Shown here: piece after piece, positions 1 to 50,987 of the stretch | Numbering within the stretch: the first letter of the stretch is position 1 | How the letters are laid out: each line of letters opens with the position of its first letter | Source of the DNA: Escherichia phage JLBYU10 | Direction: 5' to 3' (one strand) | Length of the DNA stretch: 50,987 nt | Sequence record: OK272486.1 | Notes under the pieces: generated by a model | Databases searched by the model: none | The model's input: only the letters and a program-made list of their open reading frames with translations | What the model was told of the DNA's origin: nothing | Made by a program: the position numbers and the translations under genes

Positions 1-1
1 T

Positions 2-931
2 TTATAGCAGTGATTCGGGCTTGTAGAGTTTTCTTTCTACGCCCTGTTTAAAATTATCGTTAACAGGCATCATTATGTCAAGCCCTCTTTCCTCTGCCGC
101 GATTATCACATCACGATCATCTTTCCGGCAGACTACGCGCATTCTTCTTTCTCCTTTATATCTATGCGCAACCATTTCAAGATTTGAAGGAGTAAAACAG
201 GCCCACACCTCTTGACCAGTTGATAAATGAACATGCTGAGAATCAACCCAATCAAGGCACAAATAGATCGTCTTATCTGTGCTACCTGTTTTAACAACAG
301 ATCCGCGCGTGTAGTCGCGAGCTAAAAACCAATCCTTTCCATCCTCATCAATGAAAAGCACGTTACACATTTCATCATCCAGCCCGTCATCATGCACCAG
401 GTGACAAGGTAGCGCGTGAATGTATCGACCATCCTTGACGCCGCAATCATAATGACAATCTTCCGGCGGATATATCCCTTCATAAACACTTAAAGGTGTG
501 CGATCGAATTTTAATGTTTTTGCCATCACTTTTTCGCAGCATTCATGACTTGCCTGTTTCCCGAACGAGTAACCAGAAGAACGCGAAGCGCGTTTGTTTG
601 CTCTGATCCTGTAATCCTGCGGCACTTTTCCGAGGAAGCGGCCCAAAATGTTGATGGCCTCGCTGTAAGGTTCGCCAGTTAATTTCATTAACCAACCGAT
701 CCCCGTGTCGTTGCCGCATACGTTGCAGATCGCGCCGCCGTCGCCCTCTTCATTTAGCTTATCAGTCCATCTAAAACGATCCTTACCGCCGCAGTGTGGG
801 CAAGGTTGATGCTTTTTGTTGAAAACATCGCTATGCAGTCCGCAAATGCTTTGTAGTGCTTCACGCCATAACCCCTTCATATATGGCAAAACATCTTCTT
901 TCTGATAGGTCATAAAGTTTTCAGTATTCAT
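2..931 (-). CDS. DNA primase (zinc-ribbon plus TOPRIM-like domain)
   Basis: ORF 2..1009 trimmed to internal Met with GAGG RBS; CPHCGG...CNVCG zinc ribbon; YEG and FIDEDGKD acidic motifs resembling TOPRIM. Confidence 0.55.
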   Translation of the reverse strand: MNTENFMTYQKEDVLPYMKGLWREALQSICGLHSDVFNKKHQPCPHCGGKDRFRWTDKLNEEGDGGAICNVCGNDTGIGWLMKLTGEPYSEAINILGRFLGKVPQDYRIRANKRASRSSGYSFGKQASHECCEKVMAKTLKFDRTPLSVYEGIYPPEDCHYDCGVKDGRYIHALPCHLVHDDGLDDEMCNVLFIDEDGKDWFLARDYTRGSVVKTGSTDKTIYLCLDWVDSQHVHLSTGQEVWACFTPSNLEMVAHRYKGERRMRVVCRKDDRDVIIAAEERGLDIMMPVNDNFKQGVERKLYKPESLL

Positions 932-986
932 GGCAAACCTCAATAAAAAAGCCCAGCAAATATTATCATTTCGCTGAGCCTTATCA

Positions 987-1463
987 TTAGCTATTTGTGC
1001 TGTTATCACCTTTGTAGAATCGTCCGCCTGGTTCGTAGTCTGAATTTTTGACTACGCGCAACATCTCGTATTTGTCGCAACGGGTAGTAAGAGGCTTACC
1101 GTTAGAATCAAACCGCAGATCTGGACGACAAAATGATGCGCGGTATCCTTTGCATCCATTATATTTGTAGTCGTTATGCACCTTTTGTGCTCCAGCGGCT
1201 GAAATCATACCACGCTTTCGCCATTGGTTAACGACTTGCTGAGATACGCGTAGACGTCGAGCCATAGCAGGAACACCGCCATAATACTCGATCAGAATAT
1301 CCAAGCGAGATTTCAGGCTTGCTTTTACCTCATCTCGCAGGATAAGAAATCCGGTTCGGTGTTTTCGTGGCTTTTTGTCTTTACCTCGTCGCGTTCCGTT
1401 GTTACCGTTAATAGTGCGCTTGTCGATCTCACCCGTAGAAACCGCAATTCGTGCATCTTTCAT
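987..1463 (-). CDS. HTH DNA-binding protein (Cro/YdaS-like helix-turn-helix)
   Basis: ORF track; segment GGVPAMARRLRVSQQVVNQWRKRG looks like an HTH; basic N-terminus. Confidence 0.45.
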   Translation of the reverse strand: MKDARIAVSTGEIDKRTINGNNGTRRGKDKKPRKHRTGFLILRDEVKASLKSRLDILIEYYGGVPAMARRLRVSQQVVNQWRKRGMISAAGAQKVHNDYKYNGCKGYRASFCRPDLRFDSNGKPLTTRCDKYEMLRVVKNSDYEPGGRFYKGDNSTNS

Positions 1464-1474
1464 CTAGTCACCTC

Positions 1475-1518
1475 ATAGCATTTTTTGTTAAAACAGTTTA
1501 TTGTAATGAGTCTATTAT
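1475..1518 (+). promoter_or_regulatory. Motif-type promoter-like unit: ATAGCATTTTTTGTTAAAAC, 22-bp spacer, TATTAT
   Basis: Conserved motif copy in divergent intergenic region upstream of helicase gene; -10-like hexamer 22 bp after TTGTTA. Confidence 0.45.
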
Positions 1519-1550
1519 ATACTCCAAATGGCATTTTTTAAAGGTTTAAG

Positions 1551-3548
1551 ATGATTCCAAATATCGAAAAACAAATATCAGCGTTAGGCGAGGCAGTAAT
1601 AAAAAGCATCCAAGAGCGATTCACGGTTGGCAATATAGTGCCTTATCCTTATCAGTGCGTTGCGTATGCCGAGATCGCAAAGCGCATGAAAAACTATGAG
1701 CATCCTTTCTTTGTTAAGGCTTCTGTGTCGGCTGGCAAAACATTGATGTTTGCGATGGTTGCGGCGCAATGCCGAAAAATGGGATTGAAAATGATGGTCC
1801 TTGCTCGCCAGGCTGAAATTGTTGATCAGGATTCGGAAGAGATCAGCAATCTTGGAGTGCCAAACTCAATCTATTGCGCCGGACTGAAAACAAAAAGCGC
1901 ATACTTTCCGATCGTGGTCGGTTCTGAGGGCACTGTAGTAAACGGATTGTTTAAGTCGTTAGGTGATTATGTTCCGCACGTTATCGGTATTGATGAATGT
2001 CACCAGGTGGATTGGGAGGATCTCGCGGACGCGATAGAAAATAATGAATCTTACCAGCAGATGACCACTAAGAAGGATTTGCCTGTACTGATTGGAGAAG
2101 AACAGCAATTTGATTCCAATGGCGATCCAATGTTCGGAACAGGGCGCACACAGTACACCGTAATAATCATGGAAATGATGCGCAGGTGTCGCGAGGCATA
2201 CGGGCACGAATTGCGAATATTCGGTATGACTGGATCTGAGTTTCGCGGCGTGGTTCCAATACTGGTTGAAGATAAGAACAAAAAGGGATTCTGGCGTGAG
2301 CAGGTGACTAACATAGACACAAACTACTTAATCAAATTTGGTTCGGTAGTGCCAACAAATTTCGGCGACGTAGGCGACCTGGGGTATGACCTTTCAGAGT
2401 TCGAAGCCAGTAGCGAGGATGGCGTTTCAGACTTTGACGCTAAAACATTGCGCAAGATGGAAGAAAAGATCCATCAAGACGCAACAATGACACAGAAAAT
2501 CATGGCTAAAGTCCATGAGATATGCAAAGACAGGAACGGAGTTTTAGTTACATGCGCAGGGGAAAGGCACTGCAATGAGGCCGCCGCCGCACTGCCGCCA
2601 GGCGTTGAATACAGGATCATAACTGGCAAGACTGGAGATAATCAGCGTAAAGAGTGGCTGAGGGAGGCATACGAGGGAAAAGTAAAATACATCTTCCAGG
2701 TACAGGCGCTTACCACTGGCGTTAACGTTCCGTTTTGGGATACTTCGGTAATACTGAGAAAGATAGGATCTCTAACATTGCTTATCCAGCTTTTGGGGCG
2801 CGGCATGCGACTGCTTAAGCAATGGCACATTGAGCAGGGATTCAAGAAAAAAGATCATCTTGTATTGGATTTTGCAGGTACTATGGATGAGTTAGGTGAT
2901 TTGTATTTCGATCCAATCCTTGAGCAAGCGCAATTTCAAAAGAGATTTACAAACGGGAAAGAGCCTAAGACTTGCCCGATATGTGGAACGCTAAACAGCT
3001 TTTACGCTCGCCGATGTATGCAAGTAGACGATAACGGGAAGCGATGTGAGCATTTTTGGACTTACAGAATTTGCGAGGACCAGGTAGATCCGAGAACGAA
3101 AAAGATAATCAAGCGCGGCTGCGGAACAAAAAACGACGTAGTGGCGAGAGTATGCCGTTGTTGCGATATTTCTCTTATCGATCCTAACGAGAAGTTAAGC
3201 GGTAAGCACTACACCAAAAACGATTGGTGCAACGTTAAATCTTTCCGCGTTGATATGACGAAAAACCAGAAAGGAATTATTTTTTGCTATGAGCTTGAGG
3301 CCAACGGCGACACGTTCAAGGCATACGAAAGATTTTTCCCTGAGTCAGAAAGCAACATTTGCCGGACGATATGGAGAAAAATAGCATTGCAGCACATACC
3401 GGATCGCAAGATTGCTGGTATGGTGGCGAGCTATAGAAATGCTCGTAAAATAATGTCATACGCTCATCACATCATGCCGCCTGTACGCGTAACGCATCGC
3501 AAAAACGGCAAAGGTGAGGATAACATTGCAAAACGGGAGTTTGTTTAA
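1551..3548 (+). CDS. SF2 DNA helicase with C-terminal Cys-rich zinc-binding region
   Basis: Walker A-like SAGKT, motif II IDECH, helicase C-terminal-like region, multiple CxxC near C-terminus. Confidence 0.65.
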   Translation: MIPNIEKQISALGEAVIKSIQERFTVGNIVPYPYQCVAYAEIAKRMKNYEHPFFVKASVSAGKTLMFAMVAAQCRKMGLKMMVLARQAEIVDQDSEEISNLGVPNSIYCAGLKTKSAYFPIVVGSEGTVVNGLFKSLGDYVPHVIGIDECHQVDWEDLADAIENNESYQQMTTKKDLPVLIGEEQQFDSNGDPMFGTGRTQYTVIIMEMMRRCREAYGHELRIFGMTGSEFRGVVPILVEDKNKKGFWREQVTNIDTNYLIKFGSVVPTNFGDVGDLGYDLSEFEASSEDGVSDFDAKTLRKMEEKIHQDATMTQKIMAKVHEICKDRNGVLVTCAGERHCNEAAAALPPGVEYRIITGKTGDNQRKEWLREAYEGKVKYIFQVQALTTGVNVPFWDTSVILRKIGSLTLLIQLLGRGMRLLKQWHIEQGFKKKDHLVLDFAGTMDELGDLYFDPILEQAQFQKRFTNGKEPKTCPICGTLNSFYARRCMQVDDNGKRCEHFWTYRICEDQVDPRTKKIIKRGCGTKNDVVARVCRCCDISLIDPNEKLSGKHYTKNDWCNVKSFRVDMTKNQKGIIFCYELEANGDTFKAYERFFPESESNICRTIWRKIALQHIPDRKIAGMVASYRNARKIMSYAHHIMPPVRVTHRKNGKGEDNIAKREFV

Positions 3549-3967
3549 TGGCTATAACTGATAAAGGAGATTATCTTGAGTTTTACGAAAGAGATCCAAC
3601 CGACACGAGAAAGGAAGTTAATCACCAGATAGATAGCTTTCAGTGGTTGACTTATGCTCATCCTTATTTGCTAGCGTGGCATACGGTAAACGAGAATGAG
3701 AAGTCGAAAGTAACGGCGATGATTGATCAGCAGTCCGGCTTGGTTAAGGGGGTAAGCGATTTCATCATCCTGATTGGTTCAAACGGAAAATACCCCTTTG
3801 CAGCGATTGAGATCAAACGAGTGAATAAATCAGGCAAGGGGAAAGCATCACCAGTCAGCGATGAACAAAAGGCTTTTTTGCGTCGCGTTCGCAGCTTAGG
3901 AGGATTCGCTGCGGTCGCCTACGGATTTAATCAGTTTAAGTTAGCTATTGAATACATGCTTAAATAG
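3548..3967 (+). CDS. VRR-NUC domain nuclease
   Basis: ATGA start-stop overlap with helicase; SDFIIL...AIEIKR...DEQKAF...GG.AAVAYG pattern typical of VRR-NUC. Confidence 0.6.
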   Translation: MAITDKGDYLEFYERDPTDTRKEVNHQIDSFQWLTYAHPYLLAWHTVNENEKSKVTAMIDQQSGLVKGVSDFIILIGSNGKYPFAAIEIKRVNKSGKGKASPVSDEQKAFLRRVRSLGGFAAVAYGFNQFKLAIEYMLK

Positions 3968-4007
3968 CACTTTTTGTTAAAACTGGCGCGATGGATTGCG
4001 CCATAAT
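3964..4007 (+). promoter_or_regulatory. Motif-type promoter-like unit: ATAGCACTTTTTGTTAAAAC, hairpin in 22-bp spacer, CATAAT
   Basis: Motif overlaps TAG stop of VRR-NUC gene; GGCGC..GCGCC stem in spacer; -10-like hexamer at fixed distance. Confidence 0.5.
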
Positions 4008-4020
4008 TCAATAACACGAG

Positions 4021-4773
4021 ATGGCTTTTAATAGCGGAGAAATGAAAATGGCTAAAGATATTTTAGATAAAGACACCCATGACGCATTTGTTAGCTTTGA
4101 GCAGTTGGAGAGAGAAACGTTTATAGGAAATGCTCTTGCAACTGGAGGCCATTACCAGGCAGTAAAGCCAAATCAATATTATAAGGTAAGCGGCAACCGA
4201 TACGCTGGAAGCACTACGCCGGACGTTGTGCGCGATATGTGGAGCACACCTCAAGAGATCGTGGAGTGGATGGAATCAGAATTTGGCGAATACGATCTCG
4301 ACGCGGCAGCAAGCCAGGAAAACGCAGTTTGCGAGAAGTTCTATAGCAAGGAAACAAACTGCTTAAAGAGTTGGTGGGGTAGCAACAAGCACGTATGGCT
4401 TAACCCGCCGTACAGCAACCCAACTCCATTTATCAAGAAAGCAATTGAGCAAATGGAGCACAACAACCAAATTGATGTTTTGTTGCCATCCGACAACTCT
4501 ACAGCATGGTTTTATGAGGCGCAGCAAAACGCGGCTGAAATCATCTGGATCACTGGCGAGGTTTACGAAGAGGGGGGAGTGGAATATTCCCGCACCGGAA
4601 GAATCGCCTTTGTGTCTGGATTGACTGGCGAGCCTGTACAGGGCAACAATAAGGGAAGCGTGATTTTTGTCATGCGCAAACTTAAAGAAGGCGAGGAGCA
4701 GAAAACGCGATACGTTAAGATCAGCGATATTTGCCCCTCTGTAAACGAACGCCGCGCGCGCAAACGGAGCTAA
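4021..4773 (+). CDS. DNA N6-adenine methyltransferase (Dam-like, NPPY motif)
   Basis: WLNPPYSNP catalytic motif; alternative start at 4045 has better RBS. Confidence 0.65.
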   Translation: MAFNSGEMKMAKDILDKDTHDAFVSFEQLERETFIGNALATGGHYQAVKPNQYYKVSGNRYAGSTTPDVVRDMWSTPQEIVEWMESEFGEYDLDAAASQENAVCEKFYSKETNCLKSWWGSNKHVWLNPPYSNPTPFIKKAIEQMEHNNQIDVLLPSDNSTAWFYEAQQNAAEIIWITGEVYEEGGVEYSRTGRIAFVSGLTGEPVQGNNKGSVIFVMRKLKEGEEQKTRYVKISDICPSVNERRARKRS

Positions 4774-4777
4774 CACG

Positions 4778-5035
4778 ATGAAAAAAGAGAGAAGCGTTTA
4801 TTTAAATGAAACTGGCGAGTGGTTGTTATTTCGCGCTATGGTGTGCGATGCACTTGATAAAAACCCTAACGTGAAAAAGATGATTGATTGCGATCCGTGG
4901 GAATTTTCAAGCGCATTAGATATGAGCTTTGATGAGACAAGAAAACTCCCTCTTGAAAAATGGCACGAACAAATCAGAAATGATATGCAAGAGTTTGTAG
5001 ATTCGTGGAATTTTCAGAACGGAATGATCCACTAA
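4778..5035 (+). CDS. hypothetical protein
   Basis: ORF track; ACGGAG RBS; tightly packed. Confidence 0.45.
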   Translation: MKKERSVYLNETGEWLLFRAMVCDALDKNPNVKKMIDCDPWEFSSALDMSFDETRKLPLEKWHEQIRNDMQEFVDSWNFQNGMIH

Positions 5036-5078
5036 TGGCACTTTTTGTTAAAACGCCCGGCATTTTGTCGGGCATAAT
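5036..5078 (+). promoter_or_regulatory. Motif-type promoter-like unit: TGGCACTTTTTGTTAAAAC, hairpin GCCCGGC..CGGGC, CATAAT
   Basis: Motif immediately after TAA stop; 22-bp spacer with stem-loop; -10-like hexamer. Confidence 0.5.
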
Positions 5079-5104
5079 TATTTCATCGAAACGAACGTGA
5101 GGAA

Positions 5105-5290
5105 ATGAAAATGGTAGTATATAGCAAGAAAGCATTTGACCAGGCGCAACAAGCCGCACGCGAGGCGGTAAAAGGTGGAACGAAAAACAATATGCAGCTT
5201 GATTGGGGCGCTGCAATGATTCTACTTCGCGTTGCATATGGTCACTACCCATTAGAATTTGCGGAGGCATATTATAAGCATGAAGGTTGA
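5105..5290 (+). CDS. hypothetical protein
   Basis: ORF track; GAGGAAATGAAAATG RBS context. Confidence 0.4.
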   Translation: MKMVVYSKKAFDQAQQAAREAVKGGTKNNMQLDWGAAMILLRVAYGHYPLEFAEAYYKHEG

Positions 5291-5522
5291 ACAAGGTAGA
5301 GAGGCGGTATGGAATCACGCTAAAGAATGCGGAATAGCCGACGATATAAAGAAGATCGCGCAATACTTTGATATTGCAGATGTGAGCATAATTAGCGGCG
5401 ACAAGATGACTTTCCTCAAGGAAAGGCCGCGAAAAATGGTAAGAGTTCCAGCAGTTCCAACAAAAATTGATTTCAAAGAGGCAATGGCTAAAATCCGAGA
5501 GCCTCGCAAATATTATAAATGA
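5280..5522 (+). CDS. hypothetical protein
   Basis: ORF 5259..5522 trimmed to Met overlapping upstream stop. Confidence 0.35.
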   Translation: MKVEQGREAVWNHAKECGIADDIKKIAQYFDIADVSIISGDKMTFLKERPRKMVRVPAVPTKIDFKEAMAKIREPRKYYK

Positions 5523-5616
5523 GGATAGTTATCATGTGGCGCTTGTTTGTTCTACCGTTACCCGTTATCATCGCTGTTACAGTTATGTACCATATAGTGA
5601 TGAGATAGGTAGCAGA

Positions 5617-6732
5617 ATGAAAAATGTAAAAATTACAGATGAGCAATTCAAGATCGAACGGGCGGCGGGTAAGACATATAAACAGATCGCTCAAGAGTAC
5701 GGAATGAATGTTAGAAGCGTCGAGCGTCGCGCGGCGCGTCTTGCAAAGCAAGGCCAGGTATCCACCATTGGAGCGCCTGGTTTTGGCGTTCATGGTGAGT
5801 CAGTAATGACTGACAAAGAAGGCAACATAATCCTAAAGTGGACTAAAACCAGCAAGGATAAAGAGCAATTAGAAGCATTAATGCGCGCAGCAATGGAGGC
5901 ATTTAGCGAGGAAGTGCCGCGATTAGATCCGGTTCCATTACAGGAGCGCGACTATAACGAAACGCTTTCCTTGTATCCGATCTTTGACATGCACTTAGGC
6001 GCTATGGCCCATAAGCACGAATGCGGCGAAAATTGGGATACTGCCACGGCAGAGCGCGTTATGAATAACTTTATCGACTATGCTTTAATGTGCGCACCGG
6101 ATAGCGAAAAGGCTGTCATCCTGATTGGTGGCGATATGCTGCATAGCGACGGCCTGGAGGCGGTTACACCTGCAAGCGGTCACGTACTGGATCAAGATAG
6201 TCGATATGCAAAATTGGTTTACGTTGCCATCCGTGCAATGCGACGCGCAATCAATAAAATGTTGTTAAAGCATAAACATGTTGAAGTCCAGATCGTAGAG
6301 GGAAATCATGACCAATCAGGAATGATTTGGCTGCGCGCAGCAATGGCGGCAGCATATGAAAACGAGCCGCGCGTTTACGTTGATGTTTCACCTCGCGTTG
6401 TGCACCACACGCAATACGGAAAAACTTTCCTTGCGTACCATCACGGGCACACAGTGCGTAAACCGGAGACTTTGCTAATGATGTGCGCGTCAGATTGGCG
6501 GGAGGACTTCGGAAACTCAAAAACGATGTATGCGCACGTAGGGCACTGGCATCACCAGACCGTGACAGAAACGTCGCTTGGCATCGTTGAGGTGCATAGC
6601 ACCCTGGCGGCAAAAGACGCATACGCCGCGCGCGGTGGCTGGAGATCTCGACGCCGTGCGGCGGTTATCATTTACGACAAAGAGCATGGAGAGGTGGGGA
6701 GATTTGTTCACTATCCAGAAATGATGAATTGA
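5617..6732 (+). CDS. calcineurin-like metallophosphoesterase with N-terminal HTH
   Basis: GDMLHSD and VEGNHD phosphoesterase-type motifs; N-terminal YKQIAQEYGMNVRSVERRAARL HTH-like; start chosen inside ORF 5467..6732. Confidence 0.45.
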   Translation: MKNVKITDEQFKIERAAGKTYKQIAQEYGMNVRSVERRAARLAKQGQVSTIGAPGFGVHGESVMTDKEGNIILKWTKTSKDKEQLEALMRAAMEAFSEEVPRLDPVPLQERDYNETLSLYPIFDMHLGAMAHKHECGENWDTATAERVMNNFIDYALMCAPDSEKAVILIGGDMLHSDGLEAVTPASGHVLDQDSRYAKLVYVAIRAMRRAINKMLLKHKHVEVQIVEGNHDQSGMIWLRAAMAAAYENEPRVYVDVSPRVVHHTQYGKTFLAYHHGHTVRKPETLLMMCASDWREDFGNSKTMYAHVGHWHHQTVTETSLGIVEVHSTLAAKDAYAARGGWRSRRRAAVIIYDKEHGEVGRFVHYPEMMN

Positions 6733-6778
6733 TGAATTTTTATTTAAATCAATGACAAATTAAATCAAAAACTTGCAA

Positions 6779-6808
6779 AGGGGCGGCGTTTGTCGCCTCT
6801 TTTTTTTG
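6779..6808 (+). terminator. rho-independent terminator
   Basis: GC stem AGGGGCG/CGCCTCT followed by run of 8 T. Confidence 0.55.
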
Positions 6809-6878
6809 TTTAATTTTTTTACCATGTACGTTTATCATGCGGTCAATATATTGACTTTAATTAATATGGAGAATAAAA

Positions 6879-7094
6879 ATGAAAGATTTTATTAACGCAG
6901 CTACCGCCGGATCTGGCGGTTCATCTATCGCAAGCGCCGCTACAGGGCAGTTAACCATTGCTATTGCCAGCTTTGTTTTAATGGCTGCATTCGGTGCATG
7001 GGGCGCTTACCTTCGCTGGCGTGATAGTAAAAAATTCCACGAGGCGATCGAAAAAGGTGATATTCAAAAAGCTATTGAGATCAGGGGCAAGTAA
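6879..7094 (+). CDS. holin
   Basis: 71 aa, hydrophobic helix [20 protein letters not shown], charged C-terminus, directly upstream of endolysin. Confidence 0.55.
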
Positions 7095-7588
7095 TGAGCA
7101 TAAAGAACAGGGTAGCGGCTGCGGCCTTTGGCGTTGCGGTTGCCTTGACTTCTCCACTTCTTGAAGAGATCGAAGGGGTAAGATACAAGCCATACAAAGA
7201 TATTGCGGGGGTATGGACGGTTTGCGCAGGAATCACCGGACCCGATGTTATCCTGGGGAAAACGTACACTAAAAAAGAGTGTGATGCTTTGTTGGCTAAG
7301 CATATCCAGGTTGCTAAAAAGGAAGTTGACAAGCAAGTTAAGGTTGACATTCCTGATAGTATGCGTGCAGCAATGTACTCATTCACTTACAATGCAGGTG
7401 TGGGAGCTTTCAGAAATTCAACAATGCTGAAACTCATCAATCAGGGGAAATTAAACGAGGCTTGCGATCAGCTTTATCGTTGGACTTATTACCATAACCC
7501 AAAAACAGGAAAGCGCGAGAAGTCTAAAGGCTTACTTAACAGGCGCAAGGTCGAATACAAATATTGCACAATGGATCTTAAATTATGA
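7094..7588 (+). CDS. endolysin, lysozyme-type with N-terminal signal-anchor-release (SAR) segment
   Basis: E...C/D...T catalytic spacing EG..YKPYKD..G.WT.C.GIT as in phage lysozymes; hydrophobic N-terminus [13 protein letters not shown]. Confidence 0.7.
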
Positions 7589-7977
7589 AGAAATTTTTAC
7601 TTACACCAATCGCAATGGCGGTGATCTTGTCTGGATGTTCAAGCGTTACGCCACTGACCGGATTAATCGGCAGTAAGCCGGAAATCACAGCGCAGGCTGG
7701 CGCGGAGAACGTGAAGCAGACAGTTGGCATTACAGCAAGGCAGGACGCCAGCACAAAACAGGAAACCACAATAAAGGAATCTGCGGTTGACAAGGTGGAC
7801 ACGTCCAGCAAGAAGGATTTCACAACATCAACCATTCAGGCCAATACCATCAAGGCAGACAAAATTCAGGTCGTGCAGGGTAATAACGGCAGATGGTACG
7901 ATCCAGTAATCATATGCGTGGTTGTGTTTCTTGTGCTGATTTGTCTTTACTGGATAGAAAAGAAAAAGGAGGCTTAA
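7585..7977 (+). CDS. unimolecular spanin (u-spanin)
   Basis: N-terminal lipobox ILSGCSS plus C-terminal transmembrane helix [16 protein letters not shown]; ATGA overlap with endolysin; architecture of T1 gp11. Confidence 0.6.
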
Positions 7978-7995
7978 CGCCTCCTTTATTTTTAT
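7960..7995. terminator. bidirectional rho-independent terminator between convergent genes
   Basis: AGGAGGC/GCCTCCT stem flanked by A-run and T-run. Confidence 0.5.
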
Positions 7996-8216
7996 GCGTC
8001 GGGCCACATATGGCTTTCGTTTGTTGGCTTGTTCGATTCGTCGTACTGCCTTACTTCAATGCTGCAAGTGTCGCCGTATAGTCCTGCAATCTTGCGCTCA
8101 TTTTCAACCGCCGATTGCTCACTCCAGCCTGAATCCTTATCGTAAACTGTCGGGATTTCAGAAGAAGATCCATTTGCATGATTGTATACGCGAACTACTA
8201 AAAACTTGCTGGACAT
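7992..8216 (-). CDS. hypothetical protein
   Basis: ORF 7992..8267 trimmed to Met with AAAGGAAAA RBS downstream of motif promoter. Confidence 0.4.
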   Translation of the reverse strand: MSSKFLVVRVYNHANGSSSEIPTVYDKDSGWSEQSAVENERKIAGLYGDTCSIEVRQYDESNKPTNESHMWPDA

Positions 8217-8253
8217 AATTTTTCCTTTTTGGTTGTTTCGTTTCGATGAAACA

Positions 8254-8297
8254 AATATACCCGACACTAGGCCGGGCGTTTTAACAAAAAATGCTAT
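8254..8297 (-). promoter_or_regulatory. Motif-type promoter-like unit (minus strand): ATAGCATTTTTTGTTAAAAC, 22-bp spacer, TATATT
   Basis: Reverse-complement motif overlapping TAG stop of upstream minus-strand ORF. Confidence 0.45.
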
Positions 8298-8488
8298 TCA
8301 ATACGCTTTAACGTAACCAGTAATACACCATCATCATTGCATAAAACATGTTCAGTGGTGCTAAAAGCGCGCATATCTGAATAAAGCAGCGTAAGTAACG
8401 CATGAATAAAATCCTCATGTGAGATTGAATTTACGGCGCAGTGCTTCAAGATCTTGTCTATTAGCTTTTGCCTGGAACAATTCATCAT
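8294..8488 (-). CDS. hypothetical protein (overlaps upstream gene by ~74 bp)
   Basis: ORF track; GGGGAG RBS; stop embedded in motif like other real genes. Confidence 0.3.
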   Translation of the reverse strand: MMNCSRQKLIDKILKHCAVNSISHEDFIHALLTLLYSDMRAFSTTEHVLCNDDGVLLVTLKRIE

Positions 8489-8810
8489 CGCCCATCTCCC
8501 CTATTCTAGCCATATCCCTGATCCAGTCGTTGCGCATACCATCCAGGCTATACAATTCGAATCCGAAAGGCCGCTTTGACGATCCTTTGGACCAGTATTT
8601 TCCGCAGACTCCATCTATATAACCAGCCGTCATCATTCTTGCGCAAAATTCCTTAGATGCAAGGCTGGCGAACATTCGCGGCGTAAGTCCGGCGGCCCGT
8701 GCGAGCCGCTCACATTCTCTATGCTGATAGATAAATTTGGCTATGTGCTGCCTGTTAAACCAGTCGTATGACTCACACCATTTATACAGATCAAGCAAAA
8801 ACATAATCAT
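8415..8810 (-). CDS. hypothetical protein
   Basis: ORF track; ATGA overlap with upstream 526-aa gene. Confidence 0.45.
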   Translation of the reverse strand: MIMFLLDLYKWCESYDWFNRQHIAKFIYQHRECERLARAAGLTPRMFASLASKEFCARMMTAGYIDGVCGKYWSKGSSKRPFGFELYSLDGMRNDWIRDMARIGEMGDDELFQAKANRQDLEALRRKFNLT

Positions 8811-10387
8811 CCCAGCAGTATTGGATTGACAAAAATAACACCATTAATCACACAAACATAATTTCTTTCTTCCAGCATTGGCAGCAAGTGCCCTTCTATC
8901 CTCTTCATTACGCCAGCCTGACCAACGAAAGGTTTTACCTTTCTCGCTGATTCGTACAGGGCGCGAATATTCAGGATTCCTTTGTTCGCCTTGCCGTGCC
9001 TCGTGATCAATTCAATCAATTTACCCATTTCAGCATCATCACCAGCATAACCAGAAGCATTGGCGGCGCTAATGTATGTTTTGCTCAATTCCTGAAACAT
9101 GATCAACGCCTCTTGCATTGTTTCCACGTCGATCTCTTTCGACTTCTGCGGGTATCCGGCAGGATTAAACCAGTTACGGATAACATGCAGGACGGAAGCA
9201 AGCCTGATCACCTGTTTATCCATTTTACCCAGCGCACCGCGTAACATTGTATGAGAATACTTTCCTCCGTCTGCAAGATGCGGTTCCATATCCTGGCGAG
9301 CAATGTTGAGCACTCGCATAGCTGAACGGCTTATTTTCAGCGATATATTTGATTCGCTCATGATGTTATGCACCAATTGATAATATTGGGCTTTCAATTC
9401 AGAATCCACCGCCTCATAGGTAGAATCACCATTTTCATCAATGAATGAGCGACGGCCTAAGAATGATTCCTCTCGGACCAACAAAAAACGCTCACTAACA
9501 CCGATGCCTCGCGATCCAGCGTCCATTATTCCGCTTATCGTTTCATCCTGGGCTATAACGCTCATACATCCAAGCGCGCGAAAACTCATATTATTGTCAG
9601 CATTAGCGCGGGCAATTGATACGTGACCATTATCCCACGCCTTAAGCACTAACTCACTGTTAGTCTTCCTTTCGCTATTTGCATAGGTCAAGCCTAACAG
9701 ACTGTTAATACTTGTTGCTTCATCAGATATTACGGCAAAGTTACCTTGCTTGTTGTTGATTTTCGCCAAGCCTTCTGGAGTTGTATCTGAAACAGGAAAA
9801 GTTATATCACACATTTTTTCCAGCTTTTCCTCCAGATCCTCTTTTTCCTGGTATAGAGATTCCATATCAGCGCCGGATCTTTCGCTTTTCATCTCCTTTG
9901 CAAGACCTGCCAGCTTTGCCTGTATTTTCTTTCTTTCCTTGCGGCGTTGCTCGTTGATCTTCTCAACTTCCGCAATCATCGGAGCAATAGCCATGCTGTT
10001 GATCGCAGATTTACCAGTTGACGGCGGCTGGCTTGTAACGACGTAAAGCGCAGTCGGCTGATCTGTTCCGTGATAGTCAACCGTAAAGCGTCCAAGCATA
10101 GCGGCAGAAATGCAGCCGATAAAGTGCATGTAAGCCGATGATTCAGGGAATTGAACGGATCGCGCAATGCTGCGTGATAACTTGCCGACAACATCAATAT
10201 CATTACCAAGAGAAATAACGGGGTAGCGATCGTGACCGCTATTCACATCCTTTACGTCGCCCCAAAAGCTGGACGACTGGCGATAGCCGTTAGCCTGAAT
10301 TGATACGCGAACTGGCGAAAGGTTCTGGCTTTCAGCCATAGCGATTATTTGCTGTGGAGTTAATTTGTTCGTTTCTAATGAAAACAT
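8807..10387 (-). CDS. large hypothetical protein with P-loop-like motif
   Basis: 526 aa; PPSTGKS Walker-A-like; AAGGAGA RBS; coiled-coil-like KEDLEEKLEK segment. Confidence 0.55.
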   Translation of the reverse strand: MFSLETNKLTPQQIIAMAESQNLSPVRVSIQANGYRQSSSFWGDVKDVNSGHDRYPVISLGNDIDVVGKLSRSIARSVQFPESSAYMHFIGCISAAMLGRFTVDYHGTDQPTALYVVTSQPPSTGKSAINSMAIAPMIAEVEKINEQRRKERKKIQAKLAGLAKEMKSERSGADMESLYQEKEDLEEKLEKMCDITFPVSDTTPEGLAKINNKQGNFAVISDEATSINSLLGLTYANSERKTNSELVLKAWDNGHVSIARANADNNMSFRALGCMSVIAQDETISGIMDAGSRGIGVSERFLLVREESFLGRRSFIDENGDSTYEAVDSELKAQYYQLVHNIMSESNISLKISRSAMRVLNIARQDMEPHLADGGKYSHTMLRGALGKMDKQVIRLASVLHVIRNWFNPAGYPQKSKEIDVETMQEALIMFQELSKTYISAANASGYAGDDAEMGKLIELITRHGKANKGILNIRALYESARKVKPFVGQAGVMKRIEGHLLPMLEERNYVCVINGVIFVNPILLG

Positions 10388-10415
10388 TCGTTAGCTTCTC
10401 CTTTGTGGGCCGTAA

Positions 10416-10459
10416 ATTTTAACGGCCCAATACTACCCCGTTTTGTCAAAAAGTGCTAT
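10416..10459 (-). promoter_or_regulatory. Motif-type promoter-like unit (minus): ATAGCACTTTTTGACAAAAC, hairpin GGGCCG..CGGCCC, TAAAAT
   Basis: Motif overlaps TAG stop of upstream gene; -10-like hexamer in hairpin loop 22 bp after TTGACA. Confidence 0.5.
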
Positions 10460-10677
10460 TTGATCCGCTCTATTGCAACCAGAAGTCGATCAGGCTGGCG
10501 GTCGCTGTAGCATTCTCCTGTAATCCCATCCTTAAACGTAAAGTAAAGCGCCTTATGATATGAAAAACCAATCAGCCAACCTACCGCCGTTTTTTTGATG
10601 GGCCTAACTATATCGCCAGGCTTGAAAGTCTTTGTGGTAGAATGCGTTACTTTATAACGGTTTTCACTGTTTATCAC
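10456..10677 (-). CDS. hypothetical protein
   Basis: ORF track. Confidence 0.45.
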   Translation of the reverse strand: MINSENRYKVTHSTTKTFKPGDIVRPIKKTAVGWLIGFSYHKALYFTFKDGITGECYSDRQPDRLLVAIERIK

Positions 10678-11060
10678 AGATATTTGCCCTCAAACAGATA
10701 ACAGCCGCCAGCAGAGAATCCGACCTCTTCACGGTACAGGTTCCAGCGGTCGCCGCACTCATCAAAAACATAACCCGCAACGCTTCCAAGCGGTCGCCCT
10801 TTCTCGATCTGGTATCGCTTGCCCTGCTTAAAGTGCTTTTTGCACGGCATGTTATGATCTACAAACGTGCAAAGAACGGTTTTTGTGTTAATGGCGCGGT
10901 AATCATCTCGGTTTGCTGGAAGCCAGCGGCTACCCTTAACAAGCGTCTTAACCTGGAATTCTTCCACCTCGATCACATCATCACTTCCTGCAATCTTCTG
11001 ATAAACCGTTTTAAAACGGCCTTTCATCAATACGTTGGTTTCATTACAGATAACATTCAT
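10674..11060 (-). CDS. hypothetical protein
   Basis: ORF track; AAGGAGATC RBS. Confidence 0.5.
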   Translation of the reverse strand: MNVICNETNVLMKGRFKTVYQKIAGSDDVIEVEEFQVKTLVKGSRWLPANRDDYRAINTKTVLCTFVDHNMPCKKHFKQGKRYQIEKGRPLGSVAGYVFDECGDRWNLYREEVGFSAGGCYLFEGKYL

Positions 11061-11089
11061 GATTAGATCTCCTTTGTTTGTTCGATGTG

Positions 11090-11133
11090 ATTATGCCAGG
11101 TTTTTACACCTGGCTTTTAACAAAAAGTGCTAT
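11090..11133 (-). promoter_or_regulatory. Motif-type promoter-like unit (minus): ATAGCACTTTTTGTTAAAAG, hairpin CCAGG..CCTGG, CATAAT
   Basis: Motif overlaps TAG stop of methyltransferase-like gene; fixed 22-bp spacer. Confidence 0.5.
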
Positions 11134-11870
11134 TTTGAATTTGACTCAAAGACGGCGCGAGCAAATCCGCGCGGAGTGAGGGAGCGTAGTTGCTTTGTTC
11201 TGGCAGACTTACCGCCTAAAAACTTCCAACCCCAAAAGAACATTACGCCATCATCATTGGATAACGGCTTGCGTTCCGGTTCGGTAAATCCGTTGCCGCA
11301 CCAGATAGCCGTCCTTTTAGTGTAGCCATCCTTTAGCGGCATTTTGGGGTGAAATGACCCATCGGATTCGTCCAAGTAGTTACCAAAATCGCGCGGATTG
11401 AAATAAAAATCCGGCTTGCGCCATAGCGTTGATAGTCGGCCTACCGGATTCTCAGCCATCCAGGGAACACCGAAATGATTTCCGACTTTTTCAACCATGA
11501 TTGCATTTTGGAGCGCGATATGAATATCGTCTTCGCTGCGCACATGCTTACTTCCTGATTGGGCGAACATGGTGCAGTCTGGAAAGCCAAATACAATATC
11601 AGGTTTTGGAATATCCATCTTAATGATGTTTTCAATGAAATTTTCATCAATCCACATATTCACATAATGCAGATTTTCATGCTTCATTTTGATGAAATAT
11701 TCTCCGTGATTGCCTTCGTCAGCGTTAAAGCAATAGCATTGATAACCAGCCTTCGCATATTCAAGCAACATGATTCCAGATCCATCAAACATTGAGTAAG
11801 CAACTTTATTTCCCATGATTTTTATGATACCCCAATTCATTCTCGGCTTTACGTTTTGCGGCAACAGCAT
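11130..11870 (-). CDS. DNA cytosine methyltransferase-like protein
   Basis: FDGSG (motif I-like), GFPDC (Pro-Cys-like), ENP motifs; start uncertain (overlaps HNH gene end). Confidence 0.5.
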   Translation of the reverse strand: MLLPQNVKPRMNWGIIKIMGNKVAYSMFDGSGIMLLEYAKAGYQCYCFNADEGNHGEYFIKMKHENLHYVNMWIDENFIENIIKMDIPKPDIVFGFPDCTMFAQSGSKHVRSEDDIHIALQNAIMVEKVGNHFGVPWMAENPVGRLSTLWRKPDFYFNPRDFGNYLDESDGSFHPKMPLKDGYTKRTAIWCGNGFTEPERKPLSNDDGVMFFWGWKFLGGKSARTKQLRSLTPRGFARAVFESNSK

Positions 11871-12333
11871 CTCCAAAACTGGAGAAACAACCTATATAAA
11901 TCCTACTTCCTCGCTTTCCGCTTCCAACCCTTACAATCCACTTGCCATGTTTATTTTTATGCACGCCTGGTATGCCACTTGTATTGTTTTTCTGCTTTGA
12001 TGTGTTTCGCATATTTCCTTTGTGATCTTTTAACTCAAAGTTTATTGCTCTGTTATCAGTCGTAATGTGATTTACGTGATCAACCTCCATTCCTTCCGGT
12101 ATAGGCCCATAGTGCATTTCATAGCATATTCTATGAACTTTCAGGTTATAACGTTTTCCGTTTACAGTAAGTGCGGTTTCTAAATATCTGCCACCACTAC
12201 CCAAAGAGCCAACCTCATTACCAGCATTACAAGCATTCCATTGTTTAACTCTTGATTGGTGAATATCTTTTCTTTCTTTCCAGAACAGCTTTCCGGTTTC
12301 TGGATTGTATGTAAAGTAATCGTGCCAATTCAT
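11806..12333 (-). CDS. HNH homing endonuclease (HNH plus AP2-like DNA-binding region)
   Basis: VDHVNHITTDNR HNH signature; GIPGV...KW...VG; paralogous to ORF at 39518..39994. Confidence 0.65.
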   Translation of the reverse strand: MNWHDYFTYNPETGKLFWKERKDIHQSRVKQWNACNAGNEVGSLGSGGRYLETALTVNGKRYNLKVHRICYEMHYGPIPEGMEVDHVNHITTDNRAINFELKDHKGNMRNTSKQKNNTSGIPGVHKNKHGKWIVRVGSGKRGSRIYIGCFSSFGDAVAAKRKAENELGYHKNHGK

Positions 12334-12341
12334 TCATTACC

Positions 12342-12566
12342 TCAAAACGGAAAACAGCGCGCACAACCAGGATCGAAATCGCATCCACAATCATTAACAA
12401 TCATAGTGGGATCTGCAAATATTGCGCTTGATTCAAGATCCATATCCATATCACCTAAAGCCTCATCAAGAGTCTTAATTTTATATGCCACTTCAAGCGC
12501 CGCCTCTTTATTTAGTCCGGCATCTTCTGCCATTTGAAGGCGCTCAAAAAATCCGTCTTGACTCAT
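12342..12566 (-). CDS. hypothetical protein
   Basis: ORF track. Confidence 0.4.
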   Translation of the reverse strand: MSQDGFFERLQMAEDAGLNKEAALEVAYKIKTLDEALGDMDMDLESSAIFADPTMIVNDCGCDFDPGCARCFPF

Positions 12567-12679
12567 CGCATAATCCCCTTAATAACAGCCAAGATAATAG
12601 CCAGGCCAGCAGCAGTAACCAAAAAGCCAACCGCGCCAATAATCGAATAAAAAAAGAAATCAATAGCCTTATCTATCAT
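12563..12679 (-). CDS. small hydrophobic protein (38 aa), not in ORF track
   Basis: Hand translation MIDKAIDFFFYSIIGAVGFLVTAAGLAIILAVIKGIMR; GAGGTGG RBS; TGA overlapping ATG of next gene. Confidence 0.3.
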   Translation of the reverse strand: MIDKAIDFFFYSIIGAVGFLVTAAGLAIILAVIKGIMR

Positions 12680-12721
12680 TTTCCACCTCATTTAAAAGGC
12701 GGCAAAACGCCGCCAGATTAA

Positions 12722-12949
12722 TTAAAGAGCACGCCAACTTTGAATATAGAAAGCGTTTTCTTCCAGTAATTCTTTTAACTGATCTTTATTGTATTTGCGC
12801 ACCTTACCGCCTGGATGGATACCAATAAGATAGCCGCCTTTGCCCTCGGTGATAGTGATTTGGCTAATTCCACAAGACTTATCAAGTTTTACAGCAACGC
12901 GGTGATGAGCGTCAATAGTTGACATAATGTTTAAAACTTTTGCTTTCAT
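12722..12949 (-). CDS. hypothetical protein
   Basis: ORF track. Confidence 0.45.
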   Translation of the reverse strand: MKAKVLNIMSTIDAHHRVAVKLDKSCGISQITITEGKGGYLIGIHPGGKVRKYNKDQLKELLEENAFYIQSWRAL

Positions 12950-13057
12950 TTAAATATCCTCAATTGAAATATGAATGACGTGGCGCTCTTTTTCCGTCGC
13001 CGCCGTAATGGTCATTTGCAACCGCCACCATCCAAGCGTTTTTGAAAATAAATAGCC

Positions 13058-13270
13058 TCATTTCTTATTTTTCAGCTTAAATTTATGACCTGGAACACCA
13101 GCGCCAATATACCCATCGTTGTATTCCATTAAATAAAGGTGAAGACCATTATCTGAAATTACATGAGGATCTTCTTTGAGATTTCCCATTAGTGGATATT
13201 CTTTTCCGCGCGTAAATTTCCAAATTGAGTTATAAGTTTCTACGCATTTAAGTTTTAATTGCTTTGCCAT
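13058..13270 (-). CDS. hypothetical protein
   Basis: ORF track. Confidence 0.4.
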   Translation of the reverse strand: MAKQLKLKCVETYNSIWKFTRGKEYPLMGNLKEDPHVISDNGLHLYLMEYNDGYIGAGVPGHKFKLKNKK

Positions 13271-13551
13271 TATGCGATCCCAGTTACGTTAAAACTTACA
13301 GCCTTTGTTGCGCTAAATACATAAGCATCAACAGCGCCGCCAAATACACGAATTTTACCCTGGCCGTACTGCGCATTCATATTTCGCCAAACCGTTCTAT
13401 TAGAGCAGAATGCGCTACCAGTCTTAATAAGCGTATCCATATCTTTTCTTAGATCGCGATAGTCCAGCCAGAATCTAAAGGCACGCTGTTTAATTCGCGC
13501 CGCCTTGATTTTTTCTCTTGCGCTATTGAAATCATTCTTTTCGTATGCCAT
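13270..13551 (-). CDS. hypothetical protein
   Basis: ORF track; start-stop overlap with neighbours. Confidence 0.45.
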   Translation of the reverse strand: MAYEKNDFNSAREKIKAARIKQRAFRFWLDYRDLRKDMDTLIKTGSAFCSNRTVWRNMNAQYGQGKIRVFGGAVDAYVFSATKAVSFNVTGIA

Positions 13552-13748
13552 TAAATGATCTCCATGTATGTTTCAAAGCCATTTAACTTGAACAGTCCGT
13601 TTTCACATTTGCGCACGTTCCAAGTTAGCCCTGAGTGGTACGCCTCCATATCATCAAGGTCAATGGTGATTTCAGCACCTTTCTTAAACAAACCTTTTTC
13701 GTGAGACTTGTCGCGCTTAACAACTTTAACATCAACCTGATTTTCCAT
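13551..13748 (-). CDS. hypothetical protein
   Basis: ORF 13551..13799 trimmed to ATG with GAGGA RBS so that the motif promoter lies upstream. Confidence 0.4.
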   Translation of the reverse strand: MENQVDVKVVKRDKSHEKGLFKKGAEITIDLDDMEAYHSGLTWNVRKCENGLFKLNGFETYMEII

Positions 13749-13779
13749 CTTTAAATCCTCGTTTGTTGTCGATGGGTGT

Positions 13780-13823
13780 AATATACCATTCAGGAGCACA
13801 TCGTTTTTAACAAAAAGTGCTAT
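13780..13823 (-). promoter_or_regulatory. Motif-type promoter-like unit (minus): ATAGCACTTTTTGTTAAAAA, 22-bp spacer, TATATT
   Basis: Motif overlaps TAG stop of upstream gene. Confidence 0.45.
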
Positions 13824-14110
13824 TCAACAACTTTTCCAGTTAAAGAGATAAGTTGCCTTGTAATCTTGTGGCGGCGATACTTACGCGCAACAACAGGAAG
13901 GCTTTCACCGCTTTGATGGCCAAAGCAGATCGGCAATTCACCTTCAAGGGAGCGGAAGCCACCAAATTCAAGATCCCGCACTGGCTTCGTGCGCCAGGCT
14001 TCAATAAATCCTCGCTCGTCACGAGTGATATAGCGGTATATGTTCGGGAGGGGCAATTGTATCCCCTCAAAATCCACGGTGTCGGTATAGCTATAAAACT
14101 TAGAACTCAT
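13820..14110 (-). CDS. hypothetical protein
   Basis: ORF 13820..14161 trimmed to Met coupled to upstream small ORF. Confidence 0.4.
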   Translation of the reverse strand: MSSKFYSYTDTVDFEGIQLPLPNIYRYITRDERGFIEAWRTKPVRDLEFGGFRSLEGELPICFGHQSGESLPVVARKYRRHKITRQLISLTGKVVE

Positions 14111-14252
14111 AGTCAACAACTCCAAACTCATTGACGATTTGGGCCTTGTAGAAGCCGCCATTTTTCGCCAGGTTGTAACAAGCGGCTACGGTTTCAAATT
14201 CGCGCGCTTCCGGCTGGCTGTTTTCGTGTTCCCAGGTAATCAGAGTAACCAT
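14100..14252 (-). CDS. small hypothetical protein (50 aa), not in ORF track
   Basis: Hand translation MVTLITWEHENSQPEAREFETVAACYNLAKNGGFYKAQIVNEFGVVDYEF; GAGGA RBS. Confidence 0.3.
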   Translation of the reverse strand: MVTLITWEHENSQPEAREFETVAACYNLAKNGGFYKAQIVNEFGVVDYEF

Positions 14253-14285
14253 TTTAAAATCCTCGCATTCGTTGTCGATGCGTGT

Positions 14286-14329
14286 AATGTACAGGAATGC
14301 GAGGATTGAGTTTTAACAAAAAGTGCTAT
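14286..14329 (-). promoter_or_regulatory. Motif-type promoter-like unit (minus): ATAGCACTTTTTGTTAAAAC, 22-bp spacer, TACATT, 10-bp inverted repeat CCTCGCATTC/GAATGCGAGG around it
   Basis: Motif adjacent to TAA stop of upstream gene; long stem flanks the -10-like hexamer. Confidence 0.45.
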
Positions 14330-14593
14330 TTAGTCCAGGAATTCGATTTCACGCTCTCCAGTTAACGGATCCACAAGCCAGAATCCGAGCGGTTCGCCGT
14401 GAACACCGCCATAGAATCCAAGCGCCGTCAGATCTTCACCTTTAACAAATACCAGTTTTCCGCTACGGCCTACGTGAGACACGTTAACGATAACCGGAAA
14501 TGTGCGATCCTTAAATGCAGGACGCAGGGCGTAACATCCGTTGTTGAGCAAACGTGCTTTGCGCTTAACTGGAATAGGTGCATTAATTTTCAT
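14330..14593 (-). CDS. hypothetical protein
   Basis: ORF track; AAGGAG RBS. Confidence 0.5.
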   Translation of the reverse strand: MKINAPIPVKRKARLLNNGCYALRPAFKDRTFPVIVNVSHVGRSGKLVFVKGEDLTALGFYGGVHGEPLGFWLVDPLTGEREIEFLD

Positions 14594-14819
14594 GGTTATT
14601 ACTCCTTATCGTAAAGATTTAAAGACGTATAGTTTATTGCGGTAACTATATATCCGCATTGTTATTTCTCGCAGTGCAATATATTCCTTCCTGTTTTCCG
14701 GCAGACTGGCGAGCAACAACAGGCAGTATTTATAAGCGCGGTCAAGATTTCTTTCCGTGCCCCTGCAATATCCCTTGTTGCGCCTGGAACGGTACAGCCA
14801 TAACAATTTCTTGAACATT

Positions 14820-15029
14820 TCAGATACGCCCATACAGATCACAGACTTCGTTGATAAAACAGCGTTGAGACTCTTTATCGTCACGCTCAAAAATTGCGCG
14901 GCATTCAAACTTAAGATTATGCACGATGACTACAACCATATTTTCAGGCATTGAGCGGTTATAGCGTCGCGCGTCAGTGATTAAAACATCCATACCCATC
15001 TCATGTGCTTTCTTGATCACATCCAACAT
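14820..15029 (-). CDS. hypothetical protein
   Basis: ORF 14820..15053 trimmed to ATG with GGAGAAG RBS. Confidence 0.4.
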   Translation of the reverse strand: MLDVIKKAHEMGMDVLITDARRYNRSMPENMVVVIVHNLKFECRAIFERDDKESQRCFINEVCDLYGRI

Positions 15030-15283
15030 TTTTTCTTCTCCTGCAATAAGCAAACATCATTGATAAAATCAGCACGGCCCTTAATGTTGCTGATGTGGAA
15101 CGTCTTTTCAGCGTACAGGCCATCACCTTCAATCACGATCATTACGCGAGTCGGTTTATTCACGGGCGCACACGAAAAGAGTGGTCGCGCCGGAAGAAAT
15201 TTAGTAGCCACATCCAGGTTAGCCCTGGCGGCCCTGCAAAATGCCTCCGCCAGATCCAAATCATTTTCGGTAATCACCGCCAT
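15017..15283 (-). CDS. hypothetical protein
   Basis: ORF track. Confidence 0.4.
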   Translation of the reverse strand: MAVITENDLDLAEAFCRAARANLDVATKFLPARPLFSCAPVNKPTRVMIVIEGDGLYAEKTFHISNIKGRADFINDVCLLQEKKKCWM

Positions 15284-15555
15284 TACTTCTTGATCTCCTC
15301 ACTGATAAATTTCAGCACCTGACGCAAGAAAACCTCGTTGTTGATAGTCGCTGGCAATTCTTCCTTCACTTCTTGCGGCAGATAGATATTGCCATGCCAG
15401 GTCAAGCAATCGTAGTTGATACGATAAGAGCAAAGCCACTCGCAATCGTTATCTGCTTCCCAAATGCAGAGTTGCAGAACATCGCCAAAATCTTCAACAG
15501 TCAGATCCAGACCGTGACGCTTAGCGAAATTGAAAGTGGTTTTGCTGATGTTCAT
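15283..15555 (-). CDS. hypothetical protein, first gene of leftward block
   Basis: ORF track; CAGGAGATAGC RBS. Confidence 0.5.
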   Translation of the reverse strand: MNISKTTFNFAKRHGLDLTVEDFGDVLQLCIWEADNDCEWLCSYRINYDCLTWHGNIYLPQEVKEELPATINNEVFLRQVLKFISEEIKK

Positions 15556-15589
15556 TGCTATCTCCTGAGCGGTTCGTTTTGATGTGTGT

Positions 15590-15633
15590 AATGTACCCGA
15601 TCAGACGGCCTGAGTTTTAACAAAAAGTGCTAT
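15590..15633 (-). promoter_or_regulatory. Motif-type promoter-like unit (minus): ATAGCACTTTTTGTTAAAAC, 22-bp spacer, TACATT
   Basis: Only motif copy heading the leftward gene block; not preceded by a gene. Confidence 0.5.
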
Positions 15634-15660
15634 TTGACGGTTAGCGCCAGGATTGTGATC

Positions 15661-15752
15661 GAAATAATCAAAAGTAATCATTCGTAATCAAATAACGTCA
15701 AAATGATGATTGCCTTTGCAAACTTGATGAGAAAAGTAATCACGTTTAATCA
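15661..15752. repeat. Phased short direct repeats (TAATCA at 10-bp spacing, then GTAATCA/TTAATCA)
   Basis: Three TAATCA copies exactly one helical turn apart, two more related copies ~50 bp downstream; upstream of leftward promoter. Confidence 0.5.
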
Positions 15753-15899
15753 TTGGTTGCAGGGGAGATAGTGAAACCCTCCCCTCTTGCCTCACTTTTC
15801 CGCCTGGCTGTCAGTGGTTGTTATGTTCCGTTCCCGCCTGTTCTTTTGTTGACCTTCCGCAAAATACGATAACAAAAAATAACAAACAATACCTATATA

Positions 15900-16165
15900 A
15901 TACATTGAAAAATAAGGATTATTTATTTATATGTATCTATATATTCTCTTTTGTTATCTTGGTTATTGTGGTATTTGGTGGGGGTATATAGTTTTTGTGT
16001 ATCTGTATGTGTGTATGGGTATGTAGGGGCATATATATCTATATGGCACTTTCCGCGAGAAAACTTCGATAACAGGCAATGATAACATTGATTTATAAGG
16101 AAAAATAACGCCAATATTGTTATTGTGCCACCATGTAAAATTGATAAAACACGCGGGAACAAGAA
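15900..16165. repeat. TG/TA-rich non-coding element, copy 1 (homologous to 45000..45240)
   Basis: Shares TTATTTATTTAT-TGTAT...CTTTTGTTATCT...TTGTGGT..TTTGGT and GGGAACAAGAAAAA blocks with copy 2. Confidence 0.6.
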
Positions 16166-16172
16166 AAAACAG

Positions 16173-16201
16173 TTGACACATTAAATAGCATTATTGATAA
16201 T
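16173..16201 (+). promoter_or_regulatory. sigma70-type promoter (TTGACA, 17 bp, GATAAT)
   Basis: Canonical hexamers with 17-bp spacer ~30 bp upstream of first rightward early gene. Confidence 0.6.
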
Positions 16202-16230
16202 GCCGACACCTAACAACCAGGAGGTAGAAA

Positions 16231-16695
16231 ATGAGCGAGCAATCATTCACTGACACGCTGCGCCGTGCCGCTATTATGCTGGCTAATGGCGAGGAAGAGA
16301 CGATCAAGATTCCTGACGCGTATTTGCAGGTCCACATGTTCGGCAAGAAGTCGGCAAGCAATCCGGCGGCCTACATTCGCCAGATCATGAGTCGAGTGCC
16401 AGAAGTCGCCGAGCGGGGGAGCGTATCCGTTACCCGTGGCGTTTACGGGCCGGAAGATGAAAACTTCGGTAGCACTTTCTACGAGGTGCGCATTGTTGAA
16501 GGCCGTCGCAAGGTTTACAACAAAGATGCACTGGAAAGGGCAGTACGCCAGGCTAAGCGCAAGGTTGCAGAGGCGATCATTGATATGTCACCAAACCTGG
16601 CAAACTATGCGCCGGAAGAGTATGAAACATTATCAAAGGCCGTCGCTGACTTTCACGCGATGATCAAAAAAACTTTCCTGGAGGATGAGCAATGA
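16231..16695 (+). CDS. hypothetical early protein
   Basis: ORF track; AGGAGG RBS; first gene after strong promoter. Confidence 0.55.
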   Translation: MSEQSFTDTLRRAAIMLANGEEETIKIPDAYLQVHMFGKKSASNPAAYIRQIMSRVPEVAERGSVSVTRGVYGPEDENFGSTFYEVRIVEGRRKVYNKDALERAVRQAKRKVAEAIIDMSPNLANYAPEEYETLSKAVADFHAMIKKTFLEDEQ

Positions 16696-16964
16696 AAAAG
16701 GCGTTAATCGGCGTTTTGGTGGCAATGGCATTCCTGACCGGATGCGAAGAAGATGGCGCGCATGTTGGCAATGTGCAGATGGCTAACCCTGGCGATGACT
16801 ACAGCGTAAGGGAGCTATTCACCGCCGATGGTTGCACTGTTTACCGATTCTATGACGGTCGCACTGTTTACTTCACCAACTGCAAGGGAACGACTAGCTG
16901 GGAAGTGTCGAAAAGCAACGGCAAAGGCACGAAAACAGAATACATGACCGTTGAGACAAAATAG
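16692..16964 (+). CDS. lipoprotein (possible superinfection-exclusion type)
   Basis: Signal peptide with lipobox FLTGC; ATGA overlap with upstream gene. Confidence 0.5.
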   Translation: MKKALIGVLVAMAFLTGCEEDGAHVGNVQMANPGDDYSVRELFTADGCTVYRFYDGRTVYFTNCKGTTSWEVSKSNGKGTKTEYMTVETK

Positions 16965-17003
16965 CACTTTTTGTTAAAACTCAAATGTGGGGCCAGGTAT
17001 AAT
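16961..17003 (+). promoter_or_regulatory. Motif-type promoter-like unit: ATAGCACTTTTTGTTAAAAC, hairpin GGGCC..GGCCC, TATAAT
   Basis: Motif overlaps TAG stop of lipoprotein gene; TATAAT in hairpin loop 21 bp after TTGTTA. Confidence 0.5.
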
Positions 17004-17033
17004 GGCCCTACTTTCAACGAAGGAGATAAAACG

Positions 17034-17255
17034 ATGTACATTAAAAAGAAGATGAAATGCGTTTCCGTTAACTATGCTTGCTCCGGCATGTTCAAGCCTG
17101 GCGAAATCTATACGGCGCAAAAACTGAAATCATCAACCGGATCTTTTTACGTGAGCAATAGTAAGGGGCATCGCATGTTCCTGAACGGCGGCGAAGGCAC
17201 TAAGGTTATGGCACACGCTATGGTAATGGCTGAATTTGAGGAAGTGAAACAATGA
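17034..17255 (+). CDS. small hypothetical protein, paralog A
   Basis: ORF 16971..17255 trimmed to Met with AAGGAGA RBS; shares FxLNGxEGTK..A...V.AEFExV with next ORF. Confidence 0.45.
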   Translation: MYIKKKMKCVSVNYACSGMFKPGEIYTAQKLKSSTGSFYVSNSKGHRMFLNGGEGTKVMAHAMVMAEFEEVKQ

Positions 17256-17485
17256 TCATTGAAAACAATTTTCTTTGCGTTAAGAGCAATAGACCATTCT
17301 TCACGCCTGGCAAGGTGTACCAGGGCAAGAAGGACAAAAGAGATGGTCACTCTTATCATGTTTACTGCAACAACGGATACAAGTTTTACCTTAACGGCGA
17401 GAATGGAACTAAGATCGTTGCGTTTGAAAACGTAGTTGCAGAGTTCGAGCAGGTTACAGACGCTGAATTTGAGGAAGTGCAATAA
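17252..17485 (+). CDS. small hypothetical protein, paralog B
   Basis: ORF track; tandem paralog of previous gene. Confidence 0.45.
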   Translation: MIIENNFLCVKSNRPFFTPGKVYQGKKDKRDGHSYHVYCNNGYKFYLNGENGTKIVAFENVVAEFEQVTDAEFEEVQ

Positions 17486-17667
17486 TGGATGATTTTACTC
17501 GGCTTGTTCTAGGCTGGATTGTTTTTCTTTTTGCGTGGCTTATCCACTGTGCGAGGCATAAATTCAGACTGAGCTATGATAATTCATTCGTTATGACCTG
17601 CTTCAGTATTCCAGGATGGATCATTTTGCTTGTGGCTACTGCTGAATACATCCATAAAACATTTTAA
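17485..17667 (+). CDS. small membrane protein
   Basis: ORF track; two hydrophobic segments. Confidence 0.4.
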   Translation: MDDFTRLVLGWIVFLFAWLIHCARHKFRLSYDNSFVMTCFSIPGWIILLVATAEYIHKTF

Positions 17668-17677
17668 GGATTAATAT

Positions 17678-18217
17678 ATGAAAAAATACACTTTCGAACT
17701 ATGGGGCAAGAAATACGAATTAATGACCAGCAAGCCGATTGTTGTGTGCGATCTCGACGGCACGCTATCGGACGGATCGCATCGTTTGCATTTGCTGCCA
17801 ACTGAAAACTTGCACCTTACGGAATCGTGGAGCGAATTTAACAGGGCCGCCGCCGGAGATTCACCGATTAAAAGCACGATCGCGGTTATTAACGGTTTAT
17901 GGGTGTCGGGATTTGCCATCGTCATCTTGACCGGACGCAGCGACGAGGTTCGCTATGAAACCTGCAAATGGTTGAATGAGAACGGCGTGAAGTTTGACGA
18001 AATCATCATGCGCCGCCAGGAGGACAACCGAAAGGATACTGTTATTAAAGAAGAAGCCTTGCGCGCTATTGGCCTGGACAACATTGTTTGCGCCTTTGAC
18101 GATTCGCCGAACGTGGTTAAGCACTTCCGCAGCTTGGGGATCACAACCTATCAGGTCACGGAATACGACAAGCCACACGCTCACCTGCAATCTCACGGCG
18201 TGGAGTGTTTAAAATGA
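17678..18217 (+). CDS. HAD-family phosphatase (polynucleotide 3'-phosphatase-like)
   Basis: DLDGTL motif I of HAD superfamily near N-terminus; further acidic motifs. Confidence 0.55.
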   Translation: MKKYTFELWGKKYELMTSKPIVVCDLDGTLSDGSHRLHLLPTENLHLTESWSEFNRAAAGDSPIKSTIAVINGLWVSGFAIVILTGRSDEVRYETCKWLNENGVKFDEIIMRRQEDNRKDTVIKEEALRAIGLDNIVCAFDDSPNVVKHFRSLGITTYQVTEYDKPHAHLQSHGVECLK

Positions 18218-18375
18218 CTTGGTTGCTTTTAATCTTTGTCACAAGTTACAACTCCGCAGCTATTGAGTCGCAGGAGTTCCACGGCGAATCAAGATGCCAG
18301 GAAGCGCGAAAGCAAGTTGTTCTCCACATGTCAGATAGTGGTAAGGATGTAACAGCGTTATGCGTTCGTAAATAG
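18214..18375 (+). CDS. small hypothetical protein (53 aa), not in ORF track
   Basis: Hand translation MTWLLLIFVTSYNSAAIESQEF...; ATGA overlap upstream; TAG stop embedded in motif. Confidence 0.3.
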   Translation: MTWLLLIFVTSYNSAAIESQEFHGESRCQEARKQVVLHMSDSGKDVTALCVRK

Positions 18376-18415
18376 CACTTTTTGCAAAAACAGATTATCG
18401 GGCTTGCGGTATAGT
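18372..18415 (+). promoter_or_regulatory. Motif-type promoter-like unit: ATAGCACTTTTTGCAAAAAC, hairpin GGGCTT..AAGCCC, TATAGT
   Basis: Motif overlaps TAG stop; -10-like hexamer in hairpin loop, 22-bp spacer. Confidence 0.5.
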
Positions 18416-18446
18416 AAGCCCATAAACAACAAACGAGGATTAAATC

Positions 18447-18710
18447 ATGGCTAACAAGATTGAGTTTTTTAAAGCGGTGGACGTTATCGACGGCGAGCCT
18501 AGCTTCTTTGCTATCCATTCTATTGACGGCAAGGATATTGGGTACGACGTTATCCGTCGAGATGGAATCTCAAAACTTAGTGACCTGGTAGGCTATATTG
18601 TGTCAAACGGAAAATGCGCATGGCCCGATTCGCCACGAGAGCCACGCCGCCGCAACATGATTGATCCTGAATTGCTTTACACGCTGGTAGTAGAGGGAGA
18701 AAATAAATGA
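18447..18710 (+). CDS. hypothetical protein
   Basis: ORF track; ACGAGGA RBS. Confidence 0.45.
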   Translation: MANKIEFFKAVDVIDGEPSFFAIHSIDGKDIGYDVIRRDGISKLSDLVGYIVSNGKCAWPDSPREPRRRNMIDPELLYTLVVEGENK

Positions 18711-18892
18711 TTTGGTTACTTGCTTTTTTGGTTGTTTTTCTTTACATTTCAGGCTTGTTTACGTTCCGTGCGTTGGTGAAATATTCTGACGCGACAGACA
18801 AGGACGATAAAATCGTTCTCGCTTTCTGGTTTGTTTGGGTATGGTTAGCAATTTACGAGATCATCAGAGACAAACAGAAATTTGAGTGGTGA
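18707..18892 (+). CDS. small membrane protein
   Basis: ORF track; hydrophobic. Confidence 0.4.
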   Translation: MIWLLAFLVVFLYISGLFTFRALVKYSDATDKDDKIVLAFWFVWVWLAIYEIIRDKQKFEW

Positions 18893-18950
18893 TTCTTGCT
18901 ATGGCGCATTCATGCAGTGCGCCATGTTGAGAAAACCTAAAGGGGGGGGA

Positions 18951-19103
18951 ATGATGCGTAACTTTGAAAAAATCATTACCAAAAAGAAGCGTCGCGGGTA
19001 CGATGAGCATGTGGAGCTTGTGAAAAAGCAACGCAAGAAGCGCAACGAAGACAAGAAGCGCGGGAAAAAAATTAATGCGATTTTTCGCTATGGAGATCAT
19101 TAA
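18951..19103 (+). CDS. small basic protein
   Basis: ORF 18882..19103 trimmed to Met after G-rich RBS; Lys/Arg-rich. Confidence 0.3.
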   Translation: MMRNFEKIITKKKRRGYDEHVELVKKQRKKRNEDKKRGKKINAIFRYGDH

Positions 19104-19105
19104 TC

Positions 19106-19696
19106 ATGAAACGAGACATTATCATCCTTAATGGGCCGCCAGGTTGCGGGAAGGACACTATTGCAGCTTACCTAACGGGCCATCGTTACCCAGCGGTCAA
19201 GGCGTCATTCAAACAGCCGATGTTCGATATTGCTTTTTCTATGCTGGGCGTGTACCGATACGATGAATTTATGGACCTGTACAACGACCGAGAGCAAAAA
19301 GAAAAGCCTCAAGTTATCTTAGGCGGCAAGTCACCTCGACAATTCATGATCTGGATTAGTGAGGATGTAATGAAGCCAGTTTTTGGGGAGCAGTATTTCG
19401 GGCGTCGAATGGTTGAAGAGATTCACGAGATGTACCGAGATTTGGCGGTTGTGATCAGTGATGGCGGATTCCCCGAAGAAATCAAGCCGCTTGTTAAGGC
19501 AGGGCATGAAGTGCATATTTGCCGATTGCATCGCGACGGCTTCACGTTTGCTGGCGATTCGAGAGACTACATTGACCTGAGCGGTTATCACTATCGAATC
19601 CATCACTATGACTTCCACTTGCAGGACGGCAAGCCGGAACTGGCTGTAAACGAGATCGTCAATACTGTCAAATGGAAGCACACACAGATTAAATAG
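19106..19696 (+). CDS. P-loop nucleotide/polynucleotide kinase-like protein
   Basis: Walker A GPPGCGKDT at N-terminus, adenylate-kinase-like. Confidence 0.55.
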   Translation: MKRDIIILNGPPGCGKDTIAAYLTGHRYPAVKASFKQPMFDIAFSMLGVYRYDEFMDLYNDREQKEKPQVILGGKSPRQFMIWISEDVMKPVFGEQYFGRRMVEEIHEMYRDLAVVISDGGFPEEIKPLVKAGHEVHICRLHRDGFTFAGDSRDYIDLSGYHYRIHHYDFHLQDGKPELAVNEIVNTVKWKHTQIK

Positions 19697-19736
19697 CACG
19701 AATTGCTAAACGCGGGGTTATCGGCCCCGCTATAAT
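19693..19736 (+). promoter_or_regulatory. Motif-type promoter-like unit (degenerate motif ATAGCACGAATTGCTAAAC), hairpin GCGGGG..CCCCGC, TATAAT
   Basis: Motif overlaps TAG stop of kinase gene; 22-bp spacer. Confidence 0.45.
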
Positions 19737-19766
19737 GCGCACATCAACAATCAAGAGGAAATCACA

Positions 19767-20147
19767 ATGGTTAACATCAGAAAAATTCGCGTCGGCACTA
19801 AATTCTTAGTTACTTACGCAATTCCAGATAGCGGAATGAAGAAGGGCCAGATTGTTAAGGTTGATAGCAAAAGATTCGGAATCCCTGGCATCAATGGCTA
19901 TCTAATCAATAAAGATCTTGGATTCGGCGGCTTCGCTATCCGTTCGCTTGATGGTATTGTTGCTACCCTCAAGCAAATCACTAACCATCGCGGCTGCCCA
20001 ATCAAGACGATTAAAGCGCCAACCAATTACGGCAAACTGGATAATCGTCGAATCCGCCGCCTGGCGCGTAACGCGTTAAAATTCCGTGGCGTAGGCGATG
20101 ATTTCTACTATGGTTACAAGAGGATCGCGCGCAATGCTGGGAAATAA
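19767..20147 (+). CDS. hypothetical protein
   Basis: ORF track. Confidence 0.45.
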   Translation: MVNIRKIRVGTKFLVTYAIPDSGMKKGQIVKVDSKRFGIPGINGYLINKDLGFGGFAIRSLDGIVATLKQITNHRGCPIKTIKAPTNYGKLDNRRIRRLARNALKFRGVGDDFYYGYKRIARNAGK

Positions 20148-20174
20148 CAATAACGCAACGAATCCTAAGCCACC

Positions 20175-20209
20175 TTTTGATTTTCATTCCGCAATGATTG
20201 CGGTATTAT
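20175..20209 (+). promoter_or_regulatory. Promoter-like unit without the motif: TTGATT, 21-bp spacer containing perfect palindrome CCGCAATGATTGCGG, TATTAT
   Basis: Same hairpin-in-spacer design as motif units. Confidence 0.35.
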
Positions 20210-20246
20210 CAATGCTACTTTTTCTTTATAGCATGAGGGCGCTACT

Positions 20247-20495
20247 ATGGTTTTTAACGCATTGAAACGACTGTTTAAGCCGGAATACCGGATCGTATTT
20301 TGCCGAGACTGTTCTACTTATCATGTGCAGCGACGCAGCTTAGGCGGCAATTGGCACTATGTTACAGACGACTTTTTCGGCATTATTGCCACTGAATTTA
20401 AGTATTACAGCGATGCTTATATGTACGTCAAGAAGCGCCACCGCTTACGCAAGTGTCGTTTTTCCGTGCTGATTCACGTTAATGATTGTTACTGA
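20247..20495 (+). CDS. hypothetical protein
   Basis: ORF track. Confidence 0.4.
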   Translation: MVFNALKRLFKPEYRIVFCRDCSTYHVQRRSLGGNWHYVTDDFFGIIATEFKYYSDAYMYVKKRHRLRKCRFSVLIHVNDCY

Positions 20496-20502
20496 GGTTA
20501 AA

Positions 20503-20685
20503 ATGAAAACTGGTATTATTATTCTTTTCCTGATCCTTTTCGGCAGTCATTTAACCATTAACTATGAGGGCATTATGGCCTTTTGGGGCAACTTGATGGT
20601 TTTTGCCGCTGGTTCAATTACTGGCTACTCTGACGGGAAAAAGGACGGCGTTCGCAAGATGCTGATGGGACTTAAACAAAAATAA
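20503..20685 (+). CDS. small membrane protein
   Basis: ORF 20482..20685 trimmed to Met with GAGG RBS. Confidence 0.35.
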   Translation: MKTGIIILFLILFGSHLTINYEGIMAFWGNLMVFAAGSITGYSDGKKDGVRKMLMGLKQK

Positions 20686-20696
20686 GGGGATCTGAA

Positions 20697-20987
20697 ATGG
20701 CAAACAAAACTTACCGCAAACTACTGGTTAACGCTTTTGAAAACATCGCGCAGTGTAACAAGTGGAACGACTCTAAACACTCGCCAGTCACAATGAAGCG
20801 CGCCGGATTCAAAAATGCTCGTTCATGGGCGCGAGCTTTCGCAGCTTGCTATATGCCGGATGGCGGACTAGGGGCGATGAACGATTTTTTGATCAATATG
20901 ATAGAGGAAGCGGCGCGAGAGGATCGACCGCTGACACAGCGAGATTTTGACGACTTCGCGCGCGATGAGCTTTACTATCTGAGCTAA
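20697..20987 (+). CDS. hypothetical protein
   Basis: ORF track. Confidence 0.45.
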   Translation: MANKTYRKLLVNAFENIAQCNKWNDSKHSPVTMKRAGFKNARSWARAFAACYMPDGGLGAMNDFLINMIEEAAREDRPLTQRDFDDFARDELYYLS

Positions 20988-21030
20988 TAGCACTTTTTGT
21001 TAAAACTTCCGCAAGGGCATTTGGTAAAGT
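20987..21030 (+). promoter_or_regulatory. Motif-type promoter-like unit: ATAGCACTTTTTGTTAAAAC, hairpin AAGGGCA..TGCCCTT, TAAAGT
   Basis: Motif abuts TAA stop; -10-like hexamer inside hairpin, 22-bp spacer. Confidence 0.45.
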
Positions 21031-21062
21031 GCCCTTATTGAAGCGAAACAGAGGAAAGCGCA

Positions 21063-21275
21063 ATGAAAATCAAAATCACCAAAATCGACACTATCAACGG
21101 CGACGGATCAATCACTCTTGAGCAATGTGGCCTGGTTGTTGGTGATGTGCTGGAAGTTGACGGACATTTCAGCGACGGATCTTATTGTGTTATTGCGCCG
21201 CGTAACAGCGAGTTTATCAAGGCTGGCGATAATATTAGTGTTAACCATGACGAATGCGAGGTAGTAGAAGAATGA
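21063..21275 (+). CDS. hypothetical protein
   Basis: ORF track. Confidence 0.45.
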   Translation: MKIKITKIDTINGDGSITLEQCGLVVGDVLEVDGHFSDGSYCVIAPRNSEFIKAGDNISVNHDECEVVEE

Positions 21276-21535
21276 TCACGATTAACCTGTCAGAGCAGCA
21301 AGCGCGCATTATGTTGTCGGCCTTCGGTTGGCGAGACAATGACGGTTTACAGGCTACAGTTAAAATTTATGAGCCAGTGGCGCGTGAAGTTTTCAGCCAG
21401 CTAGAACACGCATTTGATCCTGCTGGGACTGAGCAAGCGGAAACTGCCGCTTGGTTCGGAGAGAACGGATACAGAGATCAGCAAGTCGAAAACTGGAAGC
21501 GAATAAACGAGACTATGGAGGAATCAGGTTTATGA
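21272..21535 (+). CDS. hypothetical protein
   Basis: ORF 21254..21535 trimmed to Met overlapping upstream stop. Confidence 0.4.
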   Translation: MITINLSEQQARIMLSAFGWRDNDGLQATVKIYEPVAREVFSQLEHAFDPAGTEQAETAAWFGENGYRDQQVENWKRINETMEESGL

Positions 21536-21846
21536 TTTACATTCACTACTACCAAATCGGAACTAACGAGAACAAAAAAGAGCATCGTTTCATCCACGAT
21601 GATTTGGACAAGGCAAAGGCCCAGCAACAGGTTTTAGGCGGCGTTATTCAGGCTTTTGAGCCTGTGGAAGATATTGAGCACCGCGAGCATTTAAAAGATG
21701 TTGTTATTGATGAGATCTCTTGCTTGATTGATGATATGACAAATCACGGCCCTGGTTCCCCGTGGGAAGACGCAGGATCTGTAACGTGGGACAAGGCCAA
21801 AATTAAGACGCTAAACAACTTTCGAGAGATTCTCGACGGTTTTTAA
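21532..21846 (+). CDS. hypothetical protein
   Basis: ORF 21451..21846 trimmed to Met with GGAGGAA RBS, ATGA overlap. Confidence 0.4.
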   Translation: MIYIHYYQIGTNENKKEHRFIHDDLDKAKAQQQVLGGVIQAFEPVEDIEHREHLKDVVIDEISCLIDDMTNHGPGSPWEDAGSVTWDKAKIKTLNNFREILDGF

Positions 21847-22044
21847 TTAAAAACGCATAGCCGTTAGAGCGCCCAAATCGCATTCTAACGAGCTATTTTT
21901 CTGGTAAGGTGATTTAATGGATGAGTACAAACAACCTTCGCAGTGGTGCAAAGAGAAGCAAGAAGAGGCACTGGAGCGCGGAGATGTGGAAGAAGCTATG
22001 AACTATTTCAAACTTGCGGAAGAATGGAAGGGGAGAGGATACTG

Positions 22045-22275
22045 ATGTTCGGCATGAATGAGGCGCAATTCAACGCAGCTAAACGCCAGGCTAAAAAGTG
22101 CGGCGAGGCGATGAAAGCGGATGTGGAAAAGCGCGGGAAGTATGTTGATGAAGTAATGAAGGGCATCATTGCAGAACACTACCAGCCAATCGCGCCAATG
22201 TTGACGATCACTCAATTCATTTGGCTATGTGGTTACTTGCGTGGACGTTGGGGGAACGCTTTCGACAGGGAATGA
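22045..22275 (+). CDS. hypothetical protein
   Basis: ORF 21943..22275 trimmed to Met with GGGAGAGGA RBS. Confidence 0.35.
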   Translation: MFGMNEAQFNAAKRQAKKCGEAMKADVEKRGKYVDEVMKGIIAEHYQPIAPMLTITQFIWLCGYLRGRWGNAFDRE

Positions 22276-22437
22276 TTGACAACTCTTTCCTGATTGGTTA
22301 GCATGGCGTCGTTTACATAAGAGCGGCTTAGTCCGAACGCGTGACGCGATAGTCACACAACAACGGCGATATGCAGGAGGTTTTTGCATTGCAAAATAAT
22401 CCGTAAGACGTATCGCCTTTTTTAATGGAGATCCAAA

Positions 22438-22671
22438 ATGATTAAATACGAATTAACCGTTTCTTTCCGTGATACCGTTATTCATCCTTTCCTCAAGAGC
22501 TTTGTTAAATGCTTTACGGTAGAAGTTACAGAGGATCAGCTAGACGGTGACGAAACTTGCATTTCTATCGGCAATGTTGCTTATCCGATTCACAACATTA
22601 CCAGCATTAAGCGTGAGGTTGTCGCTGATGAATTACAAAGTGAAGATGACGATCCGGCGAATGGGGCGTAA
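22438..22671 (+). CDS. hypothetical protein
   Basis: ORF track. Confidence 0.4.
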   Translation: MIKYELTVSFRDTVIHPFLKSFVKCFTVEVTEDQLDGDETCISIGNVAYPIHNITSIKREVVADELQSEDDDPANGA

Positions 22672-22813
22672 TTGCCAATCATGCAAACAGGAATATGAAT
22701 GCGTAGTTGATGCTCTTGATGAACTGGAAGCAGTAGCAAAAGCAAAAGAGCAATCGGGCGCTAATCCTGAAACACATCAATTTTCAATTAACCTTGTGAG
22801 GACTTTACAATGA
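22661..22813 (+). CDS. small Cys-rich hypothetical protein
   Basis: ORF 22547..22813 trimmed to Met; CQSCKQEYEC. Confidence 0.25.
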   Translation: MGRNCQSCKQEYECVVDALDELEAVAKAKEQSGANPETHQFSINLVRTLQ

Positions 22814-23034
22814 TCGCATTATCTTTCTGCATTGGTTTTATCATGGCTATCATTATCTTTTCCGTTGTCATGCGCTTTGCTTATAAGTTCGTTATTAATA
22901 AAGGCTGGTACGCTTCTGCAATCTGGAGCGAAAAACAAAAGAAATGGCTTGTCCGTGGTCAATACCTGACAATCGGTAGCAAGATCCTTAATTCCATTCG
23001 AGCCAAAGATGGAAAAGTAAAATACACAGCTTAA
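22810..23034 (+). CDS. small membrane protein
   Basis: ORF track; hydrophobic N-terminal helix. Confidence 0.4.
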   Translation: MIALSFCIGFIMAIIIFSVVMRFAYKFVINKGWYASAIWSEKQKKWLVRGQYLTIGSKILNSIRAKDGKVKYTA

Positions 23035-23036
23035 AA

Positions 23037-23064
23037 ATCACCCGCCGAACGGCGGGTTTTTTTA
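23037..23064 (+). terminator. rho-independent terminator ending the early block
   Basis: CCCGCC..GGCGGG stem followed by T7. Confidence 0.6.
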
Positions 23065-23076
23065 TTGCCCGTTGTC

Positions 23077-23085
23077 TGGTATAAT
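23077..23085 (+). promoter_or_regulatory. extended -10 promoter-like element (TGGTATAAT) before terminase genes
   Basis: TGnTATAAT match ~29 bp upstream of TerS start. Confidence 0.35.
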
Positions 23086-23113
23086 CAGGTATCTAACCAA
23101 AGGAGGATTAACA

Positions 23114-23641
23114 ATGGCTAAAAACGTTGAGCCTGCTGTAAAGGCATTAAATTTCAAAGAGTTATACAATAAAACTTATGGCGATATTGTTACGCTAAAT
23201 AACCGCCACAAGTACACGCCGGAACAGGTTTTTGATATGGCGATCCGCTATTTCACTTGGGCCGAAGAGAATCACATCCAGGCGGCTGAAACTGCTTCCT
23301 TTCAGGGTGACGTGTACGAGAGCAGAGTTTACAAGCCTCGCGTTTTCACGGTTAACGGATTCAGCTTGTATCTAGGCGTTACCGAGGCGGCTGTAAGCAA
23401 GTGGCGTAAAGAGCCTGGATTCTGCGATGTGATGGAGTTTGTTGATAAAGTAATTTACGAGCAAAAATTCCAGCTTGCGGCAAACAACATGATTAACGCT
23501 GGATTCATCGGTAAAGAGATCGGAGTAGAGAAGCCAGCGACAGTGAGCGTTGAGGCGAGCGCGGCAGCTAATGCAAGCATTGACGCAGTAACTGCCGATG
23601 AGGTGAAAGAGGCCGTGATTGATATTCTGGAGCAACTTTAA
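23114..23641 (+). CDS. terminase small subunit (putative)
   Basis: ORF 23072..23641 trimmed to Met with AAAGGAGG RBS; directly upstream of TerL. Confidence 0.5.
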   Translation: MAKNVEPAVKALNFKELYNKTYGDIVTLNNRHKYTPEQVFDMAIRYFTWAEENHIQAAETASFQGDVYESRVYKPRVFTVNGFSLYLGVTEAAVSKWRKEPGFCDVMEFVDKVIYEQKFQLAANNMINAGFIGKEIGVEKPATVSVEASAAANASIDAVTADEVKEAVIDILEQL

Positions 23642-25209
23642 TGATCATATGGGAAGATTTGACGGCGGCGCAAAAGCGAGCCATTAAAGAAATCAGTGAG
23701 CATTCATTCGAAAAGATGATCAGAATCTGGTTCCAATTATTGCAGGGGCAAAAATTCCAGAGCAACTGGCATTTTAGCTTATTGTGCAGTGAGGTAGAGA
23801 AGATCATCAATGGAGAGTCGCAGAATGTGATTTTCAACATTACGCCAGGTAGCGGCAAGACTGAGATTTTCTCGATCCACATGTCACCCTACGCGTCATT
23901 GAAAAGCCGGAAAGTGAGAAACCTTAACCTTTCGTTTAGTGATGGCCTTGTCCAGCAAAACAGCAACCGGATAAAGGAGATTATTGGTTCTCCTGAGTGG
24001 CAAGAGCTATGGCCTGGAAAACTGGCAAAGGCGAGCGCTAAAGATCTGATAGTCACCGAAGGCGGCAAGGTTAAATTGCAGGTTAACTCACGTTCTATTG
24101 GCGGCCAGGTAACAGGTTTGCGTGGCGGCTATATGGATGATGGTTTTACTGGTATGCTGGTTCTTGACGATCCAGACAAGCCGTATGATATGCTTTCTAA
24201 GGTCAAGCGCGAGGCTATTCACATGCGGTTAAAAAACACAGTGCGATCGCGTCGAATGAAAGACACCACGCCGATTGTTATGGTGCAACAGCGACTACAC
24301 GTTAATGATTCCACCTGGTTCATGCTTAATGGCGGAATGGGTGGTATTGAGTTTAAAGTCGTGAGCATTCCGGCGCTGGTTACGAAAGAATACCGCGAAA
24401 CGCTTCCTGATTGGTTGAAGCCTGAATTTGATCGTGATGTGCTGTCAAGTAAGCCAGTGATGATAGATGGCGTTGCTCATTATTCATTTTGGCCTGCGAA
24501 GGAAAGCGCGGAGGAATTGCTTGCATTGCGCAATGCAGATCCTTATACGTTCGCCAGTCAGTACCAACAGCAGCCAATCGCGCTGGGCGGGAACGTGTTT
24601 AAAACAGAGTGGTTCCAGTATTACGGCAGCGGCGAAAAATGCGCACTTCCTAAACCGGATCGCTTTGAATACACATTTATCACTGGAGATACCGCACAGA
24701 AGGCCGGAGAGCTTAACGACTATTCGGTTTTTTGTTATTGGGGGATGTATAAGAATCGCGTTTACTTCATTGATGGCATTCGCGGAAAGTGGGAAGCGCC
24801 GGATCTTGAATTAAATTTTATTGCCTTCGTTAACCAGTGCTGGAAGCGCAATAAGGAGTGTGGCAGCTTGCGACGTATCCACATTGAGGATAAGGCCAGC
24901 GGCACGGGTTTGATTCAGGGGGCCAAAAAGAAGATCCCGATTGATATAAATCCCGTTCAGCGAAGCAATGACAAGGTGACGCGAGCAATGGACGCCGCGC
25001 CAGTAATGAGGGCCGGACGTGTGGCACTGCCAGAAAATCACCCCATGCTGCCTGAGATACTGGCAGAGGTTGCAGCATTCACTTTTGATGATTCTCATCC
25101 CCATGATGATATTGTCGATAATATAGTTGATGCTGTTAACGTCGAAATGAACTTGGCAGATGATCCGGTGGCAAGGATGAAAAAGCTGGCTGGTCTACGC
25201 AATAAATAG
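23641..25209 (+). CDS. terminase large subunit
   Basis: 522 aa; Walker A-like PGSGKTE, Walker B-like LVLDDPD; position before portal. Confidence 0.75.
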   Translation: MIIWEDLTAAQKRAIKEISEHSFEKMIRIWFQLLQGQKFQSNWHFSLLCSEVEKIINGESQNVIFNITPGSGKTEIFSIHMSPYASLKSRKVRNLNLSFSDGLVQQNSNRIKEIIGSPEWQELWPGKLAKASAKDLIVTEGGKVKLQVNSRSIGGQVTGLRGGYMDDGFTGMLVLDDPDKPYDMLSKVKREAIHMRLKNTVRSRRMKDTTPIVMVQQRLHVNDSTWFMLNGGMGGIEFKVVSIPALVTKEYRETLPDWLKPEFDRDVLSSKPVMIDGVAHYSFWPAKESAEELLALRNADPYTFASQYQQQPIALGGNVFKTEWFQYYGSGEKCALPKPDRFEYTFITGDTAQKAGELNDYSVFCYWGMYKNRVYFIDGIRGKWEAPDLELNFIAFVNQCWKRNKECGSLRRIHIEDKASGTGLIQGAKKKIPIDINPVQRSNDKVTRAMDAAPVMRAGRVALPENHPMLPEILAEVAAFTFDDSHPHDDIVDNIVDAVNVEMNLADDPVARMKKLAGLRNK

Positions 25210-25226
25210 CACTAATTGCCAAAAAG
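25206..25226 (+). repeat. degenerate motif copy (ATAGCACTAATTGCCAAAAAG) followed by terminator
   Basis: Overlaps TAG stop of TerL; lacks -10 at canonical spacing. Confidence 0.4.
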
Positions 25227-25236
25227 TTATATAATC

Positions 25237-25263
25237 AAGGCTGGATTTTTCCAGCCTTTTTTA
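25237..25263 (+). terminator. rho-independent terminator
   Basis: GGCTGG..CCAGCC stem followed by T-run. Confidence 0.55.
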
Positions 25264-25279
25264 TTATGGAGATTTGACG

Positions 25280-26572
25280 ATGAGTGAAAAAACAAGGCTA
25301 GTTAAGGCCGATGGATACAACGAGATTTTCAAGGGCAGCAAGGGCAATGGGCGTGTGGAGTTGCCTTTCTTTATGCAAGGGTTCGAATACACCACGCACG
25401 CTGATTTTTACATTCGCGACGGCCTAGCAAAACGAATCATCGACGTTGTTCCAGAAGAAATGGTGACGCCTGGATTTAATATTGACGGCGTGGAAGACGA
25501 GGAAAGTTTTAGATCTTTGTGGGATGAGAAGCGACTAAACGATAAAATCATTGATGCGCTTTGCTGGTCGCGTCTTTTTGGTGGCGCTGCAATCGTGGCA
25601 ATCGTTCAGGATGGCAGGGCATTAAAGTCACCTGTAGCGCCTGGTGCAATCCTTGAAGATGTTCGCGTTTACGATCGCTTTCAGGTTCGCGTAGAAAAGC
25701 GAGAAACCAATCCGCGCAAGGTGCGATATGGTGAGCCATTGATTTACACCATTACACCTGGTGCTGACCTGCCAGAATACCAGGTTCACTATTCGCGAGT
25801 CTGTATTATCGACGGTGAGCGGCTACCAAATCAGCGACGTCAGTCAAATGATGGTTGGGGTGAGTCGATCCTGAATAAGCGACTTGTTGAGGCCATTTGT
25901 GATTATAACTACTGCGAAAACTTAGCAACTCAATTGTTGCGACGTAAGCAACAGGCGGTATGGAAAGCTAAAGGTCTTGCTGATCTTTGTGATGATGATG
26001 ATGGTGTTAGCGCCGCACGTTTGCGCCTTGCTCAAGTTGATGATGAGGGTGGCGTGGGCCGTGCGATCGGCATTGATGCGGAAGATGAGGAATATGATGT
26101 TTTAAATTCTGATATTTCCGGCGTCGATTCATTCCTTGAAAAGAAGATGGATCGCATTGTATCTCTTTCCGGCATCCATGAAATCATCCTCAAAAACAAG
26201 AACGTTGGCGGTGTTAGTGCGAGCCAAAACACGGCGCTTGAAACCTTCTACAAGCTGATCGACCGAAAGCGAAAGGAAGAATACAAACCAATCCTTGAAT
26301 TTCTGATCCCGTTCCTGATTCAAGAACAAGAATGGAGTATTCATTTTGCGCCGTTAAGCGTTCCCAGCGAAAAGGACCAGGCCGAGATCTTGAACAAGAA
26401 TATTGATTCTTTGAGCAAGGCTATTGACGGTCAATTCATGGATACAGAGGAGGCGCGCGACACATTGCGAGCCATTGCGCCTAACGTTAAACTAAAAGAC
26501 GGCAATAACATTAAATTACCTGAGCAGGACGTAGAGCCGGAGCCAGGAACAACCGAGGGTAACGATCAATGA
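25280..26572 (+). CDS. portal protein
   Basis: ORF 25274..26572 trimmed to ATG; ~430 aa with acidic C-terminus; follows TerL. Confidence 0.6.
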   Translation: MSEKTRLVKADGYNEIFKGSKGNGRVELPFFMQGFEYTTHADFYIRDGLAKRIIDVVPEEMVTPGFNIDGVEDEESFRSLWDEKRLNDKIIDALCWSRLFGGAAIVAIVQDGRALKSPVAPGAILEDVRVYDRFQVRVEKRETNPRKVRYGEPLIYTITPGADLPEYQVHYSRVCIIDGERLPNQRRQSNDGWGESILNKRLVEAICDYNYCENLATQLLRRKQQAVWKAKGLADLCDDDDGVSAARLRLAQVDDEGGVGRAIGIDAEDEEYDVLNSDISGVDSFLEKKMDRIVSLSGIHEIILKNKNVGGVSASQNTALETFYKLIDRKRKEEYKPILEFLIPFLIQEQEWSIHFAPLSVPSEKDQAEILNKNIDSLSKAIDGQFMDTEEARDTLRAIAPNVKLKDGNNIKLPEQDVEPEPGTTEGNDQ

Positions 26573-27324
26573 TAGTGAAAGGCGTCGTTAAACAATGGCG
26601 CTTTCCTGAAGCAAGCGAGCGGCAATTGCGCCGCTCAATTCAGGAGGCGATAAGGGATCTTGTTGTGCTGATGCGCAGCAAAACAAAGGAAATGAAATTT
26701 GACGCGGACACCGAAGAAATCAACGCCGCAGAGGATGAGATTAGTAGCTTCGTGTTAAAGCTAATAGCTGGCATCGCCGCATCGCTTCCGGCTATCGGTC
26801 TTGCTGTTTATAAATTCAACGCGAAGCAATTTATTAACGTAGCCAAATCAACGGGAGGCAAGTCAAATTCCGCCGTTATCATCCTTATGGCTATTGGGGC
26901 CAATGCGAATGAGAGTTGGTATAGGACGCTATACGGTCAATGGCATGACATGACGATCGCATCTCTTCAAAAACTATTTGGAAACATCGTGTCTGACTGG
27001 TCAACCAATATTAGATTGGCAAACTTTCGCGGAATGAGAGATAGCCAGGTCAATGAATTGGCTGGTAAGAGATTTGCAGTGTATAGCTCTTGGGGTAAGA
27101 CCAGGGCGGAAAACATCATAGGCGCTTGGAATAGTAGACTCATGCGCCAGCGTCTGTATGATGCAAAAGTAACTCATTATTTTTGGCATGGTATGCTTGA
27201 TGACAGAGAGCGATTGCAGCATGTACAATGGGAAGGTAAGCGCATTGCGCTAGATTCTGAACATGATTTTCCTGGTGAGCCTTTCGGTTGTCGTTGTTGG
27301 GCCATACCAGATTGGAACAGTTAA
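26569..27324 (+). CDS. head morphogenesis protein (Mu F / SPP1 gp7-like)
   Basis: ORF track; position after portal. Confidence 0.45.
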   Translation: MIVKGVVKQWRFPEASERQLRRSIQEAIRDLVVLMRSKTKEMKFDADTEEINAAEDEISSFVLKLIAGIAASLPAIGLAVYKFNAKQFINVAKSTGGKSNSAVIILMAIGANANESWYRTLYGQWHDMTIASLQKLFGNIVSDWSTNIRLANFRGMRDSQVNELAGKRFAVYSSWGKTRAENIIGAWNSRLMRQRLYDAKVTHYFWHGMLDDRERLQHVQWEGKRIALDSEHDFPGEPFGCRCWAIPDWNS

Positions 27325-27334
27325 GAGGTGTTAA

Positions 27335-28450
27335 ATGAAGGCAAAACAAAGATTTGATAGCGCCAAAGTAAAGGCGCACTTTGATGATAACGGGTTTTTA
27401 GTTGATCGCCCTATCGTGGCGCGAATTGGTTTACAAGTCTATCAGACTCCTTTCGGTGAGCGCAGAGAATTTCGTCCGGCGTCCGAAGTATTCAAGGCCG
27501 ACTCGCTCGCCACCTTCGCAGGTAAGCCAGTCACGGTTGGTCACGTCACGGTAACGCCAGAAAACGCCGAAAAGGTTGTAGTTGGTTCTTGTGCTGGCGC
27601 TGGTGTGCCGAACGGGATCGGCGTAGAGGTTCCGTTAAGCATTTACTCAAAACGAGCAATCGAAAGCGCAAAGAAGCGAGACACGGCGGAAATTTCAGTT
27701 GGTTATACATCGGTTGATATTGATAAACCAGGCTGGGGCAATAATAAAACTGGTGAGTACGTTTTCGATGAGGACGTTAGCGAAGACTGGAAACCTGATT
27801 CTCCTGATTGGGTTAAGTTTGATGCAATCCAGACTGAAATCAAGGTAAACCACATCGCGTTAGTTTTCCGAGGTCGAGCTGGCATTGCAAAATTAAACCT
27901 TGATAGCCAGCAAGATTTTCCGTATAGTGACGACGTTATTAACAACAAAGAGGATCAAATCATGACTGTAAAAATTAAACTGGATGGCGCTGTAGAGTTT
28001 GACGTGCCGAAAGCGGTTGCGGATCACATTGAATCACTGAAAGCTGATGCCAAAGCGCAGAAAGAAAAGGCGGACGGCCTGGAAGCTGAGCGAGATGCAC
28101 TGCAAACCAAAGTAGATGGCATTCAGGATCAGATTGATGCCGCAGTCAAGAAAGCCAAAGAAGATGCCGCGCAACATGCTCAATTAGTGGCAGACGCTAA
28201 AGAGTTAGGCATCAAGTGCGACGGCCTGGATGCGAAAGCAATCAAGGTTGCATACATCAAGGAAGTTATGGGCAATGACGTTTCTGATAAAACTGATGCC
28301 TATATCGAAACAGCTTTCGACATCGCCAAAAACTCTGATAAAATGGCGGCGCAGCGTAAGAGCATTAAAGGTGACTCTTTCGCGAATGAAAAGCAGGATG
28401 ACGCAGGTTCTAAGCTGAATCCTAACGCTCGTTTTGAGAAACTGAAATAA
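27335..28450 (+). CDS. head scaffolding protein (coiled-coil C-terminal half)
   Basis: ORF track; Ala/Lys/Asp/Glu-rich helical C-terminus; before capsid genes. Confidence 0.45.
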   Translation: MKAKQRFDSAKVKAHFDDNGFLVDRPIVARIGLQVYQTPFGERREFRPASEVFKADSLATFAGKPVTVGHVTVTPENAEKVVVGSCAGAGVPNGIGVEVPLSIYSKRAIESAKKRDTAEISVGYTSVDIDKPGWGNNKTGEYVFDEDVSEDWKPDSPDWVKFDAIQTEIKVNHIALVFRGRAGIAKLNLDSQQDFPYSDDVINNKEDQIMTVKIKLDGAVEFDVPKAVADHIESLKADAKAQKEKADGLEAERDALQTKVDGIQDQIDAAVKKAKEDAAQHAQLVADAKELGIKCDGLDAKAIKVAYIKEVMGNDVSDKTDAYIETAFDIAKNSDKMAAQRKSIKGDSFANEKQDDAGSKLNPNARFEKLK

Positions 28451-28462
28451 GGAGTAATTAAA

Positions 28463-28972
28463 ATGGCTAAAATTGGAGCAAGTTATTTTGACACTATGGC
28501 GCGTGCGCTTCCTGGTCAGGTATCCGATACTTCGGCATATAACATCGACGGCGCTTGTGTTCTTGACAAGGAAGACGGCATCCCAATCCTGGTTGGCGTG
28601 GCTGTTAAGCTAAAAGGCGTTGACTCAATGGGTAATAAGCTGATCGACGCTATTTCTGGTAGTGGTGATGTTCCTTATGGCGTTGGCATCCGTTCGCACT
28701 TTCAAACTACGGCTGATAATGGACGAATGGTTTATGAGGCTGGCGGCGGAATCAACGTTATGACAGAGGGCCGCGTTTGGATGGTTGGCGATGATACCGA
28801 CAAGAGCAAAAAACCATCGTATCGTGATCCTGTAAAAATTGATGAAAACACTGGCAAGGTGAAAAGTGCTGGCACTATCAATACCAACTGGATTTACACG
28901 GGAGATAAAACCACATTTGGAACTGGCGATGATGTGTTGACTTTGTTTGAAGTTCAGGTCTTCCCAAGCTAA
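28463..28972 (+). CDS. capsid-associated protein, paralog 1
   Basis: ORF track; shares AYNIDG and VWMVGDD-like blocks with next ORF. Confidence 0.4.
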   Translation: MAKIGASYFDTMARALPGQVSDTSAYNIDGACVLDKEDGIPILVGVAVKLKGVDSMGNKLIDAISGSGDVPYGVGIRSHFQTTADNGRMVYEAGGGINVMTEGRVWMVGDDTDKSKKPSYRDPVKIDENTGKVKSAGTINTNWIYTGDKTTFGTGDDVLTLFEVQVFPS

Positions 28973-28976
28973 AATT

Positions 28977-29003
28977 AAGGCGCTCGCTTGAGCGCCTTTT
29001 TTA
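28977..29003 (+). terminator. rho-independent terminator
   Basis: GGCGCTC..GAGCGCC stem followed by T6. Confidence 0.55.
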
Positions 29004-29022
29004 TTATGTAAGGAGAAATGAA

Positions 29023-29805
29023 ATGGCTAAAGATTATTCATCTGTTATGGGTCTTTCTTGCCCTGGTTGTTTGGTTGATTCTACTCGCTACAATATTGAT
29101 GGAACTGGCGTTTGCGGATCTGAGTCGATCATTGCTGGCAAAGTTGTTTTCTTCAAAGAGAGAGCGGAAGGTTATAACATATTTGTTGATCATAAAGAGT
29201 ATGATGCTGTGGTTGCTGGCGTCGCGCTAAGGAGCAACATAACAACGACAGTTAACGAGGAAGACGGGTATTCAGACTACAAGGAAGGAGACGCCATCAA
29301 CATTTTGACAAGAGGTGTTGTATGGTGTGTAACTCAAACAATTGAATCTCCTCCTGAACATGGCGATCTTGTTTATGTTAACAATGATGGCTTTGTAGCA
29401 AAGAGTGACGGGGATGAAATCGTCGATGGCTGGATTTTTACTGGTGACTTCTACAAGTTTGATGAAACAATAAACATAGTAGGAGTAAGGATAACGCCGC
29501 TTCATCATAGAAAATACCTTCTTACTGGTGCGATAATTGAGGCTGAAAATGGCTACATAGAGGGAACAGAGACGGTTAATAACGTTCAATTAAAGGTAAC
29601 GGTTGTTCCTACTTGGGCTGATGACAAAACTGGTCAGTGGACAATTACAAACGAGCAAGATCCAAAGGTTGCCAGCGTTAGCCGTACAGGTCTTGTTGTT
29701 CCTACTGGTGTAGGAGGCAGAGTTAACGTCAACTGGACTGCTAATGATGGTTCTGGAGTTGCTGACCAGTTTGATATTGTATTTACGAGAACAGCTGGCG
29801 AATAG
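29023..29805 (+). CDS. capsid-associated protein, paralog 2
   Basis: ORF track; paralogous N-terminus to 28463..28972. Confidence 0.4.
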   Translation: MAKDYSSVMGLSCPGCLVDSTRYNIDGTGVCGSESIIAGKVVFFKERAEGYNIFVDHKEYDAVVAGVALRSNITTTVNEEDGYSDYKEGDAINILTRGVVWCVTQTIESPPEHGDLVYVNNDGFVAKSDGDEIVDGWIFTGDFYKFDETINIVGVRITPLHHRKYLLTGAIIEAENGYIEGTETVNNVQLKVTVVPTWADDKTGQWTITNEQDPKVASVSRTGLVVPTGVGGRVNVNWTANDGSGVADQFDIVFTRTAGE

Positions 29806-29829
29806 CTAATAGCATAAAAAAACATTGCA

Positions 29830-29848
29830 CGTTTAACAAAAAGTGCTA
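29830..29848 (-). repeat. motif copy in inverted orientation (GTTTAACAAAAAGTGCTAT) upstream of capsid gene
   Basis: Reverse complement of motif inside a rightward operon, next to a terminator. Confidence 0.45.
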
Positions 29849-29853
29849 TCATC

Positions 29854-29882
29854 TAGGCCGTTACATTTAACGGCCTTTTTTA
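29854..29882 (+). terminator. rho-independent terminator
   Basis: AGGCCGTT..AACGGCCT stem followed by T-run. Confidence 0.55.
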
Positions 29883-29895
29883 TGGAGGAAGCAAA

Positions 29896-30867
29896 ATGGC
29901 TAAAAAATATGATGAACTAGATGCTACGATTGTAGCGAATCATTTGCAGATTCAGGGTGTCAAGACCGACGCTTCTGATATGGGTATTTGGACCGCTCAA
30001 GAGCTACACAAGATCCGCTCTACCGCATACGAGAAAGAGTATCCGGCAGGTTCCGCGCTTCGCGTATTCCCCGTAACAAACGAGCTTTCTGATACTGACA
30101 AGACTTTCGAGTATCAGACTTTTGATAAGGTTGGCTACGCGAAAATTATCGCAGACTACACCGATGATCTGCCAACTGTGGACGCGCTGATGACTTCTGA
30201 GTTTGGCAAAGTGTTCCGCCTGGGTAACGCTTTCCTGATCTCAATTGACGAAATCAAAGCAGGTCAGCGAACTGGTAAAAGCCTTTCTACTCGCAAGGCT
30301 AACGCAGCGCAGAATGCACATGATCAGCTTATTAACTTCCTGGTTTTCAAAGGTTCCAAGCCTCATAAGATCGTTTCCGTTTTCGATCATCCAAACCTGA
30401 CTAAAATCACGTCAAAAGGATGGCTGAGTAACGACGGAAACACCAAGTTTCCAGAAGTTGCAAGCGATGAACTGGAGGCCGCAATCGAAACGATCGAGGA
30501 AGTAACAAAAGGCCAGCACCGCGCGACTAACATCCTGATCCCGCCGTCCATGCGCAAAGTCCTGACGGTTCGAATGGAAAATACCACTGAAAGTTATCTG
30601 GAATACTTCCAGAAGCAAAACGGCGGTATCACTATCGACTCTATCGCAGAGCTTGAGGATATTGACGGCAAAGGTACGAAAGGTTGCTTGGTTTACGAAA
30701 AAGATCCAATGAACATGAGCATTGAGATTCCAGAAGCGTTTAACATGCTTCCGGCGCAGCCAAAAGACCTTCACTTAAAGGTTCCTTGCACTTCCAAGTG
30801 TACTGGCCTTACGATTTACCGTCCGTTTACGATGGTGCTTATTACTGGCTTGAAAAAGTCAGCTTAA
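29896..30867 (+). CDS. major capsid protein
   Basis: 323 aa ORF with strong GGAGGAAGC RBS, flanked by terminators, downstream of scaffold. Confidence 0.65.
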   Translation: MAKKYDELDATIVANHLQIQGVKTDASDMGIWTAQELHKIRSTAYEKEYPAGSALRVFPVTNELSDTDKTFEYQTFDKVGYAKIIADYTDDLPTVDALMTSEFGKVFRLGNAFLISIDEIKAGQRTGKSLSTRKANAAQNAHDQLINFLVFKGSKPHKIVSVFDHPNLTKITSKGWLSNDGNTKFPEVASDELEAAIETIEEVTKGQHRATNILIPPSMRKVLTVRMENTTESYLEYFQKQNGGITIDSIAELEDIDGKGTKGCLVYEKDPMNMSIEIPEAFNMLPAQPKDLHLKVPCTSKCTGLTIYRPFTMVLITGLKKSA

Positions 30868-30877
30868 TTAGATAACA

Positions 30878-30907
30878 TGGGGAGCCTTAAGGGTTCCCCT
30901 TTTTTAT
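30878..30907 (+). terminator. rho-independent terminator after capsid gene
   Basis: GGGGAGCC..GGGTTCCCC stem followed by T-run. Confidence 0.6.
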
Positions 30908-30923
30908 TTATGGAGTACACAAA

Positions 30924-31190
30924 ATGAGCAAAACTTTAAAACTTAAAGTAACTGGCGTTTGCATGATTATTATGGACGGTAAGCGTTATCATCCTGGTGA
31001 TGAAATTGAAATTGAATCAGATCGCATTAATGATTCCGCAATTGAATACCTGATCGCTCGCGGCGATGTGGAAGTTAAAGACAATTCCGAAATTAACGAG
31101 CAAATCAAGGAGAAAGCGGAGAAGAAGCGCAAAAAAGATCCTACCGAGGGCAAGAGCCGCAAAGAGCTAGAGGATGGCGGCGAATATTAA
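30924..31190 (+). CDS. hypothetical head protein
   Basis: ORF track. Confidence 0.4.
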
Positions 31191-31195
31191 TAATT

Positions 31196-31214
31196 GGGGC
31201 GCTTATGCGCCCCT
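31196..31214 (+). terminator. hairpin GGGGCGC-TTAT-GCGCCCC (weak terminator/attenuator), part of repeated hairpin-RBS cassette
   Basis: Near-identical cassette at 47395..47435. Confidence 0.35.
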
Positions 31215-31236
31215 TGTCATATCTGGAGAAAACAAA

Positions 31237-31656
31237 ATGGTAGATGAATTTTATACAGACGCTGAAATCGTTCAGCAAATCGTAAAGTTGGCCCCACCAA
31301 TGCAGCAGGTTGATCCCGATTTAATTGTGGCATGGATTGAGCTTGCTAAAGAATTTGTTTGCAAAAAACGGTTTAAAAACTCATACCCTAAAGCGGTTGC
31401 GCTTTACACTCTTCACCTTATGACCTTAGACGGGGCAATGAAACAGGAAGGTGAAAGCGTAGAAAGCTATTCCCGCCGCGTTGCATCGTTCACTCTGACT
31501 GGTGAGTTTAGTCAGACGTTTGATCGAATTTCTTCCGATACAAGCGGAAAGCAGATCCGACAAACGCCGTGGGGCAAAATGTACGAAGTGTTAAACCGTA
31601 AGCACGGTGGCGGCTTTGGCCTTGTGACTGGATTGCGCCGGAGATGCTGCCGATGA
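31237..31656 (+). CDS. head-tail connector/adaptor protein (putative)
   Basis: ORF 31174..31656 trimmed to Met with GGAGAAAACAAA RBS; position. Confidence 0.4.
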
Positions 31657-32027
31657 ACTACAATGAGATTGCAAGAATGGCTACGGATGGGATTAACTTT
31701 TTCAGCGATGCTAACGGTATGTTTAAGTGCATCACGCAGCAGGGAGGGGTTGAGATTATCGGCGGAGAGGAAGTTACCAAGCCGGAGATTTCAGTGATGA
31801 TAAAGGGGCTTGTTAGATCTCCGAGGACTAGAGAGGTTGACGGTGAAACAATCCGAGTAACCGACAAGTTGGGGATATTCACCAATGAAACTGAGATCAA
31901 AAATGGTTATCAGATTGAAATTGATGGCGATCGTTACGTTGTCGTTGAAGCAAGACCAGTCAGGCAGACTAACATCACGGCAGCTTATCGTCCGATATTA
32001 AGGAGGATTGCAGTGCATGGCGGATAA
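31644..32027 (+). CDS. head-tail joining protein (putative)
   Basis: ORF track; position. Confidence 0.4.
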
Positions 32028-32460
32028 TTATAAGATCAGGGAATTTCACGGTGATATAAGCAGGTGGATTGATTCAGTAAGCAGCGGCCTTGTTGATTGC
32101 GTTGAAATGTTCGCGACAAACGTCCACGAGGATCTTGTAAAGCGTTCGCCAGTTGATACGGGCCGATATAAAGCTAACTGGCAGGTAACAGCAAACAAGC
32201 CGCCGCTATATGCTCTCAATCAATACGATCGCGATGGTAGTAAAACCATTGCAGAAGGCAAGCGAGCAATATATGCAATCATGCGGGGCGGTGGCGCGGT
32301 GCGGTCAATCTATTTTTCAAACATGCTTATTTACGCCAATGCGCTTGAATACGGGCATTCAAAACAAGCGCCGTCCGGCGTGCTGGGAATCGTGGCGGTA
32401 AAGCTGCGATCCTATATGACTAAGGCAATAAAGGATTCGAGGGCAAAAAATGCACTATGA
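32008..32460 (+). CDS. neck/tail terminator protein (putative)
   Basis: ORF track; position. Confidence 0.4.
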   Translation: MQCMADNYKIREFHGDISRWIDSVSSGLVDCVEMFATNVHEDLVKRSPVDTGRYKANWQVTANKPPLYALNQYDRDGSKTIAEGKRAIYAIMRGGGAVRSIYFSNMLIYANALEYGHSKQAPSGVLGIVAVKLRSYMTKAIKDSRAKNAL

Positions 32461-32851
32461 TTTAATGTTATCGGCAAGAAAGGCGCTGGCGGAGGAATAT
32501 GAATCACGATTCAAGATCGCCTATGAAAACGTTGATTTTGTTCCGCCTGGTGATGGTTCGATGTGGTTAAAATTTGACTACATGGAAGCCGACACAGATC
32601 GCATATCTCTTGATAGAAAATGCGTTTCTTATATCGGATTGGTTCAGGTTGGAATTGTTATGCCTCCTGGCGGCGGCACTGATAAAGCGCGTTTGCTGGC
32701 TAAAGAGATTGCGAGATTTTTCTATGATGGTAGAATGTTTGAAACTGGCTATATTAGCGAGGGGGCAAACGTCCACGCATTACTAAAAAGTGAAACAGGT
32801 TGGTTCTTACCGATCCGTTTCAGTGTTAGGCTTGACACAAAGGAGGAATAA
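32450..32851 (+). CDS. tail completion protein (putative)
   Basis: ORF track; position. Confidence 0.4.
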   Translation: MHYDLMLSARKALAEEYESRFKIAYENVDFVPPGDGSMWLKFDYMEADTDRISLDRKCVSYIGLVQVGIVMPPGGGTDKARLLAKEIARFFYDGRMFETGYISEGANVHALLKSETGWFLPIRFSVRLDTKEE

Positions 32852-32853
32852 TC

Positions 32854-33516
32854 ATGCACTTGCCTAATGGTTCTCAAATTTTCATCGGCGTTAATATGGG
32901 TGAGCCAATTAGCGCGACTCAAATCAGCAATGCTGATAATCCTGTTTTTACAACCGAAAACACTCAAAGCATCAAAAAAGGCGCTTATGTTCTTATTGAA
33001 ACATCTTCTTGGGGCAAACTTGTTAGTCGAGTGCTTCGAGTTAAGGAAGTATCAGATAATGTAAGTGTTACTCTTGAGGGTGTTAGCACTAAAGATACAA
33101 ACGTATTTCCAGAAGGACAGAACACAGCAACCTTCCGAGAAGTAAAATCATGGGTAGAGATTCCTTGCGTGCAGGATCTTGCGCAGGACGGCGGCGAGCA
33201 ACAGTATTACACTTATCAGTGTTTGGCTGACGACCAGGAGCAGCAGTTACCGACCTATAAGAGCGCCGTTTCTCTTACCTACACTTTCGCGCATGAATAT
33301 GATAACCCGATTTATCCGATCTTGCGCGAGGCTGAGGAATCCGGCGACGTAACAGCTTTGCGTATGTACGTGCCGAAAGCTAAAGAGATGCGTTGCTGGG
33401 CTGGCGTATTGTCTTTTAATGACATTCCGCAAACAACTATGAACGAAATGGAAACTGTTTCCCTTTCTGTATCTCTGAAAGTCCGATTCACGTTCTTACC
33501 TTCCGACGTTAAGTAA
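32854..33516 (+). CDS. major tail protein
   Basis: 220 aa; followed by terminator then chaperone/tape measure genes. Confidence 0.55.
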   Translation: MHLPNGSQIFIGVNMGEPISATQISNADNPVFTTENTQSIKKGAYVLIETSSWGKLVSRVLRVKEVSDNVSVTLEGVSTKDTNVFPEGQNTATFREVKSWVEIPCVQDLAQDGGEQQYYTYQCLADDQEQQLPTYKSAVSLTYTFAHEYDNPIYPILREAEESGDVTALRMYVPKAKEMRCWAGVLSFNDIPQTTMNEMETVSLSVSLKVRFTFLPSDVK

Positions 33517-33543
33517 AACAAGGGGCGTTGCGCCCCTTTTTTC
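33517..33543 (+). terminator. rho-independent terminator after major tail gene
   Basis: GGGGCG-TTG-CGCCCC stem followed by T-run. Confidence 0.6.
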
Positions 33544-33581
33544 ATTCCTGTAAAATCAATCTATCAAATAAATTAATTCCA

Positions 33582-33601
33582 CTTTTAACAAAAAGTGCTA
33601 T
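33582..33601 (-). repeat. motif copy in inverted orientation (CTTTTAACAAAAAGTGCTAT) abutting RBS of chaperone gene
   Basis: Reverse complement of motif followed immediately by AAGGAG and ATG at 33616. Confidence 0.45.
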
Positions 33602-33615
33602 AAGGAGATCTTAAG

Positions 33616-33933
33616 ATGGCAAAGATGAAACTAACGTTAGGCCCACTTCCTGATTTTAAGCTGCCTGTTTCTTTCGTGCTTCCAAATGGTGATGAGCAAG
33701 TTATTGTTTTTACCGTGCGCCACAAGAAGGCAAGCGAAATTCACGAACGATACACGGCAGAAAAGCCGATGAGCGACGTAGAAATGATCACCTTCCTTGC
33801 TTCCGGTTGGGATTTGGAAGATGAATTTAACGAGGAAAACGTTGCTAAATTGCTGGATTATTACCCGTCTGCGTCATTATCGCTGACTGGTCATTATATG
33901 AAAGCACTTGCGGGGCAGCGGGTAAAAAACTAA
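33616..33933 (+). CDS. tail assembly chaperone (lambda G-like)
   Basis: ORF immediately upstream of tape measure gene; ends 3 nt after slippery heptamer. Confidence 0.55.
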   Translation: MAKMKLTLGPLPDFKLPVSFVLPNGDEQVIVFTVRHKKASEIHERYTAEKPMSDVEMITFLASGWDLEDEFNEENVAKLLDYYPSASLSLTGHYMKALAGQRVKN

Positions 33934-34250
33934 AGCGGGCGGTTTACCTGTTTTACCTCAAGCCGCCAACTGACGCACAATTAGAGGCCGTCGGCCTATC
34001 CCGTTCAGACTACGAAGGGGAGGATCCGCCGGAGGTAATTTTTGATGAATCAATGTTTCAATCTTGGGATCTGTTTTGCGCTATGCAGACGCAATGGAGA
34101 TCGACTAGCGGCAGTGTGTATGGGTTCGACTATAACGTTTTGCCTATGCTTTTTGACATTTACAAGATTGAGGATCGGGAGATGGCGCTAAATGATTTGC
34201 GCATCATGGAACAAAAGGCGCTAGAAATGATTCATTCAAACAAAACATAA
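33616..34250 (+). CDS. tail assembly chaperone frameshift product (lambda GT-like fusion, ~211 aa)
   Basis: -1 frame after heptamer joins ORF 34053..34250 with no stop; conserved arrangement before tape measure genes. Confidence 0.45.
33924..33930 (+). other. candidate -1 programmed ribosomal frameshift site A_AAA_AAC
   Basis: X_XXY_YYZ heptamer just before stop; -1 frame open to 34250. Confidence 0.5.
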
Positions 34251-34271
34251 GCGCCGCGAGGCGCTTTTTTA
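34250..34271 (+). terminator. rho-independent terminator/attenuator
   Basis: GCGCC-GCGA-GGCGC stem followed by T6. Confidence 0.5.
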
Positions 34272-34289
34272 ATATCTGGAGGTTTTAAA

Positions 34290-36971
34290 ATGGCTGAAAA
34301 ATACGCTGGCCTAACGCTAGGCGTTGACGTGTCGCAGGTCAACAATGCTGTTAAATCATTGCAGCAATTCAAGAAGGCAAACGACGACGCAAAAAAAAGC
34401 GTTAATGAATTTGTTGATTCTGAGGTTGTGGCCCGACAGCAAGCAAAACAGCTTGCCGAAGAACTGGCGCGCCAGAAAGCAGAATTTAAGAAAATCCAGG
34501 AGTCAATTGATCCCACTGCATCAAAGATGGATAAGCTGCGAAAGGCAGCGACACAGCTTGATGCGCTATGGAAAAAGGGCGTTGTTCCTGATCAGACTTT
34601 TTTTGAGCTTGGATCAATTCTTGAGACGCAGCAAAACAAGCTGATCGCAACAAAAAAAGCGATGACGGAGGAAGGCCGCGCGGCGCTTGAGGAATCAAAG
34701 AACAAAGCGCGTGCAGCGGAAGAGGCTAAAAAATTCGTCCAGGCTTTGCGTGAGCAGGAAGAAGCAGCCGGAAAAAGCAAGTCTGAATTGCTGGAAATGA
34801 AAGCGGCACAGCTTGGTGTTAGCCAGGAGGCAGCGCCTTACATCGCAAGGCTGAAAGAGCAGGAAAAGCAGATCCAAAAACTTGGAATTTCTACGGGCCA
34901 ATACAAACAAGCAATGGCGCAATTGCCAATGCAGATCACAGACGTGGTGACTTCACTTGCTTCTGGAATGCCTGTTTGGTTGGTCGCAATCCAGCAGGGC
35001 GGACAGATTAAGGATTCTTTTGGTGGCGCATCCAATGCTTTAAAAGCGTTGCTATCTTTCCTGAATCCGGTAAACGTGGCGTTTGGCTTGCTTTCCGGTA
35101 CGCTGGCAATTGCTGCATATAATGCCTACAAAACACAGACAGAGTTTGAGGCAATTAAAAAAACCGTTCAGGAAACAACTGGCTTGACTGGTGATTTTGC
35201 CGAAAAGATTGCTACCGGAATACAGGAGCTTTCCGACAAAACAGGCGAAAGCGCCGAAGATCTGGCAAAGGCTTACATCACAACGAAAGACGGCGCGAGC
35301 GAGGCGATTAAAAAACTGGTTGACGTTGGCATGACTTATGATGACGCAAAAAAGAAAGTCAACGAGTACAAGGGCGCGTCTAGCTTTGTCAGCTTGAATA
35401 ACGAAATTGCAAACCACAAAAACAAAGTCCTTGAGTTGGGCGATTCGTGGTATGAGGTTTTGAAAGCGAAGCGTGATTACGCTTCCCCGTCCGGCGGCCT
35501 GTTAGGTAAGGAGCTTGGCTATGTTAACCCTATGCTTAAGTTTGCACTTAACACTTATGAAGACATTGGAAAGGTCGTAAAAGATGCGAATAAGGACATG
35601 GCGGAACGAGCGGAGCGAATCGACAAAGAAAACCTGGCCTTAAACAGAGTGCGCGCAGCACAGGAGGCTTTAAACAAAGCTATTGAGGATCAGAAAAATG
35701 TGGCGCGTTCGGCTGATGAAGAACTGAAAAAGCGCGCGGCTGAAAACGTGGAGTTTAGGCGCAAAGAGCTTGAGGAAATCAAGAAGCAGGAGCAGAAAAA
35801 GAAAGAGGCTAAAGGTGGAATAGTTCGCGGCCCGACTGAGCAGCTTGATAAAGAGTTGTACGTTTTAAAAGCGCAACTGGAGATGCTTAAAGAGCATCGC
35901 ACTGTTAACGATGTTATTTCTCGCCAGCGTAAATCATTATGGAGTATCGAAAAGCAGATCGAGATCCTGGAGGAAGCGCAGAGCAAGCGTAAATTGACCG
36001 GAGCGGAACAGGCGCTACTAAACGAGCAAAAAGCCGTTCTTGAAATGGCAAGGCAAAAAGCGGAGCTAGGGGATCAGATTGTTTTGCAGGAGCGCAAAAA
36101 CAAGCTGGAGCAAGATAGCATTAAGTTTATCCGTGAAACTCAGGCGGCTATTGATGTGCTTGGCCTTAAGCAACTTGGCTACACTGAAAAGCAGATCGAG
36201 CGTGAGCTAGAGTTACGCAAGCTGCGCACCGACTACGAGTCGCAAGGCGGAAGCGTTAGCGATGAAGTTTTTCAGCAAATGGAGGCGAAACTTAAGCAGT
36301 ATTATCAGACACAGGATGAGGTTCAAGGCAACTGGTTGGCAGGAGCAAAAAACGCATGGGAGATGTTCGCGGAAGATGCAAACAATGCCTATGGCAATGT
36401 TCAGCAGATCGCAAGCGAGGCGTTAAACGGCCTTACAAACCAATTAGCGAATTTTATCGCTACTGGCAAGGCAAACTTTAAAGACTTCTCGACGGCTATC
36501 ATCAAAATGATTATTCAGATGATCACGAAAATGGTCGTCTTTAATGCGTTATCTGGTCTGATGGGTGGTCAAACCTGGACGATGGGGAGCTTGCTTAAGA
36601 ATATTGGCGGATTTGCTGGCGGTGGATACACTGGCGACGGCGGGAAGTATGAGCCAGCCGGAATTGTCCATAAAGGTGAATTTGTCATGACGAAGGAGGC
36701 GACTCAGCGTATTGGGGTAGGAAACTTGTACCGCATGATGCGAGGCTATGCTAACGGCGGCGTTGTTGGTAGTTCCGGCTATACTGGCGGTGGCGCTGTA
36801 ACTGGTGGAGCACCTCAATTTAACATCGGCGGGATTGATGTTAGCATCACTAACGGAAACGATCCGAAGGGCATCGAAACTGGTGTTAAGATGATCTTTA
36901 CTGATATGATTAAACGTTCCTGTATGCAGGGCGGCGAGGTTTACGAATTTGTTATGAGCAAGCGAGGTTGA
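34290..36971 (+). CDS. tail tape measure protein
   Basis: 893 aa, long coiled-coil-rich, Gly-rich C-terminal region; after chaperone pair. Confidence 0.75.
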   Translation: MAEKYAGLTLGVDVSQVNNAVKSLQQFKKANDDAKKSVNEFVDSEVVARQQAKQLAEELARQKAEFKKIQESIDPTASKMDKLRKAATQLDALWKKGVVPDQTFFELGSILETQQNKLIATKKAMTEEGRAALEESKNKARAAEEAKKFVQALREQEEAAGKSKSELLEMKAAQLGVSQEAAPYIARLKEQEKQIQKLGISTGQYKQAMAQLPMQITDVVTSLASGMPVWLVAIQQGGQIKDSFGGASNALKALLSFLNPVNVAFGLLSGTLAIAAYNAYKTQTEFEAIKKTVQETTGLTGDFAEKIATGIQELSDKTGESAEDLAKAYITTKDGASEAIKKLVDVGMTYDDAKKKVNEYKGASSFVSLNNEIANHKNKVLELGDSWYEVLKAKRDYASPSGGLLGKELGYVNPMLKFALNTYEDIGKVVKDANKDMAERAERIDKENLALNRVRAAQEALNKAIEDQKNVARSADEELKKRAAENVEFRRKELEEIKKQEQKKKEAKGGIVRGPTEQLDKELYVLKAQLEMLKEHRTVNDVISRQRKSLWSIEKQIEILEEAQSKRKLTGAEQALLNEQKAVLEMARQKAELGDQIVLQERKNKLEQDSIKFIRETQAAIDVLGLKQLGYTEKQIERELELRKLRTDYESQGGSVSDEVFQQMEAKLKQYYQTQDEVQGNWLAGAKNAWEMFAEDANNAYGNVQQIASEALNGLTNQLANFIATGKANFKDFSTAIIKMIIQMITKMVVFNALSGLMGGQTWTMGSLLKNIGGFAGGGYTGDGGKYEPAGIVHKGEFVMTKEATQRIGVGNLYRMMRGYANGGVVGSSGYTGGGAVTGGAPQFNIGGIDVSITNGNDPKGIETGVKMIFTDMIKRSCMQGGEVYEFVMSKRG

Positions 36972-37324
36972 TAATGAAGCTGGATCAGTTTAAGTGGTGC
37001 ACGCAGGTTCAGAACGGTGGCGGGTCCATGACGTCATCAAATAACGATCGAGAGATTGCATTCGGTAACGGATACACACAGGTAGCATCTGGAGGCTTTA
37101 ACACAATCCGGCGAGAGTTTAGCATTGTTTACGCTGGGCTTGATTACAGAGATGTTGTCAAGTTCCTAAATGAGCACAGACTAAAACCTTTCTTGTGGAT
37201 TATGCCTGATGGAAGCCCTGGATTGTTCAGAGTGAAAAGCGGTAGCGTCGGCCTTACTCCATTGTCGCCAACCGTTCAGGAAGTAAAAGCCACTTTTACG
37301 GAGCAATTTACATCAATGCAGTAA
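36968..37324 (+). CDS. minor tail protein (lambda M-like)
   Basis: ~118 aa ORF directly after tape measure gene. Confidence 0.5.
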   Translation: MIMKLDQFKWCTQVQNGGGSMTSSNNDREIAFGNGYTQVASGGFNTIRREFSIVYAGLDYRDVVKFLNEHRLKPFLWIMPDGSPGLFRVKSGSVGLTPLSPTVQEVKATFTEQFTSMQ

Positions 37325-37327
37325 TTT

Positions 37328-37353
37328 AAAGCCGCCTTTGTGCGGCTTTTTTC
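37328..37353 (+). terminator. rho-independent terminator
   Basis: AGCCGC..GCGGCT stem followed by T-run. Confidence 0.5.
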
Positions 37354-37386
37354 TTGATGTTACAATGAGCAAAAAGGAGGTAGAAA

Positions 37387-38148
37387 ATGGCTAATAAAGA
37401 ATCAGGTAGAGTTGAATTTGAGAACTGCCTACAAAGTTTGTACCCAGGTGAAATTATAACGCTTGTAGAGATTGACGGGACGAAGTTCGGGGCAAATATT
37501 TACCGATTTCACAATGAGAACATCTCTTATACTGCCGAAGAATTAATGCAAGCGCAGCAAACCGGAATCTTGCCGCCGAAAGATATTATTTTTCAGGGTG
37601 AGGTTTACGGAGCGCGGCCTTTCGGTGTGAGCGGGATTAACTTCACAAGTAACGGCAGGGCAGATAAGCCTCAGCTTATAGTGTCAAACCTTGACAGCAG
37701 GGTTAGCGCCATGATCAGAAACTACAATGGCATGATGCAAGCAAAGGTGACTTTCTGGATTACGGCAAAGGAATTTATAGGAGAAGGCGGAGCAATCAAA
37801 GATGGCGCTTACAGAAAATTGGTTTATTACATTGAGCGCCCAAGCCAGTATAATAGAGAGGTGGCGAAATTTGATCTGACATCGCCTTACGATATGGATG
37901 GATTAATGATCCCGCCGCGCATCACTCAAAGCGTTTGCTATTGGGCGCAAAGGGGGTGGTACAGGAGCGGAAAGGGTTGCTCTTATAACGGATCGGCAAT
38001 GTTCGATAAAGACAATAAGCCAGTAACAGATCCATCACAAGACTATTGCGCAGGAACTGTAACGGCTTGCAAATTGAGATTCGGTCAGCAAAACGAGTTG
38101 GATTTCGGCGGCTGTGCGGTGGCATCACTGCTACGGAGGAATCAATAA
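37387..38148 (+). CDS. minor tail protein (lambda L-like, C-terminal Cys cluster)
   Basis: 253 aa with C-terminal cysteines CYWAQ...GCSYNG...YCAGTVTAC. Confidence 0.55.
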   Translation: MANKESGRVEFENCLQSLYPGEIITLVEIDGTKFGANIYRFHNENISYTAEELMQAQQTGILPPKDIIFQGEVYGARPFGVSGINFTSNGRADKPQLIVSNLDSRVSAMIRNYNGMMQAKVTFWITAKEFIGEGGAIKDGAYRKLVYYIERPSQYNREVAKFDLTSPYDMDGLMIPPRITQSVCYWAQRGWYRSGKGCSYNGSAMFDKDNKPVTDPSQDYCAGTVTACKLRFGQQNELDFGGCAVASLLRRNQ

Positions 38149-38879
38149 TGATTAGTGCAAAAATTAAACTTGAAATAATGCAGCACGTTAAAGAGGAATA
38201 CCCTAAAGAGGCTTGCGGCGTCATAACTCAAAAGTCACGGGTACAGAAATATCACCGCATAACCAACGTTCATGACGATCCAGAAAATCATTTTGAAATG
38301 GACGCCGTAGAATACGCTGAATCGCTCGACAAAGGCGAATTAATCGCGGTGGTGCATTCCCATTGCGGGGATGGTGCTAGCACGATACCGAGCGCGCACG
38401 ACTCATGTATGTGCGATGAAATGGGTGTGTCGTGGATTATAGTGTCATGGCCCGAAGGTGATATGAGAATTGTCGAGCCGCAGGAGAGGCCGCTTATCGG
38501 TCGCCCGTGGTCGCTGGGGTCGTTCGATTGCTGGGGTCTTATCATGGCATGGCATAAACAGCACGGAGTAGTATTGAATGACTTCCGAAAGCCTTACGAG
38601 TGGTGGAGGTCAGAATATGGTGAAAATCTTTACCAGGATAATTATTTGAAAGAGGGATTTGTTGAAACTAACGAGCCTCCAAAACCTGGTGATATGGTGA
38701 TTATGCAGCTATCATCGCCAGTCTGGAATCATGCGGGGATTTATTTGGGTAACAATCAGCTATTACATCATGCGTTTGGAAAGCTATCTCGCATTGACTT
38801 GTATTCTGGATGGTATCAGGAGCACACTGTAAAAATTTGCCGACATAAGGATCTGAAATATGACATTGAAAGTAATTAA
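38148..38879 (+). CDS. tail assembly protein (lambda K-like, MPN/JAMM plus NlpC/P60-like)
   Basis: ORF 38046..38879 trimmed to Met with GGAGG RBS; EACGV and HSHCGDGASTIPSAHD JAMM-like motif. Confidence 0.55.
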   Translation: MISAKIKLEIMQHVKEEYPKEACGVITQKSRVQKYHRITNVHDDPENHFEMDAVEYAESLDKGELIAVVHSHCGDGASTIPSAHDSCMCDEMGVSWIIVSWPEGDMRIVEPQERPLIGRPWSLGSFDCWGLIMAWHKQHGVVLNDFRKPYEWWRSEYGENLYQDNYLKEGFVETNEPPKPGDMVIMQLSSPVWNHAGIYLGNNQLLHHAFGKLSRIDLYSGWYQEHTVKICRHKDLKYDIESN

Positions 38880-39456
38880 GCTATCTGGTTCCCTGGGGCG
38901 TAGATTTGGCGTCTTTCACAAAATGGCGGTTGACTCATACCCCGAAGCAATACGCGCGTTATCTTCCCAGGTTGAAGGGTTCAAAGACTACATGCAAAGC
39001 GAAGTAGGATCGCGCATGAAATACGCTGTATTCGTTGATGGAAAAAACATTGGTCAGCATGATGAAAAATCATGGAAGTGCGCGCGAGAGGTTCGAATAG
39101 TTCCTGTTCCAACTGGTTCTAAGTCCGGCGGCCTGTTCAATGTTGTTTTTGGTGCTGTAATTATGGCTACTGCGTTCATTACTGGCGGTGGAAGCCTGGC
39201 GCTTATGGGCGCTTTTGCATCTTCCGCATTTATGATGGGTGGTGCTATAGCGCTTGGCGGTGTCATGCAAATGATCTCACCGCAGCAGGGCGGAATGAAA
39301 CTGCAAAGCCAATCAGCGGAAAACAAGCCTTCTTACGCTTTCGGCGGTGCAGTAAATACCACGGCGGCAGGTTATCCGGTTCCGTTGCCATATGGATATA
39401 GGACAGTCGGCGGCGCGATCTGGTCGGCTGGCAGCTACGCAGAGGACAAAGCATAA
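38860..39456 (+). CDS. tail assembly protein (lambda I-like)
   Basis: ORF between K-like and J-like genes; Gly/Ala-rich hydrophobic C-terminal half. Confidence 0.5.
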   Translation: MTLKVIKLSGSLGRRFGVFHKMAVDSYPEAIRALSSQVEGFKDYMQSEVGSRMKYAVFVDGKNIGQHDEKSWKCAREVRIVPVPTGSKSGGLFNVVFGAVIMATAFITGGGSLALMGAFASSAFMMGGAIALGGVMQMISPQQGGMKLQSQSAENKPSYAFGGAVNTTAAGYPVPLPYGYRTVGGAIWSAGSYAEDKA

Positions 39457-39500
39457 ATAGCACAATATGTTAAAGCGAAAACGGATTTTCGCTTTACAAT
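39457..39500 (+). promoter_or_regulatory. Motif-type promoter-like unit (ATAGCACAATATGTTAAAG), hairpin GCGAAAA..TTTTCGC, TACAAT
   Basis: Motif adjacent to TAA stop of I-like gene; precedes HNH gene inserted in tail module. Confidence 0.45.
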
Positions 39501-39517
39501 TAATTAAGGAGGTGATC

Positions 39518-39994
39518 ATGTGGCGTGATATTTTTTATTATAATGACGGTAAGTTATTTTGGGCTGTAGACGTAGGAAGAAGGATAAAGAAAGGAAGTGA
39601 GGCAGGAAGCGTAAGCAAAAGCAAGAAGAGTGGAGAAAGGGTTAGAATATCAATTGATGGAGAAAGATACTACAGGAGCAGGATAGTTTGGGAAATTCAT
39701 AATGGAGAAATACCGCATGGAATGCAAGTTGATCACATAGATCACAACACAATGAACGACAATATTTCAAACTTAAGACTTGTTAGAATGAGTGTTAACA
39801 ACAAGAATAAGTCGCTTTACAGGAACAGCAAGACGGGAATTACTGGGGTAAACTTTAGTCGCGGAAAATGGATTGCAAGAGCAAAGATTGATGGTGTTAG
39901 GCATGAATTTTACTTTGATTCATTTCAGGATGCGGCAGAAAAGAGGATAGAGATTGAAGTTTTAAACAAATTCCACATAAACCACGGAAAGTAG
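39518..39994 (+). CDS. HNH homing endonuclease (paralog of 11806..12333)
   Basis: ORF 39467..39994 trimmed to Met with AAGGAGG RBS; VDHIDHNTMNDN HNH signature; shared C-terminal ...HGK. Confidence 0.65.
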   Translation: MWRDIFYYNDGKLFWAVDVGRRIKKGSEAGSVSKSKKSGERVRISIDGERYYRSRIVWEIHNGEIPHGMQVDHIDHNTMNDNISNLRLVRMSVNNKNKSLYRNSKTGITGVNFSRGKWIARAKIDGVRHEFYFDSFQDAAEKRIEIEVLNKFHINHGK

Positions 39995-39997
39995 ATT

Positions 39998-40023
39998 TAA
40001 CCAGCATTGCGCTGGTTTTTTTG
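39998..40023 (+). terminator. rho-independent terminator after HNH gene
   Basis: CCAGC..GCTGG stem followed by T7. Confidence 0.55.
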
Positions 40024-40071
40024 TGCATTTATAATGTGCAAACCAAGAAACAGCACAAAAGGTTAAAAGTC

Positions 40072-43000
40072 ATGGCTAAATATATGATAAGCGGCAGTAA
40101 GGGCGGAAGCAAAAAGCCATACGTGCCAAAAGAGATGGAAGATAACCTGATCTCGATAAACAAGATTAAAGTTTTGCTGGCTGTATCTGATGGCGAGTGC
40201 GATCCAGATTTCACGTTGCGTGATCTTTATCTTGATGATGTTCCGGTTATTGCCAGCGATGGCACTGTTAACTATGAGGGGGTAACGGCTGAATATAGAC
40301 CAGGCACACAGACGCAAGATTACATCCAGGGGTTTACTGACACATCAAGCGAGGTGACAGTTTCGCGAGACATTACAACAGACAATCCCTATATTATCTC
40401 TGTGACAAACAAAAATCTTTCTGCAATAAGAATCAAGATTCTGATGCCAGTTGGCATAAAACAGGAGGATAACGGCGATCTTGTTGGCGTAAGGGTTGAG
40501 TATGCCGTAGATATGGCTATTGATGGCGGTTCTTATAGCGAGGTTATGAGAGATGTAATTGACGGCAAGACAAGATCAGGATACGACCGCAGCAGAAGGA
40601 TTGATCTTCCTAAGTTTGATGAGCGCGTTTTAATCCGAGTAAAGCGACTGACTCCAGACAGCACATCTTCAAAGGTGACTGATAAAATCAAGCTGCAAAG
40701 TTACGCTGAGGTTGTTGATGCAAAATTCCGTTATCCTCTGACTGGCCTTGTATTCGTAGAATTTGACAGCGAATTGTTTCCTACGCAAATCCCTAACATT
40801 TCTATAAAAAAGAAATGGAAGATTATTAATGTGCCAAGCAACTATGATCCAATATCAAGAGAATATCACGGGTCATGGGATGGGACTTTTAAAAAAGCGT
40901 GGTCAAATAATCCCGCTTGGGTTCTTTATGATCTGGTGACAAATCAGCGTTATGGACTTGATCAGCGAGAGTTAGGAATACAGATCGACAAGTGGAGCTT
41001 ATACGAGGCGGGCGTTTACTGTGATCAGAAAGTTCCAGACGGTAAGGGCGGTACAGAGCCTCGCTACCTATGCGATGTAGTTATCCAGAATCAGGTTGAG
41101 GCTTATCAGCTAATCCGTGACATTTGCTCAATCTTTCGCGGAATGAGCTTTTGGAATGGTGAGAGCTTATCAATCGTGATTGATAAGCCGCGCGATCCAT
41201 CATACGTGTTTACTAATGAAAACGTCATCAACGGTGATTTTCAGTACACAACCGCAAGCGAAAAAAGCATGTACACGCAATGTAATGTGACGTTTGACGA
41301 CGAACAAAACATGTATCAACAGGACGTCGAGGGGGTTTTTGATACTGAGGCGGCATTACGATTTGGATACAATCCAACAAGCATTACAGCGATCGGATGT
41401 ACACGCAGGAGTGAAGCGAATCGTCGCGGTCGGTGGGTTTTGAAAACAAACCTTAGAAGCACTACTGTAAACTTTGCTACCGGACTAGAGGGGATGATTC
41501 CATCCATAGGTGATGTGATTGCTATCGCTGATAATTTTCAGAGCAGCAATCTAACGTTAAATCTTTCGGGCCGAGTAATGGAAGTTTCAGGCTTGCAAGT
41601 TTTCGTTCCGTTTAAAGTTGATGCGCGTCCTGGTGATTTTATTATCATCAATAAGCCGGACGGCAAGCCAGTTAAGCGAACGATCTCAAAGGTGAGCGCA
41701 GACGGAAAAACCATTGAGTTAAATATTGGCTTTGGTTTTGATGTTAAGCCTGATACTGTTTTTGCGATTGACCGTACTGACCTTGCGTTGCAGCAATACG
41801 TTGTGACAACTATCAGCAAGGGTGATGACGAAAACGAGTTTACCTATTCAATCACGGCTGTAGAGTACGATCCGAACAAATACGACGAGATTGATTATGG
41901 AGTAAACATTGATGACAGGCCAACTTCAATTGTTCAGCCTGACGTGATGGCAGCGCCTGAGAACGTGCAGATCTCATCTTATTCTCGCGTCGTGCAGGGC
42001 GTCAGCGTTGAAACTATGGTTGTGTCGTGGGAAAAAGTGCCTTATGCGTCACTGTATGAAATGCAATGGCGAAAAGGTGATGGCAACTGGCTGAATACGC
42101 CGCAGACAGCTAACAAAGAGATAGAGGTAGAAGGAATTTATTCTGGTAACTACCAAGTAAGGGTTAGATCTGTTTCTGCAAGCGGTAACACTTCCCCGTG
42201 GTCAAAGATTGCAACCGCAACCCTGACAGGTAAAGTTGGCGAGCCAGGAGCGCCGATTAATCTTACAGCTTCTGATAATGAAGTTTTTGGCATTCGTGTC
42301 AAATGGGGTATGCCGGAAGGATCAGGCGATACGGCTTACATTGAGCTTCACCAATCGCCAGACGGAACGGTTGAAAACTCAAGCCTGCTTACGCTGATTC
42401 CATATCCTCAATATGAGTATTGGCATAGCACGTTACCAGCGGGTCAAGTTGTATGGTATAGAATCCGTAGCGTTGACAGGATCGGCAACGTTTCCGGCTG
42501 GACTGACTTTGTTCGCGGCATGGCGTCAGATGATGTTGAATCTGTTTTAGGCGACATTCTGGACAAGATTTTTGATACCGAAGCGGGTCAAGAAATCAAA
42601 GAGAACGCCATAGACAGTGCAAACAAAATCAAAGACCAGGCGCAATCAATCATCCAGAACGCATTGGCAAACGATGCTGATGTGAAGTGGACGCGAGTAC
42701 AAAACGGAAAGCGTAAGGCTGAATATGGTCATGCACTGGAGCTTATTGCTACCGAAACGGAGGCGCGAGTAACTCAAATCGAAGAGTTAAAGGCGTCAAT
42801 TGATGAAGATATAGTTTCAAGTATCAAAACCGTTCAGGAAGCGATTGCCAACGAATCAGAGACGCGAGCTACTCAAGTGCAGCAACTTGATTCTAAATTT
42901 ACGAAGGAAATAGACGGCGTAAAACAAGATACGGCTGCAAGCATTGGCGAGGTAAGGCAAACCATTACCAATGAATCAGAAGCGCGTGCGCAAGCCGTTC

Positions 43001-43650
43001 AGCAGCTTGACGCTAAGTTTTCGAAAGAGATTAATGACCTTAACGATGCAATCAAGGTTGATGTTGAGGCGAACATATCAGAAGTAAGACAGGCTATCGC
43101 TAATGAGACAGAGGCAAGGGTTCAGGCTGACCAGGCTTTAACAGCCAAATTCGGAGACGTTGAATCAGCACTAGCCGAAAAACTTGATTCGTGGGCTAAC
43201 GTTGATTCGGTTGGCGCTAAGTACGCTATGAAATTGGGCCTTACTTACAAGGGGCAGAAGTACAGCGCAGGCATGATCATGCAGTTGTCGCAATCTTCTC
43301 AAGGCCTGATCTCGCAAATCTTGTTCGATGCTAACAGGTTCGCGATCATGACTAGCTCTACTGGCGGTACGTTTACATTGCCGTTTGTAGTAGAAAATAA
43401 CCAGGTGTTTATCAACAGTTTGTTGGTGAAAAACGGGTCCATTACTAACGCAATGATTGGTAACGTGATTCAGTCAAATAACTTTGTTCAGAATCAGCAA
43501 GGATGGAGGCTTGATAAAAATGGTAACTTTGAGAACTACGGAACTAGAGCGGGAGAAGGAGCTACAAAATTCACTAACGAAGGCTTAAAGGTGAAAGATG
43601 CAAATGGACGATTGAGAGTTGAGATAGGGAGAATAACCGGAAGTTGGTAA
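40072..43650 (+). CDS. tail tip / host specificity protein (lambda J-like)
   Basis: ORF 40021..43650 trimmed to Met; ~1190 aa; last large gene of tail module. Confidence 0.7.
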   Translation: MAKYMISGSKGGSKKPYVPKEMEDNLISINKIKVLLAVSDGECDPDFTLRDLYLDDVPVIASDGTVNYEGVTAEYRPGTQTQDYIQGFTDTSSEVTVSRDITTDNPYIISVTNKNLSAIRIKILMPVGIKQEDNGDLVGVRVEYAVDMAIDGGSYSEVMRDVIDGKTRSGYDRSRRIDLPKFDERVLIRVKRLTPDSTSSKVTDKIKLQSYAEVVDAKFRYPLTGLVFVEFDSELFPTQIPNISIKKKWKIINVPSNYDPISREYHGSWDGTFKKAWSNNPAWVLYDLVTNQRYGLDQRELGIQIDKWSLYEAGVYCDQKVPDGKGGTEPRYLCDVVIQNQVEAYQLIRDICSIFRGMSFWNGESLSIVIDKPRDPSYVFTNENVINGDFQYTTASEKSMYTQCNVTFDDEQNMYQQDVEGVFDTEAALRFGYNPTSITAIGCTRRSEANRRGRWVLKTNLRSTTVNFATGLEGMIPSIGDVIAIADNFQSSNLTLNLSGRVMEVSGLQVFVPFKVDARPGDFIIINKPDGKPVKRTISKVSADGKTIELNIGFGFDVKPDTVFAIDRTDLALQQYVVTTISKGDDENEFTYSITAVEYDPNKYDEIDYGVNIDDRPTSIVQPDVMAAPENVQISSYSRVVQGVSVETMVVSWEKVPYASLYEMQWRKGDGNWLNTPQTANKEIEVEGIYSGNYQVRVRSVSASGNTSPWSKIATATLTGKVGEPGAPINLTASDNEVFGIRVKWGMPEGSGDTAYIELHQSPDGTVENSSLLTLIPYPQYEYWHSTLPAGQVVWYRIRSVDRIGNVSGWTDFVRGMASDDVESVLGDILDKIFDTEAGQEIKENAIDSANKIKDQAQSIIQNALANDADVKWTRVQNGKRKAEYGHALELIATETEARVTQIEELKASIDEDIVSSIKTVQEAIANESETRATQVQQLDSKFTKEIDGVKQDTAASIGEVRQTITNESEARAQAVQQLDAKFSKEINDLNDAIKVDVEANISEVRQAIANETEARVQADQALTAKFGDVESALAEKLDSWANVDSVGAKYAMKLGLTYKGQKYSAGMIMQLSQSSQGLISQILFDANRFAIMTSSTGGTFTLPFVVENNQVFINSLLVKNGSITNAMIGNVIQSNNFVQNQQGWRLDKNGNFENYGTRAGEGATKFTNEGLKVKDANGRLRVEIGRITGSW

Positions 43651-43680
43651 AAAAAGGGGGCATAGCCCCCTTTAATTTTA
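43651..43680. terminator. bidirectional rho-independent terminator
   Basis: GGGGGC-ATA-GCCCCC stem flanked by A-run and T-run between convergent genes. Confidence 0.6.
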
Positions 43681-44292
43681 ATCATAGTGTGATGAATTTA
43701 TAACCAAAACAGATGAAGCCGTGTAAATACCAACAGGACCAGAAGTTTGTGCAACCTGCCTAGATAAAGAATATACCCCGTTGCCATACGCGGCAGCTTG
43801 AGACTCAAATATCATGAATCCACCTAAAGACGGATTACGCACAGAGTTTAAAGCTGTTAGTGACGGCATGATGGCGCAAGGGTATCCCAAGTTAACGTCA
43901 AAAGTGATCCCGCTTACAGATACAAGTTTTGCATCTAAAGGCTTCATCTTTCCATGATAAACCATCTCACCATTAGCATTATAAAAAGCTATTCCGTGAC
44001 TGCCAGGAGGAGTAACCATATTGCTAAAAGCATAAACAAATACCTCACCTTGATTGTCGGACTTTTCTATCTTTATTGCGTGCTTCCCACCATTATTAAA
44101 TTGAGTAAATGCTATGTATGATTTTGATGTTAACCTTACAAAAAAGAAGCACGGTCTATTTATTGGTATAGAAGTATTAAAAACGGTTCCTGTTTTTGCT
44201 GATATTTTACCTTTATCTATAAGGTTAACAGGAGTGAAATCTGGACTTAACCACAATGATCCGTCTGGTTTTTTTATGCTCATCCCGTACAT
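43678..44292 (-). CDS. putative receptor-binding protein
   Basis: ORF 43678..44304 trimmed to Met with GGGGG RBS; leftward locus directly after J-like gene, co-transcribed with lipoprotein. Confidence 0.35.
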   Translation of the reverse strand: MYGMSIKKPDGSLWLSPDFTPVNLIDKGKISAKTGTVFNTSIPINRPCFFFVRLTSKSYIAFTQFNNGGKHAIKIEKSDNQGEVFVYAFSNMVTPPGSHGIAFYNANGEMVYHGKMKPLDAKLVSVSGITFDVNLGYPCAIMPSLTALNSVRNPSLGGFMIFESQAAAYGNGVYSLSRQVAQTSGPVGIYTASSVLVINSSHYD

Positions 44293-44294
44293 TA

Positions 44295-44573
44295 TTACCC
44301 CCAAAAAGTATATATATATCTTGAGTCAGATCCAGAAAGTCCGCTCCATGTAACGGTATCACCACTTACACCTAAACTTGGAGCGCCAGGATCTCCTCCG
44401 CGCCACGAATTCATTCCAACATATATTGCTTTCAACGACTTACCTGGCGGCCTGTTTGAGTAGGTCTTACTGCCAGATGATTGAGTAAATTTATCCAAGA
44501 AAAAAACTGGAGTTAAAAGGCCAGTAACATTTCTACCTTGCTCATCATATATTGCATACCCATATTCAGCCAT
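44295..44573 (-). CDS. hypothetical protein in receptor-binding locus
   Basis: ORF track; GAGGTG RBS. Confidence 0.4.
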   Translation of the reverse strand: MAEYGYAIYDEQGRNVTGLLTPVFFLDKFTQSSGSKTYSNRPPGKSLKAIYVGMNSWRGGDPGAPSLGVSGDTVTWSGLSGSDSRYIYTFWG

Positions 44574-44841
44574 TTTTGCACCTCAAATCAATGAATTTTC
44601 TTTCATCTTGCCAACGGTTGATAAATTTAACTTCTTTATTGTCAACGCTCAACCTGTATTGCTTTTGGCTGAATCTGTTTTCGCGTACCGCATTAATTTT
44701 AACTTCATGGAATCCGTTAACAGGGAATGTTTTAACGTTAAATTTTGCCGTGCAATCGATCTCCTTGAAGTTGCCAGTAGGCGAAGAAGAACATCCGGTC
44801 AGGGCGGCTACGGTGGCGATAACTGCGATTAATTTTTTCAT
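44566..44841 (-). CDS. lipoprotein (Cor/Llp-like superinfection exclusion candidate)
   Basis: ORF 44566..44847 trimmed to ATG; signal peptide with lipobox ALTGCSS; AAGGGG RBS. Confidence 0.5.
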   Translation of the reverse strand: MKKLIAVIATVAALTGCSSSPTGNFKEIDCTAKFNVKTFPVNGFHEVKINAVRENRFSQKQYRLSVDNKEVKFINRWQDERKFIDLRCKNG

Positions 44842-44872
44842 CTTCAATACCCCTTAGTTGTTGTTGGCTGTA

Positions 44873-44915
44873 ACTATACACGATCCGGCAAGCCGAGTTT
44901 AGCAAAAAGTGCTAC
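44873..44915 (-). promoter_or_regulatory. Motif-type promoter-like unit (minus): GTAGCACTTTTTGCTAAAC, 21-bp spacer, TATAGT
   Basis: Reverse-complement motif heading leftward lipoprotein/receptor-binding operon. Confidence 0.5.
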
Positions 44916-44999
44916 TTGTTATTTTTTGTTTTCCGGTGCTATCGGATTTAAGACGGCGTAAATTTAGCGCAAATTTTAGCCAACATAAGAACAATAAAT

Positions 45000-45240
45000 A
45001 ATCAATAAAATATGTATATACATATAAAATCAATAGTTTATTTATTTATGTATGTGTATTTGTTTTTTTCTTGTTATCTGTGTTTCTTGTGGTTTTGGTT
45101 GTTTGTGGTGATTTTTCTTTCTGAGTATCTGTATGTGCCATCATTCATGTGTATGTATATAATCCGGCGTATCTGAGAGAACAAGGGAACAAGAAAAATA
45201 ACACATATTAATCATTAACTTACGCGTCAAATTTGTTTTA
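45000..45240. repeat. TG/TA-rich non-coding element, copy 2 (homologous to 15900..16165)
   Basis: Shares TTTATTTATTTATGTATGTGTATTTGT...CTTGTTATCTGTGTTTCTTGTGGTTTTGGT and GGGAACAAGAAAAA blocks with copy 1. Confidence 0.6.
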
Positions 45241-45285
45241 TTGCCATCTGAGAACGCTTAGAAAACAGAAAAAACAAAACAACTA

Positions 45286-45313
45286 TTGACTAAATCAATC
45301 AAATGGCTACAAT
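45286..45313 (+). promoter_or_regulatory. sigma70-type promoter (TTGACT, 16 bp, TACAAT)
   Basis: Near-canonical hexamers ~30 bp upstream of exonuclease gene. Confidence 0.55.
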
Positions 45314-45343
45314 GCACACACAAAGCAACGAGGAGCATTAAAG

Positions 45344-46399
45344 ATGAGTGATTTTAACGCCTATACTAGCGAAGAAATGAGCAATGAGCTTTATCATGAT
45401 CCTAACGCGTGGACGGCTGAATACGTCAGCGGTTCCAGCCTGGCGGAGATTTACAGCACTTGCCCTGCCTACTGGAAGTACAAGCCTCGCCAGGAAACCA
45501 AAGCACTTGTTTTCGGTACGCAGTCGCATACCAATTTTGAAAGCAAGGAGTTATTCGAAAAAACATATCGCCGCGCACCGTCGCAGGATGATTTTAAAGA
45601 TCTGATCACAAGTCAAACGGCGTTGGCCTCAAAGCTGAAATCTTTTGGCCTGAAAGGTACAACGGGTAAGCAATACCCCGAATTGCTGGAAATGCTGTAC
45701 AAGTGCGGTGAGGATCTCAATGTATGGTGGCTTATCGAAATGATGGCAGAATGCCAGGCCGCAGCGGACGGCGTGCAGTTAATCGACGCGAAAGATTATG
45801 ATGCCTGTGTAGCGATGCGGCGCGTACTTGAGGCAATACCTGAGCATAATGCTTGCATGAATAGCCCAACCGCGCAGCGTGAAATGTCAATATTCGGGAT
45901 CATTAATGGCGTAAAAGTTAAAGTGCGCCTTGATCACGTTGACGTAAACAAGGATGTAAAGGCCACAATCATTAACGGTTACGACGAAAAAGGCCGACCG
46001 ATTTATGAAGAAGTCATCTATCCAGAAGCTGTGATTATAACTGACTATAAAACAACGGTTAGCGCAAATCCGATTGACTTCCAGCGCCTGGCTTACAATC
46101 ACGGCTATTATCTCAAAATGGCTTTGCAACATGATTTATTCAAAAAGGCGTATCCAGACGAGGAAAGACCAGTAATTGTGAGATTGCTTGCTCAAGAGAA
46201 GAAAGAGCCTTACTTGCCGCTCGCATTCCGAATGAATATTGAGCAATTGAAGATCGGGCGTATCCAGTACATGAGCGTGATCAACAAGTTCAACGTTTGC
46301 CAACAGTTAGATGAATGGCCTTCGTATGCAAACGGACAACCAGAAATTGATCTTGATACTCCTGATTGGGTGCGCGCTCAATTCAGGCAGTATCTATAA
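45344..46399 (+). CDS. recombination exonuclease (PD-(D/E)XK fold, putative)
   Basis: D...ITDYKT acidic-Lys motif; position upstream of Erf and SSB. Confidence 0.5.
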   Translation: MSDFNAYTSEEMSNELYHDPNAWTAEYVSGSSLAEIYSTCPAYWKYKPRQETKALVFGTQSHTNFESKELFEKTYRRAPSQDDFKDLITSQTALASKLKSFGLKGTTGKQYPELLEMLYKCGEDLNVWWLIEMMAECQAAADGVQLIDAKDYDACVAMRRVLEAIPEHNACMNSPTAQREMSIFGIINGVKVKVRLDHVDVNKDVKATIINGYDEKGRPIYEEVIYPEAVIITDYKTTVSANPIDFQRLAYNHGYYLKMALQHDLFKKAYPDEERPVIVRLLAQEKKEPYLPLAFRMNIEQLKIGRIQYMSVINKFNVCQQLDEWPSYANGQPEIDLDTPDWVRAQFRQYL

Positions 46400-46474
46400 C
46401 AAACTAAACAAATAGCTAAACTTTTATAATGGTTGGTGATATAATTCGCCAACCAGATAACAGGAGAATGAGAA

Positions 46475-46732
46475 ATGACAGACAAAGACAATGCCACATT
46501 GTTGCATTTAGAACGATTCATTGATCGAGTAACCATTGCAATGAAAGAATTTATTAAGCCGATGAACATTAAAGAGTCGGAAGAAATGAAGACTTACATC
46601 AAGGACGTGGTTGCATCCATTGACAACGTTATCCTTGTTGCAACGATGAGCAAGGGAAACAAAGAGCGCGAGAGGTTGGTTGTTGAATCAACAGAAGAAT
46701 TTATTAAAATGCTTGAAAGCGAGAAGGAATAA
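46475..46732 (+). CDS. hypothetical protein
   Basis: ORF track; CAGGAGAA RBS. Confidence 0.45.
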   Translation: MTDKDNATLLHLERFIDRVTIAMKEFIKPMNIKESEEMKTYIKDVVASIDNVILVATMSKGNKERERLVVESTEEFIKMLESEKE

Positions 46733-47389
<657 letters not shown>

Positions 47390-47432
47390 TAAACGGGGCG
47401 CTTGCGCCCCTTTTGTCATAGGAGAAAACAAA

Positions 47433-47885
47433 ATGCACGTTATTACAGGTGAGATTCGAAAAGAGCCAAAAGTAAAGCAAATGCCTAACGGCAGCACGCT
47501 ATATGTTATTGAGCTTTCCGAGCGATACAAAGACCGAGAGGGAAATTGGCAGTATACAAACTATGTGTTTTTCTTTAACGCGAAAACAGACGGCCTGAAT
47601 GGTTGGTATGCCGAGGCGTTCCAGGTAGGCAAGGTTGTTTCTGTTTCCTGCGATACCTTGCGAGTAGAAACGCGAGAATACAACGGAAAGATTTACAGCA
47701 CCGTGCAGCCTGGCGGATTTGCAAACTTGCTATTTAGCCAGAGAGGTGAAAGCCAGCAACAATATCAGCAGCGAACGCAAGGAGGCTGGGGGCAACCACA
47801 ACAGCAACAGCAACAAAATACTCAACAGCAGCCGCAGCAAAGCAATCAGCCTCCGATTGACTTTGACGACGATATACCATTCTGA
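47433..47885 (+). CDS. ssb: single-stranded DNA-binding protein
   Basis: ORF 47382..47885 trimmed to Met with GGAGAAAACAAA RBS; Gly/Gln-rich linker and acidic tail DFDDDIPF. Confidence 0.75.
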   Translation: MHVITGEIRKEPKVKQMPNGSTLYVIELSERYKDREGNWQYTNYVFFFNAKTDGLNGWYAEAFQVGKVVSVSCDTLRVETREYNGKIYSTVQPGGFANLLFSQRGESQQQYQQRTQGGWGQPQQQQQQNTQQQPQQSNQPPIDFDDDIPF

Positions 47886-47887
47886 TA

Positions 47888-47919
47888 ACAAAAAGCCCCG
47901 CATATGCGGGGCTTTTTTT
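47888..47919. terminator. bidirectional rho-independent terminator
   Basis: GCCCCGCAT-ATGCGGGGC stem flanked by A-run and T-run between convergent genes. Confidence 0.6.
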
Positions 47920-48322
47920 AGTCTAACGTGGTTGGTTTGTTTACCAGTGCCGCTACAACCGCTTTTAGCTCGTCAATTTCTTTTCTCATCTCATCGTTTT
48001 CCGCTTTCAGTTTCTTAACGTGGTGAATCAGTGGAACAGTGAGGCGGTCATACATAACGCCTTCCGCCACCATGCCATTACTTGAAGCAATGGCAGGATC
48101 TTCTCCTTCTTGCAGCGGCCGCCAGTGAACGTACTCCGGCGCAATTTCTCCAACCTCTTCCGCGATTAGCCCGTACCATCCCCAATCTTTACGGTCGCTT
48201 TCACAGGTTGACCGATACCACACAGGACGCATTTCAAGCATCAGATCCGCATATTCATCAATAACCGATTCTACGCTGCGCTTATAACGAGAAGAGGAAG
48301 TGGAGCGTAAAACTTGCGACAC
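47918..48322 (-). CDS. peptidase S74-like intramolecular chaperone domain protein (possibly C-terminal part of a split tail-fibre gene)
   Basis: SDRKDW...YGLIAEEVGEIAPEYV...coiled-coil tail, resembling tail-fibre auto-cleaving chaperone domains; frame open upstream of annotated start. Confidence 0.4.
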   Translation of the reverse strand: MSQVLRSTSSSRYKRSVESVIDEYADLMLEMRPVWYRSTCESDRKDWGWYGLIAEEVGEIAPEYVHWRPLQEGEDPAIASSNGMVAEGVMYDRLTVPLIHHVKKLKAENDEMRKEIDELKAVVAALVNKPTTLD

Positions 48323-48615
48323 TCCAGCATTTGGATCAAGCCATAAGTTTGCTGATTGAGCGGGGTTGTGTTTAGTCTAAACAAATAAAATGCCTCGTTA
48401 CCAGTCAGGGGGTAAAAATTGCCACCATACCTTCCGCTATCCAACTCGGACGATAGATCATTTTGTTTTAGATACGGTTTCAACTTATTGTCAACATCAG
48501 CAGTTGATGCTTTTCCGGCAACATCCTGTTTTAGTGTCGAAACATCCTGTTTTATCGTAGAAACATCATTTTTCAGCTTCGTTATATCACTAGGTATAAC
48601 AGTGACTGTAGCCAT
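48271..48615 (-). CDS. tail-fibre-like coiled-coil protein fragment
   Basis: ORF track; heptad-like KLKNDVSTIKQDVSTLKQDV; overlaps next ORF out of frame by ~50 bp. Confidence 0.3.
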   Translation of the reverse strand: MATVTVIPSDITKLKNDVSTIKQDVSTLKQDVAGKASTADVDNKLKPYLKQNDLSSELDSGRYGGNFYPLTGNEAFYLFRLNTTPLNQQTYGLIQMLECRKFYAPLPLLVISAA

Positions 48616-48627
48616 TTTCCTAACTCC

Positions 48628-48906
48628 TTAAGCCCATTCTCTAATCGGCTGATCTAACTCAACCACGTAGCCGTTAAAAATTACGGCATCAAACTTATCA
48701 TCAATGATTCGCACATTGACGAAATAGCCGTCGTTCTTTCGCGCAATCTCATCGCCATCGTCAGATCGTGCAATTACTGTGTAAGTATTGCCGATTACAT
48801 CGAGCAGGATTGCATCCTGAATGGATTCGTTTTCGTTCCATTCAATTTCTTCCAGAAAGGCGGAAAACTCCGCCTTGTCTAAAAATTTCAGTGTTAAATC
48901 ACGCAT
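48628..48906 (-). CDS. hypothetical protein (tail-fibre accessory?)
   Basis: ORF 48628..48951 trimmed to ATG overlapping stop of tail-fibre gene. Confidence 0.4.
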   Translation of the reverse strand: MRDLTLKFLDKAEFSAFLEEIEWNENESIQDAILLDVIGNTYTVIARSDDGDEIARKNDGYFVNVRIIDDKFDAVIFNGYVVELDQPIREWA

Positions 48907-50882
48907 TATACAATTTCCCCCAATTGATGATCTGTTAGTGCCTTGTGCCATATACGGAAGTTTCTAACGTGCCCGAAAAGATGGCGTTCGCCCGTAGTTG
49001 TTTGTCCGCCAATCCTTATAGTAGCCGTTGATTTTATGTATCTCCATTCCGTTTTTGTTTCGCTTGATATTCTGGCATTACTTACACAGCAATTATTGTA
49101 ATCACTCTTTACTCTCATTCCCATGATCATCTTTTTTAGTTTTGCATTCTCGTAAACCCTTCTTTTTGATCCACCTATATCGCAATAAGGGAATCCATCA
49201 TTATCTCCCTCGGCAGATCCGAAAGCAAGAATAATTGCCGCACCAGATTGATGACCTACAGTATCAAAAACACGAGGCGCAGCATTTGGCGTTATACTCC
49301 AGTTTTTATTAGCTTCCACAAGAACTGTAAACGGCAAATTGTAAAGGTTGTTTTTTATTGGCACTGTAACCATATCGCTTGCCCTTGTTACTGGATTTTC
49401 TTCTGTAATTATGAAAGAAGAGGCACAAGATCCTCCCTCAACTTGTGGAGTTGCAATATAAATGTAATCATCCGCGCCAGTGCCCACTCCTTTTGCCGGG
49501 GCATACTGAACCATTCCACCTATCATATTTTCTGTATCAAGTGCCTTAATTGTCGCCTCAAAAAAGATCCATTTGCTTGCTTCATCTTTAACAGCCCTTG
49601 CAGTAATACGATTTGCAGCGACGCCAGTTTTTTCAATTGATAAATCTGTCAGATTTACGTAAGCATCACCCAAAAATGCATAAGCAGATCCATCGTAGTT
49701 TTCAAATCGTAATCGGCATCTTAAATTTGGAGTCCCACTTTGCGCCCTGCATGATATGGTTACATACTTTTCATTTCCTGTTACATCAAAACCTCTACTG
49801 CCGGAAACGGTTACTATGTTAATCTCTGAAATTTGCCCTACCATTTCTGGTTTTAATGTAAATTTTGCGTACTGGAATCCGAAATTATCCACACCTGATC
49901 TATCTAAGATCATATTTGATGACTTGTTCCATTTTGAAGGATTGACGCTATTTATAAGAAGGTTTGTTCTTTGCCCCTCAATGAGCAGACCATCCTTTTC
50001 AAATCTAGGTTCATCAATAGCAGCATTAGTAAGCACCCCAGACTTATTAATGTAAGTAGCGGTTGATGCGCGTTTAAACTTAACAATCTTGTCACCTGGC
50101 ATCGTGATCTCATCGTCACCTATAACAATCTTTTTATATGACGGAGAGAATCCGGTGATCATATCCAGGGAATCATTAAACGGTATCCACACGTCCGGCA
50201 ACGGTTGCAATAAATCTTTGTAAGGTTCTGCGGCCTGCTTTGCGTATTCCTCCGCTTGATCTCGCGCACTTTCAGCTCCTGCCTTTGCAGTGTTCGCAGC
50301 GTCACGCGCGGATTCAGCGCCTTTTCTTGCAGTTTCAGCGCCAGTCTTTGCAGTGTTTGCAGCGTCGCGCGCGGATTCAGCGGCAGCCTTTGCAGTGTCA
50401 GCACCTTTCTTGCTATTCTCTGCATTTGTTGCGCTTGTCTTTGCGTTATTCTCGCTAGTTTTAGCTGCCTTCTGGCTTGCTGCGGCTGCGTCAGCATTTG
50501 TCTTTACGTCTTCCTGGATCTTCTGTAGCTTATCCCAATCAAAATCCTTGATGATCTCAATAAATCCAGCAAGCTCCGACTCCTTTCCCTGGTAATAACG
50601 CAACGTTTCCGCTACGTCTTGCGCAAGACCGTCAACCGTTAACGAGTCATGAAGCAAGATCAGGTAATTTGTCTTCTGGACTACCGCGCCGCCAGTAGTA
50701 ATTGCGCGAATGCTTGTATCGCTAATCACTTCCGTAATCACAGCAGCTTGCAAAGGTTGAGCAAGAAAGAAAATAGTTGCACCTGGGCGAATCAAGGTTA
50801 ATTGCTCACGCCATTTTGTACCGTAACCAGTTACATAACCTTGCGCGTCCATAGACGCTTGGCCTTGTCTGTAAATCGCCAT
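48906..50882 (-). CDS. side tail fibre protein
   Basis: ORF 48906..50906 trimmed to ATG with AGGAGGA RBS; Ala-rich repeats AAESARDAANTAKTGAETARKGAESARDAANTAKAGAESARD typical of fibre shafts. Confidence 0.55.
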   Translation of the reverse strand: MAIYRQGQASMDAQGYVTGYGTKWREQLTLIRPGATIFFLAQPLQAAVITEVISDTSIRAITTGGAVVQKTNYLILLHDSLTVDGLAQDVAETLRYYQGKESELAGFIEIIKDFDWDKLQKIQEDVKTNADAAAASQKAAKTSENNAKTSATNAENSKKGADTAKAAAESARDAANTAKTGAETARKGAESARDAANTAKAGAESARDQAEEYAKQAAEPYKDLLQPLPDVWIPFNDSLDMITGFSPSYKKIVIGDDEITMPGDKIVKFKRASTATYINKSGVLTNAAIDEPRFEKDGLLIEGQRTNLLINSVNPSKWNKSSNMILDRSGVDNFGFQYAKFTLKPEMVGQISEINIVTVSGSRGFDVTGNEKYVTISCRAQSGTPNLRCRLRFENYDGSAYAFLGDAYVNLTDLSIEKTGVAANRITARAVKDEASKWIFFEATIKALDTENMIGGMVQYAPAKGVGTGADDYIYIATPQVEGGSCASSFIITEENPVTRASDMVTVPIKNNLYNLPFTVLVEANKNWSITPNAAPRVFDTVGHQSGAAIILAFGSAEGDNDGFPYCDIGGSKRRVYENAKLKKMIMGMRVKSDYNNCCVSNARISSETKTEWRYIKSTATIRIGGQTTTGERHLFGHVRNFRIWHKALTDHQLGEIV

Positions 50883-50899
50883 TTGTAAAATCCTCCTAA

Positions 50900-50920
50900 A
50901 TAGCACTTTTTGCTAATGAC
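50900..50920 (+). repeat. motif copy (ATAGCACTTTTTGCTAATGAC) upstream of, and inverted relative to, the tail-fibre gene
   Basis: No -10 at canonical spacing on plus strand; adjacent to RBS of minus-strand gene. Confidence 0.4.
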
Positions 50921-50947
50921 AATGCAGATAATAGCATTTTCAAGTGC

Positions 50948-50975
50948 AAAAAAAAACCCCGCATAAGCGGGGCAA
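50948..50975 (-). terminator. rho-independent terminator for leftward transcription
   Basis: CCCCGCATAAGCGGGG stem with T9 on minus strand; would terminate primase operon if genome is circularly permuted. Confidence 0.5.
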
Positions 50976-50987
50976 TACTAGCGGAGT

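What the first reader, a model, noticed from the sequence alone, without database searches (positions are those of the whole stretch)
11806..12333. Two paralogous HNH homing-endonuclease genes in different modules
ORFs 11806..12333 (minus) and 39518..39994 (plus) share architecture (N-terminal GKLFW region, VDH..H HNH motif, AP2-like segment, C-terminal ...HGK). One overlaps the start region of the cytosine-methyltransferase-like gene; the other is inserted between the lambda I-like and J-like tail genes and has its own motif-type promoter and terminator. Free-standing HNH genes are mobile, and their positions mark likely homing or recombination sites.
Basis: partly seen in the sequence, partly recalled or inferred. 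Interest (0 to 1): 0.45.

Follow-up and report, generated by a model that had tools for sequence, protein, structure and literature searches.

The report
Two mobile HNH homing-endonuclease genes
This T1-like coliphage carries two related selfish nuclease genes that are present in some near-identical phages and cleanly absent from others; this is a common, well-understood kind of phage parasite.

Summary
ORFs 11806..12333(-) (HNH1, 175 aa) and 39518..39994(+) (HNH2, 158 aa) are paralogues: 36% identity, E 4e-25. Both pass Pfam HNH_3 and match phrog_99 over their full length. A family profile and an AlphaFold model show an I-HmuI-like N-terminal/HNH part followed by an AP2-like C-terminal domain.

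The window is a Warwickvirus (Drexlerviridae). Both genes are optional among phages about 97-98% identical to it:
- Precise empty sites exist for both.
- Decayed copies exist for both (tonn/ityhuna for HNH2; a 23-nt scar in 2019SD1 for HNH1).
- All four presence/absence combinations occur.
- HNH2 diversity among carriers is 0.25%, against 3-6% in the adjacent flanks.
- HNH1 is 99.4% identical in a Salmonella Tlsvirus whose flanks are only 50-85% identical.
- HNH1 marks a sharp boundary of a swapped methyltransferase allele, with variable tract ends.
- HNH1 dN/dS is 0.17.

Best reading: free-standing HNH-AP2 homing endonuclease genes that spread by cleavage-stimulated gene conversion.

The terminator after HNH2 is the resident I-J terminator, not an extra one. 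The overlap with the methyltransferase start is 11 nt.

This is a known kind, already annotated as HNH or homing endonuclease in relatives. Interest is low.

The parts
11806..12333 (-). HNH1: free-standing HNH(-AP2) homing-endonuclease gene, 175 aa
   Evidence: Pfam HNH_3 E 9.5e-15. phrog_99 E 1.7e-51. AF2 model pLDDT 91.9, with I-HmuI (1U3E) as best PDB match, then AP2 domains. Present in 12 phage records, absent from most relatives. dN/dS 0.17 against the S2_02 copy.
39518..39994 (+). HNH2: paralogous free-standing HNH(-AP2) homing-endonuclease gene, 158 aa
   Evidence: 36% identical to HNH1, E 4e-25. Pfam HNH_3 E 1e-15. phrog_99 E 4.2e-49. Intact in 7 distinct phages at 99.6% identity or more. 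The ATG at 39518 follows an AAGGAGG Shine-Dalgarno sequence (39506..39512) and matches the homologue N-termini; the alternative ATG at 39467 lies inside the promoter-like motif.
39444..40013 (+). HNH2 mobile cassette as delimited by linked markers: the last codons of gene I, the inserted DNA, and a variant of the I-J terminator
   Evidence: Only 39444 and 39447 (synonymous, end of gene I) and 40003, 40006, 40013 (terminator) are perfectly linked to HNH2 presence. All four combinations of HNH2 state and SNP allele occur at 40027 and 39348. Diversity among carriers is 0.25% here, against 3.3% and 6.0% in the adjacent flanks.
39457..39500 (+). Promoter-like motif copy heading the HNH2 cassette: box ATAGCACAATATGTTAAA (39457..39474), 20-nt spacer forming a hairpin (arms 39472..39481 and 39486..39495), hexamer TACAAT (39495..39500)
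   Evidence: Same architecture as 14 canonical copies in the window, against 0 expected by chance. Absent from the empty-site allele. The fold is not significantly more stable than shuffled sequence (z -1.46). Promoter function is not tested.
39999..40017 (+). Intrinsic-terminator-like hairpin followed by a T-run, downstream of HNH2 and upstream of J
   Evidence: Found by the terminator scan. Homologous hairpin in empty-site alleles, with a compensatory CCCGC/GCGGG to CCAGC/GCTGG change. It is therefore the resident I-J terminator, not an added one.
38860..39456 (+). Lambda-I-like tail assembly gene, left flank of the HNH2 site
   Evidence: Pfam Lambda_tail_I E 1.1e-20.
40072..43650 (+). J-like tail tip / host-specificity gene, right flank of the HNH2 site
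   Evidence: ORF. Annotated as tail fiber / host specificity protein J in relatives. The ATG at 40072 corresponds to the annotated start in relatives.
11130..11816 (-). DNA methyltransferase gene immediately downstream of HNH1. Its ATG (11816..11814) lies 8 nt before the HNH1 stop codon, giving an 11-nt overlap. Its first five codons are supplied by the inserted DNA.
   Evidence: phrog_757 DNA methyltransferase E 6.6e-78. N-terminus is MGNKV here, against MKQKI in the HNH-less allele of the same type.
11217..11805 (-). Hanrivervirus-type methyltransferase allele tract that accompanies HNH1 in this Warwickvirus background (putative co-conversion tract)
   Evidence: About 40-76% identical to HNH-less Warwickviruses tonijn and atuna, while the flanks are 98% identical. 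98% identical to the HNH-less Hanrivervirus A16a. The tract end varies between carriers: about 11400 in Kalemo and about 11100 in GS71.
12334..12566 (-). Upstream 74-aa gene (12342..12566) plus the GAGG ribosome-binding site (12340..12343), which serves HNH1 here and the methyltransferase in empty-site alleles. The left junction of the HNH1 insertion is fixed at 12333/12334.
   Evidence: The junction ...CCGTTTTGAGGT(A/G)ATGA|ATGAATTGG is identical in Warwickvirus, Tlsvirus and Tunavirus carriers. Empty alleles read GAGGTAATGACG|ATG(MTase).

Best explanation
Both ORFs are free-standing (not intron- or intein-borne) homing endonuclease genes of the phage HNH-AP2 type. Each has an I-HmuI-like N-terminal DNA-contact region, an HNH (beta-beta-alpha-metal) nuclease, and a C-terminal AP2-like DNA-binding domain.

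Inferred mechanism. During co-infection with a related phage that lacks the gene, the enzyme nicks or cuts the HNH-less allele at or near the insertion point. For HNH2 that is the I-J spacer; for HNH1 it is the 5' region of the methyltransferase gene. The break is repaired by recombination using the HNH-bearing genome as template, which copies the gene and a variable stretch of flanking DNA into the recipient. Relatives annotate an exonuclease VIII / Erf-like annealing protein / SSB set that could carry out the repair.

The two genes differ in how they are likely expressed:
- HNH2 is a self-contained cassette. It has a promoter-like motif, a Shine-Dalgarno sequence and the ORF, and it sits upstream of the resident terminator.
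- HNH1 is an ORF-only insertion. It took over the methyltransferase's ribosome-binding site and supplies that gene with a new start codon and first five codons.

Shown: family and fold, intact catalytic residues, purifying selection, precise empty sites, decayed copies, independent assortment of the two genes, transfer across genera, and recombination boundaries at both genes.

Inferred: nuclease activity, nick versus double-strand cut, exact target sites, and that cleavage rather than ordinary recombination drives the spread.
For: Family and fold:
- HNH_3 above the gathering score and full-length phrog_99 match.
- Profile hits to I-HmuI 1U3E (E 7e-8) and to AP2 domains (E 1e-7).
- 39 of 68 homologues carry Pfam AP2.
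- AF2 model pLDDT 91.9; top Foldseek match is I-HmuI, followed by AP2 domains.

Optional genes with clean junctions:
- HNH2: empty, full and internally deleted alleles aligned.
- HNH1: empty alleles on two different methyltransferase allele types, plus a 23-nt scar in 2019SD1.
- All four presence/absence combinations occur among relatives.

Recent horizontal spread:
- HNH2 diversity among 7 carriers is 0.25%, against 3.3% and 6.0% in the immediately adjacent DNA of the same genomes. All four combinations of HNH2 state and SNP allele occur within 14 bp downstream and 96 bp upstream.
- HNH1 is 99.4% identical between this phage and Salmonella Tlsvirus GS71, whose flanks are 50-85% identical.
- HNH1 is 99.4% identical between the window and AV105, although the adjoining methyltransferase tracts are only 91.9% identical.

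Flank co-conversion: HNH1 sits at the edge of a swapped methyltransferase allele. The left junction is fixed; the right ends vary at about 11100, 11200 and 11400.

Functional constraint: HNH1 dN/dS is 0.17 at dS 0.33.

Precedent: HNH plus AP2 is a recognised class of phage homing endonuclease genes (PMC2993671 Table 5; PMC10448857). Nuclease genes at boundaries of genetic exchange are described for other phages (PMC10448857).
Against: - No biochemical or genetic test of cleavage or of biased inheritance exists for these proteins or for close relatives. No paper in the library links Warwickvirus and HNH.
- The window proteins individually miss Pfam AP2.
- The HNH2 co-conversion tracts are very short. 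Its distribution could also be produced by ordinary homologous recombination among frequently co-infecting phages.
- HNH-less alleles of the same methyltransferase type persist (A16a, BEK7). Either they are resistant targets or the drive is weak.
- I-HmuI-type enzymes are nickases, so a classical double-strand-break mechanism cannot be assumed.
Confidence: 0.76

Rival explanations
1. The genes are passive accessory cargo, or now-inactive former endonucleases. Their patchy distribution would then come only from ordinary homologous recombination between co-infecting T1-like phages, without any nuclease-driven gene conversion.
For: - Flanks are highly mosaic even among HNH-less genomes.
- The HNH2 linked tract is only about 570 bp.
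- Degenerate copies exist.
- No activity data exist.
Against: - Catalytic residues are intact.
- HNH1 dN/dS is 0.17.
- Cassette diversity is more than tenfold lower than the flanks in the same genomes.
- HNH1 is 99.4% identical across genera with about 70% identical backgrounds. That fits a driven element better than neutral cargo.
Confidence: 0.12
2. The nucleases are domesticated and serve the phage. Possible roles include excluding markers of competing phages, degrading host or rival DNA, or helping DNA packaging in the way terminase-associated HNH proteins do.
For: - Purifying selection.
- HNH proteins of other phages have packaging roles (general knowledge; not tested here).
- Homing endonucleases can give competitive benefits (for example SegB, PMC13096335, listed).
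Against: - Both genes are dispensable in viable, near-identical phages.
- Neither gene is next to the terminase: the neighbours are a methyltransferase and tail genes I and J.
- Decayed copies are tolerated.
Confidence: 0.08
3. HNH1 and the adjacent cytosine methyltransferase form a restriction-modification-like pair, in which the methylase protects the phage genome from its own HNH nuclease.
For: - The two genes are adjacent and translationally overlapping.
- HNH1 always abuts the same methyltransferase allele type in Warwickvirus and Tlsvirus carriers.
Against: - GS71 and GS166 keep an intact HNH1 (99.4%) next to a methyltransferase with a deletion of about 265 bp that removes window 11496..11768, near the 5' end of the gene.
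- Tunavirus S2_02 carries the gene with no adjacent methyltransferase.
- The same methyltransferase is widespread without HNH1 (503 records).
- The paralogue HNH2 has no methylase partner.
Confidence: 0.03
4. The HNH genes are encoded in group I or group II introns, or are intein-borne.
For: Many phage HNH endonucleases, including I-HmuI, are intron-encoded (general knowledge).
Against: - No Rfam intron family is found anywhere in the window.
- HNH2 lies in an intergenic spacer, and HNH1 lies between two complete genes, with its own start codon and a shared ribosome-binding site.
- The empty alleles show that no host gene is interrupted.
Confidence: 0.01

Closest known systems
I-HmuI (Bacillus phage SPO1, PDB 1U3E), an HNH homing endonuclease
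   Same: Best solved-structure match by profile (E 7e-8) and by fold (Foldseek E 2e-4, 107 columns, rmsd 2.9). It shares the N-terminal beta-sheet region and the HNH D-H...N...N motif.
   Different: I-HmuI is intron-encoded, has a helix-turn-helix C-terminal module rather than AP2, and is a strand-specific nickase (general knowledge). Only 22% identical. The genes here are free-standing.
HNH-AP2 homing endonuclease genes of phages, cyanobacteria and ciliates (Magnani et al. 2004; the 'HNH-AP2' class in T4-related phages such as RB49, RB43, RB16 and JSE; 'IPA-HNH' of ICP1)
   Same: Same two-domain logic, an N-terminal HNH nuclease plus a C-terminal AP2 DNA-binding domain. Free-standing genes that are variably present and often sit next to essential or structural genes (PMC2993671; PMC10448857).
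   Different: The host lineage differs (Drexlerviridae). The window proteins match canonical HNH_3, unlike ICP1's divergent IPA-HNH. Their AP2 domains are too diverged for the Pfam threshold on their own.
Free-standing homing endonucleases of T4 (SegF, SegG, MobE) and 'intronless homing' / HEG islands
   Same: They are inserted between genes. They mobilise themselves plus flanking DNA by gene conversion, which creates localised allele replacement with variable tract ends, as seen for HNH1 and the methyltransferase allele (PMC2790892 and PMC2988022 listed; PMC10448857).
   Different: Seg proteins are GIY-YIG enzymes. MobE is an HNH enzyme of a different architecture. Activity has been shown experimentally for those proteins but not for the ones here.
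The identical or near-identical genes already deposited in GenBank (JLBYU19_20, JLBYU01_79, Kalemo CDS0083/CDS0049, BEK12A QGH77060, mar001J1 MAR002J2_00023)
   Same: 97-100% nucleotide identity, same positions, annotated 'HNH endonuclease' or 'homing endonuclease'.
   Different: Those are annotation labels only. Some records call the genes 'hypothetical protein' (atuna, orkinos, AV105, PeterMerian). No record or paper found here analyses empty sites or mobility.

Membership tests
HNH_3 / I-HmuI-like HNH nucleases (Pfam PF13392) | Profile score above Pfam's gathering threshold | tested here: met
   54.4 and 57.5 bits against a cutoff of 24.8.
HNH_3 / I-HmuI-like HNH nucleases (Pfam PF13392) | Beta-beta-alpha-metal catalytic residues (Asp-His general base pair, structural Asn residues, metal-ligand Asn) | tested here: met
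   D85, H86, N94, N98, N107 and N110 of HNH1 are invariant or nearly invariant in 68 homologues and are matched in HNH2. They align with VDH...N..NLR...N of I-HmuI.
HNH_3 / I-HmuI-like HNH nucleases (Pfam PF13392) | Fold similarity to a solved member | tested here: met
   AF2 model of HNH1 with pLDDT 91.9. Foldseek top hit is 1U3E, E 2e-4. HNH2 was not modelled separately.
HNH-AP2 homing endonucleases | C-terminal AP2 DNA-binding domain (three-stranded sheet plus helix) | tested here: inconclusive
   The family profile hits AP2 structures (7WQ5 E 1e-7, 7ET4 E 2e-4). 39 of 68 homologues hit PF00847. The model shows E124-126, E132-136, E145-150 and H153-167, and matches AP2 domains at probability 1.0 but E 0.02-0.05. 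The two window proteins themselves give no Pfam AP2 hit even at E 10.
Homing endonuclease gene (functional definition) | Presence/absence polymorphism with precise empty sites among close relatives | tested here: met
Homing endonuclease gene (functional definition) | Co-conversion of flanking markers, and a recombination boundary at the gene | tested here: met
   HNH1: a swapped methyltransferase allele with a fixed left junction and variable right ends. HNH2: only about 15-30 bp of linked flank on each side.
Homing endonuclease gene (functional definition) | Site-specific cleavage or nicking of the gene-less allele, with resistance of the gene-bearing allele | not testable with these tools
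   Needs purified protein and empty-site substrates.
Homing endonuclease gene (functional definition) | Super-Mendelian inheritance in mixed infection | not testable with these tools
   Needs phage crosses. The indirect signal is that cassette diversity is more than tenfold below the flanks and that HNH1 is 99.4% identical across genera.
Intron-encoded homing endonuclease | The ORF is embedded in a self-splicing intron that interrupts a host gene | tested here: not met
   No Rfam intron hit. Both insertions lie between complete genes.
Type II restriction-modification pair (HNH nuclease plus C5 methyltransferase) | The nuclease is retained only together with a functional cognate methylase | tested here: not met
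   GS71 has an intact HNH1 with a deleted methyltransferase. S2_02 has the HNH gene without an adjacent methylase.
Terminase-associated HNH packaging factor (HK97 gp74 type) | Adjacent to the terminase genes and conserved in all members of the phage group | tested here: not met
   The neighbours are a methyltransferase and tail genes I and J. Both genes are dispensable in relatives.

The most novel reading that the evidence does not exclude
The two nucleases may do more than parasitise the genome; they may drive module exchange. HNH1 would carry a particular anti-restriction methyltransferase allele between Drexlerviridae genera (Hanrivervirus-type allele into Warwickvirus and Tlsvirus), acting as a small 'HEG island'. 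HNH2 sits 77 bp upstream of the host-specificity gene J, whose 5' end is the most diverse segment nearby. It would stimulate recombination that shuffles receptor-binding alleles and so influences restriction evasion and host range.
Probability: 0.2. Interest if true: 0.4.

Novelty: already known. Interest (0 to 1): 0.15.

Why it matters
This matters mainly for annotation and comparative genomics.
- The two genes mark recombination boundaries that distort whole-genome phylogenies and ANI-based taxonomy of T1-like phages. One example is a Hanrivervirus-type methyltransferase allele sitting inside a Warwickvirus.
- They provide natural filled, empty and decayed allele series. Those would make easy substrates for defining the target sites of two uncharacterised HNH-AP2 enzymes.
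- If the enzymes prove site-specific, they would add to the small set of characterised HNH-AP2 nucleases.
- Nothing here challenges current understanding.

Tried and rejected
- Single-sequence searches of the PDB gave nothing meaningful. A family profile was needed.
- Pfam on the isolated N- and C-terminal halves at E up to 10 gave no AP2 or NUMOD hit.
- The sigma-70 consensus scan found no promoter upstream of HNH2 or HNH1. The 'promoter' claim therefore rests only on similarity to the repeated motif.
- The fold of the HNH2 leader is not significantly more stable than shuffled sequence (z -1.46). I make no regulatory claim for the hairpin.
- Rfam found no intron or other RNA family, so the intron-encoded reading was rejected.
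- The restriction-modification-pair reading for HNH1 plus the methylase was rejected because of GS71 and S2_02.
- I first thought HNH1 was strictly linked to the divergent methyltransferase allele as one cassette. That was revised when HNH-less genomes with the same allele were found, and when HNH1 copies 99.4% identical were found beside methyltransferase tracts only 92% identical.
- Literature searches for Warwickvirus plus HNH, and for the motif string, returned nothing.
- One script returned no output because several loci are stored in a single file. It was rerun.
Full report
**What the window is.** Megablast of both regions against the phage collection shows a T1-like siphovirus of the genus Warwickvirus (Drexlerviridae, Tempevirinae). 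It is about 97-99% identical to Escherichia phages JLBYU07, JLBYU19, JLBYU01, atuna and Kalemo.

**Checking the observation.**
- The two ORFs are exactly where stated: 11806..12333 on the minus strand (HNH1, 175 aa) and 39518..39994 on the plus strand (HNH2, 158 aa).
- They align over their whole length at 36% identity, E 4e-25. A tblastn of both proteins against the window finds no third copy.
- Both score well above Pfam's gathering threshold for HNH_3. Both match phrog_99 'HNH endonuclease' end to end.
- The ATG at 39518 is the credible start of HNH2. It follows an AAGGAGG site and matches homologue N-termini. The longer ORF from 39467 starts inside an upstream motif.

**Domain architecture.**
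- Single-sequence searches of solved structures were uninformative. The C-terminal halves give no Pfam AP2 hit on their own.
- A search of the large protein collection returned 89 homologues, many pre-annotated with AP2 plus HNH_3.
- A profile of 68 of them hits the homing endonuclease I-HmuI (1U3E, E 7e-8) with its HNH part. Its C-terminal part hits plant AP2 domains (WRI1 E 1e-7, TEM1 E 2e-4). 39 of the 68 members pass Pfam AP2.
- An AlphaFold model of HNH1 is confident (pLDDT 91.9). Its best PDB matches are I-HmuI and then AP2 domains.
- The D-H...N...N...N positions of the HNH motif are conserved in both proteins.

**Site 2 (HNH2, between tail genes I and J).**
- Among the 40 best-matching relatives, 9 records have the full insertion and 3 have a partial one. 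The other 28 lack about 540 bp.
- The gene is intact, at 99.6-100% identity, in 7 distinct phages.
- Alignment of filled, empty and partial alleles shows that the insertion begins directly after the stop codon of gene I and ends just before a terminator hairpin.
- That hairpin is also present in the empty allele, with a compensatory stem change. The terminator is therefore the resident I-J terminator.
- Phages tonn and ityhuna carry the cassette with a 323-bp internal deletion, which makes it a pseudogene.
- In a 13-genome alignment, only two synonymous sites in the last codons of gene I (39444, 39447) and three terminator sites (40003, 40006, 40013) are perfectly linked to the cassette. All four combinations of HNH2 state and SNP allele already occur at 40027 and 39348.
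- Nucleotide diversity among the seven carriers is 0.25% in the cassette. It is 3.3% in the adjacent end of gene I and 6.0% in the adjacent start of J.
- The same nearly invariant cassette therefore sits on several different flanking haplotypes. That is the signature of recent lateral spread.

**The 'own promoter' claim.**
- The first 44 bases of the inserted DNA have three parts: a box ATAGCACAATATGTTAAA, a 20-nt spacer that forms a hairpin, and TACAAT.
- The canonical box ATAGCACTTTTTGTTAAAA occurs 14 times elsewhere in the window, against none expected by chance. It has the same 20-nt spacer and a -10-like hexamer, and it is co-oriented with the downstream genes.
- The empty allele has no such box. 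The cassette therefore brings its own copy of the phage's repeated promoter-like motif.
- No standard sigma-70 promoter is found, the hairpin is not statistically unusual, and promoter function is untested.

**Site 1 (HNH1, upstream of the methyltransferase).**
- HNH1 is full length in only 12 phage records. Most Warwickviruses lack it.
- It lies between a 74-aa gene and a DNA methyltransferase gene (phrog_757, E 6.6e-78).
- In HNH-less genomes the methyltransferase starts 10-12 nt after the upstream gene's stop and uses a GAGG ribosome-binding site. Here that site serves HNH1. The methyltransferase start codon and first five codons (MGNKV instead of MKQKI) are provided by the 3' end of the inserted DNA, and the two ORFs overlap by 11 nt.
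- Relative to HNH-less Warwickviruses (tonijn, atuna), identity is 98% up to 11216 and from 12334 onward. It is only about 40-76% across 11217..11805, which is most of the methyltransferase gene.
- That divergent allele is 98% identical to the allele of HNH-less Hanriverviruses, whose other flanks are only about 50-85% identical.
- The left junction of the insertion is at the same nucleotide in Warwickvirus, Tlsvirus and Tunavirus carriers. The right end of the imported methyltransferase tract varies: about 11200 here, about 11400 in Kalemo, about 11100 in Salmonella phage GS71.
- GS71, a Tlsvirus, has HNH1 at 99.4% identity in a genome otherwise 50-88% identical.
- HNH1 copies that are 99.4% identical (window and AV105) sit beside methyltransferase tracts only 91.9% identical. 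Each methyltransferase sub-allele also exists without HNH1.
- Shigella phage 2019SD1 retains only the first 23 nt of HNH1 and the 3' junction, a deletion scar.
- HNH1 is under purifying selection: dN/dS 0.17 at dS 0.33 against the 90.5% identical Tunavirus copy.

**Distribution of the two genes.** The window and Kalemo have both. JLBYU07, JLBYU19, Poky, PeterMerian, AV105, BEK12A and EC167 have only HNH1. atuna, orkinos, JLBYU01, brachmannus, Phunderstruck and mar001J1 have only HNH2. tonijn, tunus and SECphi27 have neither. The two elements therefore assort independently.

**Interpretation.**
- Everything measurable fits free-standing homing endonuclease genes at different stages of the invasion, spread, decay and loss cycle.
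- The likely mechanism is nuclease-induced damage of the gene-less allele near the insertion point during co-infection, repaired from the gene-bearing genome. Relatives annotate an exonuclease VIII / Erf-like annealing protein / SSB recombination set.
- For HNH1, the one-sided and variable methyltransferase tract suggests that the target lies in the 5' part of the methyltransferase gene.
- For HNH2, the very short linked tract suggests a target at the I-J junction itself.
- The closest solved relative, I-HmuI, is a nickase. A nick-initiated process is as likely as a double-strand break.
- These mechanistic steps are inference. No tool here can test cleavage.

**Rivals.**
- *Passive spread by ordinary recombination.* This cannot be excluded, but it fits poorly with intact catalytic residues, purifying selection and the tenfold deficit of diversity.
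- *Domesticated function.* This is unlikely because both genes are dispensable and decay.
- *Restriction-modification pair (HNH1 plus methylase).* This is contradicted by GS71, which has an intact HNH1 next to a methylase with a roughly 265-bp deletion, and by S2_02, which has no adjacent methylase.
- *Intron-borne.* This is excluded by the anatomy of the sites and by the absence of any Rfam hit.

**Comparison with what is known.**
- HNH plus AP2 is a recognised class of phage homing endonuclease genes (Table 5 of PMC2993671; PMC10448857 citing Magnani et al. 2004).
- Nuclease genes at boundaries of genetic exchange, and 'HEG islands', are described for ICP1 and other phages (PMC10448857).
- Homologues are very common: 2654 phage records match HNH2 at the protein level.
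- The same genes are already labelled 'HNH endonuclease' or 'homing endonuclease' in GenBank records of near-identical phages.
- No paper in the searchable library discusses them in Warwickvirus, and no member of either lineage has been characterised biochemically.

**Verdict.** The feature is an ordinary, already annotated kind of selfish element, and interest is low. Its practical value is as a marker of recombination boundaries in T1-like phage genomics and as a ready-made allele series for defining two new HNH-AP2 target sites.

Noticed in passing
window 1475(+), 3964(+), 5035(+), 8297(-), 10459(-), 11133(-), 13823(-), 14329(-), 15633(-), 16961(+), 18372(+), 20987(+), 29849(-), 33601(-), plus the diverged copy at 39457(+): A repeated intergenic motif: ATAGCACTTTTTGTTAAAA(C), then a 20-nt variable spacer (in several copies a stable hairpin, dG -11 to -14), then a -10-like hexamer (CATAAT, TATATT, TACATT or TATAGT). 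It is co-oriented with the downstream genes and often starts right at the preceding stop codon. None are expected by chance. The 22 nt between TTGTTA and the hexamer is not standard sigma-70 -35/-10 spacing. A literature search for the string found nothing.
   Followed up: partly
L002 (phage tonn) 2718..2834; also phage ityhuna: The HNH2 cassette has a 323-bp internal deletion (not a multiple of 3) and a G-to-T change in its Shine-Dalgarno sequence. It is a decaying pseudogene, annotated as a 117-nt hypothetical protein.
   Followed up: yes
L013 (Shigella phage 2019SD1) about 1440..1800: Only the first 23 nt of HNH1 and its 3' junction remain, a deletion scar. Further downstream the methyltransferase gene is interrupted by a segment that carries a copy of the repeated promoter-like motif and a short ORF.
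   Followed up: partly
L006 (BEK12A) 665..1186; L010 (EC167) 665..1186; L012 (BEK7) 2591..3109; corresponds to window about 10674..11060: Related phages carry a third paralogue of the same HNH family (P0019, 42% identical to HNH1, annotated 'homing endonuclease') at another site near the helicase-proximal small genes. There it displaces or truncates the homologue of the window's 128-aa gene. The window lacks it.
   Followed up: partly
L023 (Salmonella phage GS71) 8899..9336, corresponding to window 11496..11768: The methyltransferase next to an intact HNH1 has a deletion of about 265 bp near the 5' end of the gene. GS71 also carries two further HNH genes at other sites (GS71_059, GS71_068).
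   Followed up: partly
window 40014..40500 (5' end of the J-like gene): This segment has the highest local diversity among Warwickviruses: 5-6%, against about 2% further upstream. Several discrete haplotypes are shared between HNH2-bearing and HNH2-less phages.
   Followed up: partly
L011 and hits H126-H142 (MG0656xx 'Campylobacter phage' records): About 19-20 GenBank records labelled UNVERIFIED Campylobacter phages are T1-like Hanrivervirus genomes. Their methyltransferase is 98% identical to this coliphage's. The host label looks wrong.
   Followed up: no
window 38046..38879 (+): The tail gene upstream of I combines a JAB/MPN domain with an NlpC/P60 domain, which is the usual lambda-K-type architecture. 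The ORF listing starts at a TTG at 38046, but relatives annotate a shorter 732-nt gene.
   Followed up: no
window 39467..39517: Some records (for example Kalemo) annotate HNH2 from the upstream ATG at 39467, giving 175 aa. That start lies inside the promoter-like box and has no Shine-Dalgarno sequence. 39518 is the better start.
   Followed up: yes

What the first reader, a model, noticed from the sequence alone, without database searches (positions are those of the whole stretch)
15661..15752. Helically phased TAATCA repeats next to the leftward promoter
TAATCA occurs three times at exactly 10-bp spacing (about 15665, 15675, 15685), with two further related copies (GTAATCA, TTAATCA) about 50 bp further on, followed by a GGGGAG..CTCCCC hairpin. 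Same-face phased repeats are typical of iterons or activator/repressor binding arrays.
Basis: seen in the sequence. Interest (0 to 1): 0.5.

Follow-up and report, generated by a model that had tools for sequence, protein, structure and literature searches.

The report
Phased repeats at the phage packaging site
Five exact TAATCA hexamers, lined up on one face of the DNA helix in a T1-like coliphage, are real and non-random, and they sit where related phages start packaging DNA, so they are more likely docking sites for the small terminase than origin iterons or promoter operators.

Summary
TAATCA occurs five times on the + strand (15665, 15675, 15685, 15737, 15747). It is the most clustered hexamer in the genome: 5 in 90 bp, against at most 4 in 200 simulated genomes.

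The window is a Warwickvirus (T1-like Drexlerviridae). The array lies in the 675-bp divergent intergenic region, 82-169 bp upstream of the leftward promoter start.

In seven relatives whose sequence here cannot be aligned, the same slot still holds short repeats. An unbiased 5-mer test picks AATCA/TGATT as the top shared word (27 seen, 4.8 expected, present in all seven).

The physical genome ends of T1, TLS and SU57 fall inside this module. For TLS, the restriction sites in the record match the published pac mapping. Four further GenBank records, one with the TAATCA module itself, end within about 12 nt of the GGGGA box beside the array.

Best explanation (about 0.5): the array is the recognition part of the pac site, bound by the P22-gp3-type small terminase, with cleavage at or near the "hairpin".

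Rivals not excluded: a regulator array for the leftward promoter, an origin accessory, bent DNA.

By-product: the unexplained 21-nt T1-family repeat is a perfect, fixed-position class II marbox.

The parts
15665..15690 (+). Proximal cluster: three exact TAATCA hexamers at 15665, 15675 and 15685, 10 bp apart
   Evidence: Invariant in 19 close relatives. One change, A15690G, in tonnikala.
15695..15700 (+). Degenerate fourth in-phase unit, ACGTCA
   Evidence: CGTCA is retained while 15694/15695 vary. The related locus L013 has five (C/T)GTCA units at about 10-bp spacing.
15704..15712 (-). Inverted AATCA core (TGATGATTG) between the two clusters
   Evidence: Invariant in relatives.
15737..15752 (+). 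Distal pair GTAATCA / TTAATCA, 10 bp apart and 52 bp (about 5 turns) from the third proximal copy
   Evidence: T15737C in 3 of 19 relatives. Type B relatives have an inverted pair, TTAATCA-n2-TGATTAA, in the same place.
15756..15761 (+). GTTGCA word. In T1 the reference genome starts exactly at TGATT|GTTGCA.
   Evidence: T1 junction. The same TGATT-GTTGCA word is in L012 and L043.
15761..15785 (.). G-box and weak hairpin AGGGGAG-N11-CTCCCCT; candidate pac cleavage zone
   Evidence: Fold; no covariation. GenBank records end here: XY3 (type A) at the window equivalent of 15770, and haarsle, G29-2 and L014 within about 12 nt of their GGGG.
15636..15842 (.). Type A mosaic module. Homology to other genera stops at 15636. 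Many Warwickviruses share 15556-15842 and then diverge.
15590..15635 (-). Leftward promoter PL: 21-nt family repeat (a marbox-type element) at 15635->15614, an 18-nt spacer, and the -10 TACATT at 15595->15590
   Evidence: The repeat is described for TLS in PMC11447400.
15283..15555 (-). First leftward gene (90 aa, phrog_6147, function unknown)
   Evidence: It is 97-99% identical in type B phages whose module is unrelated.
23114..23641 (+). Small terminase (TerS), the proposed binder; Pfam GP3_package (P22 gp3 type)
   Evidence: The large terminase follows at 23641-25209.

Best explanation
The TAATCA array is the recognition part of the phage's pac site, the place where headful DNA packaging starts.

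**Inferred mechanism.** The DNA-binding domains of the ring-shaped small terminase (TerS, 23114-23641) contact successive hexamers, which face the same side of the helix. There are three or four contacts in the proximal cluster and two in the distal cluster, five turns away. The DNA is thereby bent or wrapped on the TerS ring. The large terminase then makes the first cut just to the right, around 15755-15790 at the GTTGCA/GGGGAG box. Packaging proceeds rightwards, towards the DUF7174 operon and the terminase genes.

**Shown:**
- the array is real, unique in the genome and non-random;
- its AATCA/TGATT core is the shared feature of this slot across the Tempevirinae and T1 relatives tested;
- the mapped or deposited genome ends of relatives fall in or at the edge of this module.

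**Inferred:**
- TerS is the binder;
- the hexamers, rather than another word in the module, are what it reads;
- the cut in this particular phage lies at the G-box.
For: 1. **Uniqueness.** This is the densest AATCA/TGATT cluster in the genome (6 per 100 nt, next best 4) and the top hexamer cluster genome-wide. That fits a single-copy cis site.

2. **Family-wide word.** In seven mutually unalignable versions of the slot between the PL repeat and the G-box, AATCA/TGATT ranks first of 512 5-mers. It occurs 27 times against 4.8 expected, at least twice in every type, Poisson p 2.5e-12. Repeat periods are 10 bp in two types, including this one, and 9 bp in type B; three other types show mainly shorter periods (4-7 bp) and one shows no clear period.

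3. **Mapped ends.**
   - The T1 reference begins with a 2800-bp terminal-redundancy feature. Its ends lie in the homologous region, 162 nt upstream of the first leftward gene, at ...GATGTGATT|GTTGCATGG.
   - TLS position 1 is the authors' pac assignment. The record's first HindIII site (5876) and EcoRV site (2733) match their 5,882-bp pac-HindIII distance and about 2.7-kb EcoRV fragment. TGATT follows at +9, +19, +24 and +29.
   - The SU57 end was set at an abrupt read-coverage step in this UTR. The authors state that pac lies in the corresponding region of T1 and other T1-like phages.
   - AATCA/TGATT within +-150 nt of the record junction: T1 7 against 1.6 expected, TLS 7 against 1.7.

4. 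**Record ends at the G-box.** Four records end within about 12 nt of the G-box: haarsle TGTGTG|GAGGGG, G29-2 GGAGGGGAT|, L014 GAGGGGAATC|, and XY3, which carries this very TAATCA module, GCAGGGGAGATA| (window equivalent 15770).

5. **Not part of the core element.** The duplicated AT-rich/TGTTxx core at 44.9-45.3 kb has no such cluster, so the array is not part of that element.

6. **Precedent.** P1 pac has seven TGATCA/G hexamers in clusters of four and three around an IHF site and the cut, and forms a bent complex (PMC10028697; PMC11260489). TerS rings are thought to wrap bent DNA through weak cooperative contacts (PMC7617512).

7. **TerS present.** A P22-gp3-type TerS gene is in the window.
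Against: - There is no binding, footprint or terminus data for this phage or any type A phage, apart from where one GenBank record happens to end.
- The resolution of the T1 and TLS end mapping is perhaps +-100 bp. The TLS authors fixed the exact base by resemblance to P22 pac.
- Several record ends may have been copied from one another by convention rather than measured.
- The known pac site of a gp3-type TerS (P22) is a single asymmetric 22-bp site inside the terS gene, not a repeat array (PMC11447400 text). Here TerS is encoded 7.4 kb away.
- In SU57 (Braunvirinae) AATCA/TGATT is barely enriched (3 against 1.6 expected). The repeated word there is ATTGCA/TGCAAT.
- Hexamer conservation among close relatives is only weakly better than the flanks: 1 of 30 against 16 of 95 variable columns, plus one more change in tonnikala.
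- The TerS co-variation test was uninformative. Every phage with a different module is about 75% diverged genome-wide.
- The array also lies directly upstream of a promoter, so a regulatory role, alone or in addition, is not excluded.
Confidence: 0.5

Rival explanations
1. The array is a set of upstream operator or activator sites for the leftward promoter PL, or for the divergent early promoters. A phage or host DNA-binding protein would polymerise head-to-tail on direct repeats one helical turn apart. Possible binders are an OmpR/PhoB-type response regulator, or a small Xis/Cox/Apl-like phage protein. It would switch leftward transcription on or off.
For: - The array sits at -82..-169 from the predicted PL start.
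- Direct repeats one turn apart are typical of Apl and other recombination directionality factors acting between divergent phage promoters (abstract of PMC7498355, seen).
- GTAAT-N5-GTAAT resembles the CpxR box GTAAA-N5-GTAAA (consensus recalled from memory).
- Many small early proteins of unknown function are encoded on both sides.
Against: - Seventeen other promoters of the same type in the genome have no such array.
- No regulator was identified. The only annotated HTH protein (987-1463, Cro/YdaS-like, below Pfam cut-offs) is 14 kb away, and HTH proteins of this kind usually read inverted repeats.
- Fur is rejected: the best match is 12 of 19, which occurs 142 times genome-wide.
- There is no IHF consensus in the module.
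- The CRP-like TGTGA half-site is not conserved.
- -82 to -169 is far upstream for a class I activator.
- This reading does not explain why mapped genome ends fall here.
Confidence: 0.2
2. The array is an accessory part of the replication origin. The hexamers would be sites for an initiator or an architectural protein that help open the nearby AT-rich core, which is flanked by TGTTxx/xxAACA iteron-like repeats.
For: - The origin of T1-like phages is unknown (PMC11447400; PMC7718038).
- The same 675-bp region holds phage-specific TGTTxx/xxAACA repeats, an AT-rich stretch and, in relatives, a consensus IHF site, between divergent promoters.
- The phage encodes a primase with the zinc ribbon of primase-helicases, plus helicases.
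Against: - The hexamers are too short and too closely spaced for classical iterons.
- They are about 60 bp or more from the iteron-like repeats and about 200 bp from the AT-rich stretch.
- The core element is duplicated at 44.9-45.3 kb without any AATCA cluster, so the cluster is not an integral part of it.
- No initiator is linked. The adjacent DUF7174 gene travels with the right half of the region, not with the TAATCA module.
Confidence: 0.12
3. There is no sequence-specific binder. The repeats are a relic of tandem 10-bp duplication, or they act only through intrinsic DNA curvature upstream of a strong promoter.
For: - A-tracts are roughly in phase with the hexamers.
- Predicted curvature peaks at about 15 degrees per turn at 15690, near the 98th percentile of the genome (wedge parameters recalled from memory).
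Against: - The curvature is not exceptional: the genome maximum is 22.8 and an A-tract control gives 28.
- The hexamers are identical while the spacers differ (AAAG, TTCG, AATA). This is the opposite of what a recent duplication would leave, and is not what neutral decay of an old one would leave.
- The AATCA/TGATT word, not just phasing, recurs in unalignable relatives, with variable spacing and orientation.
Confidence: 0.08

Closest known systems
Bacteriophage P1 pac site (PacA/PacB pacase)
   Same: Both have a short hexamer repeated in two clusters (P1: 4 + 3; here 3-4 + 2), and the cut lies within or at the edge of the repeat region (between the clusters in P1; to the right of both here). 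Both are thought to form a bent nucleoprotein complex, and both are unique in the genome (PMC10028697; PMC11260489). The hexamers differ by one base: P1 TGATCA/G against TGATTA, the reverse complement of TAATCA.
   Different: - P1 hexamers carry GATC and are controlled by Dam methylation; TAATCA has no GATC.
- P1 pac lies inside pacA. Here the site is non-coding and 7.4 kb upstream of terS.
- P1 has an IHF site between the clusters. No consensus IHF site is in this module.
- The putative cut here is to the right of both clusters rather than between them.
- The terminase families are unrelated (GP3_package here).
P22 pac and gp3-type small terminases
   Same: TerS here belongs to the same Pfam family, GP3_package, and packaging is headful from a pac site. 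The TLS authors noted AGATTT, resembling the P22 pac core. GATT is also the core of the TGATT repeats.
   Different: P22 pac is one asymmetric 22-bp site inside gene 3. Here there is an array of repeats in an intergenic region far from terS.
SPP1 pacL/pacR and lambda cosB R-sites (recalled from memory; the TerS wrapping model is in PMC7617512)
   Same: Several TerS-binding boxes on bent DNA lie beside, not at, the cleavage site. Packaging leaves in one direction.
   Different: The box sequences and proteins differ. Those sites are adjacent to or overlap the terminase genes.
Direct-repeat arrays for Apl/Cox/Xis-type proteins and OmpR/PhoB-type regulators
   Same: Direct repeats about one helical turn apart lie between divergent phage promoters (abstract of PMC7498355).
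   Different: No such protein was identified here. The other promoters of the same type lack arrays. This reading does not account for the genome ends.
Plasmid and phage origin iterons (lambda ori, P4 ori/crr)
   Same: Repeated direct sites in a non-coding region near an AT-rich stretch.
   Different: The unit length and period are far smaller. The more iteron-like TGTTxx/xxAACA repeats are a separate element to the right.

Membership tests
pac site (initiation site of headful packaging) | Lies at the physical end of the first-headful virion DNA | tested here: inconclusive
   Met for homologous modules in relatives: T1 (terminal-redundancy feature and record ends), TLS (restriction sites match the published mapping) and SU57 (coverage step). 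For a type A phage, the only evidence is that the XY3 record ends at the window equivalent of 15770. No terminus data exist for this phage.
pac site (initiation site of headful packaging) | Single copy in the genome | tested here: met
   It is the only TAATCA-N4-TAATCA locus, the densest AATCA/TGATT cluster and the top hexamer cluster genome-wide.
pac site (initiation site of headful packaging) | Specifically bound by the small terminase | not testable with these tools
   A TerS gene is present (GP3_package). The TerS/module co-variation test was uninformative because all phages with other modules are about 75% diverged throughout.
P1-type pac (hexamer clusters) | Hexamers contain GATC and are Dam-regulated | tested here: not met
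   TAATCA has no GATC. The type A module has a single GATC, at 15657.
P1-type pac (hexamer clusters) | IHF site between the two hexamer clusters | tested here: not met
   WATCAANNNNTTR has no exact match in 15636-15800. There are five matches elsewhere, as chance predicts.
Replication-origin iterons | Direct repeats of about 17-22 bp, usually about two turns apart, bound by a cognate initiator encoded nearby | tested here: not met
   The core is 6 bp and the period 10 bp. No initiator is linked, and the neighbouring genes have unknown function.
Replication-origin iterons | Immediately adjacent AT-rich unwinding element | tested here: inconclusive
   The AT-rich stretch at 15890-16045 is about 140 bp or more away. 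It is flanked by other repeats (TGTTxx/xxAACA) that fit better.
Promoter-upstream regulator array | Sites positioned to contact RNA polymerase, with a cognate regulator | tested here: inconclusive
   The array is at -82..-169. No regulator was found. Seventeen sister promoters lack arrays.
Fur box | At least about 13 of 19 matches to GATAATGATAATCATTATC | tested here: not met
   The best match in the module is 12 of 19; 142 such matches occur genome-wide.
Intrinsic terminator (for the hairpin) | GC-rich stem followed by a T-run | tested here: not met
   No terminator-like site was found in 15300-16400. There is no T-run on either strand.
Structured RNA (for the hairpin or the region) | Rfam match or covariation | tested here: not met
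   There is no Rfam hit above noise. The z-score is -1.8. There are no compensatory changes.

The most novel reading that the evidence does not exclude
The TAATCA/AATCA array and the adjacent G-box form a two-part pac site (recognition plus cleavage) placed deliberately in the upstream region of the main leftward early promoter and beside a candidate origin. Late in infection, a TerS filament on the array would both start packaging and shut down leftward early transcription. One nucleoprotein switch would then couple the end of early expression and replication to the start of packaging. It would also give the first sequence-defined pac element for Drexlerviridae.
Probability: 0.15. Interest if true: 0.7.

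Novelty: new member of a known kind. Interest (0 to 1): 0.55.

Why it matters
T1-like phages (Drexlerviridae) are classic generalized transducers and notorious laboratory contaminants. They are also heavily represented in new coliphage collections. Even so, their pac site has never been defined at sequence level. The TLS authors fixed it by resemblance to P22, and the SU57 authors state that it "was not identified".

If the phased AATCA-type repeats are what the small terminase reads, several things follow:
- Genome ends could be predicted from sequence.
- Records could be oriented consistently.
- Plasmids or cosmids that these phages package efficiently could be built.
- It could be tested how a P22-type TerS ring reads a repeat array.

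The work also shows that this 650-750-bp non-coding region is a conserved, multi-part control region. It holds a promoter, pac and a possible origin, and deserves experimental dissection.

Tried and rejected
- **Rfam:** a scan of 15000-16800 found nothing above noise.
- **Terminator reading of the hairpin:** rejected.
- **Small ORF 15688-15795 (-):** this is annotated in MikeNSara and NorthRox. The substitutions among 19 relatives show no third-codon-position bias (positions; codon phase worked out by hand), so it is treated as non-coding.
- **Fur box:** rejected.
- **IHF consensus:** absent from the module.
- **CRP half-site TGTGA at 15654-15658:** not conserved.
- **Fis:** no 15-mer with G...C ends and an AT-rich centre fits (by eye).
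- **Scans for the flanking G-box 20-mer:** only 3 viral and 2 metagenome loci were found, so conservation had to rest on GenBank phages.
- **Conservation among close relatives:** low power, because identity is 93-99%.
- **TerS/module co-variation:** uninformative, because module type follows overall divergence. This includes Jahat_MG145, labelled Warwickvirus but only about 77% identical to the window.
- **Curvature alone:** moderate, not exceptional.
- **Literature:** there is no transcript map of a T1-like phage. The T1 genome paper and the P1 pac papers are not held.

Full report
**What the window is**

Megablast of 15400-16400 finds 124 phage records. The best are Escherichia phages MikeNSara, NorthRox, atuna and tiwna at 98-99% identity, all Warwickvirus (Drexlerviridae, Tempevirinae), that is, T1-like virulent siphophages of about 51 kb. 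The window is essentially one complete genome.

The finding lies in a 675-bp non-coding region, 15556-16230. On its left is a leftward operon: a 90-aa gene at 15283-15555, then many small genes, a methyltransferase and a helicase. On its right is a rightward operon: a DUF7174 gene at 16231-16695, small genes, polynucleotide kinase and then, 7.4 kb on, the terminase genes.

**The observation**

TAATCA is present exactly five times on the + strand, at 15665, 15675, 15685, 15737 and 15747. The 10, 10, 52 and 10-bp spacings keep all copies within about 70 degrees of one helical face.

The hexamer is not enriched in the genome as a whole (45 copies, 36 expected), but the clustering is extreme:
- TAATCA-N4-TAATCA occurs three times, only here, against 0.41 expected even with one mismatch allowed.
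- Five copies in 90 bp is the largest same-strand cluster of any non-simple hexamer in the genome. None of 200 Markov-simulated genomes exceeded four.
- A degenerate in-phase fourth unit (ACGTCA, 15695) and an inverted core (TGATGATTG, 15704-15712) extend the pattern.
- The hexamers are identical while the 4-nt spacers differ. This argues for selection on the hexamers rather than a recent tandem duplication.

The hairpin (15761-15785) is real but weak as a structure. Its z-score is -1.8, it has no T-run, it shows no compensatory changes, and three relatives break it.

**The neighbouring promoter**

A 21-22-nt element at 15635->15614 is repeated 18 times in the genome, always pointing in the direction of the genes. 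It is the "intergenic 21-base repeat" (aaATAGCACnnnTTGnTAAAA) described for TLS, T1, Rtp and Rogue1. The TLS authors list its function as an open question (PMC11447400). In 15 of 18 copies a -10-like hexamer follows at a fixed distance. For PL this is TACATT at 15595->15590, which places the TAATCA copies at about -82..-117 and -154..-169. The rightward operon has a near-consensus sigma-70 promoter at 16173-16201.

**Conservation among close relatives**

About 59 GenBank records carry 15556-15842 at 93-98% identity. In many the homology ends at 15842. In other genera only 15556-15636, the promoter and leader, is alignable. The TAATCA module is therefore a mosaic unit bounded by the promoter repeat.

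Among 19 sequences, 1 of 30 hexamer columns varies against 16 of 95 flanking columns. Tonnikala adds one more hexamer change. This agrees with constraint, but its power is low.

**Distant relatives**

Using the 90-aa gene as an anchor, 43 IMG/VR loci were fetched. In the loci with T1-like synteny the intergenic region is again 650-750 bp, with the same order of parts:
1. PL.
2. A repeat-rich module.
3. A GGGGA box.
4. TGTTxx repeats.
5. A TCCGCA box.
6. Two xxAACA copies.
7. An AT-rich stretch.
8. More TGTTxx repeats.
9. A G/T-rich, partly palindromic stretch.
10. A second TCCGC box.
11. Two more xxAACA copies.
12. PR, followed by a DUF7174 gene.

The module sequences cannot be aligned with each other, yet each holds short repeats:

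| Module type | Repeats |
|---|---|
| Type B | TTATTCC x2 and GGAATAA x2 at 9 bp, plus TTAATCA-n2-TGATTAA |
| L013 | (C/T)GTCA x5 at about 10 bp |
| L015 | TGATTG/A x4 at 10 bp, in the opposite orientation |
| L043 | GATTGATTGATTG |

An unbiased test of all 512 strand-collapsed 5-mers over seven types ranks AATCA/TGATT first. It occurs 27 times against 4.8 expected, at least twice in every type, p 2.5e-12. The periods differ between types. What is shared is a word and its clustering, not strict 10-bp phasing. In this genome the cluster at 15666-15752 is the densest anywhere.

**The link to packaging**

- **T1.** The T1 reference record (NC_005833) opens with a 2800-bp repeat_region, the terminal redundancy. 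Its last gene starts 162 nt before the record's end and its first gene starts at 539. The physical ends therefore lie inside the homologous intergenic region. The junction reads ...GGAATAATCACGATCATGATTGATCTCTAATGATGAGATGTGATT|GTTGCATGGTGTGCAAC...GATGTGATTGTTGC...AATGATTGTGAGAGGGGGG. The word TGATT-GTTGCA recurs in other types, and in the window as ATCATTG-GTTGCA at 15756.
- **TLS.** The authors mapped pac by restriction analysis: a pac-HindIII distance of about 5,882 bp and an EcoRV fragment of about 2.7 kb. In the record the first HindIII site is at 5876 and the first EcoRV site at 2733. Position 1 is therefore their pac. It is followed by AGATTTTGTGATTGAAATTGATTTGATTTGATTAGATTTG.
- **SU57.** The end was placed at an abrupt read-coverage step "in a UTR". 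The authors state that pac lies in the corresponding region of T1 and other T1-like phages, but that it was not identified. That end sits at the right edge of SU57's module.
- **Other records.** Four more records end within about 12 nt of their G-box. One is XY3, which carries this TAATCA module and ends at GCAGGGGAGATA|, the window equivalent of 15770. BEK1-23 and Jahat_MG145 end 90-150 nt further right. These ends may not all be independent measurements.

**Interpretation**

The most economical reading is that the module is the pac site. The TAATCA/AATCA repeats are its recognition elements for the small terminase (Pfam GP3_package, 23114-23641). The GTTGCA/GGGGA box at its right edge is the cleavage zone, with packaging running rightwards.

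This has a precedent in P1 pac. P1 has seven TGATCA/G hexamers in clusters of four and three, an IHF site and the cut between them, and a bent complex (PMC10028697; PMC11260489). It also fits the model in which DNA wraps around the TerS ring through weak cooperative contacts, favoured by bent DNA (PMC7617512). Predicted curvature over the array is moderately high, about 15 degrees per turn, near the 98th percentile (parameters recalled from memory).

It differs from P1 in several ways: no GATC in the hexamers, no consensus IHF site in the module, a non-coding location far from terS, and a different TerS family. It differs from P22, the model for this TerS family, whose pac is a single 22-bp site inside the terS gene.

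I give this explanation about 0.5.

**Rivals**

- **Regulator array for PL (0.2).** This fits the geometry and the precedent of helically phased direct repeats between divergent phage promoters. It leaves unexplained why only one of 18 sister promoters has an array, and why genome ends fall here. Fur, IHF and CRP were tested and rejected.
- **Origin-accessory role (0.12).** This is suggested by the neighbouring iteron-like, AT-rich core and by the fact that no origin is known for these phages. However, that core is duplicated upstream of the exoVIII-erf-ssb operon (44.9-45.3 kb) without an AATCA cluster.
- **Curvature only, or neutral repeats (0.08).** This does not explain the recurrence of the same word in unalignable relatives.

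These roles do not exclude one another.

**Novelty**

Pac sites built from repeated terminase-binding elements are a known kind of site, so this would be a new member. The specific proposal is, as far as the held literature shows, new. It says that Drexlerviridae pac is an AATCA/TGATT repeat cluster beside a G-rich cleavage box, in the big divergent intergenic region. It is directly testable.

**By-product**

The family's 21-nt repeat matches the published marbox definition 5'-gcannwwntgnnaaa-3' exactly (PMC12052159). There are 18 exact hits in the window against 1.5 expected, and all of them are the repeats. Every copy is in the forward orientation. In 15 of 18 a -10-like hexamer starts exactly 20 nt after the 15-mer. 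This puts the box centre near -40, inside the -36 to -55 range that paper uses for class II MarA/SoxS/Rob promoters. No held paper links the two. This suggests that T1-like phages drive most of their operons from Rob/MarA/SoxS-type class II promoters, or use a phage protein that imitates them. That would answer the question posed in the TLS paper.

Noticed in passing
window 1478, 3967, 5038, 8294, 10456, 11130, 13820, 14326, 15630, 16964, 18375, 19696, 20990, 25209, 29846, 33598, 39460, 44912: The 21-nt repeat of T1-like phages has no known function (PMC11447400). It matches the published marbox definition gcannwwntgnnaaa exactly. There are 18 hits against 1.5 expected, all pointing the same way as the genes. 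In 15 of 18 a -10-like hexamer starts exactly 20 nt downstream, so the box centre is near -40, the geometry of class II MarA/SoxS/Rob promoters. No paper linking the two was found.
   Followed up: partly
window 15800-16170; also L006-L045 and T1, TLS, SU57: The centre and right of the intergenic region are built the same way in all relatives. TGTTxx repeats and inverted xxAACA pairs flank an AT-rich stretch and TCCGC(A) boxes. The repeat flavour differs by phage: ATAACA here and in L011, GAACA in L013, TAAACA in L012 and L021, GAAACA in L043. Many relatives have a consensus IHF site (AATCAATAAGTTA) in the AT-rich part. This is a candidate replication origin or a complex early control element. 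L006 contains TGTTCACC, which I recall as the phage P4 type I iteron.
   Followed up: partly
window 44842-45343: A second large non-coding region lies between a leftward lipoprotein-like gene and exoVIII-erf-ssb. It repeats the same core: xxAACA pairs, an AT-rich stretch with an exact IHF consensus at 45028-45040, TGTTxx repeats, a TCCGG box, GAACA pairs and a sigma-70-like promoter. It has no AATCA cluster. It also contains the strongest predicted curvature in the genome (44969). Gaps of 400-750 bp occur at the same place in T1, TLS and SU57.
   Followed up: partly
window 15636 and 15842: Sharp mosaic boundaries. Homology to other genera ends exactly at the end of the 21-nt repeat (15636). 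This happens although the adjacent 90-aa gene is 97-99% identical at protein level in type B phages. The repeats may act as recombination junctions. A second boundary at 15842 separates two alternative right halves, each linked to its own DUF7174 variant.
   Followed up: partly
L180 (tunus) 379-681; L181 (XY3) 777-1079: In tunus and XY3 an extra 100-aa gene (VOG7190), with its own copy of the promoter repeat, is inserted between the 90-aa gene and the TAATCA module. The module stays next to a promoter repeat.
   Followed up: no
L184 (T1) 48675-48836 and 1-130: T1 has a second leftward promoter repeat to the right of its module (about 101-125) and a duplicated GATGTGATTGTTGC word. Leftward transcription would therefore cross the pac module. 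The T1 and TLS modules also contain 3-4 GATC sites in about 150 bp, several times the genome average, which recalls Dam control of P1 pac. The type A module has only one.
   Followed up: no
(records MG0656xx): Fifteen to seventeen records named 'Campylobacter phage' with host C. jejuni match this E. coli T1-like sequence at 81-89% identity. They look like mislabelled or contaminant coliphage assemblies.
   Followed up: no
window 15688-15795 (-), 15792-15905 (-), 15963-16181 (-): Some GenBank annotations (MikeNSara, NorthRox, EC167, tunus isolate) call small hypothetical genes inside this intergenic region. For 15688-15795 the substitutions among relatives show no third-position bias, so these calls are probably spurious.
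   Followed up: partly
window 987-1463 (-): A 158-aa Cro/YdaS-like HTH protein (its Pfam matches fall below the curated cut-offs) is encoded directly upstream of the primase and faces away from the SF2 helicase. It is conserved in T1, TLS, SU57 and Jahat as a 'transcriptional regulator'. Its DNA target is unknown. It is a candidate reader of the TGTTxx/xxAACA repeats.
   Followed up: no

What the first reader, a model, noticed from the sequence alone, without database searches (positions are those of the whole stretch)
15900..16230. Two homologous TG/TA-rich regulatory elements head the two rightward early operons
The 0.6-kb gap at 15.6-16.2 kb and the 0.5-kb gap at 44.9-45.3 kb share an alignable ~150-250 bp core (TTATTTATTTAT-TGTAT..., CTTTTGTTATCT..., TTGTGGT...TTTGGT, GTATCTGTATGTG, GGGAACAAGAAAAA) in the same orientation. 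Each ends in a near-consensus sigma70 promoter (TTGACA-17-GATAAT at 16173-16201; TTGACT-16-TACAAT at 45286-45313) driving the first genes of rightward blocks, and each has a motif-type promoter firing leftward on its other side. They look like duplicated early control regions with upstream curved or TG-repeat DNA (UP-element, enhancer or replication origin). Their direct-repeat arrangement 29 kb apart could also mediate rearrangement.
Basis: seen in the sequence. Interest (0 to 1): 0.7.

Follow-up and report, generated by a model that had tools for sequence, protein, structure and literature searches.

The report
Twin origin-like elements, T1-like phage
This T1-like coliphage carries two related non-coding elements of about 450 bp, each an easily melted AT-rich core flanked by short oppositely oriented repeats and followed by an early promoter; the pair is conserved across the phage family and is the best current candidate for its unmapped replication origins.

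Summary
Window 15860-16011 and 44981-45137 align at 73% identity, with score 86 against 30±5.5 for composition-matched shuffles.

The window is a complete Warwickvirus (Drexlerviridae) genome. A profile built only from copies upstream of recE finds the other copy in the window, TLS, T1 and about 25 further genomes. There is one copy of each type per genome, always in the same orientation.

Each element holds the least stable duplex stretch of its genome, and the window B copy has a perfect IHF consensus. Short GNNAACA-type repeats flank the core about 20-fold above background and point in opposite directions on the two sides. Other genera keep the architecture but use different repeats: GTAAGAT in Webervirus, TTACGGAGGAT in another lineage.

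The phage encodes an MCM-like helicase with a fast-evolving C-terminal winged helix and a P4-alpha-type primase.

My best reading (about 0.45) is a pair of iteron-plus-unwinding-element origins coupled to the early promoters, similar to SaPI ori and SPP1 oriL/oriR. The main rival (about 0.3) is a purely transcriptional upstream control region.

Intrinsic curvature, an UP-element role for the core, a structured RNA and repeat-mediated rearrangement are not supported.

The parts
15607..15634 (-). Leftward 21-nt-motif promoter-like site (reverse complement of AATAGCACTTTTTGTTAAAA) heading the leftward operon, which includes the MCM-like helicase
   Evidence: Repeat families D1-D3. The same motif is described in phage TLS as an 18-copy intergenic repeat of unknown function (PMC11447400).
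15664..15752 (.). Array of five TAATCA repeats spaced 10-11 bp, present in region A only. Probably the packaging (pac / small-terminase) site; not part of the shared element.
   Evidence: TAATCA at 15665, 15675, 15685, 15737 and 15747. The window 15651-15810 ranks among the six most curved in the genome (z -4.4). The T1 and TLS records start in the equivalent gap, among TGATT repeats.
15824..15850 (-). Left outer repeats of copy A (TGTTCC, GTTCCC, TGTTCT, which are GNNAACA-type repeats in minus orientation)
   Evidence: Across 69 unique elements, minus-oriented repeats occur at 0.41-0.64 per 40 nt here, against a background of 0.03.
15857..16089 (+). Copy A of the shared element, as matched by a profile built only from B copies
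   Evidence: nhmmer E = 7.9e-13, model positions 6-236.
15861..16010 (.). AT-rich core of copy A. It ranks first or second genome-wide for lowest duplex stability (candidate DNA unwinding element). Composition flips from A-rich to T-rich near 15915.
   Evidence: Nearest-neighbour dG z = 4.3-4.6. Also the lowest C content of any 120-nt window.
15868..15958 (.). Inner inverted pair of copy A: GATAACA (15868, +) and TGTTATC (15952, -), bracketing the TA-rich centre
16068..16087 (+). Right tandem repeats of copy A (GATAACA at 16068 and 16081)
   Evidence: Plus-oriented repeats occur at 0.72 per element at this model position, against a background of 0.03.
16155..16168 (+). GGGAACAAGAAAAA box directly upstream of the -35 hexamer; identical in copy B
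   Evidence: Exactly two copies in the genome.
16173..16201 (+). Sigma-70 promoter (TTGACA-17-GATAAT) for the rightward early block
   Evidence: Equivalent to P01 of TLS.
44889..44916 (-). Leftward 21-nt-motif promoter-like site of region B
44917..44935 (-). Left outer repeats of copy B (TGTTATT, TGTTTTC)
44971..45214 (+). Copy B of the shared element
   Evidence: nhmmer E = 1.5e-38. Conserved upstream of recE in all 43 loci recovered.
44984..45133 (.). AT-rich core of copy B. It ranks first or second genome-wide for lowest duplex stability.
   Evidence: z = 4.2-4.8.
45028..45040 (+). Perfect IHF consensus (AATCAATAGTTTA) at the centre of core B
   Evidence: One of five matches in the genome. 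The family-wide consensus of both A and B copies has AAAATCAATnGTTTA at this position.
45177..45198 (+). Right tandem repeats of copy B (GAGAACAAGGGAACAAGAAAAA)
45210..45222 (+). Second IHF-like site (AATCATTAACTTA; one mismatch here, a perfect AATCAATAACTTA in several relatives), lying between the repeats and the promoter
45286..45313 (+). Sigma-70 promoter (TTGACT-16-TACAAT) for recE-erf-ssb
   Evidence: At least 90% of columns are conserved across the family. Equivalent to P51 of TLS.
8807..10387 (-). DUF3987 helicase, predicted MCM-like AAA+ fold with a C-terminal winged helix. Candidate reader of the repeats and self-loading initiator.
   Evidence: Pfam. AlphaFold pLDDT 88 with H-E-H-H-E-E topology at residues 449-519. 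The top Foldseek hits are MCM2-7 subunits. The winged helix is its least conserved domain.
2..1009 (-). Primase homologous to the primase domain of P4 alpha
   Evidence: BLASTP E = 7e-17 over P4 alpha residues 19-262. Matches Zn_Ribbon_Prim.

Best explanation
Each element is a site where a nucleoprotein complex assembles on DNA, of the 'iterons around an unwinding element' type. I propose the two copies are the phage's replication origins, or an origin plus a cis-acting partner as in P4 ori/crr, physically coupled to the early promoters.

Proposed mechanism:
1. A phage protein binds the short GNNAACA-type repeats that sit in opposite orientation on the two sides of the core. The best candidate is the MCM-like helicase, acting through its C-terminal winged helix.
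2. IHF bends the centre of the core.
3. Divergent early transcription, from the leftward 21-nt-motif promoter and the rightward sigma-70 promoter, adds negative supercoiling.
4. The AT-rich core, the weakest duplex in the genome, melts.
5. The helicase loads itself, the P4-alpha-type primase primes, and host Pol III elongates.

What is shown: homology of the two copies, family-wide conservation in pairs, duplex instability, oriented repeat enrichment, replacement of the repeats between genera, and the predicted fold of the helicase.

What is inferred: who binds the repeats, that melting and helicase loading happen there, and that replication starts there.
For: 1. The two cores are the two least stable duplex segments of the genome in the window (z 4.2-4.8, next best 3.5). 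The same holds in T1, TLS and the Webervirus TSK1 (z 4.6-5.9).

2. Across 69 unique copies, GNNAACA-type repeats are about 20-fold enriched at fixed positions and are orientation-specific. They are minus-oriented on the left flank (0.41-0.64 per 40 nt) and plus-oriented on the right flank (0.72), with an inner inverted pair; background is 0.03.

3. The repeats are lineage-specific and shared by A and B within a genome:
- T1: TGTAACA/TGTTACA, 6 of 6 genome copies lie in the two gaps.
- TLS: GTGAACA, 4 of 8.
- TSK1: GTAAGAT/ATCTTAC, 13 of 16.
- Another lineage: CGGAGGA, 7 of 11 in a 700-bp segment of that 20.8-kb locus.

4. The copies evolve in concert. The TSK1 A and B cores are about 85% identical to each other, yet neither is detected by the Tempevirinae profile.

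5. The genome encodes a helicase with an MCM-like fold and a C-terminal winged helix. Against TSK1, that domain is 40% identical while the AAA+ core is 70% identical. Against TLS, which uses the same repeat class, the figures are 67% and 83%.

6. Its putative recognition helix is nearly the same in the window and TSK1 although their repeats differ completely.

7. The architecture matches SaPI origins as described in PMC9371898: the winged helix of a self-loading Rep helicase reads 5-6-nt iterons, half on each side of a central AT-rich region, pointing in opposite directions.

8. SPP1 has two similarly organised origins made of direct repeats plus an AT-rich unwinding element (PMC6316719). P4, whose primase is homologous, needs two iteron-bearing elements, ori and crr.

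9. Published analyses of T1-like phages report finding no origin (PMC11447400; PMC7718038).

10. The outgroup phage DS8, which has the same helicase/primase set, has a single extreme AT core (z 5.7) next to its helicase operon.
Against: - There is no experimental evidence here: no binding data, no marker-frequency data and no origin mapping.
- In Tempevirinae the repeats are short and degenerate, with only AACA invariant. In the window itself the enrichment is modest: GATAACA 5 of 16, GGGAAC 3 of 13.
- A contig with a 100% identical helicase carries different GNNAACA variants in its A copy. The variable repeat positions are therefore not tightly tied to the helicase.
- In the examples counted by eye from the printed sequences, the right-hand repeats lie roughly 90-100 bp from the -35 hexamer, with an IHF-like site between them. 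The element also moves together with the promoter and operon in Webervirus. Both features are equally typical of transcription control.
- In T1 region A the repeats overlap the region just downstream of the -35 hexamer, like operators.
- In Drexlerviridae the elements are not adjacent to the helicase gene.
- The winged-helix correlation rests on a few lineages and is weak for T1 (49% versus 62%).
Confidence: 0.45

Rival explanations
1. The elements are purely transcriptional control regions. In this reading they are upstream activating or operator regions of the two strongest early promoters. A phage or host factor would bind the repeats, and IHF would loop the DNA or transmit supercoil-induced destabilisation from the AT-rich region to the promoter, as described for ilvPG (from memory). 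Alternatively, the repeats could serve to shut the early promoters off later in infection.
For: - Both copies end in the sigma-70 promoters, which in TLS are two of only three predicted intergenic sigma-70 promoters.
- In the examples counted by eye, the tandem right-hand repeats lie roughly 90-100 bp from the -35 hexamer, with an IHF-like site between them, in both A and B copies of several lineages.
- An A-rich AACAGAAAAAACA stretch abuts the -35 hexamer.
- In T1 region A the GTGTAACAC/GTGTTACA repeats lie just downstream of the -35 hexamer, like operators.
- In Webervirus the element, promoter and recE operon are inverted together.
- In JK16 the element, promoter and a small gene are tandemly duplicated together.
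Against: - The AT/TG core lies about 130-370 bp upstream of the -35 hexamer, well outside UP-element range, and is not predicted to be curved.
- The one annotated regulator has a nearly unchanged recognition helix between lineages whose repeats differ entirely.
- In one lineage the rightward promoter next to the element is of the 21-nt-motif type rather than sigma-70 consensus.
- The third early promoter, at about 1514-1541, has no such element.
- A transcriptional role does not by itself explain why these are the two most meltable sites in four genomes.
- This reading is compatible with, rather than exclusive of, the origin reading.
Confidence: 0.3
2. The shared element is the packaging recognition site (pac), that is, the small-terminase binding region.
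For: - The T1 record (terminal repeat annotated at 1-2800) and the TLS record both begin inside the region-A gap.
- The TLS pac site was mapped there by restriction analysis.
- Cos and pac sites of other phages combine bent DNA, IHF sites and terminase-binding repeats (from memory).
Against: - The T1 and TLS record starts lie about 190-230 bp left of the shared core, within TGATT/TAATCA repeats that region B lacks.
- The predicted curvature sits in that array, not in the shared core.
- TLS shows a single submolar pac fragment, not two packaging series.
- Copy B is conserved just as strongly although it has no such array.
Confidence: 0.07
3. The two copies are functionless relics: a duplicated stretch of AT-rich spacer, a remnant of a mobile element, or a chance low-complexity resemblance.
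For: The sequence is of low complexity, and short flanking inverted repeats recall miniature transposable elements.
Against: - The alignment score exceeds every one of the composition-matched shuffles.
- The profile search is significant across genera.
- Position, orientation and module order are kept in phages with only about 60% protein identity.
- There are no copies in 5,426 E. coli genomes or 72,556 plasmids.
- The copies evolve in concert.
Confidence: 0.03
4. The C-free strand encodes a small regulatory RNA or another structured RNA.
For: There is strong strand asymmetry (only 5-6 C in 120 nt), and a -10-like TATAAT lies inside core B.
Against: - Folding z-scores are unremarkable: -1.9, -1.4, +1.45 and -0.4.
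- There is no Rfam match above threshold.
- The composition reverses at the centre, giving a dyad, which fits a double-stranded DNA site rather than a transcript.
Confidence: 0.03

Closest known systems
SaPI replication origins with self-loading Rep helicase-initiators (Staphylococcus aureus pathogenicity islands; PMC9371898)
   Same: - A central AT-rich region with short repeats on both sides pointing in opposite directions.
- The repeats differ between lineages.
- The same genome encodes a helicase with a C-terminal winged helix and a separate primase.
- One SaPI Rep class (Rep2) is MCM-like (SF6), as is the predicted fold here.
   Different: - There are two copies per genome, 29 kb apart.
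- The elements are not adjacent to the helicase gene.
- The elements are much longer (about 250 bp of core plus a T/G-rich arm) and include IHF-type sites.
- Each is fused to a strong early promoter.
- Binding by the helicase is untested.
Bacillus phage SPP1 oriL and oriR (PMC6316719)
   Same: - A pac-type siphovirus of about 45-50 kb with two similarly organised origins.
- Each origin has direct repeats plus an AT-rich unwinding element.
- AT-rich islands are the strongest compositional anomalies in the genome.
   Different: - The SPP1 initiator gp38 is a separate origin-binding protein working with a loader (gp39) and a DnaB-type helicase (gp40).
- oriL lies inside gene 38.
- There is no sequence similarity to the elements here.
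Satellite phage P4 ori and crr, bound by the alpha protein
   Same: - Two separated cis elements carry the same short iterons.
- The primase here is homologous to the alpha primase domain (E = 7e-17).
- The P4 iteron TGTTCACC resembles the GTGAACA repeats of the TLS lineage.
   Different: - P4 alpha is one protein combining primase, an SF3 (D5-type) helicase and a winged helix. Here the primase and an MCM-like helicase are separate proteins, with no detectable helicase homology.
- The window's own repeats (GATAACA, GGGAACA) do not match the P4 octamer.
- crr has no promoter-linked AT core.
IHF-dependent upstream activating regions of sigma-70 promoters (for example ilvPG; recalled from memory)
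   Same: An AT-rich, supercoil-sensitive region with an IHF site upstream of a sigma-70 promoter.
   Different: - These elements extend to about -370.
- They carry oriented, lineage-specific repeats on both sides.
- They occur as a co-evolving pair.
The 21-nt intergenic repeats of TLS and T1-like phages (PMC11447400)
   Same: They occur in the same gaps, on the leftward side of both regions.
   Different: They are a separate, already described motif with about 20 copies per genome, and are not part of the shared A/B element.

Membership tests
Iteron-flanked unwinding-element origin of a self-loading helicase-initiator (SaPI type) | A central AT-rich region that melts easily | tested here: met
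   The two cores are the two least stable duplex segments in the window, T1, TLS and TSK1.
Iteron-flanked unwinding-element origin of a self-loading helicase-initiator (SaPI type) | [quoted passage not shown] | tested here: met
   Across 69 unique copies: minus orientation on the left flank (0.41-0.64 per 40 nt), plus orientation on the right flank (0.72), background 0.03. Window coordinates are given.
Iteron-flanked unwinding-element origin of a self-loading helicase-initiator (SaPI type) | The same genome encodes a helicase with a C-terminal winged-helix domain | tested here: met
   This rests on a predicted structure only. pLDDT is 88, the fold is MCM-like, and residues 449-519 have H-E-H-H-E-E topology.
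Iteron-flanked unwinding-element origin of a self-loading helicase-initiator (SaPI type) | Repeat sequence co-varies with the initiator's DNA-binding domain | tested here: inconclusive
   The winged helix is the least conserved domain, and most diverged where the repeats differ (40% versus 70% for TSK1). However, the effect is weak for T1, and identical helicases occur with different GNNAACA variants.
Iteron-flanked unwinding-element origin of a self-loading helicase-initiator (SaPI type) | The origin lies next to the initiator gene | tested here: not met
   Copy A is about 5.5 kb from the helicase gene, although it heads that gene's operon. Copy B is about 14 kb away around the circular map. 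The outgroup DS8 does have its AT core beside the helicase operon.
Iteron-flanked unwinding-element origin of a self-loading helicase-initiator (SaPI type) | The initiator binds and melts the site, and replication starts there | not testable with these tools
   This needs binding assays, marker-frequency analysis or plasmid replication assays.
P4 ori/crr system | Type I iteron TGTTCACC present in both elements | tested here: not met
   The window has GATAACA, GGGAACA and GAGAACA. Only the TLS lineage has GTGAACA.
P4 ori/crr system | An alpha-type protein combining primase, SF3 helicase and winged helix | tested here: not met
   Only the primase domain is homologous. The helicase shows no similarity to alpha and is predicted to be MCM-like.
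UP element or curved upstream DNA of a sigma-70 promoter | An A/T-rich element at about -40 to -60 | tested here: not met
   The shared core lies about 130-370 bp upstream of the -35 hexamers. A separate A-rich stretch does abut the -35, but it is not the TG/TA core.
UP element or curved upstream DNA of a sigma-70 promoter | Intrinsic curvature | tested here: not met
   Wedge-model end-to-end ratio gives z between -0.2 and +0.5 for both cores. The parameters were recalled from memory, so this is a ranking only.
pac site | Coincides with the packaging start, and is a single site per genome | tested here: not met
   The T1 and TLS records start 190-230 bp left of the core, in a repeat array that region B lacks. 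The element is present twice per genome.
Structured non-coding RNA | A stable or conserved secondary structure, or a match to a known family | tested here: not met

The most novel reading that the evidence does not exclude
Drexlerviridae, including the classical phage T1, replicate from a co-evolving pair of promoter-coupled origins. Each origin would be fired by a self-loading MCM-like helicase that reads short repeats through its winged helix. The repeat 'code' would have been replaced several times across genera (GNNAACA, GTGTAACA, GTAAGAT, TTACGGAGGAT), while the two copies within a genome are kept matched. This would be a bacterial-virus counterpart of SaPI and P4 replicons, with a two-site requirement.
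Probability: 0.35. Interest if true: 0.7.

Novelty: new member of a known kind. Interest (0 to 1): 0.55.

Why it matters
T1 is one of the founding model phages. Drexlerviridae are among the most commonly isolated coliphages and Klebsiella phages, and include therapy candidates and fermentation contaminants. Even so, the papers I could read state that no replication origin has been found (PMC11447400, PMC7718038).

This work gives two precise, family-wide candidate sites, a candidate initiator, and a simple architecture that can be tested directly. If confirmed, it would:
- define the replicon for engineering these phages;
- explain why these two gaps are conserved and act as boundaries of mosaic exchange;
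- provide a natural series of switched repeat/winged-helix specificities for studying how initiators and origins co-evolve.

If the elements turn out to be only promoter control regions, they would still define the early regulatory switch of the family.

Tried and rejected
- **Chance low-complexity similarity.** Rejected by dinucleotide and block shuffles and by the cross-genus profile search.
- **Structured RNA.** Rfam with gathering and E-value thresholds found nothing meaningful, and folding z-scores are unremarkable.
- **Intrinsic curvature of the core.** Not supported. Curvature maps to the neighbouring TAATCA array instead.
- **Host or plasmid origin, or a mobile element.** No hits in the plasmid or E. 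coli genome collections.
- **The P4 iteron lead.** I confirmed from the P4 record that the type I iteron is TGTTCACC. It matches only the TLS-lineage repeats, and the helicase is not alpha-like, so membership in that system is rejected.
- **The Cro-like regulator (987-1463) as reader of the repeats.** Disfavoured, because its recognition helix is conserved between lineages with unrelated repeats.
- **Sequence search of the helicase against solved structures.** Nothing found.
- **IHF consensus count in the window alone.** Not enriched: 5 matches against 4 expected. Only the conserved position of the site is informative.
- **Cumulative GC skew.** It follows gene orientation and cannot locate an origin.
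- **Literature.** Two searches returned nothing relevant.
- **Similarity of the DS8 core to the TSK1 core.** Only borderline: 35 bp, z about 5-6, with the shuffle maximum reaching 34-42. I do not rely on it.
- **Concerted evolution among closely related Tempevirinae.** Not resolvable. It is clear only at the level of genera (T1, TSK1).
Full report
**What the window is.** The 50,987-bp window is a complete genome of a T1-like siphovirus. It is collinear with Shigella phage JK16 (Drexlerviridae, Tempevirinae, Warwickvirus), and the two gaps examined match JK16, tiwna, atuna and others at about 93-99% identity. The map runs as follows: primase, Cro-like regulator, SNF2-type helicase, lysis genes, then a leftward block that includes a DUF3987 helicase. 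Region A follows (15556-16230). After it come small rightward early genes, terminase, and head and tail genes. Region B (about 44843-45343) precedes recE-erf-ssb.

**Checking the observation.**
- The best local alignment of the two gaps is 15860-16011 against 44981-45137: 121 matches in 165 columns, score 86.
- Dinucleotide shuffles give 23±2.8 (max 37). Shuffles within 30-nt blocks, which preserve the local AT/TG richness, give 30±5.5 (max 52).
- The two sigma-70 promoters and the two leftward motif sites are as described.

**Family-wide conservation.**
- I collected 43 loci anchored on recE, 27 on the large terminase and 36 on the helicase, plus the full genomes of T1, TLS, JK16, TSK1 and DS8.
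- A profile built only from the copies upstream of recE finds the region-A copy in the window (E = 8e-13, nearly full length), TLS (9e-14), T1 (4e-5) and about 25 other contigs.
- There is always one A and one B copy per genome, in the orientation of the terminase and recE genes. JK16 has A duplicated in tandem.
- A distant blastn search of the phage collection found 171 places in 108 records.
- The consensus sequences of A and B share the same ordered modules:
  1. left-flank TGTTNNC repeats and a CCGGCG(T)AAA box;
  2. an A-rich stretch;
  3. TATAATA;
  4. AAAATCAATnGTTTA, which fits the IHF consensus and is perfect at 45028-45040;
  5. TTTATTTATATATATCTATTTG;
  6. TTTTGTTNTC;
  7. a variable T/G-rich arm of about 80 bp;
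  8. TATATAT;
  9. a second CCGGCG-AAAT box;
  10. two tandem GNNAACA repeats;
  11. a second IHF-like site;
  12. about 70 bp further on, an A-rich stretch abutting the -35 hexamer.

**Physical properties.**
- With nearest-neighbour energies, the two cores are the two least stable duplex segments of the genome at 60-, 100- and 150-bp scales (z 4.2-4.8, third place 3.3-3.5). They are also the two most C-poor 120-nt windows.
- The same ranking holds in T1, TLS and TSK1.
- Composition flips from A-rich to T-rich at the centre, which gives a partial dyad. The profile also hits itself on the opposite strand.
- A wedge-model calculation (parameters from memory, used for ranking only) does not predict curvature for the cores (z about 0). 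It does predict curvature for 15651-15810, the phased TAATCA array in region A (z -4.4).

**The flanking repeats.**
- Across 69 unique copies, GNNAACA-type heptamers are about 20-fold above background at fixed positions and are orientation-specific. They are minus-oriented on the left flank and plus-oriented on the right flank, with an inner inverted pair around the TA-rich centre.
- The repeat sequence is lineage-specific and is shared by A and B within a genome:

| Lineage | Repeat | Copies in the two gaps |
|---|---|---|
| T1 | TGTAACA/TGTTACA | 6 of 6 in genome |
| TLS | GTGAACA; TGGAACA | 4 of 8; 4 of 11 |
| Window | GATAACA; GGGAAC | 5 of 16; 3 of 13 |
| Webervirus TSK1 | GTAAGAT/ATCTTAC | 13 of 16 |
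| Another lineage (L107) | TTACGGAGGAT (core CGGAGGA) | 7 of 11 in the 20.8-kb locus fall in 700 bp |

- In TSK1 the A and B cores are about 85% identical to each other, yet the Tempevirinae profile does not detect them. The two copies therefore evolve in concert, which implies a common trans-acting partner, gene conversion between the copies, or both.

**Candidate trans-acting factors.**
- The 526-aa DUF3987 protein (8807-10387, minus strand) models with high confidence (pLDDT 88). Its best structural matches are MCM2-7 subunits. Its C-terminus (residues 449-519) has the H-E-H-H-E-E topology of a winged helix.
- That domain is the least conserved part of the protein, most clearly against lineages that use other repeats. 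Winged helix versus AAA+ core identity is 40% versus 70% for TSK1 and 54% versus 76% for L107. Against lineages of the same repeat class it is 67% versus 83% (TLS) and 67% versus 78%.
- The Cro/YdaS-like regulator (987-1463) keeps almost the same putative recognition helix in the window and TSK1, although their repeats are unrelated.
- The primase is homologous to the primase domain of P4 alpha (E = 7e-17).

**Comparison with known systems.**
- *SaPI origins.* As described in PMC9371898, they are read by the C-terminal winged helix of a self-loading Rep helicase. They have 6-12 short iterons, half on each side of a central AT-rich region and pointing in opposite directions. One Rep class is MCM-like. 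This is the closest architectural match.
- *SPP1.* It has two similarly organised origins, each with repeats and an AT-rich unwinding element (PMC6316719).
- *P4.* It needs two iteron-bearing elements. Its iteron TGTTCACC, confirmed from the P4 record, resembles the TLS-lineage GTGAACA but not the window's repeats. The helicase here is not alpha-like.
- *T1-like literature.* Two papers on T1-like phages say no origin could be found. The TLS paper lists only three predicted intergenic sigma-70 promoters, two of which are the A and B promoters, and describes the 21-nt repeats. I found no description of the paired element.

**Weighing the readings.**
- For the origin reading: extreme meltability, oriented repeats on both sides, replacement of the repeats across genera while the two copies stay matched, the presence of a suitable helicase-initiator, and placement between divergent promoters. 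From general knowledge of twin-domain supercoiling, that placement should concentrate negative supercoils in the gap.
- The outgroup phage DS8 has the same replication genes and one extreme AT core beside its helicase operon. Its sequence similarity to the Drexlerviridae cores is only borderline.
- Against the origin reading, or equally for a transcriptional role: the right-hand repeats lie roughly 90-100 bp from the -35 hexamer in the examples I counted by eye, with an IHF-like site between them. The element travels with its promoter and operon in Webervirus and in the JK16 duplication. The T1 repeats lie just downstream of the -35 hexamer, like operators. Identical helicases occur with different GNNAACA variants.
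- The two roles are not exclusive. I put about 0.45 on origin function, possibly together with promoter control, and about 0.3 on promoter control only.
- A packaging role for the shared core is unlikely. The T1 and TLS records start about 200 bp to its left, in a TGATT/TAATCA array that is absent from region B. TLS shows a single pac fragment.
- A structured RNA, a chance resemblance and a mobile-element relic are rejected.

**Verdict.** The 'curved DNA, UP element or TG enhancer' reading of the core is not supported, nor is rearrangement between the copies. The 'replication origin' option is the best supported, but it remains untested. If confirmed, the element would be a new member of the known class of origins built from iterons and an unwinding element, in a classical phage family whose origin is unmapped.

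Noticed in passing
window, about 20 sites, e.g. 3961-3982, 16958-16979, 20984-21005 (+); 15607-15634, 14303-14330, 44889-44916 (-): A 21-nt motif, AATAGCACTTTTTGTTAAAAC, lies upstream of genes and in their orientation, followed about 20 nt later by a -10-like hexamer. It is the motif reported in TLS as 18 intergenic repeats of unknown function (PMC11447400). It probably marks middle or late promoters that need a phage factor.
   Followed up: partly
window 15664-15752: Five TAATCA repeats spaced 10-11 bp occur in region A only. Their surroundings are predicted to be among the six most curved segments of the genome. The T1 and TLS records begin in the equivalent stretch, among TGATT repeats, so this is probably the pac / small-terminase site.
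   Followed up: partly
window about 15842-15857; In 45 of 60 related records, high-identity matches to region A stop at query position 283 (window 15842), the left edge of the shared element. Among otherwise near-identical phages, the element is a boundary of mosaic exchange.
   Followed up: partly
L002 (JK16) 14895-15115 and 15480-15700: JK16 carries two tandem copies of the A element 585 bp apart, with a small extra gene (15269-15475) between them.
   Followed up: no
L111 (Klebsiella phage TSK1) 31280-32830: In Webervirus the recE-erf-ssb module is inverted together with its upstream element and promoter. Copy B therefore lies between recE and the 3' end of the primase gene.
   Followed up: partly
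L107 about 4200-4900 (reverse strand): One lineage (helicase 72% identical) has TTACGGAGGAT repeats around its AT core. Its rightward promoter is of the 21-nt-motif type instead of a sigma-70 consensus.
   Followed up: partly
L045 9810-10244 (Shigella phage 2019SD1): Copy B is split by an insertion of about 158 bp, between model positions about 204 and 177-247.
   Followed up: no
window 8807-10387 (-): The DUF3987 'DNA helicase' is predicted with high confidence to have an MCM-like AAA+ fold plus a C-terminal winged helix. Relatives occur in 923 phage records, including Klebsiella, Salmonella, Vibrio and Citrobacter phages.
   Followed up: partly
window 50266-50391: Two tandem 63-nt copies (81% identical) lie inside the large minus-strand ORF (48906-50906) annotated as a tail protein in JK16.
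   Followed up: no
L112 (Shigella phage DS8) about 24150-24330: This phage is outside the family but has the same helicase, primase and recombination genes. It has a single extreme AT-rich core (z 5.7) flanked by GGGTTAA-type repeats, in the divergent gap next to its helicase operon.
   Followed up: partly
window 1514-1541 (-): A third early-type promoter (TTAAAA-16-TATAAT) lies upstream of the Cro-like regulator, in an 88-bp gap shared with a 21-nt motif for the SNF2-type helicase. It matches P57 of TLS and has no AT-core element.
   Followed up: no

What the first reader, a model, noticed from the sequence alone, without database searches (positions are those of the whole stretch)
16231..23034. 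Early block of ~22 small genes with no recognisable function
Behind a strong sigma70 promoter lies a tightly packed rightward array (frequent ATGA overlaps) of mostly 50-130-aa proteins, several of them membrane or Cys-rich, none with a recognisable enzymatic motif apart from the HAD phosphatase and P-loop kinase. In virulent phages such blocks concentrate host-takeover and anti-defence functions; the first gene (16231..16695) is the best-placed candidate.
Basis: inference. Interest (0 to 1): 0.5.

Follow-up and report, generated by a model that had tools for sequence, protein, structure and literature searches.

The report
T1-like phage small-gene arm, cassette-built
This is the ordinary block of small, mostly function-unknown genes that every T1-like phage carries next to its DNA-packaging genes. 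It is built from several short promoter-plus-hairpin cassettes that related phages swap among themselves, not from one operon.

Summary
Window 16231-23034 holds 24 rightward genes, 93% coding, with seven ATGA overlaps. They lie behind a near-consensus sigma70 promoter and end at a strong terminator before terS. dN is far below dS for nearly all of them, so they are real genes. The window is a whole Warwickvirus (T1-like) genome, and the block is syntenic with T1 genes ST77-ST55.

Only the HAD (Pnkp-type) phosphatase and a P-loop kinase get a function. Nothing matches a known anti-defence family. Structure models of the first gene (g1, DUF7174) and of the most conserved gene (g21) match no solved fold.

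The block is not one operon. Four copies of a family-wide 19-nt motif, each followed by a fixed-distance -10 box and a hairpin, split it into about seven transcription units. The motif also marks recombination breakpoints between relatives. This resembles the PeSL cassettes of T4-type phages.

About five genes are family-wide core genes. Others are swapped alleles: g1 together with its promoter, g12, g18, and the hot spot after g2. The host-takeover or anti-defence reading stays plausible for the variable genes but is untested. Overall this is an ordinary, already sequenced kind of region.

The parts
16173..16201 (+). Near-consensus sigma70 promoter, TTGACA-17-GATAAT. Its spacer contains AAATAGCA, the left half of the family motif.
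   Evidence: I7. The alternative g1 alleles in SECphi27 and XY3 carry 12/12 promoters, and phiE31-2 carries 11/12.
16231..16695 (+). g1, 154 aa, DUF7174. It is the first gene and a hypervariable allele that is swapped together with its promoter.
   Evidence: PF23796 E 2e-28. About 50 clusters in 1.84e9 representatives. AF2 pLDDT 76. No significant fold match. 24-28% identity in SECphi27, XY3 and phiE31-2. T1 ST77 gives a sub-threshold DUF7174 hit.
16692..16964 (+). g2, 90 aa, lipoprotein (lipobox LTGC), DUF4884.
   Evidence: Resembles T1 Cor only in the signal peptide.
16962..17013 (+). PeSL-like cassette 1: motif 16962-16980, -10 TATAAT 16998-17003, hairpin about 16987-17011. It is a recombination joint.
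   Evidence: Breakpoints fall here in 5 of 5 relatives.
17034..17485 (+). g3 (17034-17255, 73 aa) and g4 (17252-17485, 77 aa), tandem paralogues.
   Evidence: 38% identity, E 6e-16. phrog_9122.
17485..17667 (+). g5, 60 aa, two TM helices. Replaced or absent in most relatives.
17678..18217 (+). g6, 179 aa, HAD phosphatase of the Pnkp type (DxDGT motif). Core gene, equivalent to T1 ST64.
   Evidence: PF25109 E 1e-20. PDB Pnkp1 4xrp 9e-8 and T4 Pnkp 1ltq 4e-5. 58% identical to T1 ST64.
18214..18375 (+). g7, 53 aa, hydrophobic N-terminus.
   Evidence: phrog_5579. dN 0.008 / dS 0.48.
18373..18425 (+). PeSL-like cassette 2: motif 18373-18391, -10 TATAGT 18410-18415, hairpin.
   Evidence: SECphi27 breakpoint at 18371.
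18447..19103 (+). g8 (18447-18710, 87 aa), g9 (18707-18892, 61 aa, two TM helices) and g10 (18951-19103, 50 aa, pI 10.5).
19106..19696 (+). g11, 196 aa, P-loop kinase (GPPGCGKDT), labelled dNMP kinase. Core gene, equivalent to T1 ST62.
   Evidence: phrog_139 E 1e-51. 1466 phage records. No PDB sequence or profile hit.
19694..19736 (+). PeSL-like cassette 3: degenerate motif TAGCACGAATTGCTAAAC, hairpin GCGGGG..CCCCGC, -10 TATAAT 19731-19736.
19767..20987 (+). g12 (19767-20147, 126 aa, pI 10.8, two alleles), g13 (20134-20265, 43 aa, TM), g14 (20247-20495, 82 aa, 4 Cys), g15 (20503-20685, 60 aa, TM) and g16 (20697-20987, 96 aa).
   Evidence: PDB profile searches of g12 and g16 were empty.
20988..21036 (+). 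PeSL-like cassette 4: motif 20988-21006, -10 TAAAGT 21025-21030, hairpin 21013-21036. It is 88-95% identical in distant Drexlerviridae.
   Evidence: (H65-H69).
21063..21846 (+). g17 (21063-21275, 70 aa, acidic), g18 (21272-21535, 87 aa, DUF7180, equivalent to T1 ST60) and g19 (21532-21846, 104 aa, acidic).
   Evidence: PDB profile searches were empty.
21857..21902 (+). Terminator-like hairpin (13-bp stem) followed by U5, between g19 and g20.
21917..22275 (+). g20 (21917-22045, 42 aa) and g21 (22045-22275, 76 aa). g21 is a family-wide core gene, a three-helix bundle, and is equivalent to T1 ST59.
   Evidence: g21: 834 phage records, dN/dS about 0.02, AF2 pLDDT 90, no fold hit.
22276..22304 (+). 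Second sigma70-like promoter, TTGACA-17-TAGCAT (10/12), ahead of g22.
22438..23034 (+). g22 (22438-22671, 77 aa, pI 4.3), g23 (22628-22813, 61 aa, conserved CxxC, equivalent to T1 ST56) and g24 (22810-23034, 74 aa, N-terminal TM, DUF7299).
   Evidence: The g23 profile gives weak HMA-domain hits, E 6e-4 to 0.6.
23040..23064 (+). Intrinsic terminator (7-bp stem with 6 GC pairs, then T7) closing the block. T1 has one at the same place.
   Evidence: (z -3.0).
23076..23086 (+). Extended -10 promoter-like site, TGGTATAAT, just ahead of terS (23114-23641).

Best explanation
The region is the pac-proximal small-gene arm of a T1-like siphovirus (Drexlerviridae, Tempevirinae, Warwickvirus). It is positionally equivalent to T1 genes ST77-ST55 and lies between the divergent non-coding control region and terS.

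It works as a string of short, independently promoted cassettes:
1. A near-consensus sigma70 promoter (16173) drives g1-g2. These are most probably the first products made by host RNA polymerase.
2. Four copies of a family-specific composite element follow. Each has the stop codon of the upstream gene inside a conserved 19-nt motif (TAGCACTTTTTGTTAAAAC), then a -10 box 17-19 nt (usually 18) after the motif, then a GC hairpin in a variable position. They restart transcription for g3-g7, g8-g11, g12-g16 and g17-g19.
3. A terminator-like hairpin, a further sigma70-like promoter (22276) and a strong terminator (23040) complete the block.

The same motif precedes the helicase, primase (in T1), Dam and exonuclease-region genes, so most of the block is co-regulated with the replication genes (early or delayed-early class; inferred).

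The content is a mix.
- Conserved core: a Pnkp-type 3'-phosphatase paired with a P-loop kinase, acting on nucleic-acid ends or in nucleotide salvage, plus g18, g21 and g23. These presumably serve the phage's own development.
- Exchangeable ORFans: g1 with its promoter, the g3-g5 hot spot, g12 and an alternative g18. They are swapped between relatives by recombination at the conserved cassettes and at gene borders. Together with the lipoprotein and small membrane proteins, they are the plausible host-interaction, exclusion or counter-defence genes.

Shown: gene structure, purifying selection, synteny, the motif with its spacing and distribution, the breakpoints, and the absence of known-family matches. 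Inferred: timing, promoter activity, hairpin function, and any role in host takeover or anti-defence.
For: - Identity and synteny: 96-97% nt identity to JK16, AV105, brachmannus and others. The T1 map has the same layout, and the T1 terminal repeat 1-2800 starts in the equivalent control region.
- Gene models and overlaps. Purifying selection.
- Motif: 15 copies at <=3 mismatches against 0.04 expected. Nine copies in T1 against 0.01 expected. More than 120 IMG/VR stretches, mostly on 46-53 kb contigs.
- Fixed -10 and leader. Hairpins with z about -3. Motif orientation always matches the downstream genes in both small-gene arms and before the replication genes.
- Breakpoints at the motif: window 16959-16985 in 5 of 5 relatives, 15636 in two, 18371 in one.
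- The g1-plus-promoter cassette is swapped, and each allele keeps a consensus promoter.
- Core status: g6, g11, g18, g21 and g23 have T1 homologues in the same order. g21 is in 834 records with dN/dS about 0.02.
- Enzymes. The phosphatase and kinase travel as a pair in other Drexlerviridae (PMC13164509, rows H125-H131).
- No known function elsewhere.
Against: - No expression data exist for this phage family in the searchable literature, so 'early' and all promoter and terminator activities are predictions.
- In the motif promoters the TTGTTA hexamer lies 22 nt from the -10 box, and the best -35-like hexamer (TTAAAA) lies at 18-19 nt. They are therefore not canonical sigma70 promoters and may need a phage or host factor.
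- Three inverted motif copies sit just upstream of late structural genes (major capsid, tail chaperone, side tail fibre). A simple 'early promoter' reading does not explain this.
- Several breakpoints lie at gene borders rather than at the motif (19761, 20094, 21303, 21488, 17479, 17667).
- A perfect extended -10 (TGGTATAAT) precedes terS, so promoter type alone does not separate early from late units.
Confidence: 0.75

Rival explanations
1. One reading: the block is one early operon behind the strong sigma70 promoter, its small proteins are mainly host-takeover and anti-defence effectors, and g1 is the lead effector, comparable to T7 Ocr.
For: - Consensus-like promoter plus a strong RBS before g1.
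- g1 diverges sharply between near-identical phages.
- ORFan content with several acidic small proteins: g17-g20 and g22 have pI 4.3-4.9.
- By synteny with T1, the promoter-proximal genes lie in the terminally redundant DNA.
- A small dispensable gene next to the phosphatase gene in the related Dhillonvirus SECphi18 (Ksap1) is sensed by Avs2. This shows that such genes do meet host immunity (10.1101/2024.01.31.578182).
Against: - Five internal promoter-like cassettes and two terminator-like hairpins break the array.
- Five genes have T1 homologues in the same order, and g21, found in 834 phage records, has dN/dS about 0.02. This is not typical of accessory counter-defence genes.
- There are no hits to any anti-restriction, Acr or other anti-defence family in Pfam or PHROGs.
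- g1 is not strongly acidic (pI 5.8) and its model is not a DNA mimic.
- Most Drexlerviridae are highly RM-sensitive (PMC8594841).
Confidence: 0.25
2. g1 (DUF7174) is a DNA-binding immediate-early regulator. It would switch the motif promoters on, and its own promoter off, by binding the TAGCA-N5-TGyTA element centred near -42. The block would then be a two-step transcriptional cascade.
For: - Y48, R50 and R55 are invariant or nearly so across the family.
- The motif is an imperfect inverted repeat lying where class II activators bind.
- The left half-motif AAATAGCA lies in the spacer of P16173.
- T1's first gene is a remote DUF7174 member.
Against: - The fold matches are below any reliable threshold (Foldseek best E 5e-3, TM 0.27).
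- g1 alleles are only 24-28% identical while the motif is invariant from T1 to Warwickvirus.
- A better-conserved candidate binder exists: the Cro/YdaS-like HTH protein at 987-1442(-), 59% identical to T1 ST23.
- The motif could simply be a strong UP-element-like promoter read by host polymerase alone.
Confidence: 0.1
3. g6 and g11 together form a split polynucleotide 5'-kinase/3'-phosphatase that heals broken RNA or DNA ends, for example after host anticodon nucleases or other defence nucleases. On this reading the conserved centre of the block is a repair or counter-defence module rather than a nucleotide-supply module.
For: - g6's best matches are the phosphatase domains of Pnkp enzymes: PF25109, Pnkp1 4xrp, T4 Pnkp 1ltq.
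- It lacks a kinase domain of its own.
- A P-loop kinase gene is its constant neighbour in T1 (ST64/ST62) and in Webervirus phages, and the pair relocates together (PMC13164509).
Against: - g11 has no detectable sequence similarity to the T4 Pnkp kinase domain or to any PDB chain, and its PHROG label is dNMP kinase.
- None of the annotated relatives I read (AV105 whole genome; T1) carries an annotated RNA or DNA ligase. I did not search the window itself for one.
- The authors of the KanT1 paper interpret the pair as nucleotide supply.
Confidence: 0.3

Closest known systems
Coliphage T1 left-arm genes ST77-ST55 (NC_005833) and the same region in sequenced Warwickvirus and Hanrivervirus phages (JK16, AV105, SECphi27, tunus, XY3)
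   Same: - Same position, between the divergent control region or pac end and terS.
- Same orientation.
- Same terminator just before terS.
- Same order of the core genes: phosphatase, kinase, DUF7180, the g21 family, the CxxC protein.
- The first gene is of the DUF7174 type.
- The same 19-nt motif is present.
- Close relatives are 96-97% identical in nucleotide sequence.
   Different: - Only 5 of 24 genes are detectable in T1 by tblastn.
- T1 carries HNH endonuclease genes here, and this window does not.
- This window has the short version of the hot spot after g2. JK16, XY3, SECphi27 and 2019SD1 carry 1.4-1.8 kb of extra genes there.
PeSLs (promoter-early stem-loop cassettes) in the hyperplastic regions of T4-type phages (Arbiol et al. 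2010, PMC2839356; Comeau et al. 2014, PMC4122927)
   Same: - A composite element that starts at the stop codon of the upstream gene.
- An AT-rich conserved part.
- A sigma70-like -10 box.
- A stable stem-loop whose position varies: between the boxes, or overlapping the -10 box.
- Placement in front of ORFans in variable regions.
- Coincidence with insertion, deletion and replacement junctions between close relatives.
   Different: - A different phage family (small siphovirus rather than T4-like myovirus) and an unrelated sequence.
- The conserved part here is a precise 19-nt near-palindromic motif without a canonical -35 at the right spacing.
- Copies also precede core replication genes.
- Inverted copies precede three late structural genes.
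- Promoter, terminator and mini-circle activities were shown experimentally for PeSLs. None has been tested here.
T4 polynucleotide kinase/phosphatase (Pnkp, PDB 1ltq) and Capnocytophaga Pnkp1 (4xrp)
   Same: g6 aligns to their HAD phosphatase domains and has the DxDGT nucleophile motif.
   Different: g6 is the phosphatase domain alone. The putative kinase partner g11 is a separate protein of a different, dNMP-kinase-labelled family with no detectable similarity to the Pnkp kinase domain.
Ksap1 of Dhillonvirus SECphi18 (10.1101/2024.01.31.578182)
   Same: A small (74 aa), dispensable protein of unknown function encoded next to the phosphatase gene of a related small siphovirus. It varies between close relatives.
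   Different: The authors report homologues only in Dhillonvirus. Ksap1 is known as a trigger of Avs2 and not as an inhibitor.

Membership tests
T1-like (Drexlerviridae) pac-proximal small-gene arm | Lies between the divergent non-coding control region and terS, is transcribed toward terS, and is closed by an intrinsic terminator. | tested here: met
   Window terminator 23040-23064 and terS 23114; T1 terminator 8322-8344 and terS 8396.
T1-like (Drexlerviridae) pac-proximal small-gene arm | Shared core genes in conserved order: Pnkp-type phosphatase, P-loop kinase, DUF7180, g21 family, CxxC protein. | tested here: met
   tblastn to T1: 58, 45, 40, 32 and 48% identity, colinear. DUF7180 in T1 ST60, E 8e-32.
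T1-like (Drexlerviridae) pac-proximal small-gene arm | Expressed early in infection. | not testable with these tools
   No time-course data were found. Inferred only from promoter types and from sharing the motif with replication genes.
PeSL-type composite promoter/stem-loop cassette | Repeated intergenic element that contains the upstream stop codon, an AT-rich segment and sigma70-like promoter boxes. | tested here: inconclusive
   The stop codon lies inside the motif, and a TAnAnT -10 lies 17-19 nt (usually 18) after it in 15 copies. However, no canonical -35 sits at 16-18 nt spacing.
PeSL-type composite promoter/stem-loop cassette | Stable stem-loop within or next to the promoter, in a variable position. 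| tested here: met
   Hairpins of 8-10 bp, z -1.9 to -3.2, overlapping or preceding the -10 box.
PeSL-type composite promoter/stem-loop cassette | Located preferentially before ORFans in variable regions, and at indel or replacement junctions. | tested here: met
   Ten of the 15 direct copies aligned lie in the two small-gene arms. Breakpoints at 16959-16985 (5 of 5), 15636 (two) and 18371 (one). Other junctions lie at gene borders.
PeSL-type composite promoter/stem-loop cassette | Demonstrated promoter and terminator activity, and recombination products (mini-circles). | not testable with these tools
   Experimental features described in PMC2839356.
Pnkp (polynucleotide 5'-kinase/3'-phosphatase) | HAD 3'-phosphatase domain with a DxDxT nucleophile motif. 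| tested here: met
   g6 carries VCDLDGTLS. PF25109 E 1e-20. It aligns to 4xrp and 1ltq.
Pnkp (polynucleotide 5'-kinase/3'-phosphatase) | P-loop polynucleotide kinase domain homologous to the T4 Pnkp N-terminal domain, fused or associated. | tested here: not met
   g6 has no kinase domain. g11 has a P-loop, but neither phmmer nor its profile finds 1ltq or any other PDB chain.
Known anti-defence or host-takeover protein families (Ocr, ArdA, Acr, Ral/Lar, Stp, etc., as represented in Pfam and PHROGs) | Significant profile match of any gene in the block. | tested here: not met
   No such hit for any of the 24 genes (NCBIfam for 10 genes). The only Acr-named hit was T1 ST77 to AcrF2, at E 0.005 and 17.6 bits, below the cut-off of 27.
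HMA (heavy-metal-associated, MxCxxC) domain, considered for g23 | Significant profile similarity over the whole ferredoxin-like domain. | tested here: inconclusive
   Several Cu-ATPase HMA chains hit at E 6e-4 to 0.6, but only over about 22-33 residues around the CxxC loop. Pfam gave no HMA hit.

The most novel reading that the evidence does not exclude
The conserved TAGCA-N5-TGyTA motif may be the operator of a phage-encoded dimeric regulator. The candidates are the Cro/YdaS-like protein at 987-1442(-) and, less likely, g1. Bound near -42, it would turn on about 15 delayed-early promoters. A half-site in the spacer of the immediate-early promoter would shut that promoter off. Inverted copies would act on three late structural genes. 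On this reading one element would set the whole temporal programme of T1-like phages, whose regulation has never been explained. The same element would also serve as the homology patch that lets these phages exchange ORFan cassettes, including a fast-evolving first gene of new fold that meets host immunity.
Probability: 0.15. Interest if true: 0.7.

Novelty: new member of a known kind. Interest (0 to 1): 0.33.

Why it matters
T1-like phages are among the most commonly isolated coliphages and Klebsiella phages, and they are being considered for therapy. About half of their genes have no function, and the way they time gene expression is unknown.

This analysis does not assign functions to the small genes. 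It does sort them into two groups:
- a conserved core (g6, g11, g18, g21, g23);
- exchangeable cassettes (g1 with its promoter, g3-g5, g12, and an alternative g18).

That sorting tells an experimenter which genes to delete first when looking for host-range or counter-defence effects, and which are probably needed by the phage itself.

It also points to a family-wide promoter/hairpin motif. The motif both structures transcription of the block and marks recombination joints. This would extend the PeSL idea from T4-like myoviruses to a siphovirus family.

Tried and rejected
- Rfam scan of 15000-24000 at E<=1 and a tRNA scan of the whole window found nothing relevant.
- The 65-nt stretch that is conserved in distant phages (20983-21050) is not an RNA family. 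It is one copy of the promoter motif.
- Word-based homology search found only 2 clusters for g1 and 3 for g21. Profile-based searches were needed.
- PDB profile searches for g11, g12, g16, g18 and g19 were empty or insignificant.
- I considered g2 as a Cor or Llp homologue and rejected it. Only the signal peptide aligns, and the phage has a separate Cor-position lipoprotein at 44566-44847(-).
- I considered whether any small membrane protein belongs to the lysis cassette and rejected it. Holin, endolysin and spanin lie at 6879-7977.
- Annotations in relatives such as 'methyltransferase type 11' (g17), 'inducer of pleiotropic effects' or 'fusion protein' (g21), 'tail fiber protein' and 'HNH endonuclease' (hot-spot genes in phiE31-2) have no support from Pfam or PHROGs, and no literature was found for them.
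- Genes inserted at the hot spot in relatives (JK16 gp33, 375 aa; the XY3 298-aa protein) have no Pfam family.
- Literature searches for DUF7174, the motif string, T1-like promoter motifs and Drexlerviridae transcriptomes returned nothing usable.
- SECphi18 AdfA and Ksap1 turned out to belong to T4-like and Dhillonvirus phages, not Drexlerviridae.

Full report
**What the window is.** The 7.2 kb around the finding is 96-97% identical to many sequenced coliphages: JK16, AV105, brachmannus, EC167, tunus, SECphi27. Their records place them in Drexlerviridae, Tempevirinae, Warwickvirus. Mapping the AV105 annotation onto the window shows that the window is a complete, circularly permuted T1-like genome. 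Its layout is as follows.
- Primase and a Cro-like regulator at the left end.
- Helicase, Dam, an exonuclease-region gene and the lysis cassette at 1551-7977.
- A leftward arm of small genes at 7992-15555.
- A 675-bp non-coding region.
- The rightward arm that is the finding, at 16231-23034.
- terS, terL, the head and tail genes, recombination genes and tail fibres.

**Check of the observation.** ORF listing and start refinement by ribosome-binding sites give 24 rightward genes of 42-196 aa. They are 93% coding, with seven ATGA overlaps and two 1-nt overlaps. The promoter TTGACA-17-GATAAT at 16173-16201, followed by AGGAGG and the ATG, is real. It is one of only three 11/12 matches in the genome.

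g6 is a HAD phosphatase of the Pnkp type: PF25109 at E 1e-20, a DxDGT motif, and alignments to Pnkp1 4xrp and T4 Pnkp 1ltq. g11 is a P-loop protein in the PHROG family labelled dNMP kinase.

Five proteins have TM helices. g2 has a lipobox. A few have 3-4 cysteines.

Comparison with five relatives gives dN far below dS for almost every ORF. This includes the very small g7, g13 and g20. These are genuine genes.

**Relation to T1.** The T1 record has the same architecture. A rightward run of small genes, ST77 to ST55, lies at 539-8311. A rho-independent terminator follows at 8322-8344, and terS starts at 8396.

The T1 record begins at the packaging end. Its terminal repeat 1-2800 covers the control region and the first seven genes. 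By synteny, the promoter-proximal part of the window's block is expected to lie in terminally redundant DNA. This is an inference and was not tested here.

Only g6, g11, g18, g21 and g23 are detectable in T1 by tblastn, in the same order. T1's first gene, ST77, gives a sub-threshold full-length DUF7174 match at E 2e-4. The first-gene family therefore appears to be positionally conserved.

**Functions.** Pfam, PHROGs and NCBIfam (ten genes) return only DUFs or 'unknown function' for everything except g6 and g11. Specific results follow.

- **g1 (DUF7174).** It is a small, fast-diverging family found in phage-derived sequences. About 50 clusters at 50% identity were found among 1.84 billion representatives, nearly all about 150 aa.
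  - The AF2 model has mean pLDDT 76, and about 85-90 for residues 11-90. It shows a helix/beta-hairpin domain followed by long C-terminal helices.
  - Foldseek finds nothing: best E 5e-3, TM 0.27.
  - Conserved residues cluster in a YIR...R helix.
- **g21.** It occurs in 834 phage records, comparable to the 807 records matched by the 7.2-kb region in blastn and dominated by Klebsiella and Escherichia phages. Its dN/dS is about 0.02, lower than that of terS. It folds confidently as a three-helix bundle with pLDDT 90 and has no structural match, E > 2.
- **Profiles of g11, g12, g16, g18 and g19** find nothing in the PDB.
- **g23**, with a conserved CxxC, gives weak partial hits to copper-ATPase HMA domains. 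This is a lead only.
- **g3 and g4** are tandem paralogues.
- **g2** resembles T1 Cor only in its signal peptide. A separate Cor-position lipoprotein exists at 44566-44847(-).

The statement 'no recognisable function' therefore survives a serious test.

**Transcription architecture.** A blastn search showed that about 65 nt between g16 and g17 are 88-95% identical in distant Drexlerviridae whose flanking genes are not alignable. This stretch is one copy of a repeat.

- TAGCACTTTTTGTTAAAAC occurs 15 times at <=3 mismatches, against 0.04 expected.
- It occurs nine times in T1, against 0.01 expected.
- It occurs in more than 120 IMG/VR stretches, mostly from 46-53 kb contigs.

Aligned copies show a common layout. 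The stop codon of the upstream gene lies in or just before the motif. A TAnAnT -10 box follows 17-19 nt (usually 18) after the motif. Then come a roughly 25-nt leader and a Shine-Dalgarno sequence. A stable hairpin lies between the motif and the -10 box, or overlaps the -10 box. GenBank annotators of T1 and SA30RD marked these hairpins as terminators and some of the boxes as sigma70-like promoters.

Inside the block the cassettes sit in the roughly 70-nt gaps g2/g3, g7/g8, g11/g12 and g16/g17. A terminator-like hairpin with a U5 run follows g19. A TTGACA-17-TAGCAT promoter precedes g22. A strong terminator follows g24. The block is therefore about seven units, and only g1-g2 lie directly behind the canonical promoter.

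Direct copies of the motif also precede the helicase, Dam, an exonuclease-region gene and, in T1, the primase. They precede every unit of the leftward arm as well. This is the best available argument, though an inferred one, that most of the block belongs to the same temporal class as the replication genes.

The promoters are not canonical. TTGTTA is 22 nt from the -10 box, and TTAAAA is 18-19 nt away. The motif is an imperfect inverted repeat, TAGCA-N5-TGyTA, centred near -42. A protein factor may therefore be involved. The Cro/YdaS-like HTH protein at 987-1442(-) is 59% identical to T1 ST23 and is the most conserved candidate.

**Mosaicism.** Comparison with six relatives shows the following.
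- The promoter-plus-g1 cassette (window 15982-16680) is replaced in SECphi27 and XY3 by an allele 27-28% identical in protein. The left flank is 92% identical in SECphi27 and the right flank 94% identical in both. phiE31-2 carries a 24%-identical allele. Each allele keeps a consensus promoter: 12/12 in SECphi27 and XY3, 11/12 in phiE31-2.
- g12 exists as alleles of 100% and 48% identity, and g18 as alleles of 93-95% and 49%.
- g5 and g7 are replaced in some relatives.
- After g2 there is an insertion hot spot carrying 1.4-1.8 kb of other ORFans in JK16, XY3, SECphi27, phiE31-2 and 2019SD1. None of these has a Pfam family, except one DUF7421 match.

Alignments break exactly at the motif copy 16959-16985 in all five relatives. 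They break at the leftward copy (15636) in two and at 18371 in one. Other junctions lie at gene borders.

This combination is what Arbiol, Comeau and Krisch described as PeSLs in T4-type phages (PMC2839356, PMC4122927): a composite promoter/stem-loop element that starts at the upstream stop codon, sits in front of ORFans, and coincides with indel junctions. The sequence and the phage family are different here, and no activity has been tested. I found no mention of the motif string in the searchable literature. Subscription papers on T1 and Rtp could not be checked.

**Interpretation.** The block is best described as the hyperplastic, probably early, small-gene arm typical of T1-like phages. 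A conserved core is interleaved with exchangeable ORFan cassettes.

It has the strongest host-type promoter, it is first in line, and it is hypervariable. But nothing here shows an anti-defence activity. No known family is matched. Several genes are too conserved to be accessory. The BASEL study found most Drexlerviridae highly sensitive to restriction systems, with no genomic correlate (PMC8594841).

A related example, Ksap1 of Dhillonvirus SECphi18, shows that such small dispensable genes can be what host immunity senses rather than what blocks it.

The phosphatase-kinase pair could be a split end-healing enzyme or a nucleotide-salvage pair. The kinase shows no similarity to the Pnkp kinase domain, so membership in Pnkp is not met for that feature.

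**Verdict.** The region is an ordinary, already sequenced kind of phage region, and its genes remain functionally unknown after profile and structure tests. The single-operon picture is wrong. The added value is the split into core and cassette genes and the family-wide promoter/hairpin motif. Interest is modest.

Noticed in passing
window 29830-29848(-), 33582-33600(-), 50901-50919(+); T1 (L004) 15067-15085(-), 18831-18849(-): Inverted copies of the 19-nt motif lie immediately upstream (about 15-50 nt) of three late structural genes: major capsid 29896, tail assembly chaperone 33616, and side tail fibre 48906-50882 on the minus strand. T1 has the same arrangement before ST47 and ST40. In this orientation the motif reads ...AAAAGTGCTAT.., which resembles an extended -10. 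A simple early-promoter model does not explain this.
   Followed up: partly
window 15636-16172: The 540-bp non-coding core between the divergent arms is AT-rich. It holds seven TGTTAT/ATAACA repeats (0.54 expected) plus TATGTATCTATAT-type repeats. The T1 record's packaging end maps to the equivalent region. It is a candidate pac site, terS-binding site or origin. AV105 annotates an implausible ORF here (window 15931-16098).
   Followed up: partly
window 7992-15555 (minus strand): A mirror-image leftward arm of about 18 small genes is also punctuated by six motif cassettes (8296, 10458, 11132, 13822, 14328, 15632). It includes a helicase-like gene at 8807-10387. Its first promoter is of the motif type, whereas the rightward arm starts with a canonical sigma70 promoter.
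   Followed up: partly
window 23076-23086: A perfect extended -10 (TGGTATAAT) lies directly after the block's terminator and 28 nt before the terS start. It may be the promoter of the packaging and structural operon.
   Followed up: no
window 987-1442 (minus strand) and 1476-1494: A Cro/YdaS-like HTH protein (150 aa, 59% identical to T1 ST23) is encoded divergently from the helicase gene. A motif copy lies in the shared 108-bp control region. This protein is the most conserved candidate for a motif-binding regulator.
   Followed up: partly
L001 (JK16) 1000-3071, corresponding to window 15829-16415: The JK16 record carries a 587-bp tandem duplication covering the promoter and the 5' third of g1 (annotated gp29). 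This may be an assembly artefact of terminal redundancy at the packaging end, or a real duplication.
   Followed up: no
public records matched (e.g. MG065673 'Campylobacter phage A119', MG065670 A121, MG065679 A13a): About 20 records labelled Campylobacter jejuni phages carry this T1-like block, with g21 97-99% identical. They look like coliphage contaminants or mislabelled records.
   Followed up: no
window 39458-39476 and the stretch about 39500-40020: A motif cassette lies between tail genes I and J, with TACAAT, AAGGAGG and an ATG near 39530. It suggests a moron-like insertion inside the late tail operon.
   Followed up: no
window 22045-22275 (g21): This 76-aa protein is more constrained than terS (dN/dS about 0.02). 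It occurs in 834 phage records, dominated by Klebsiella and Escherichia phages and including some 44-kb genomes, and it lies a short distance upstream of terS in the genomes examined (this window, T1 and the close relatives). It models confidently as a three-helix bundle with no known relative. It is a good target for finding a new core function.
   Followed up: yes
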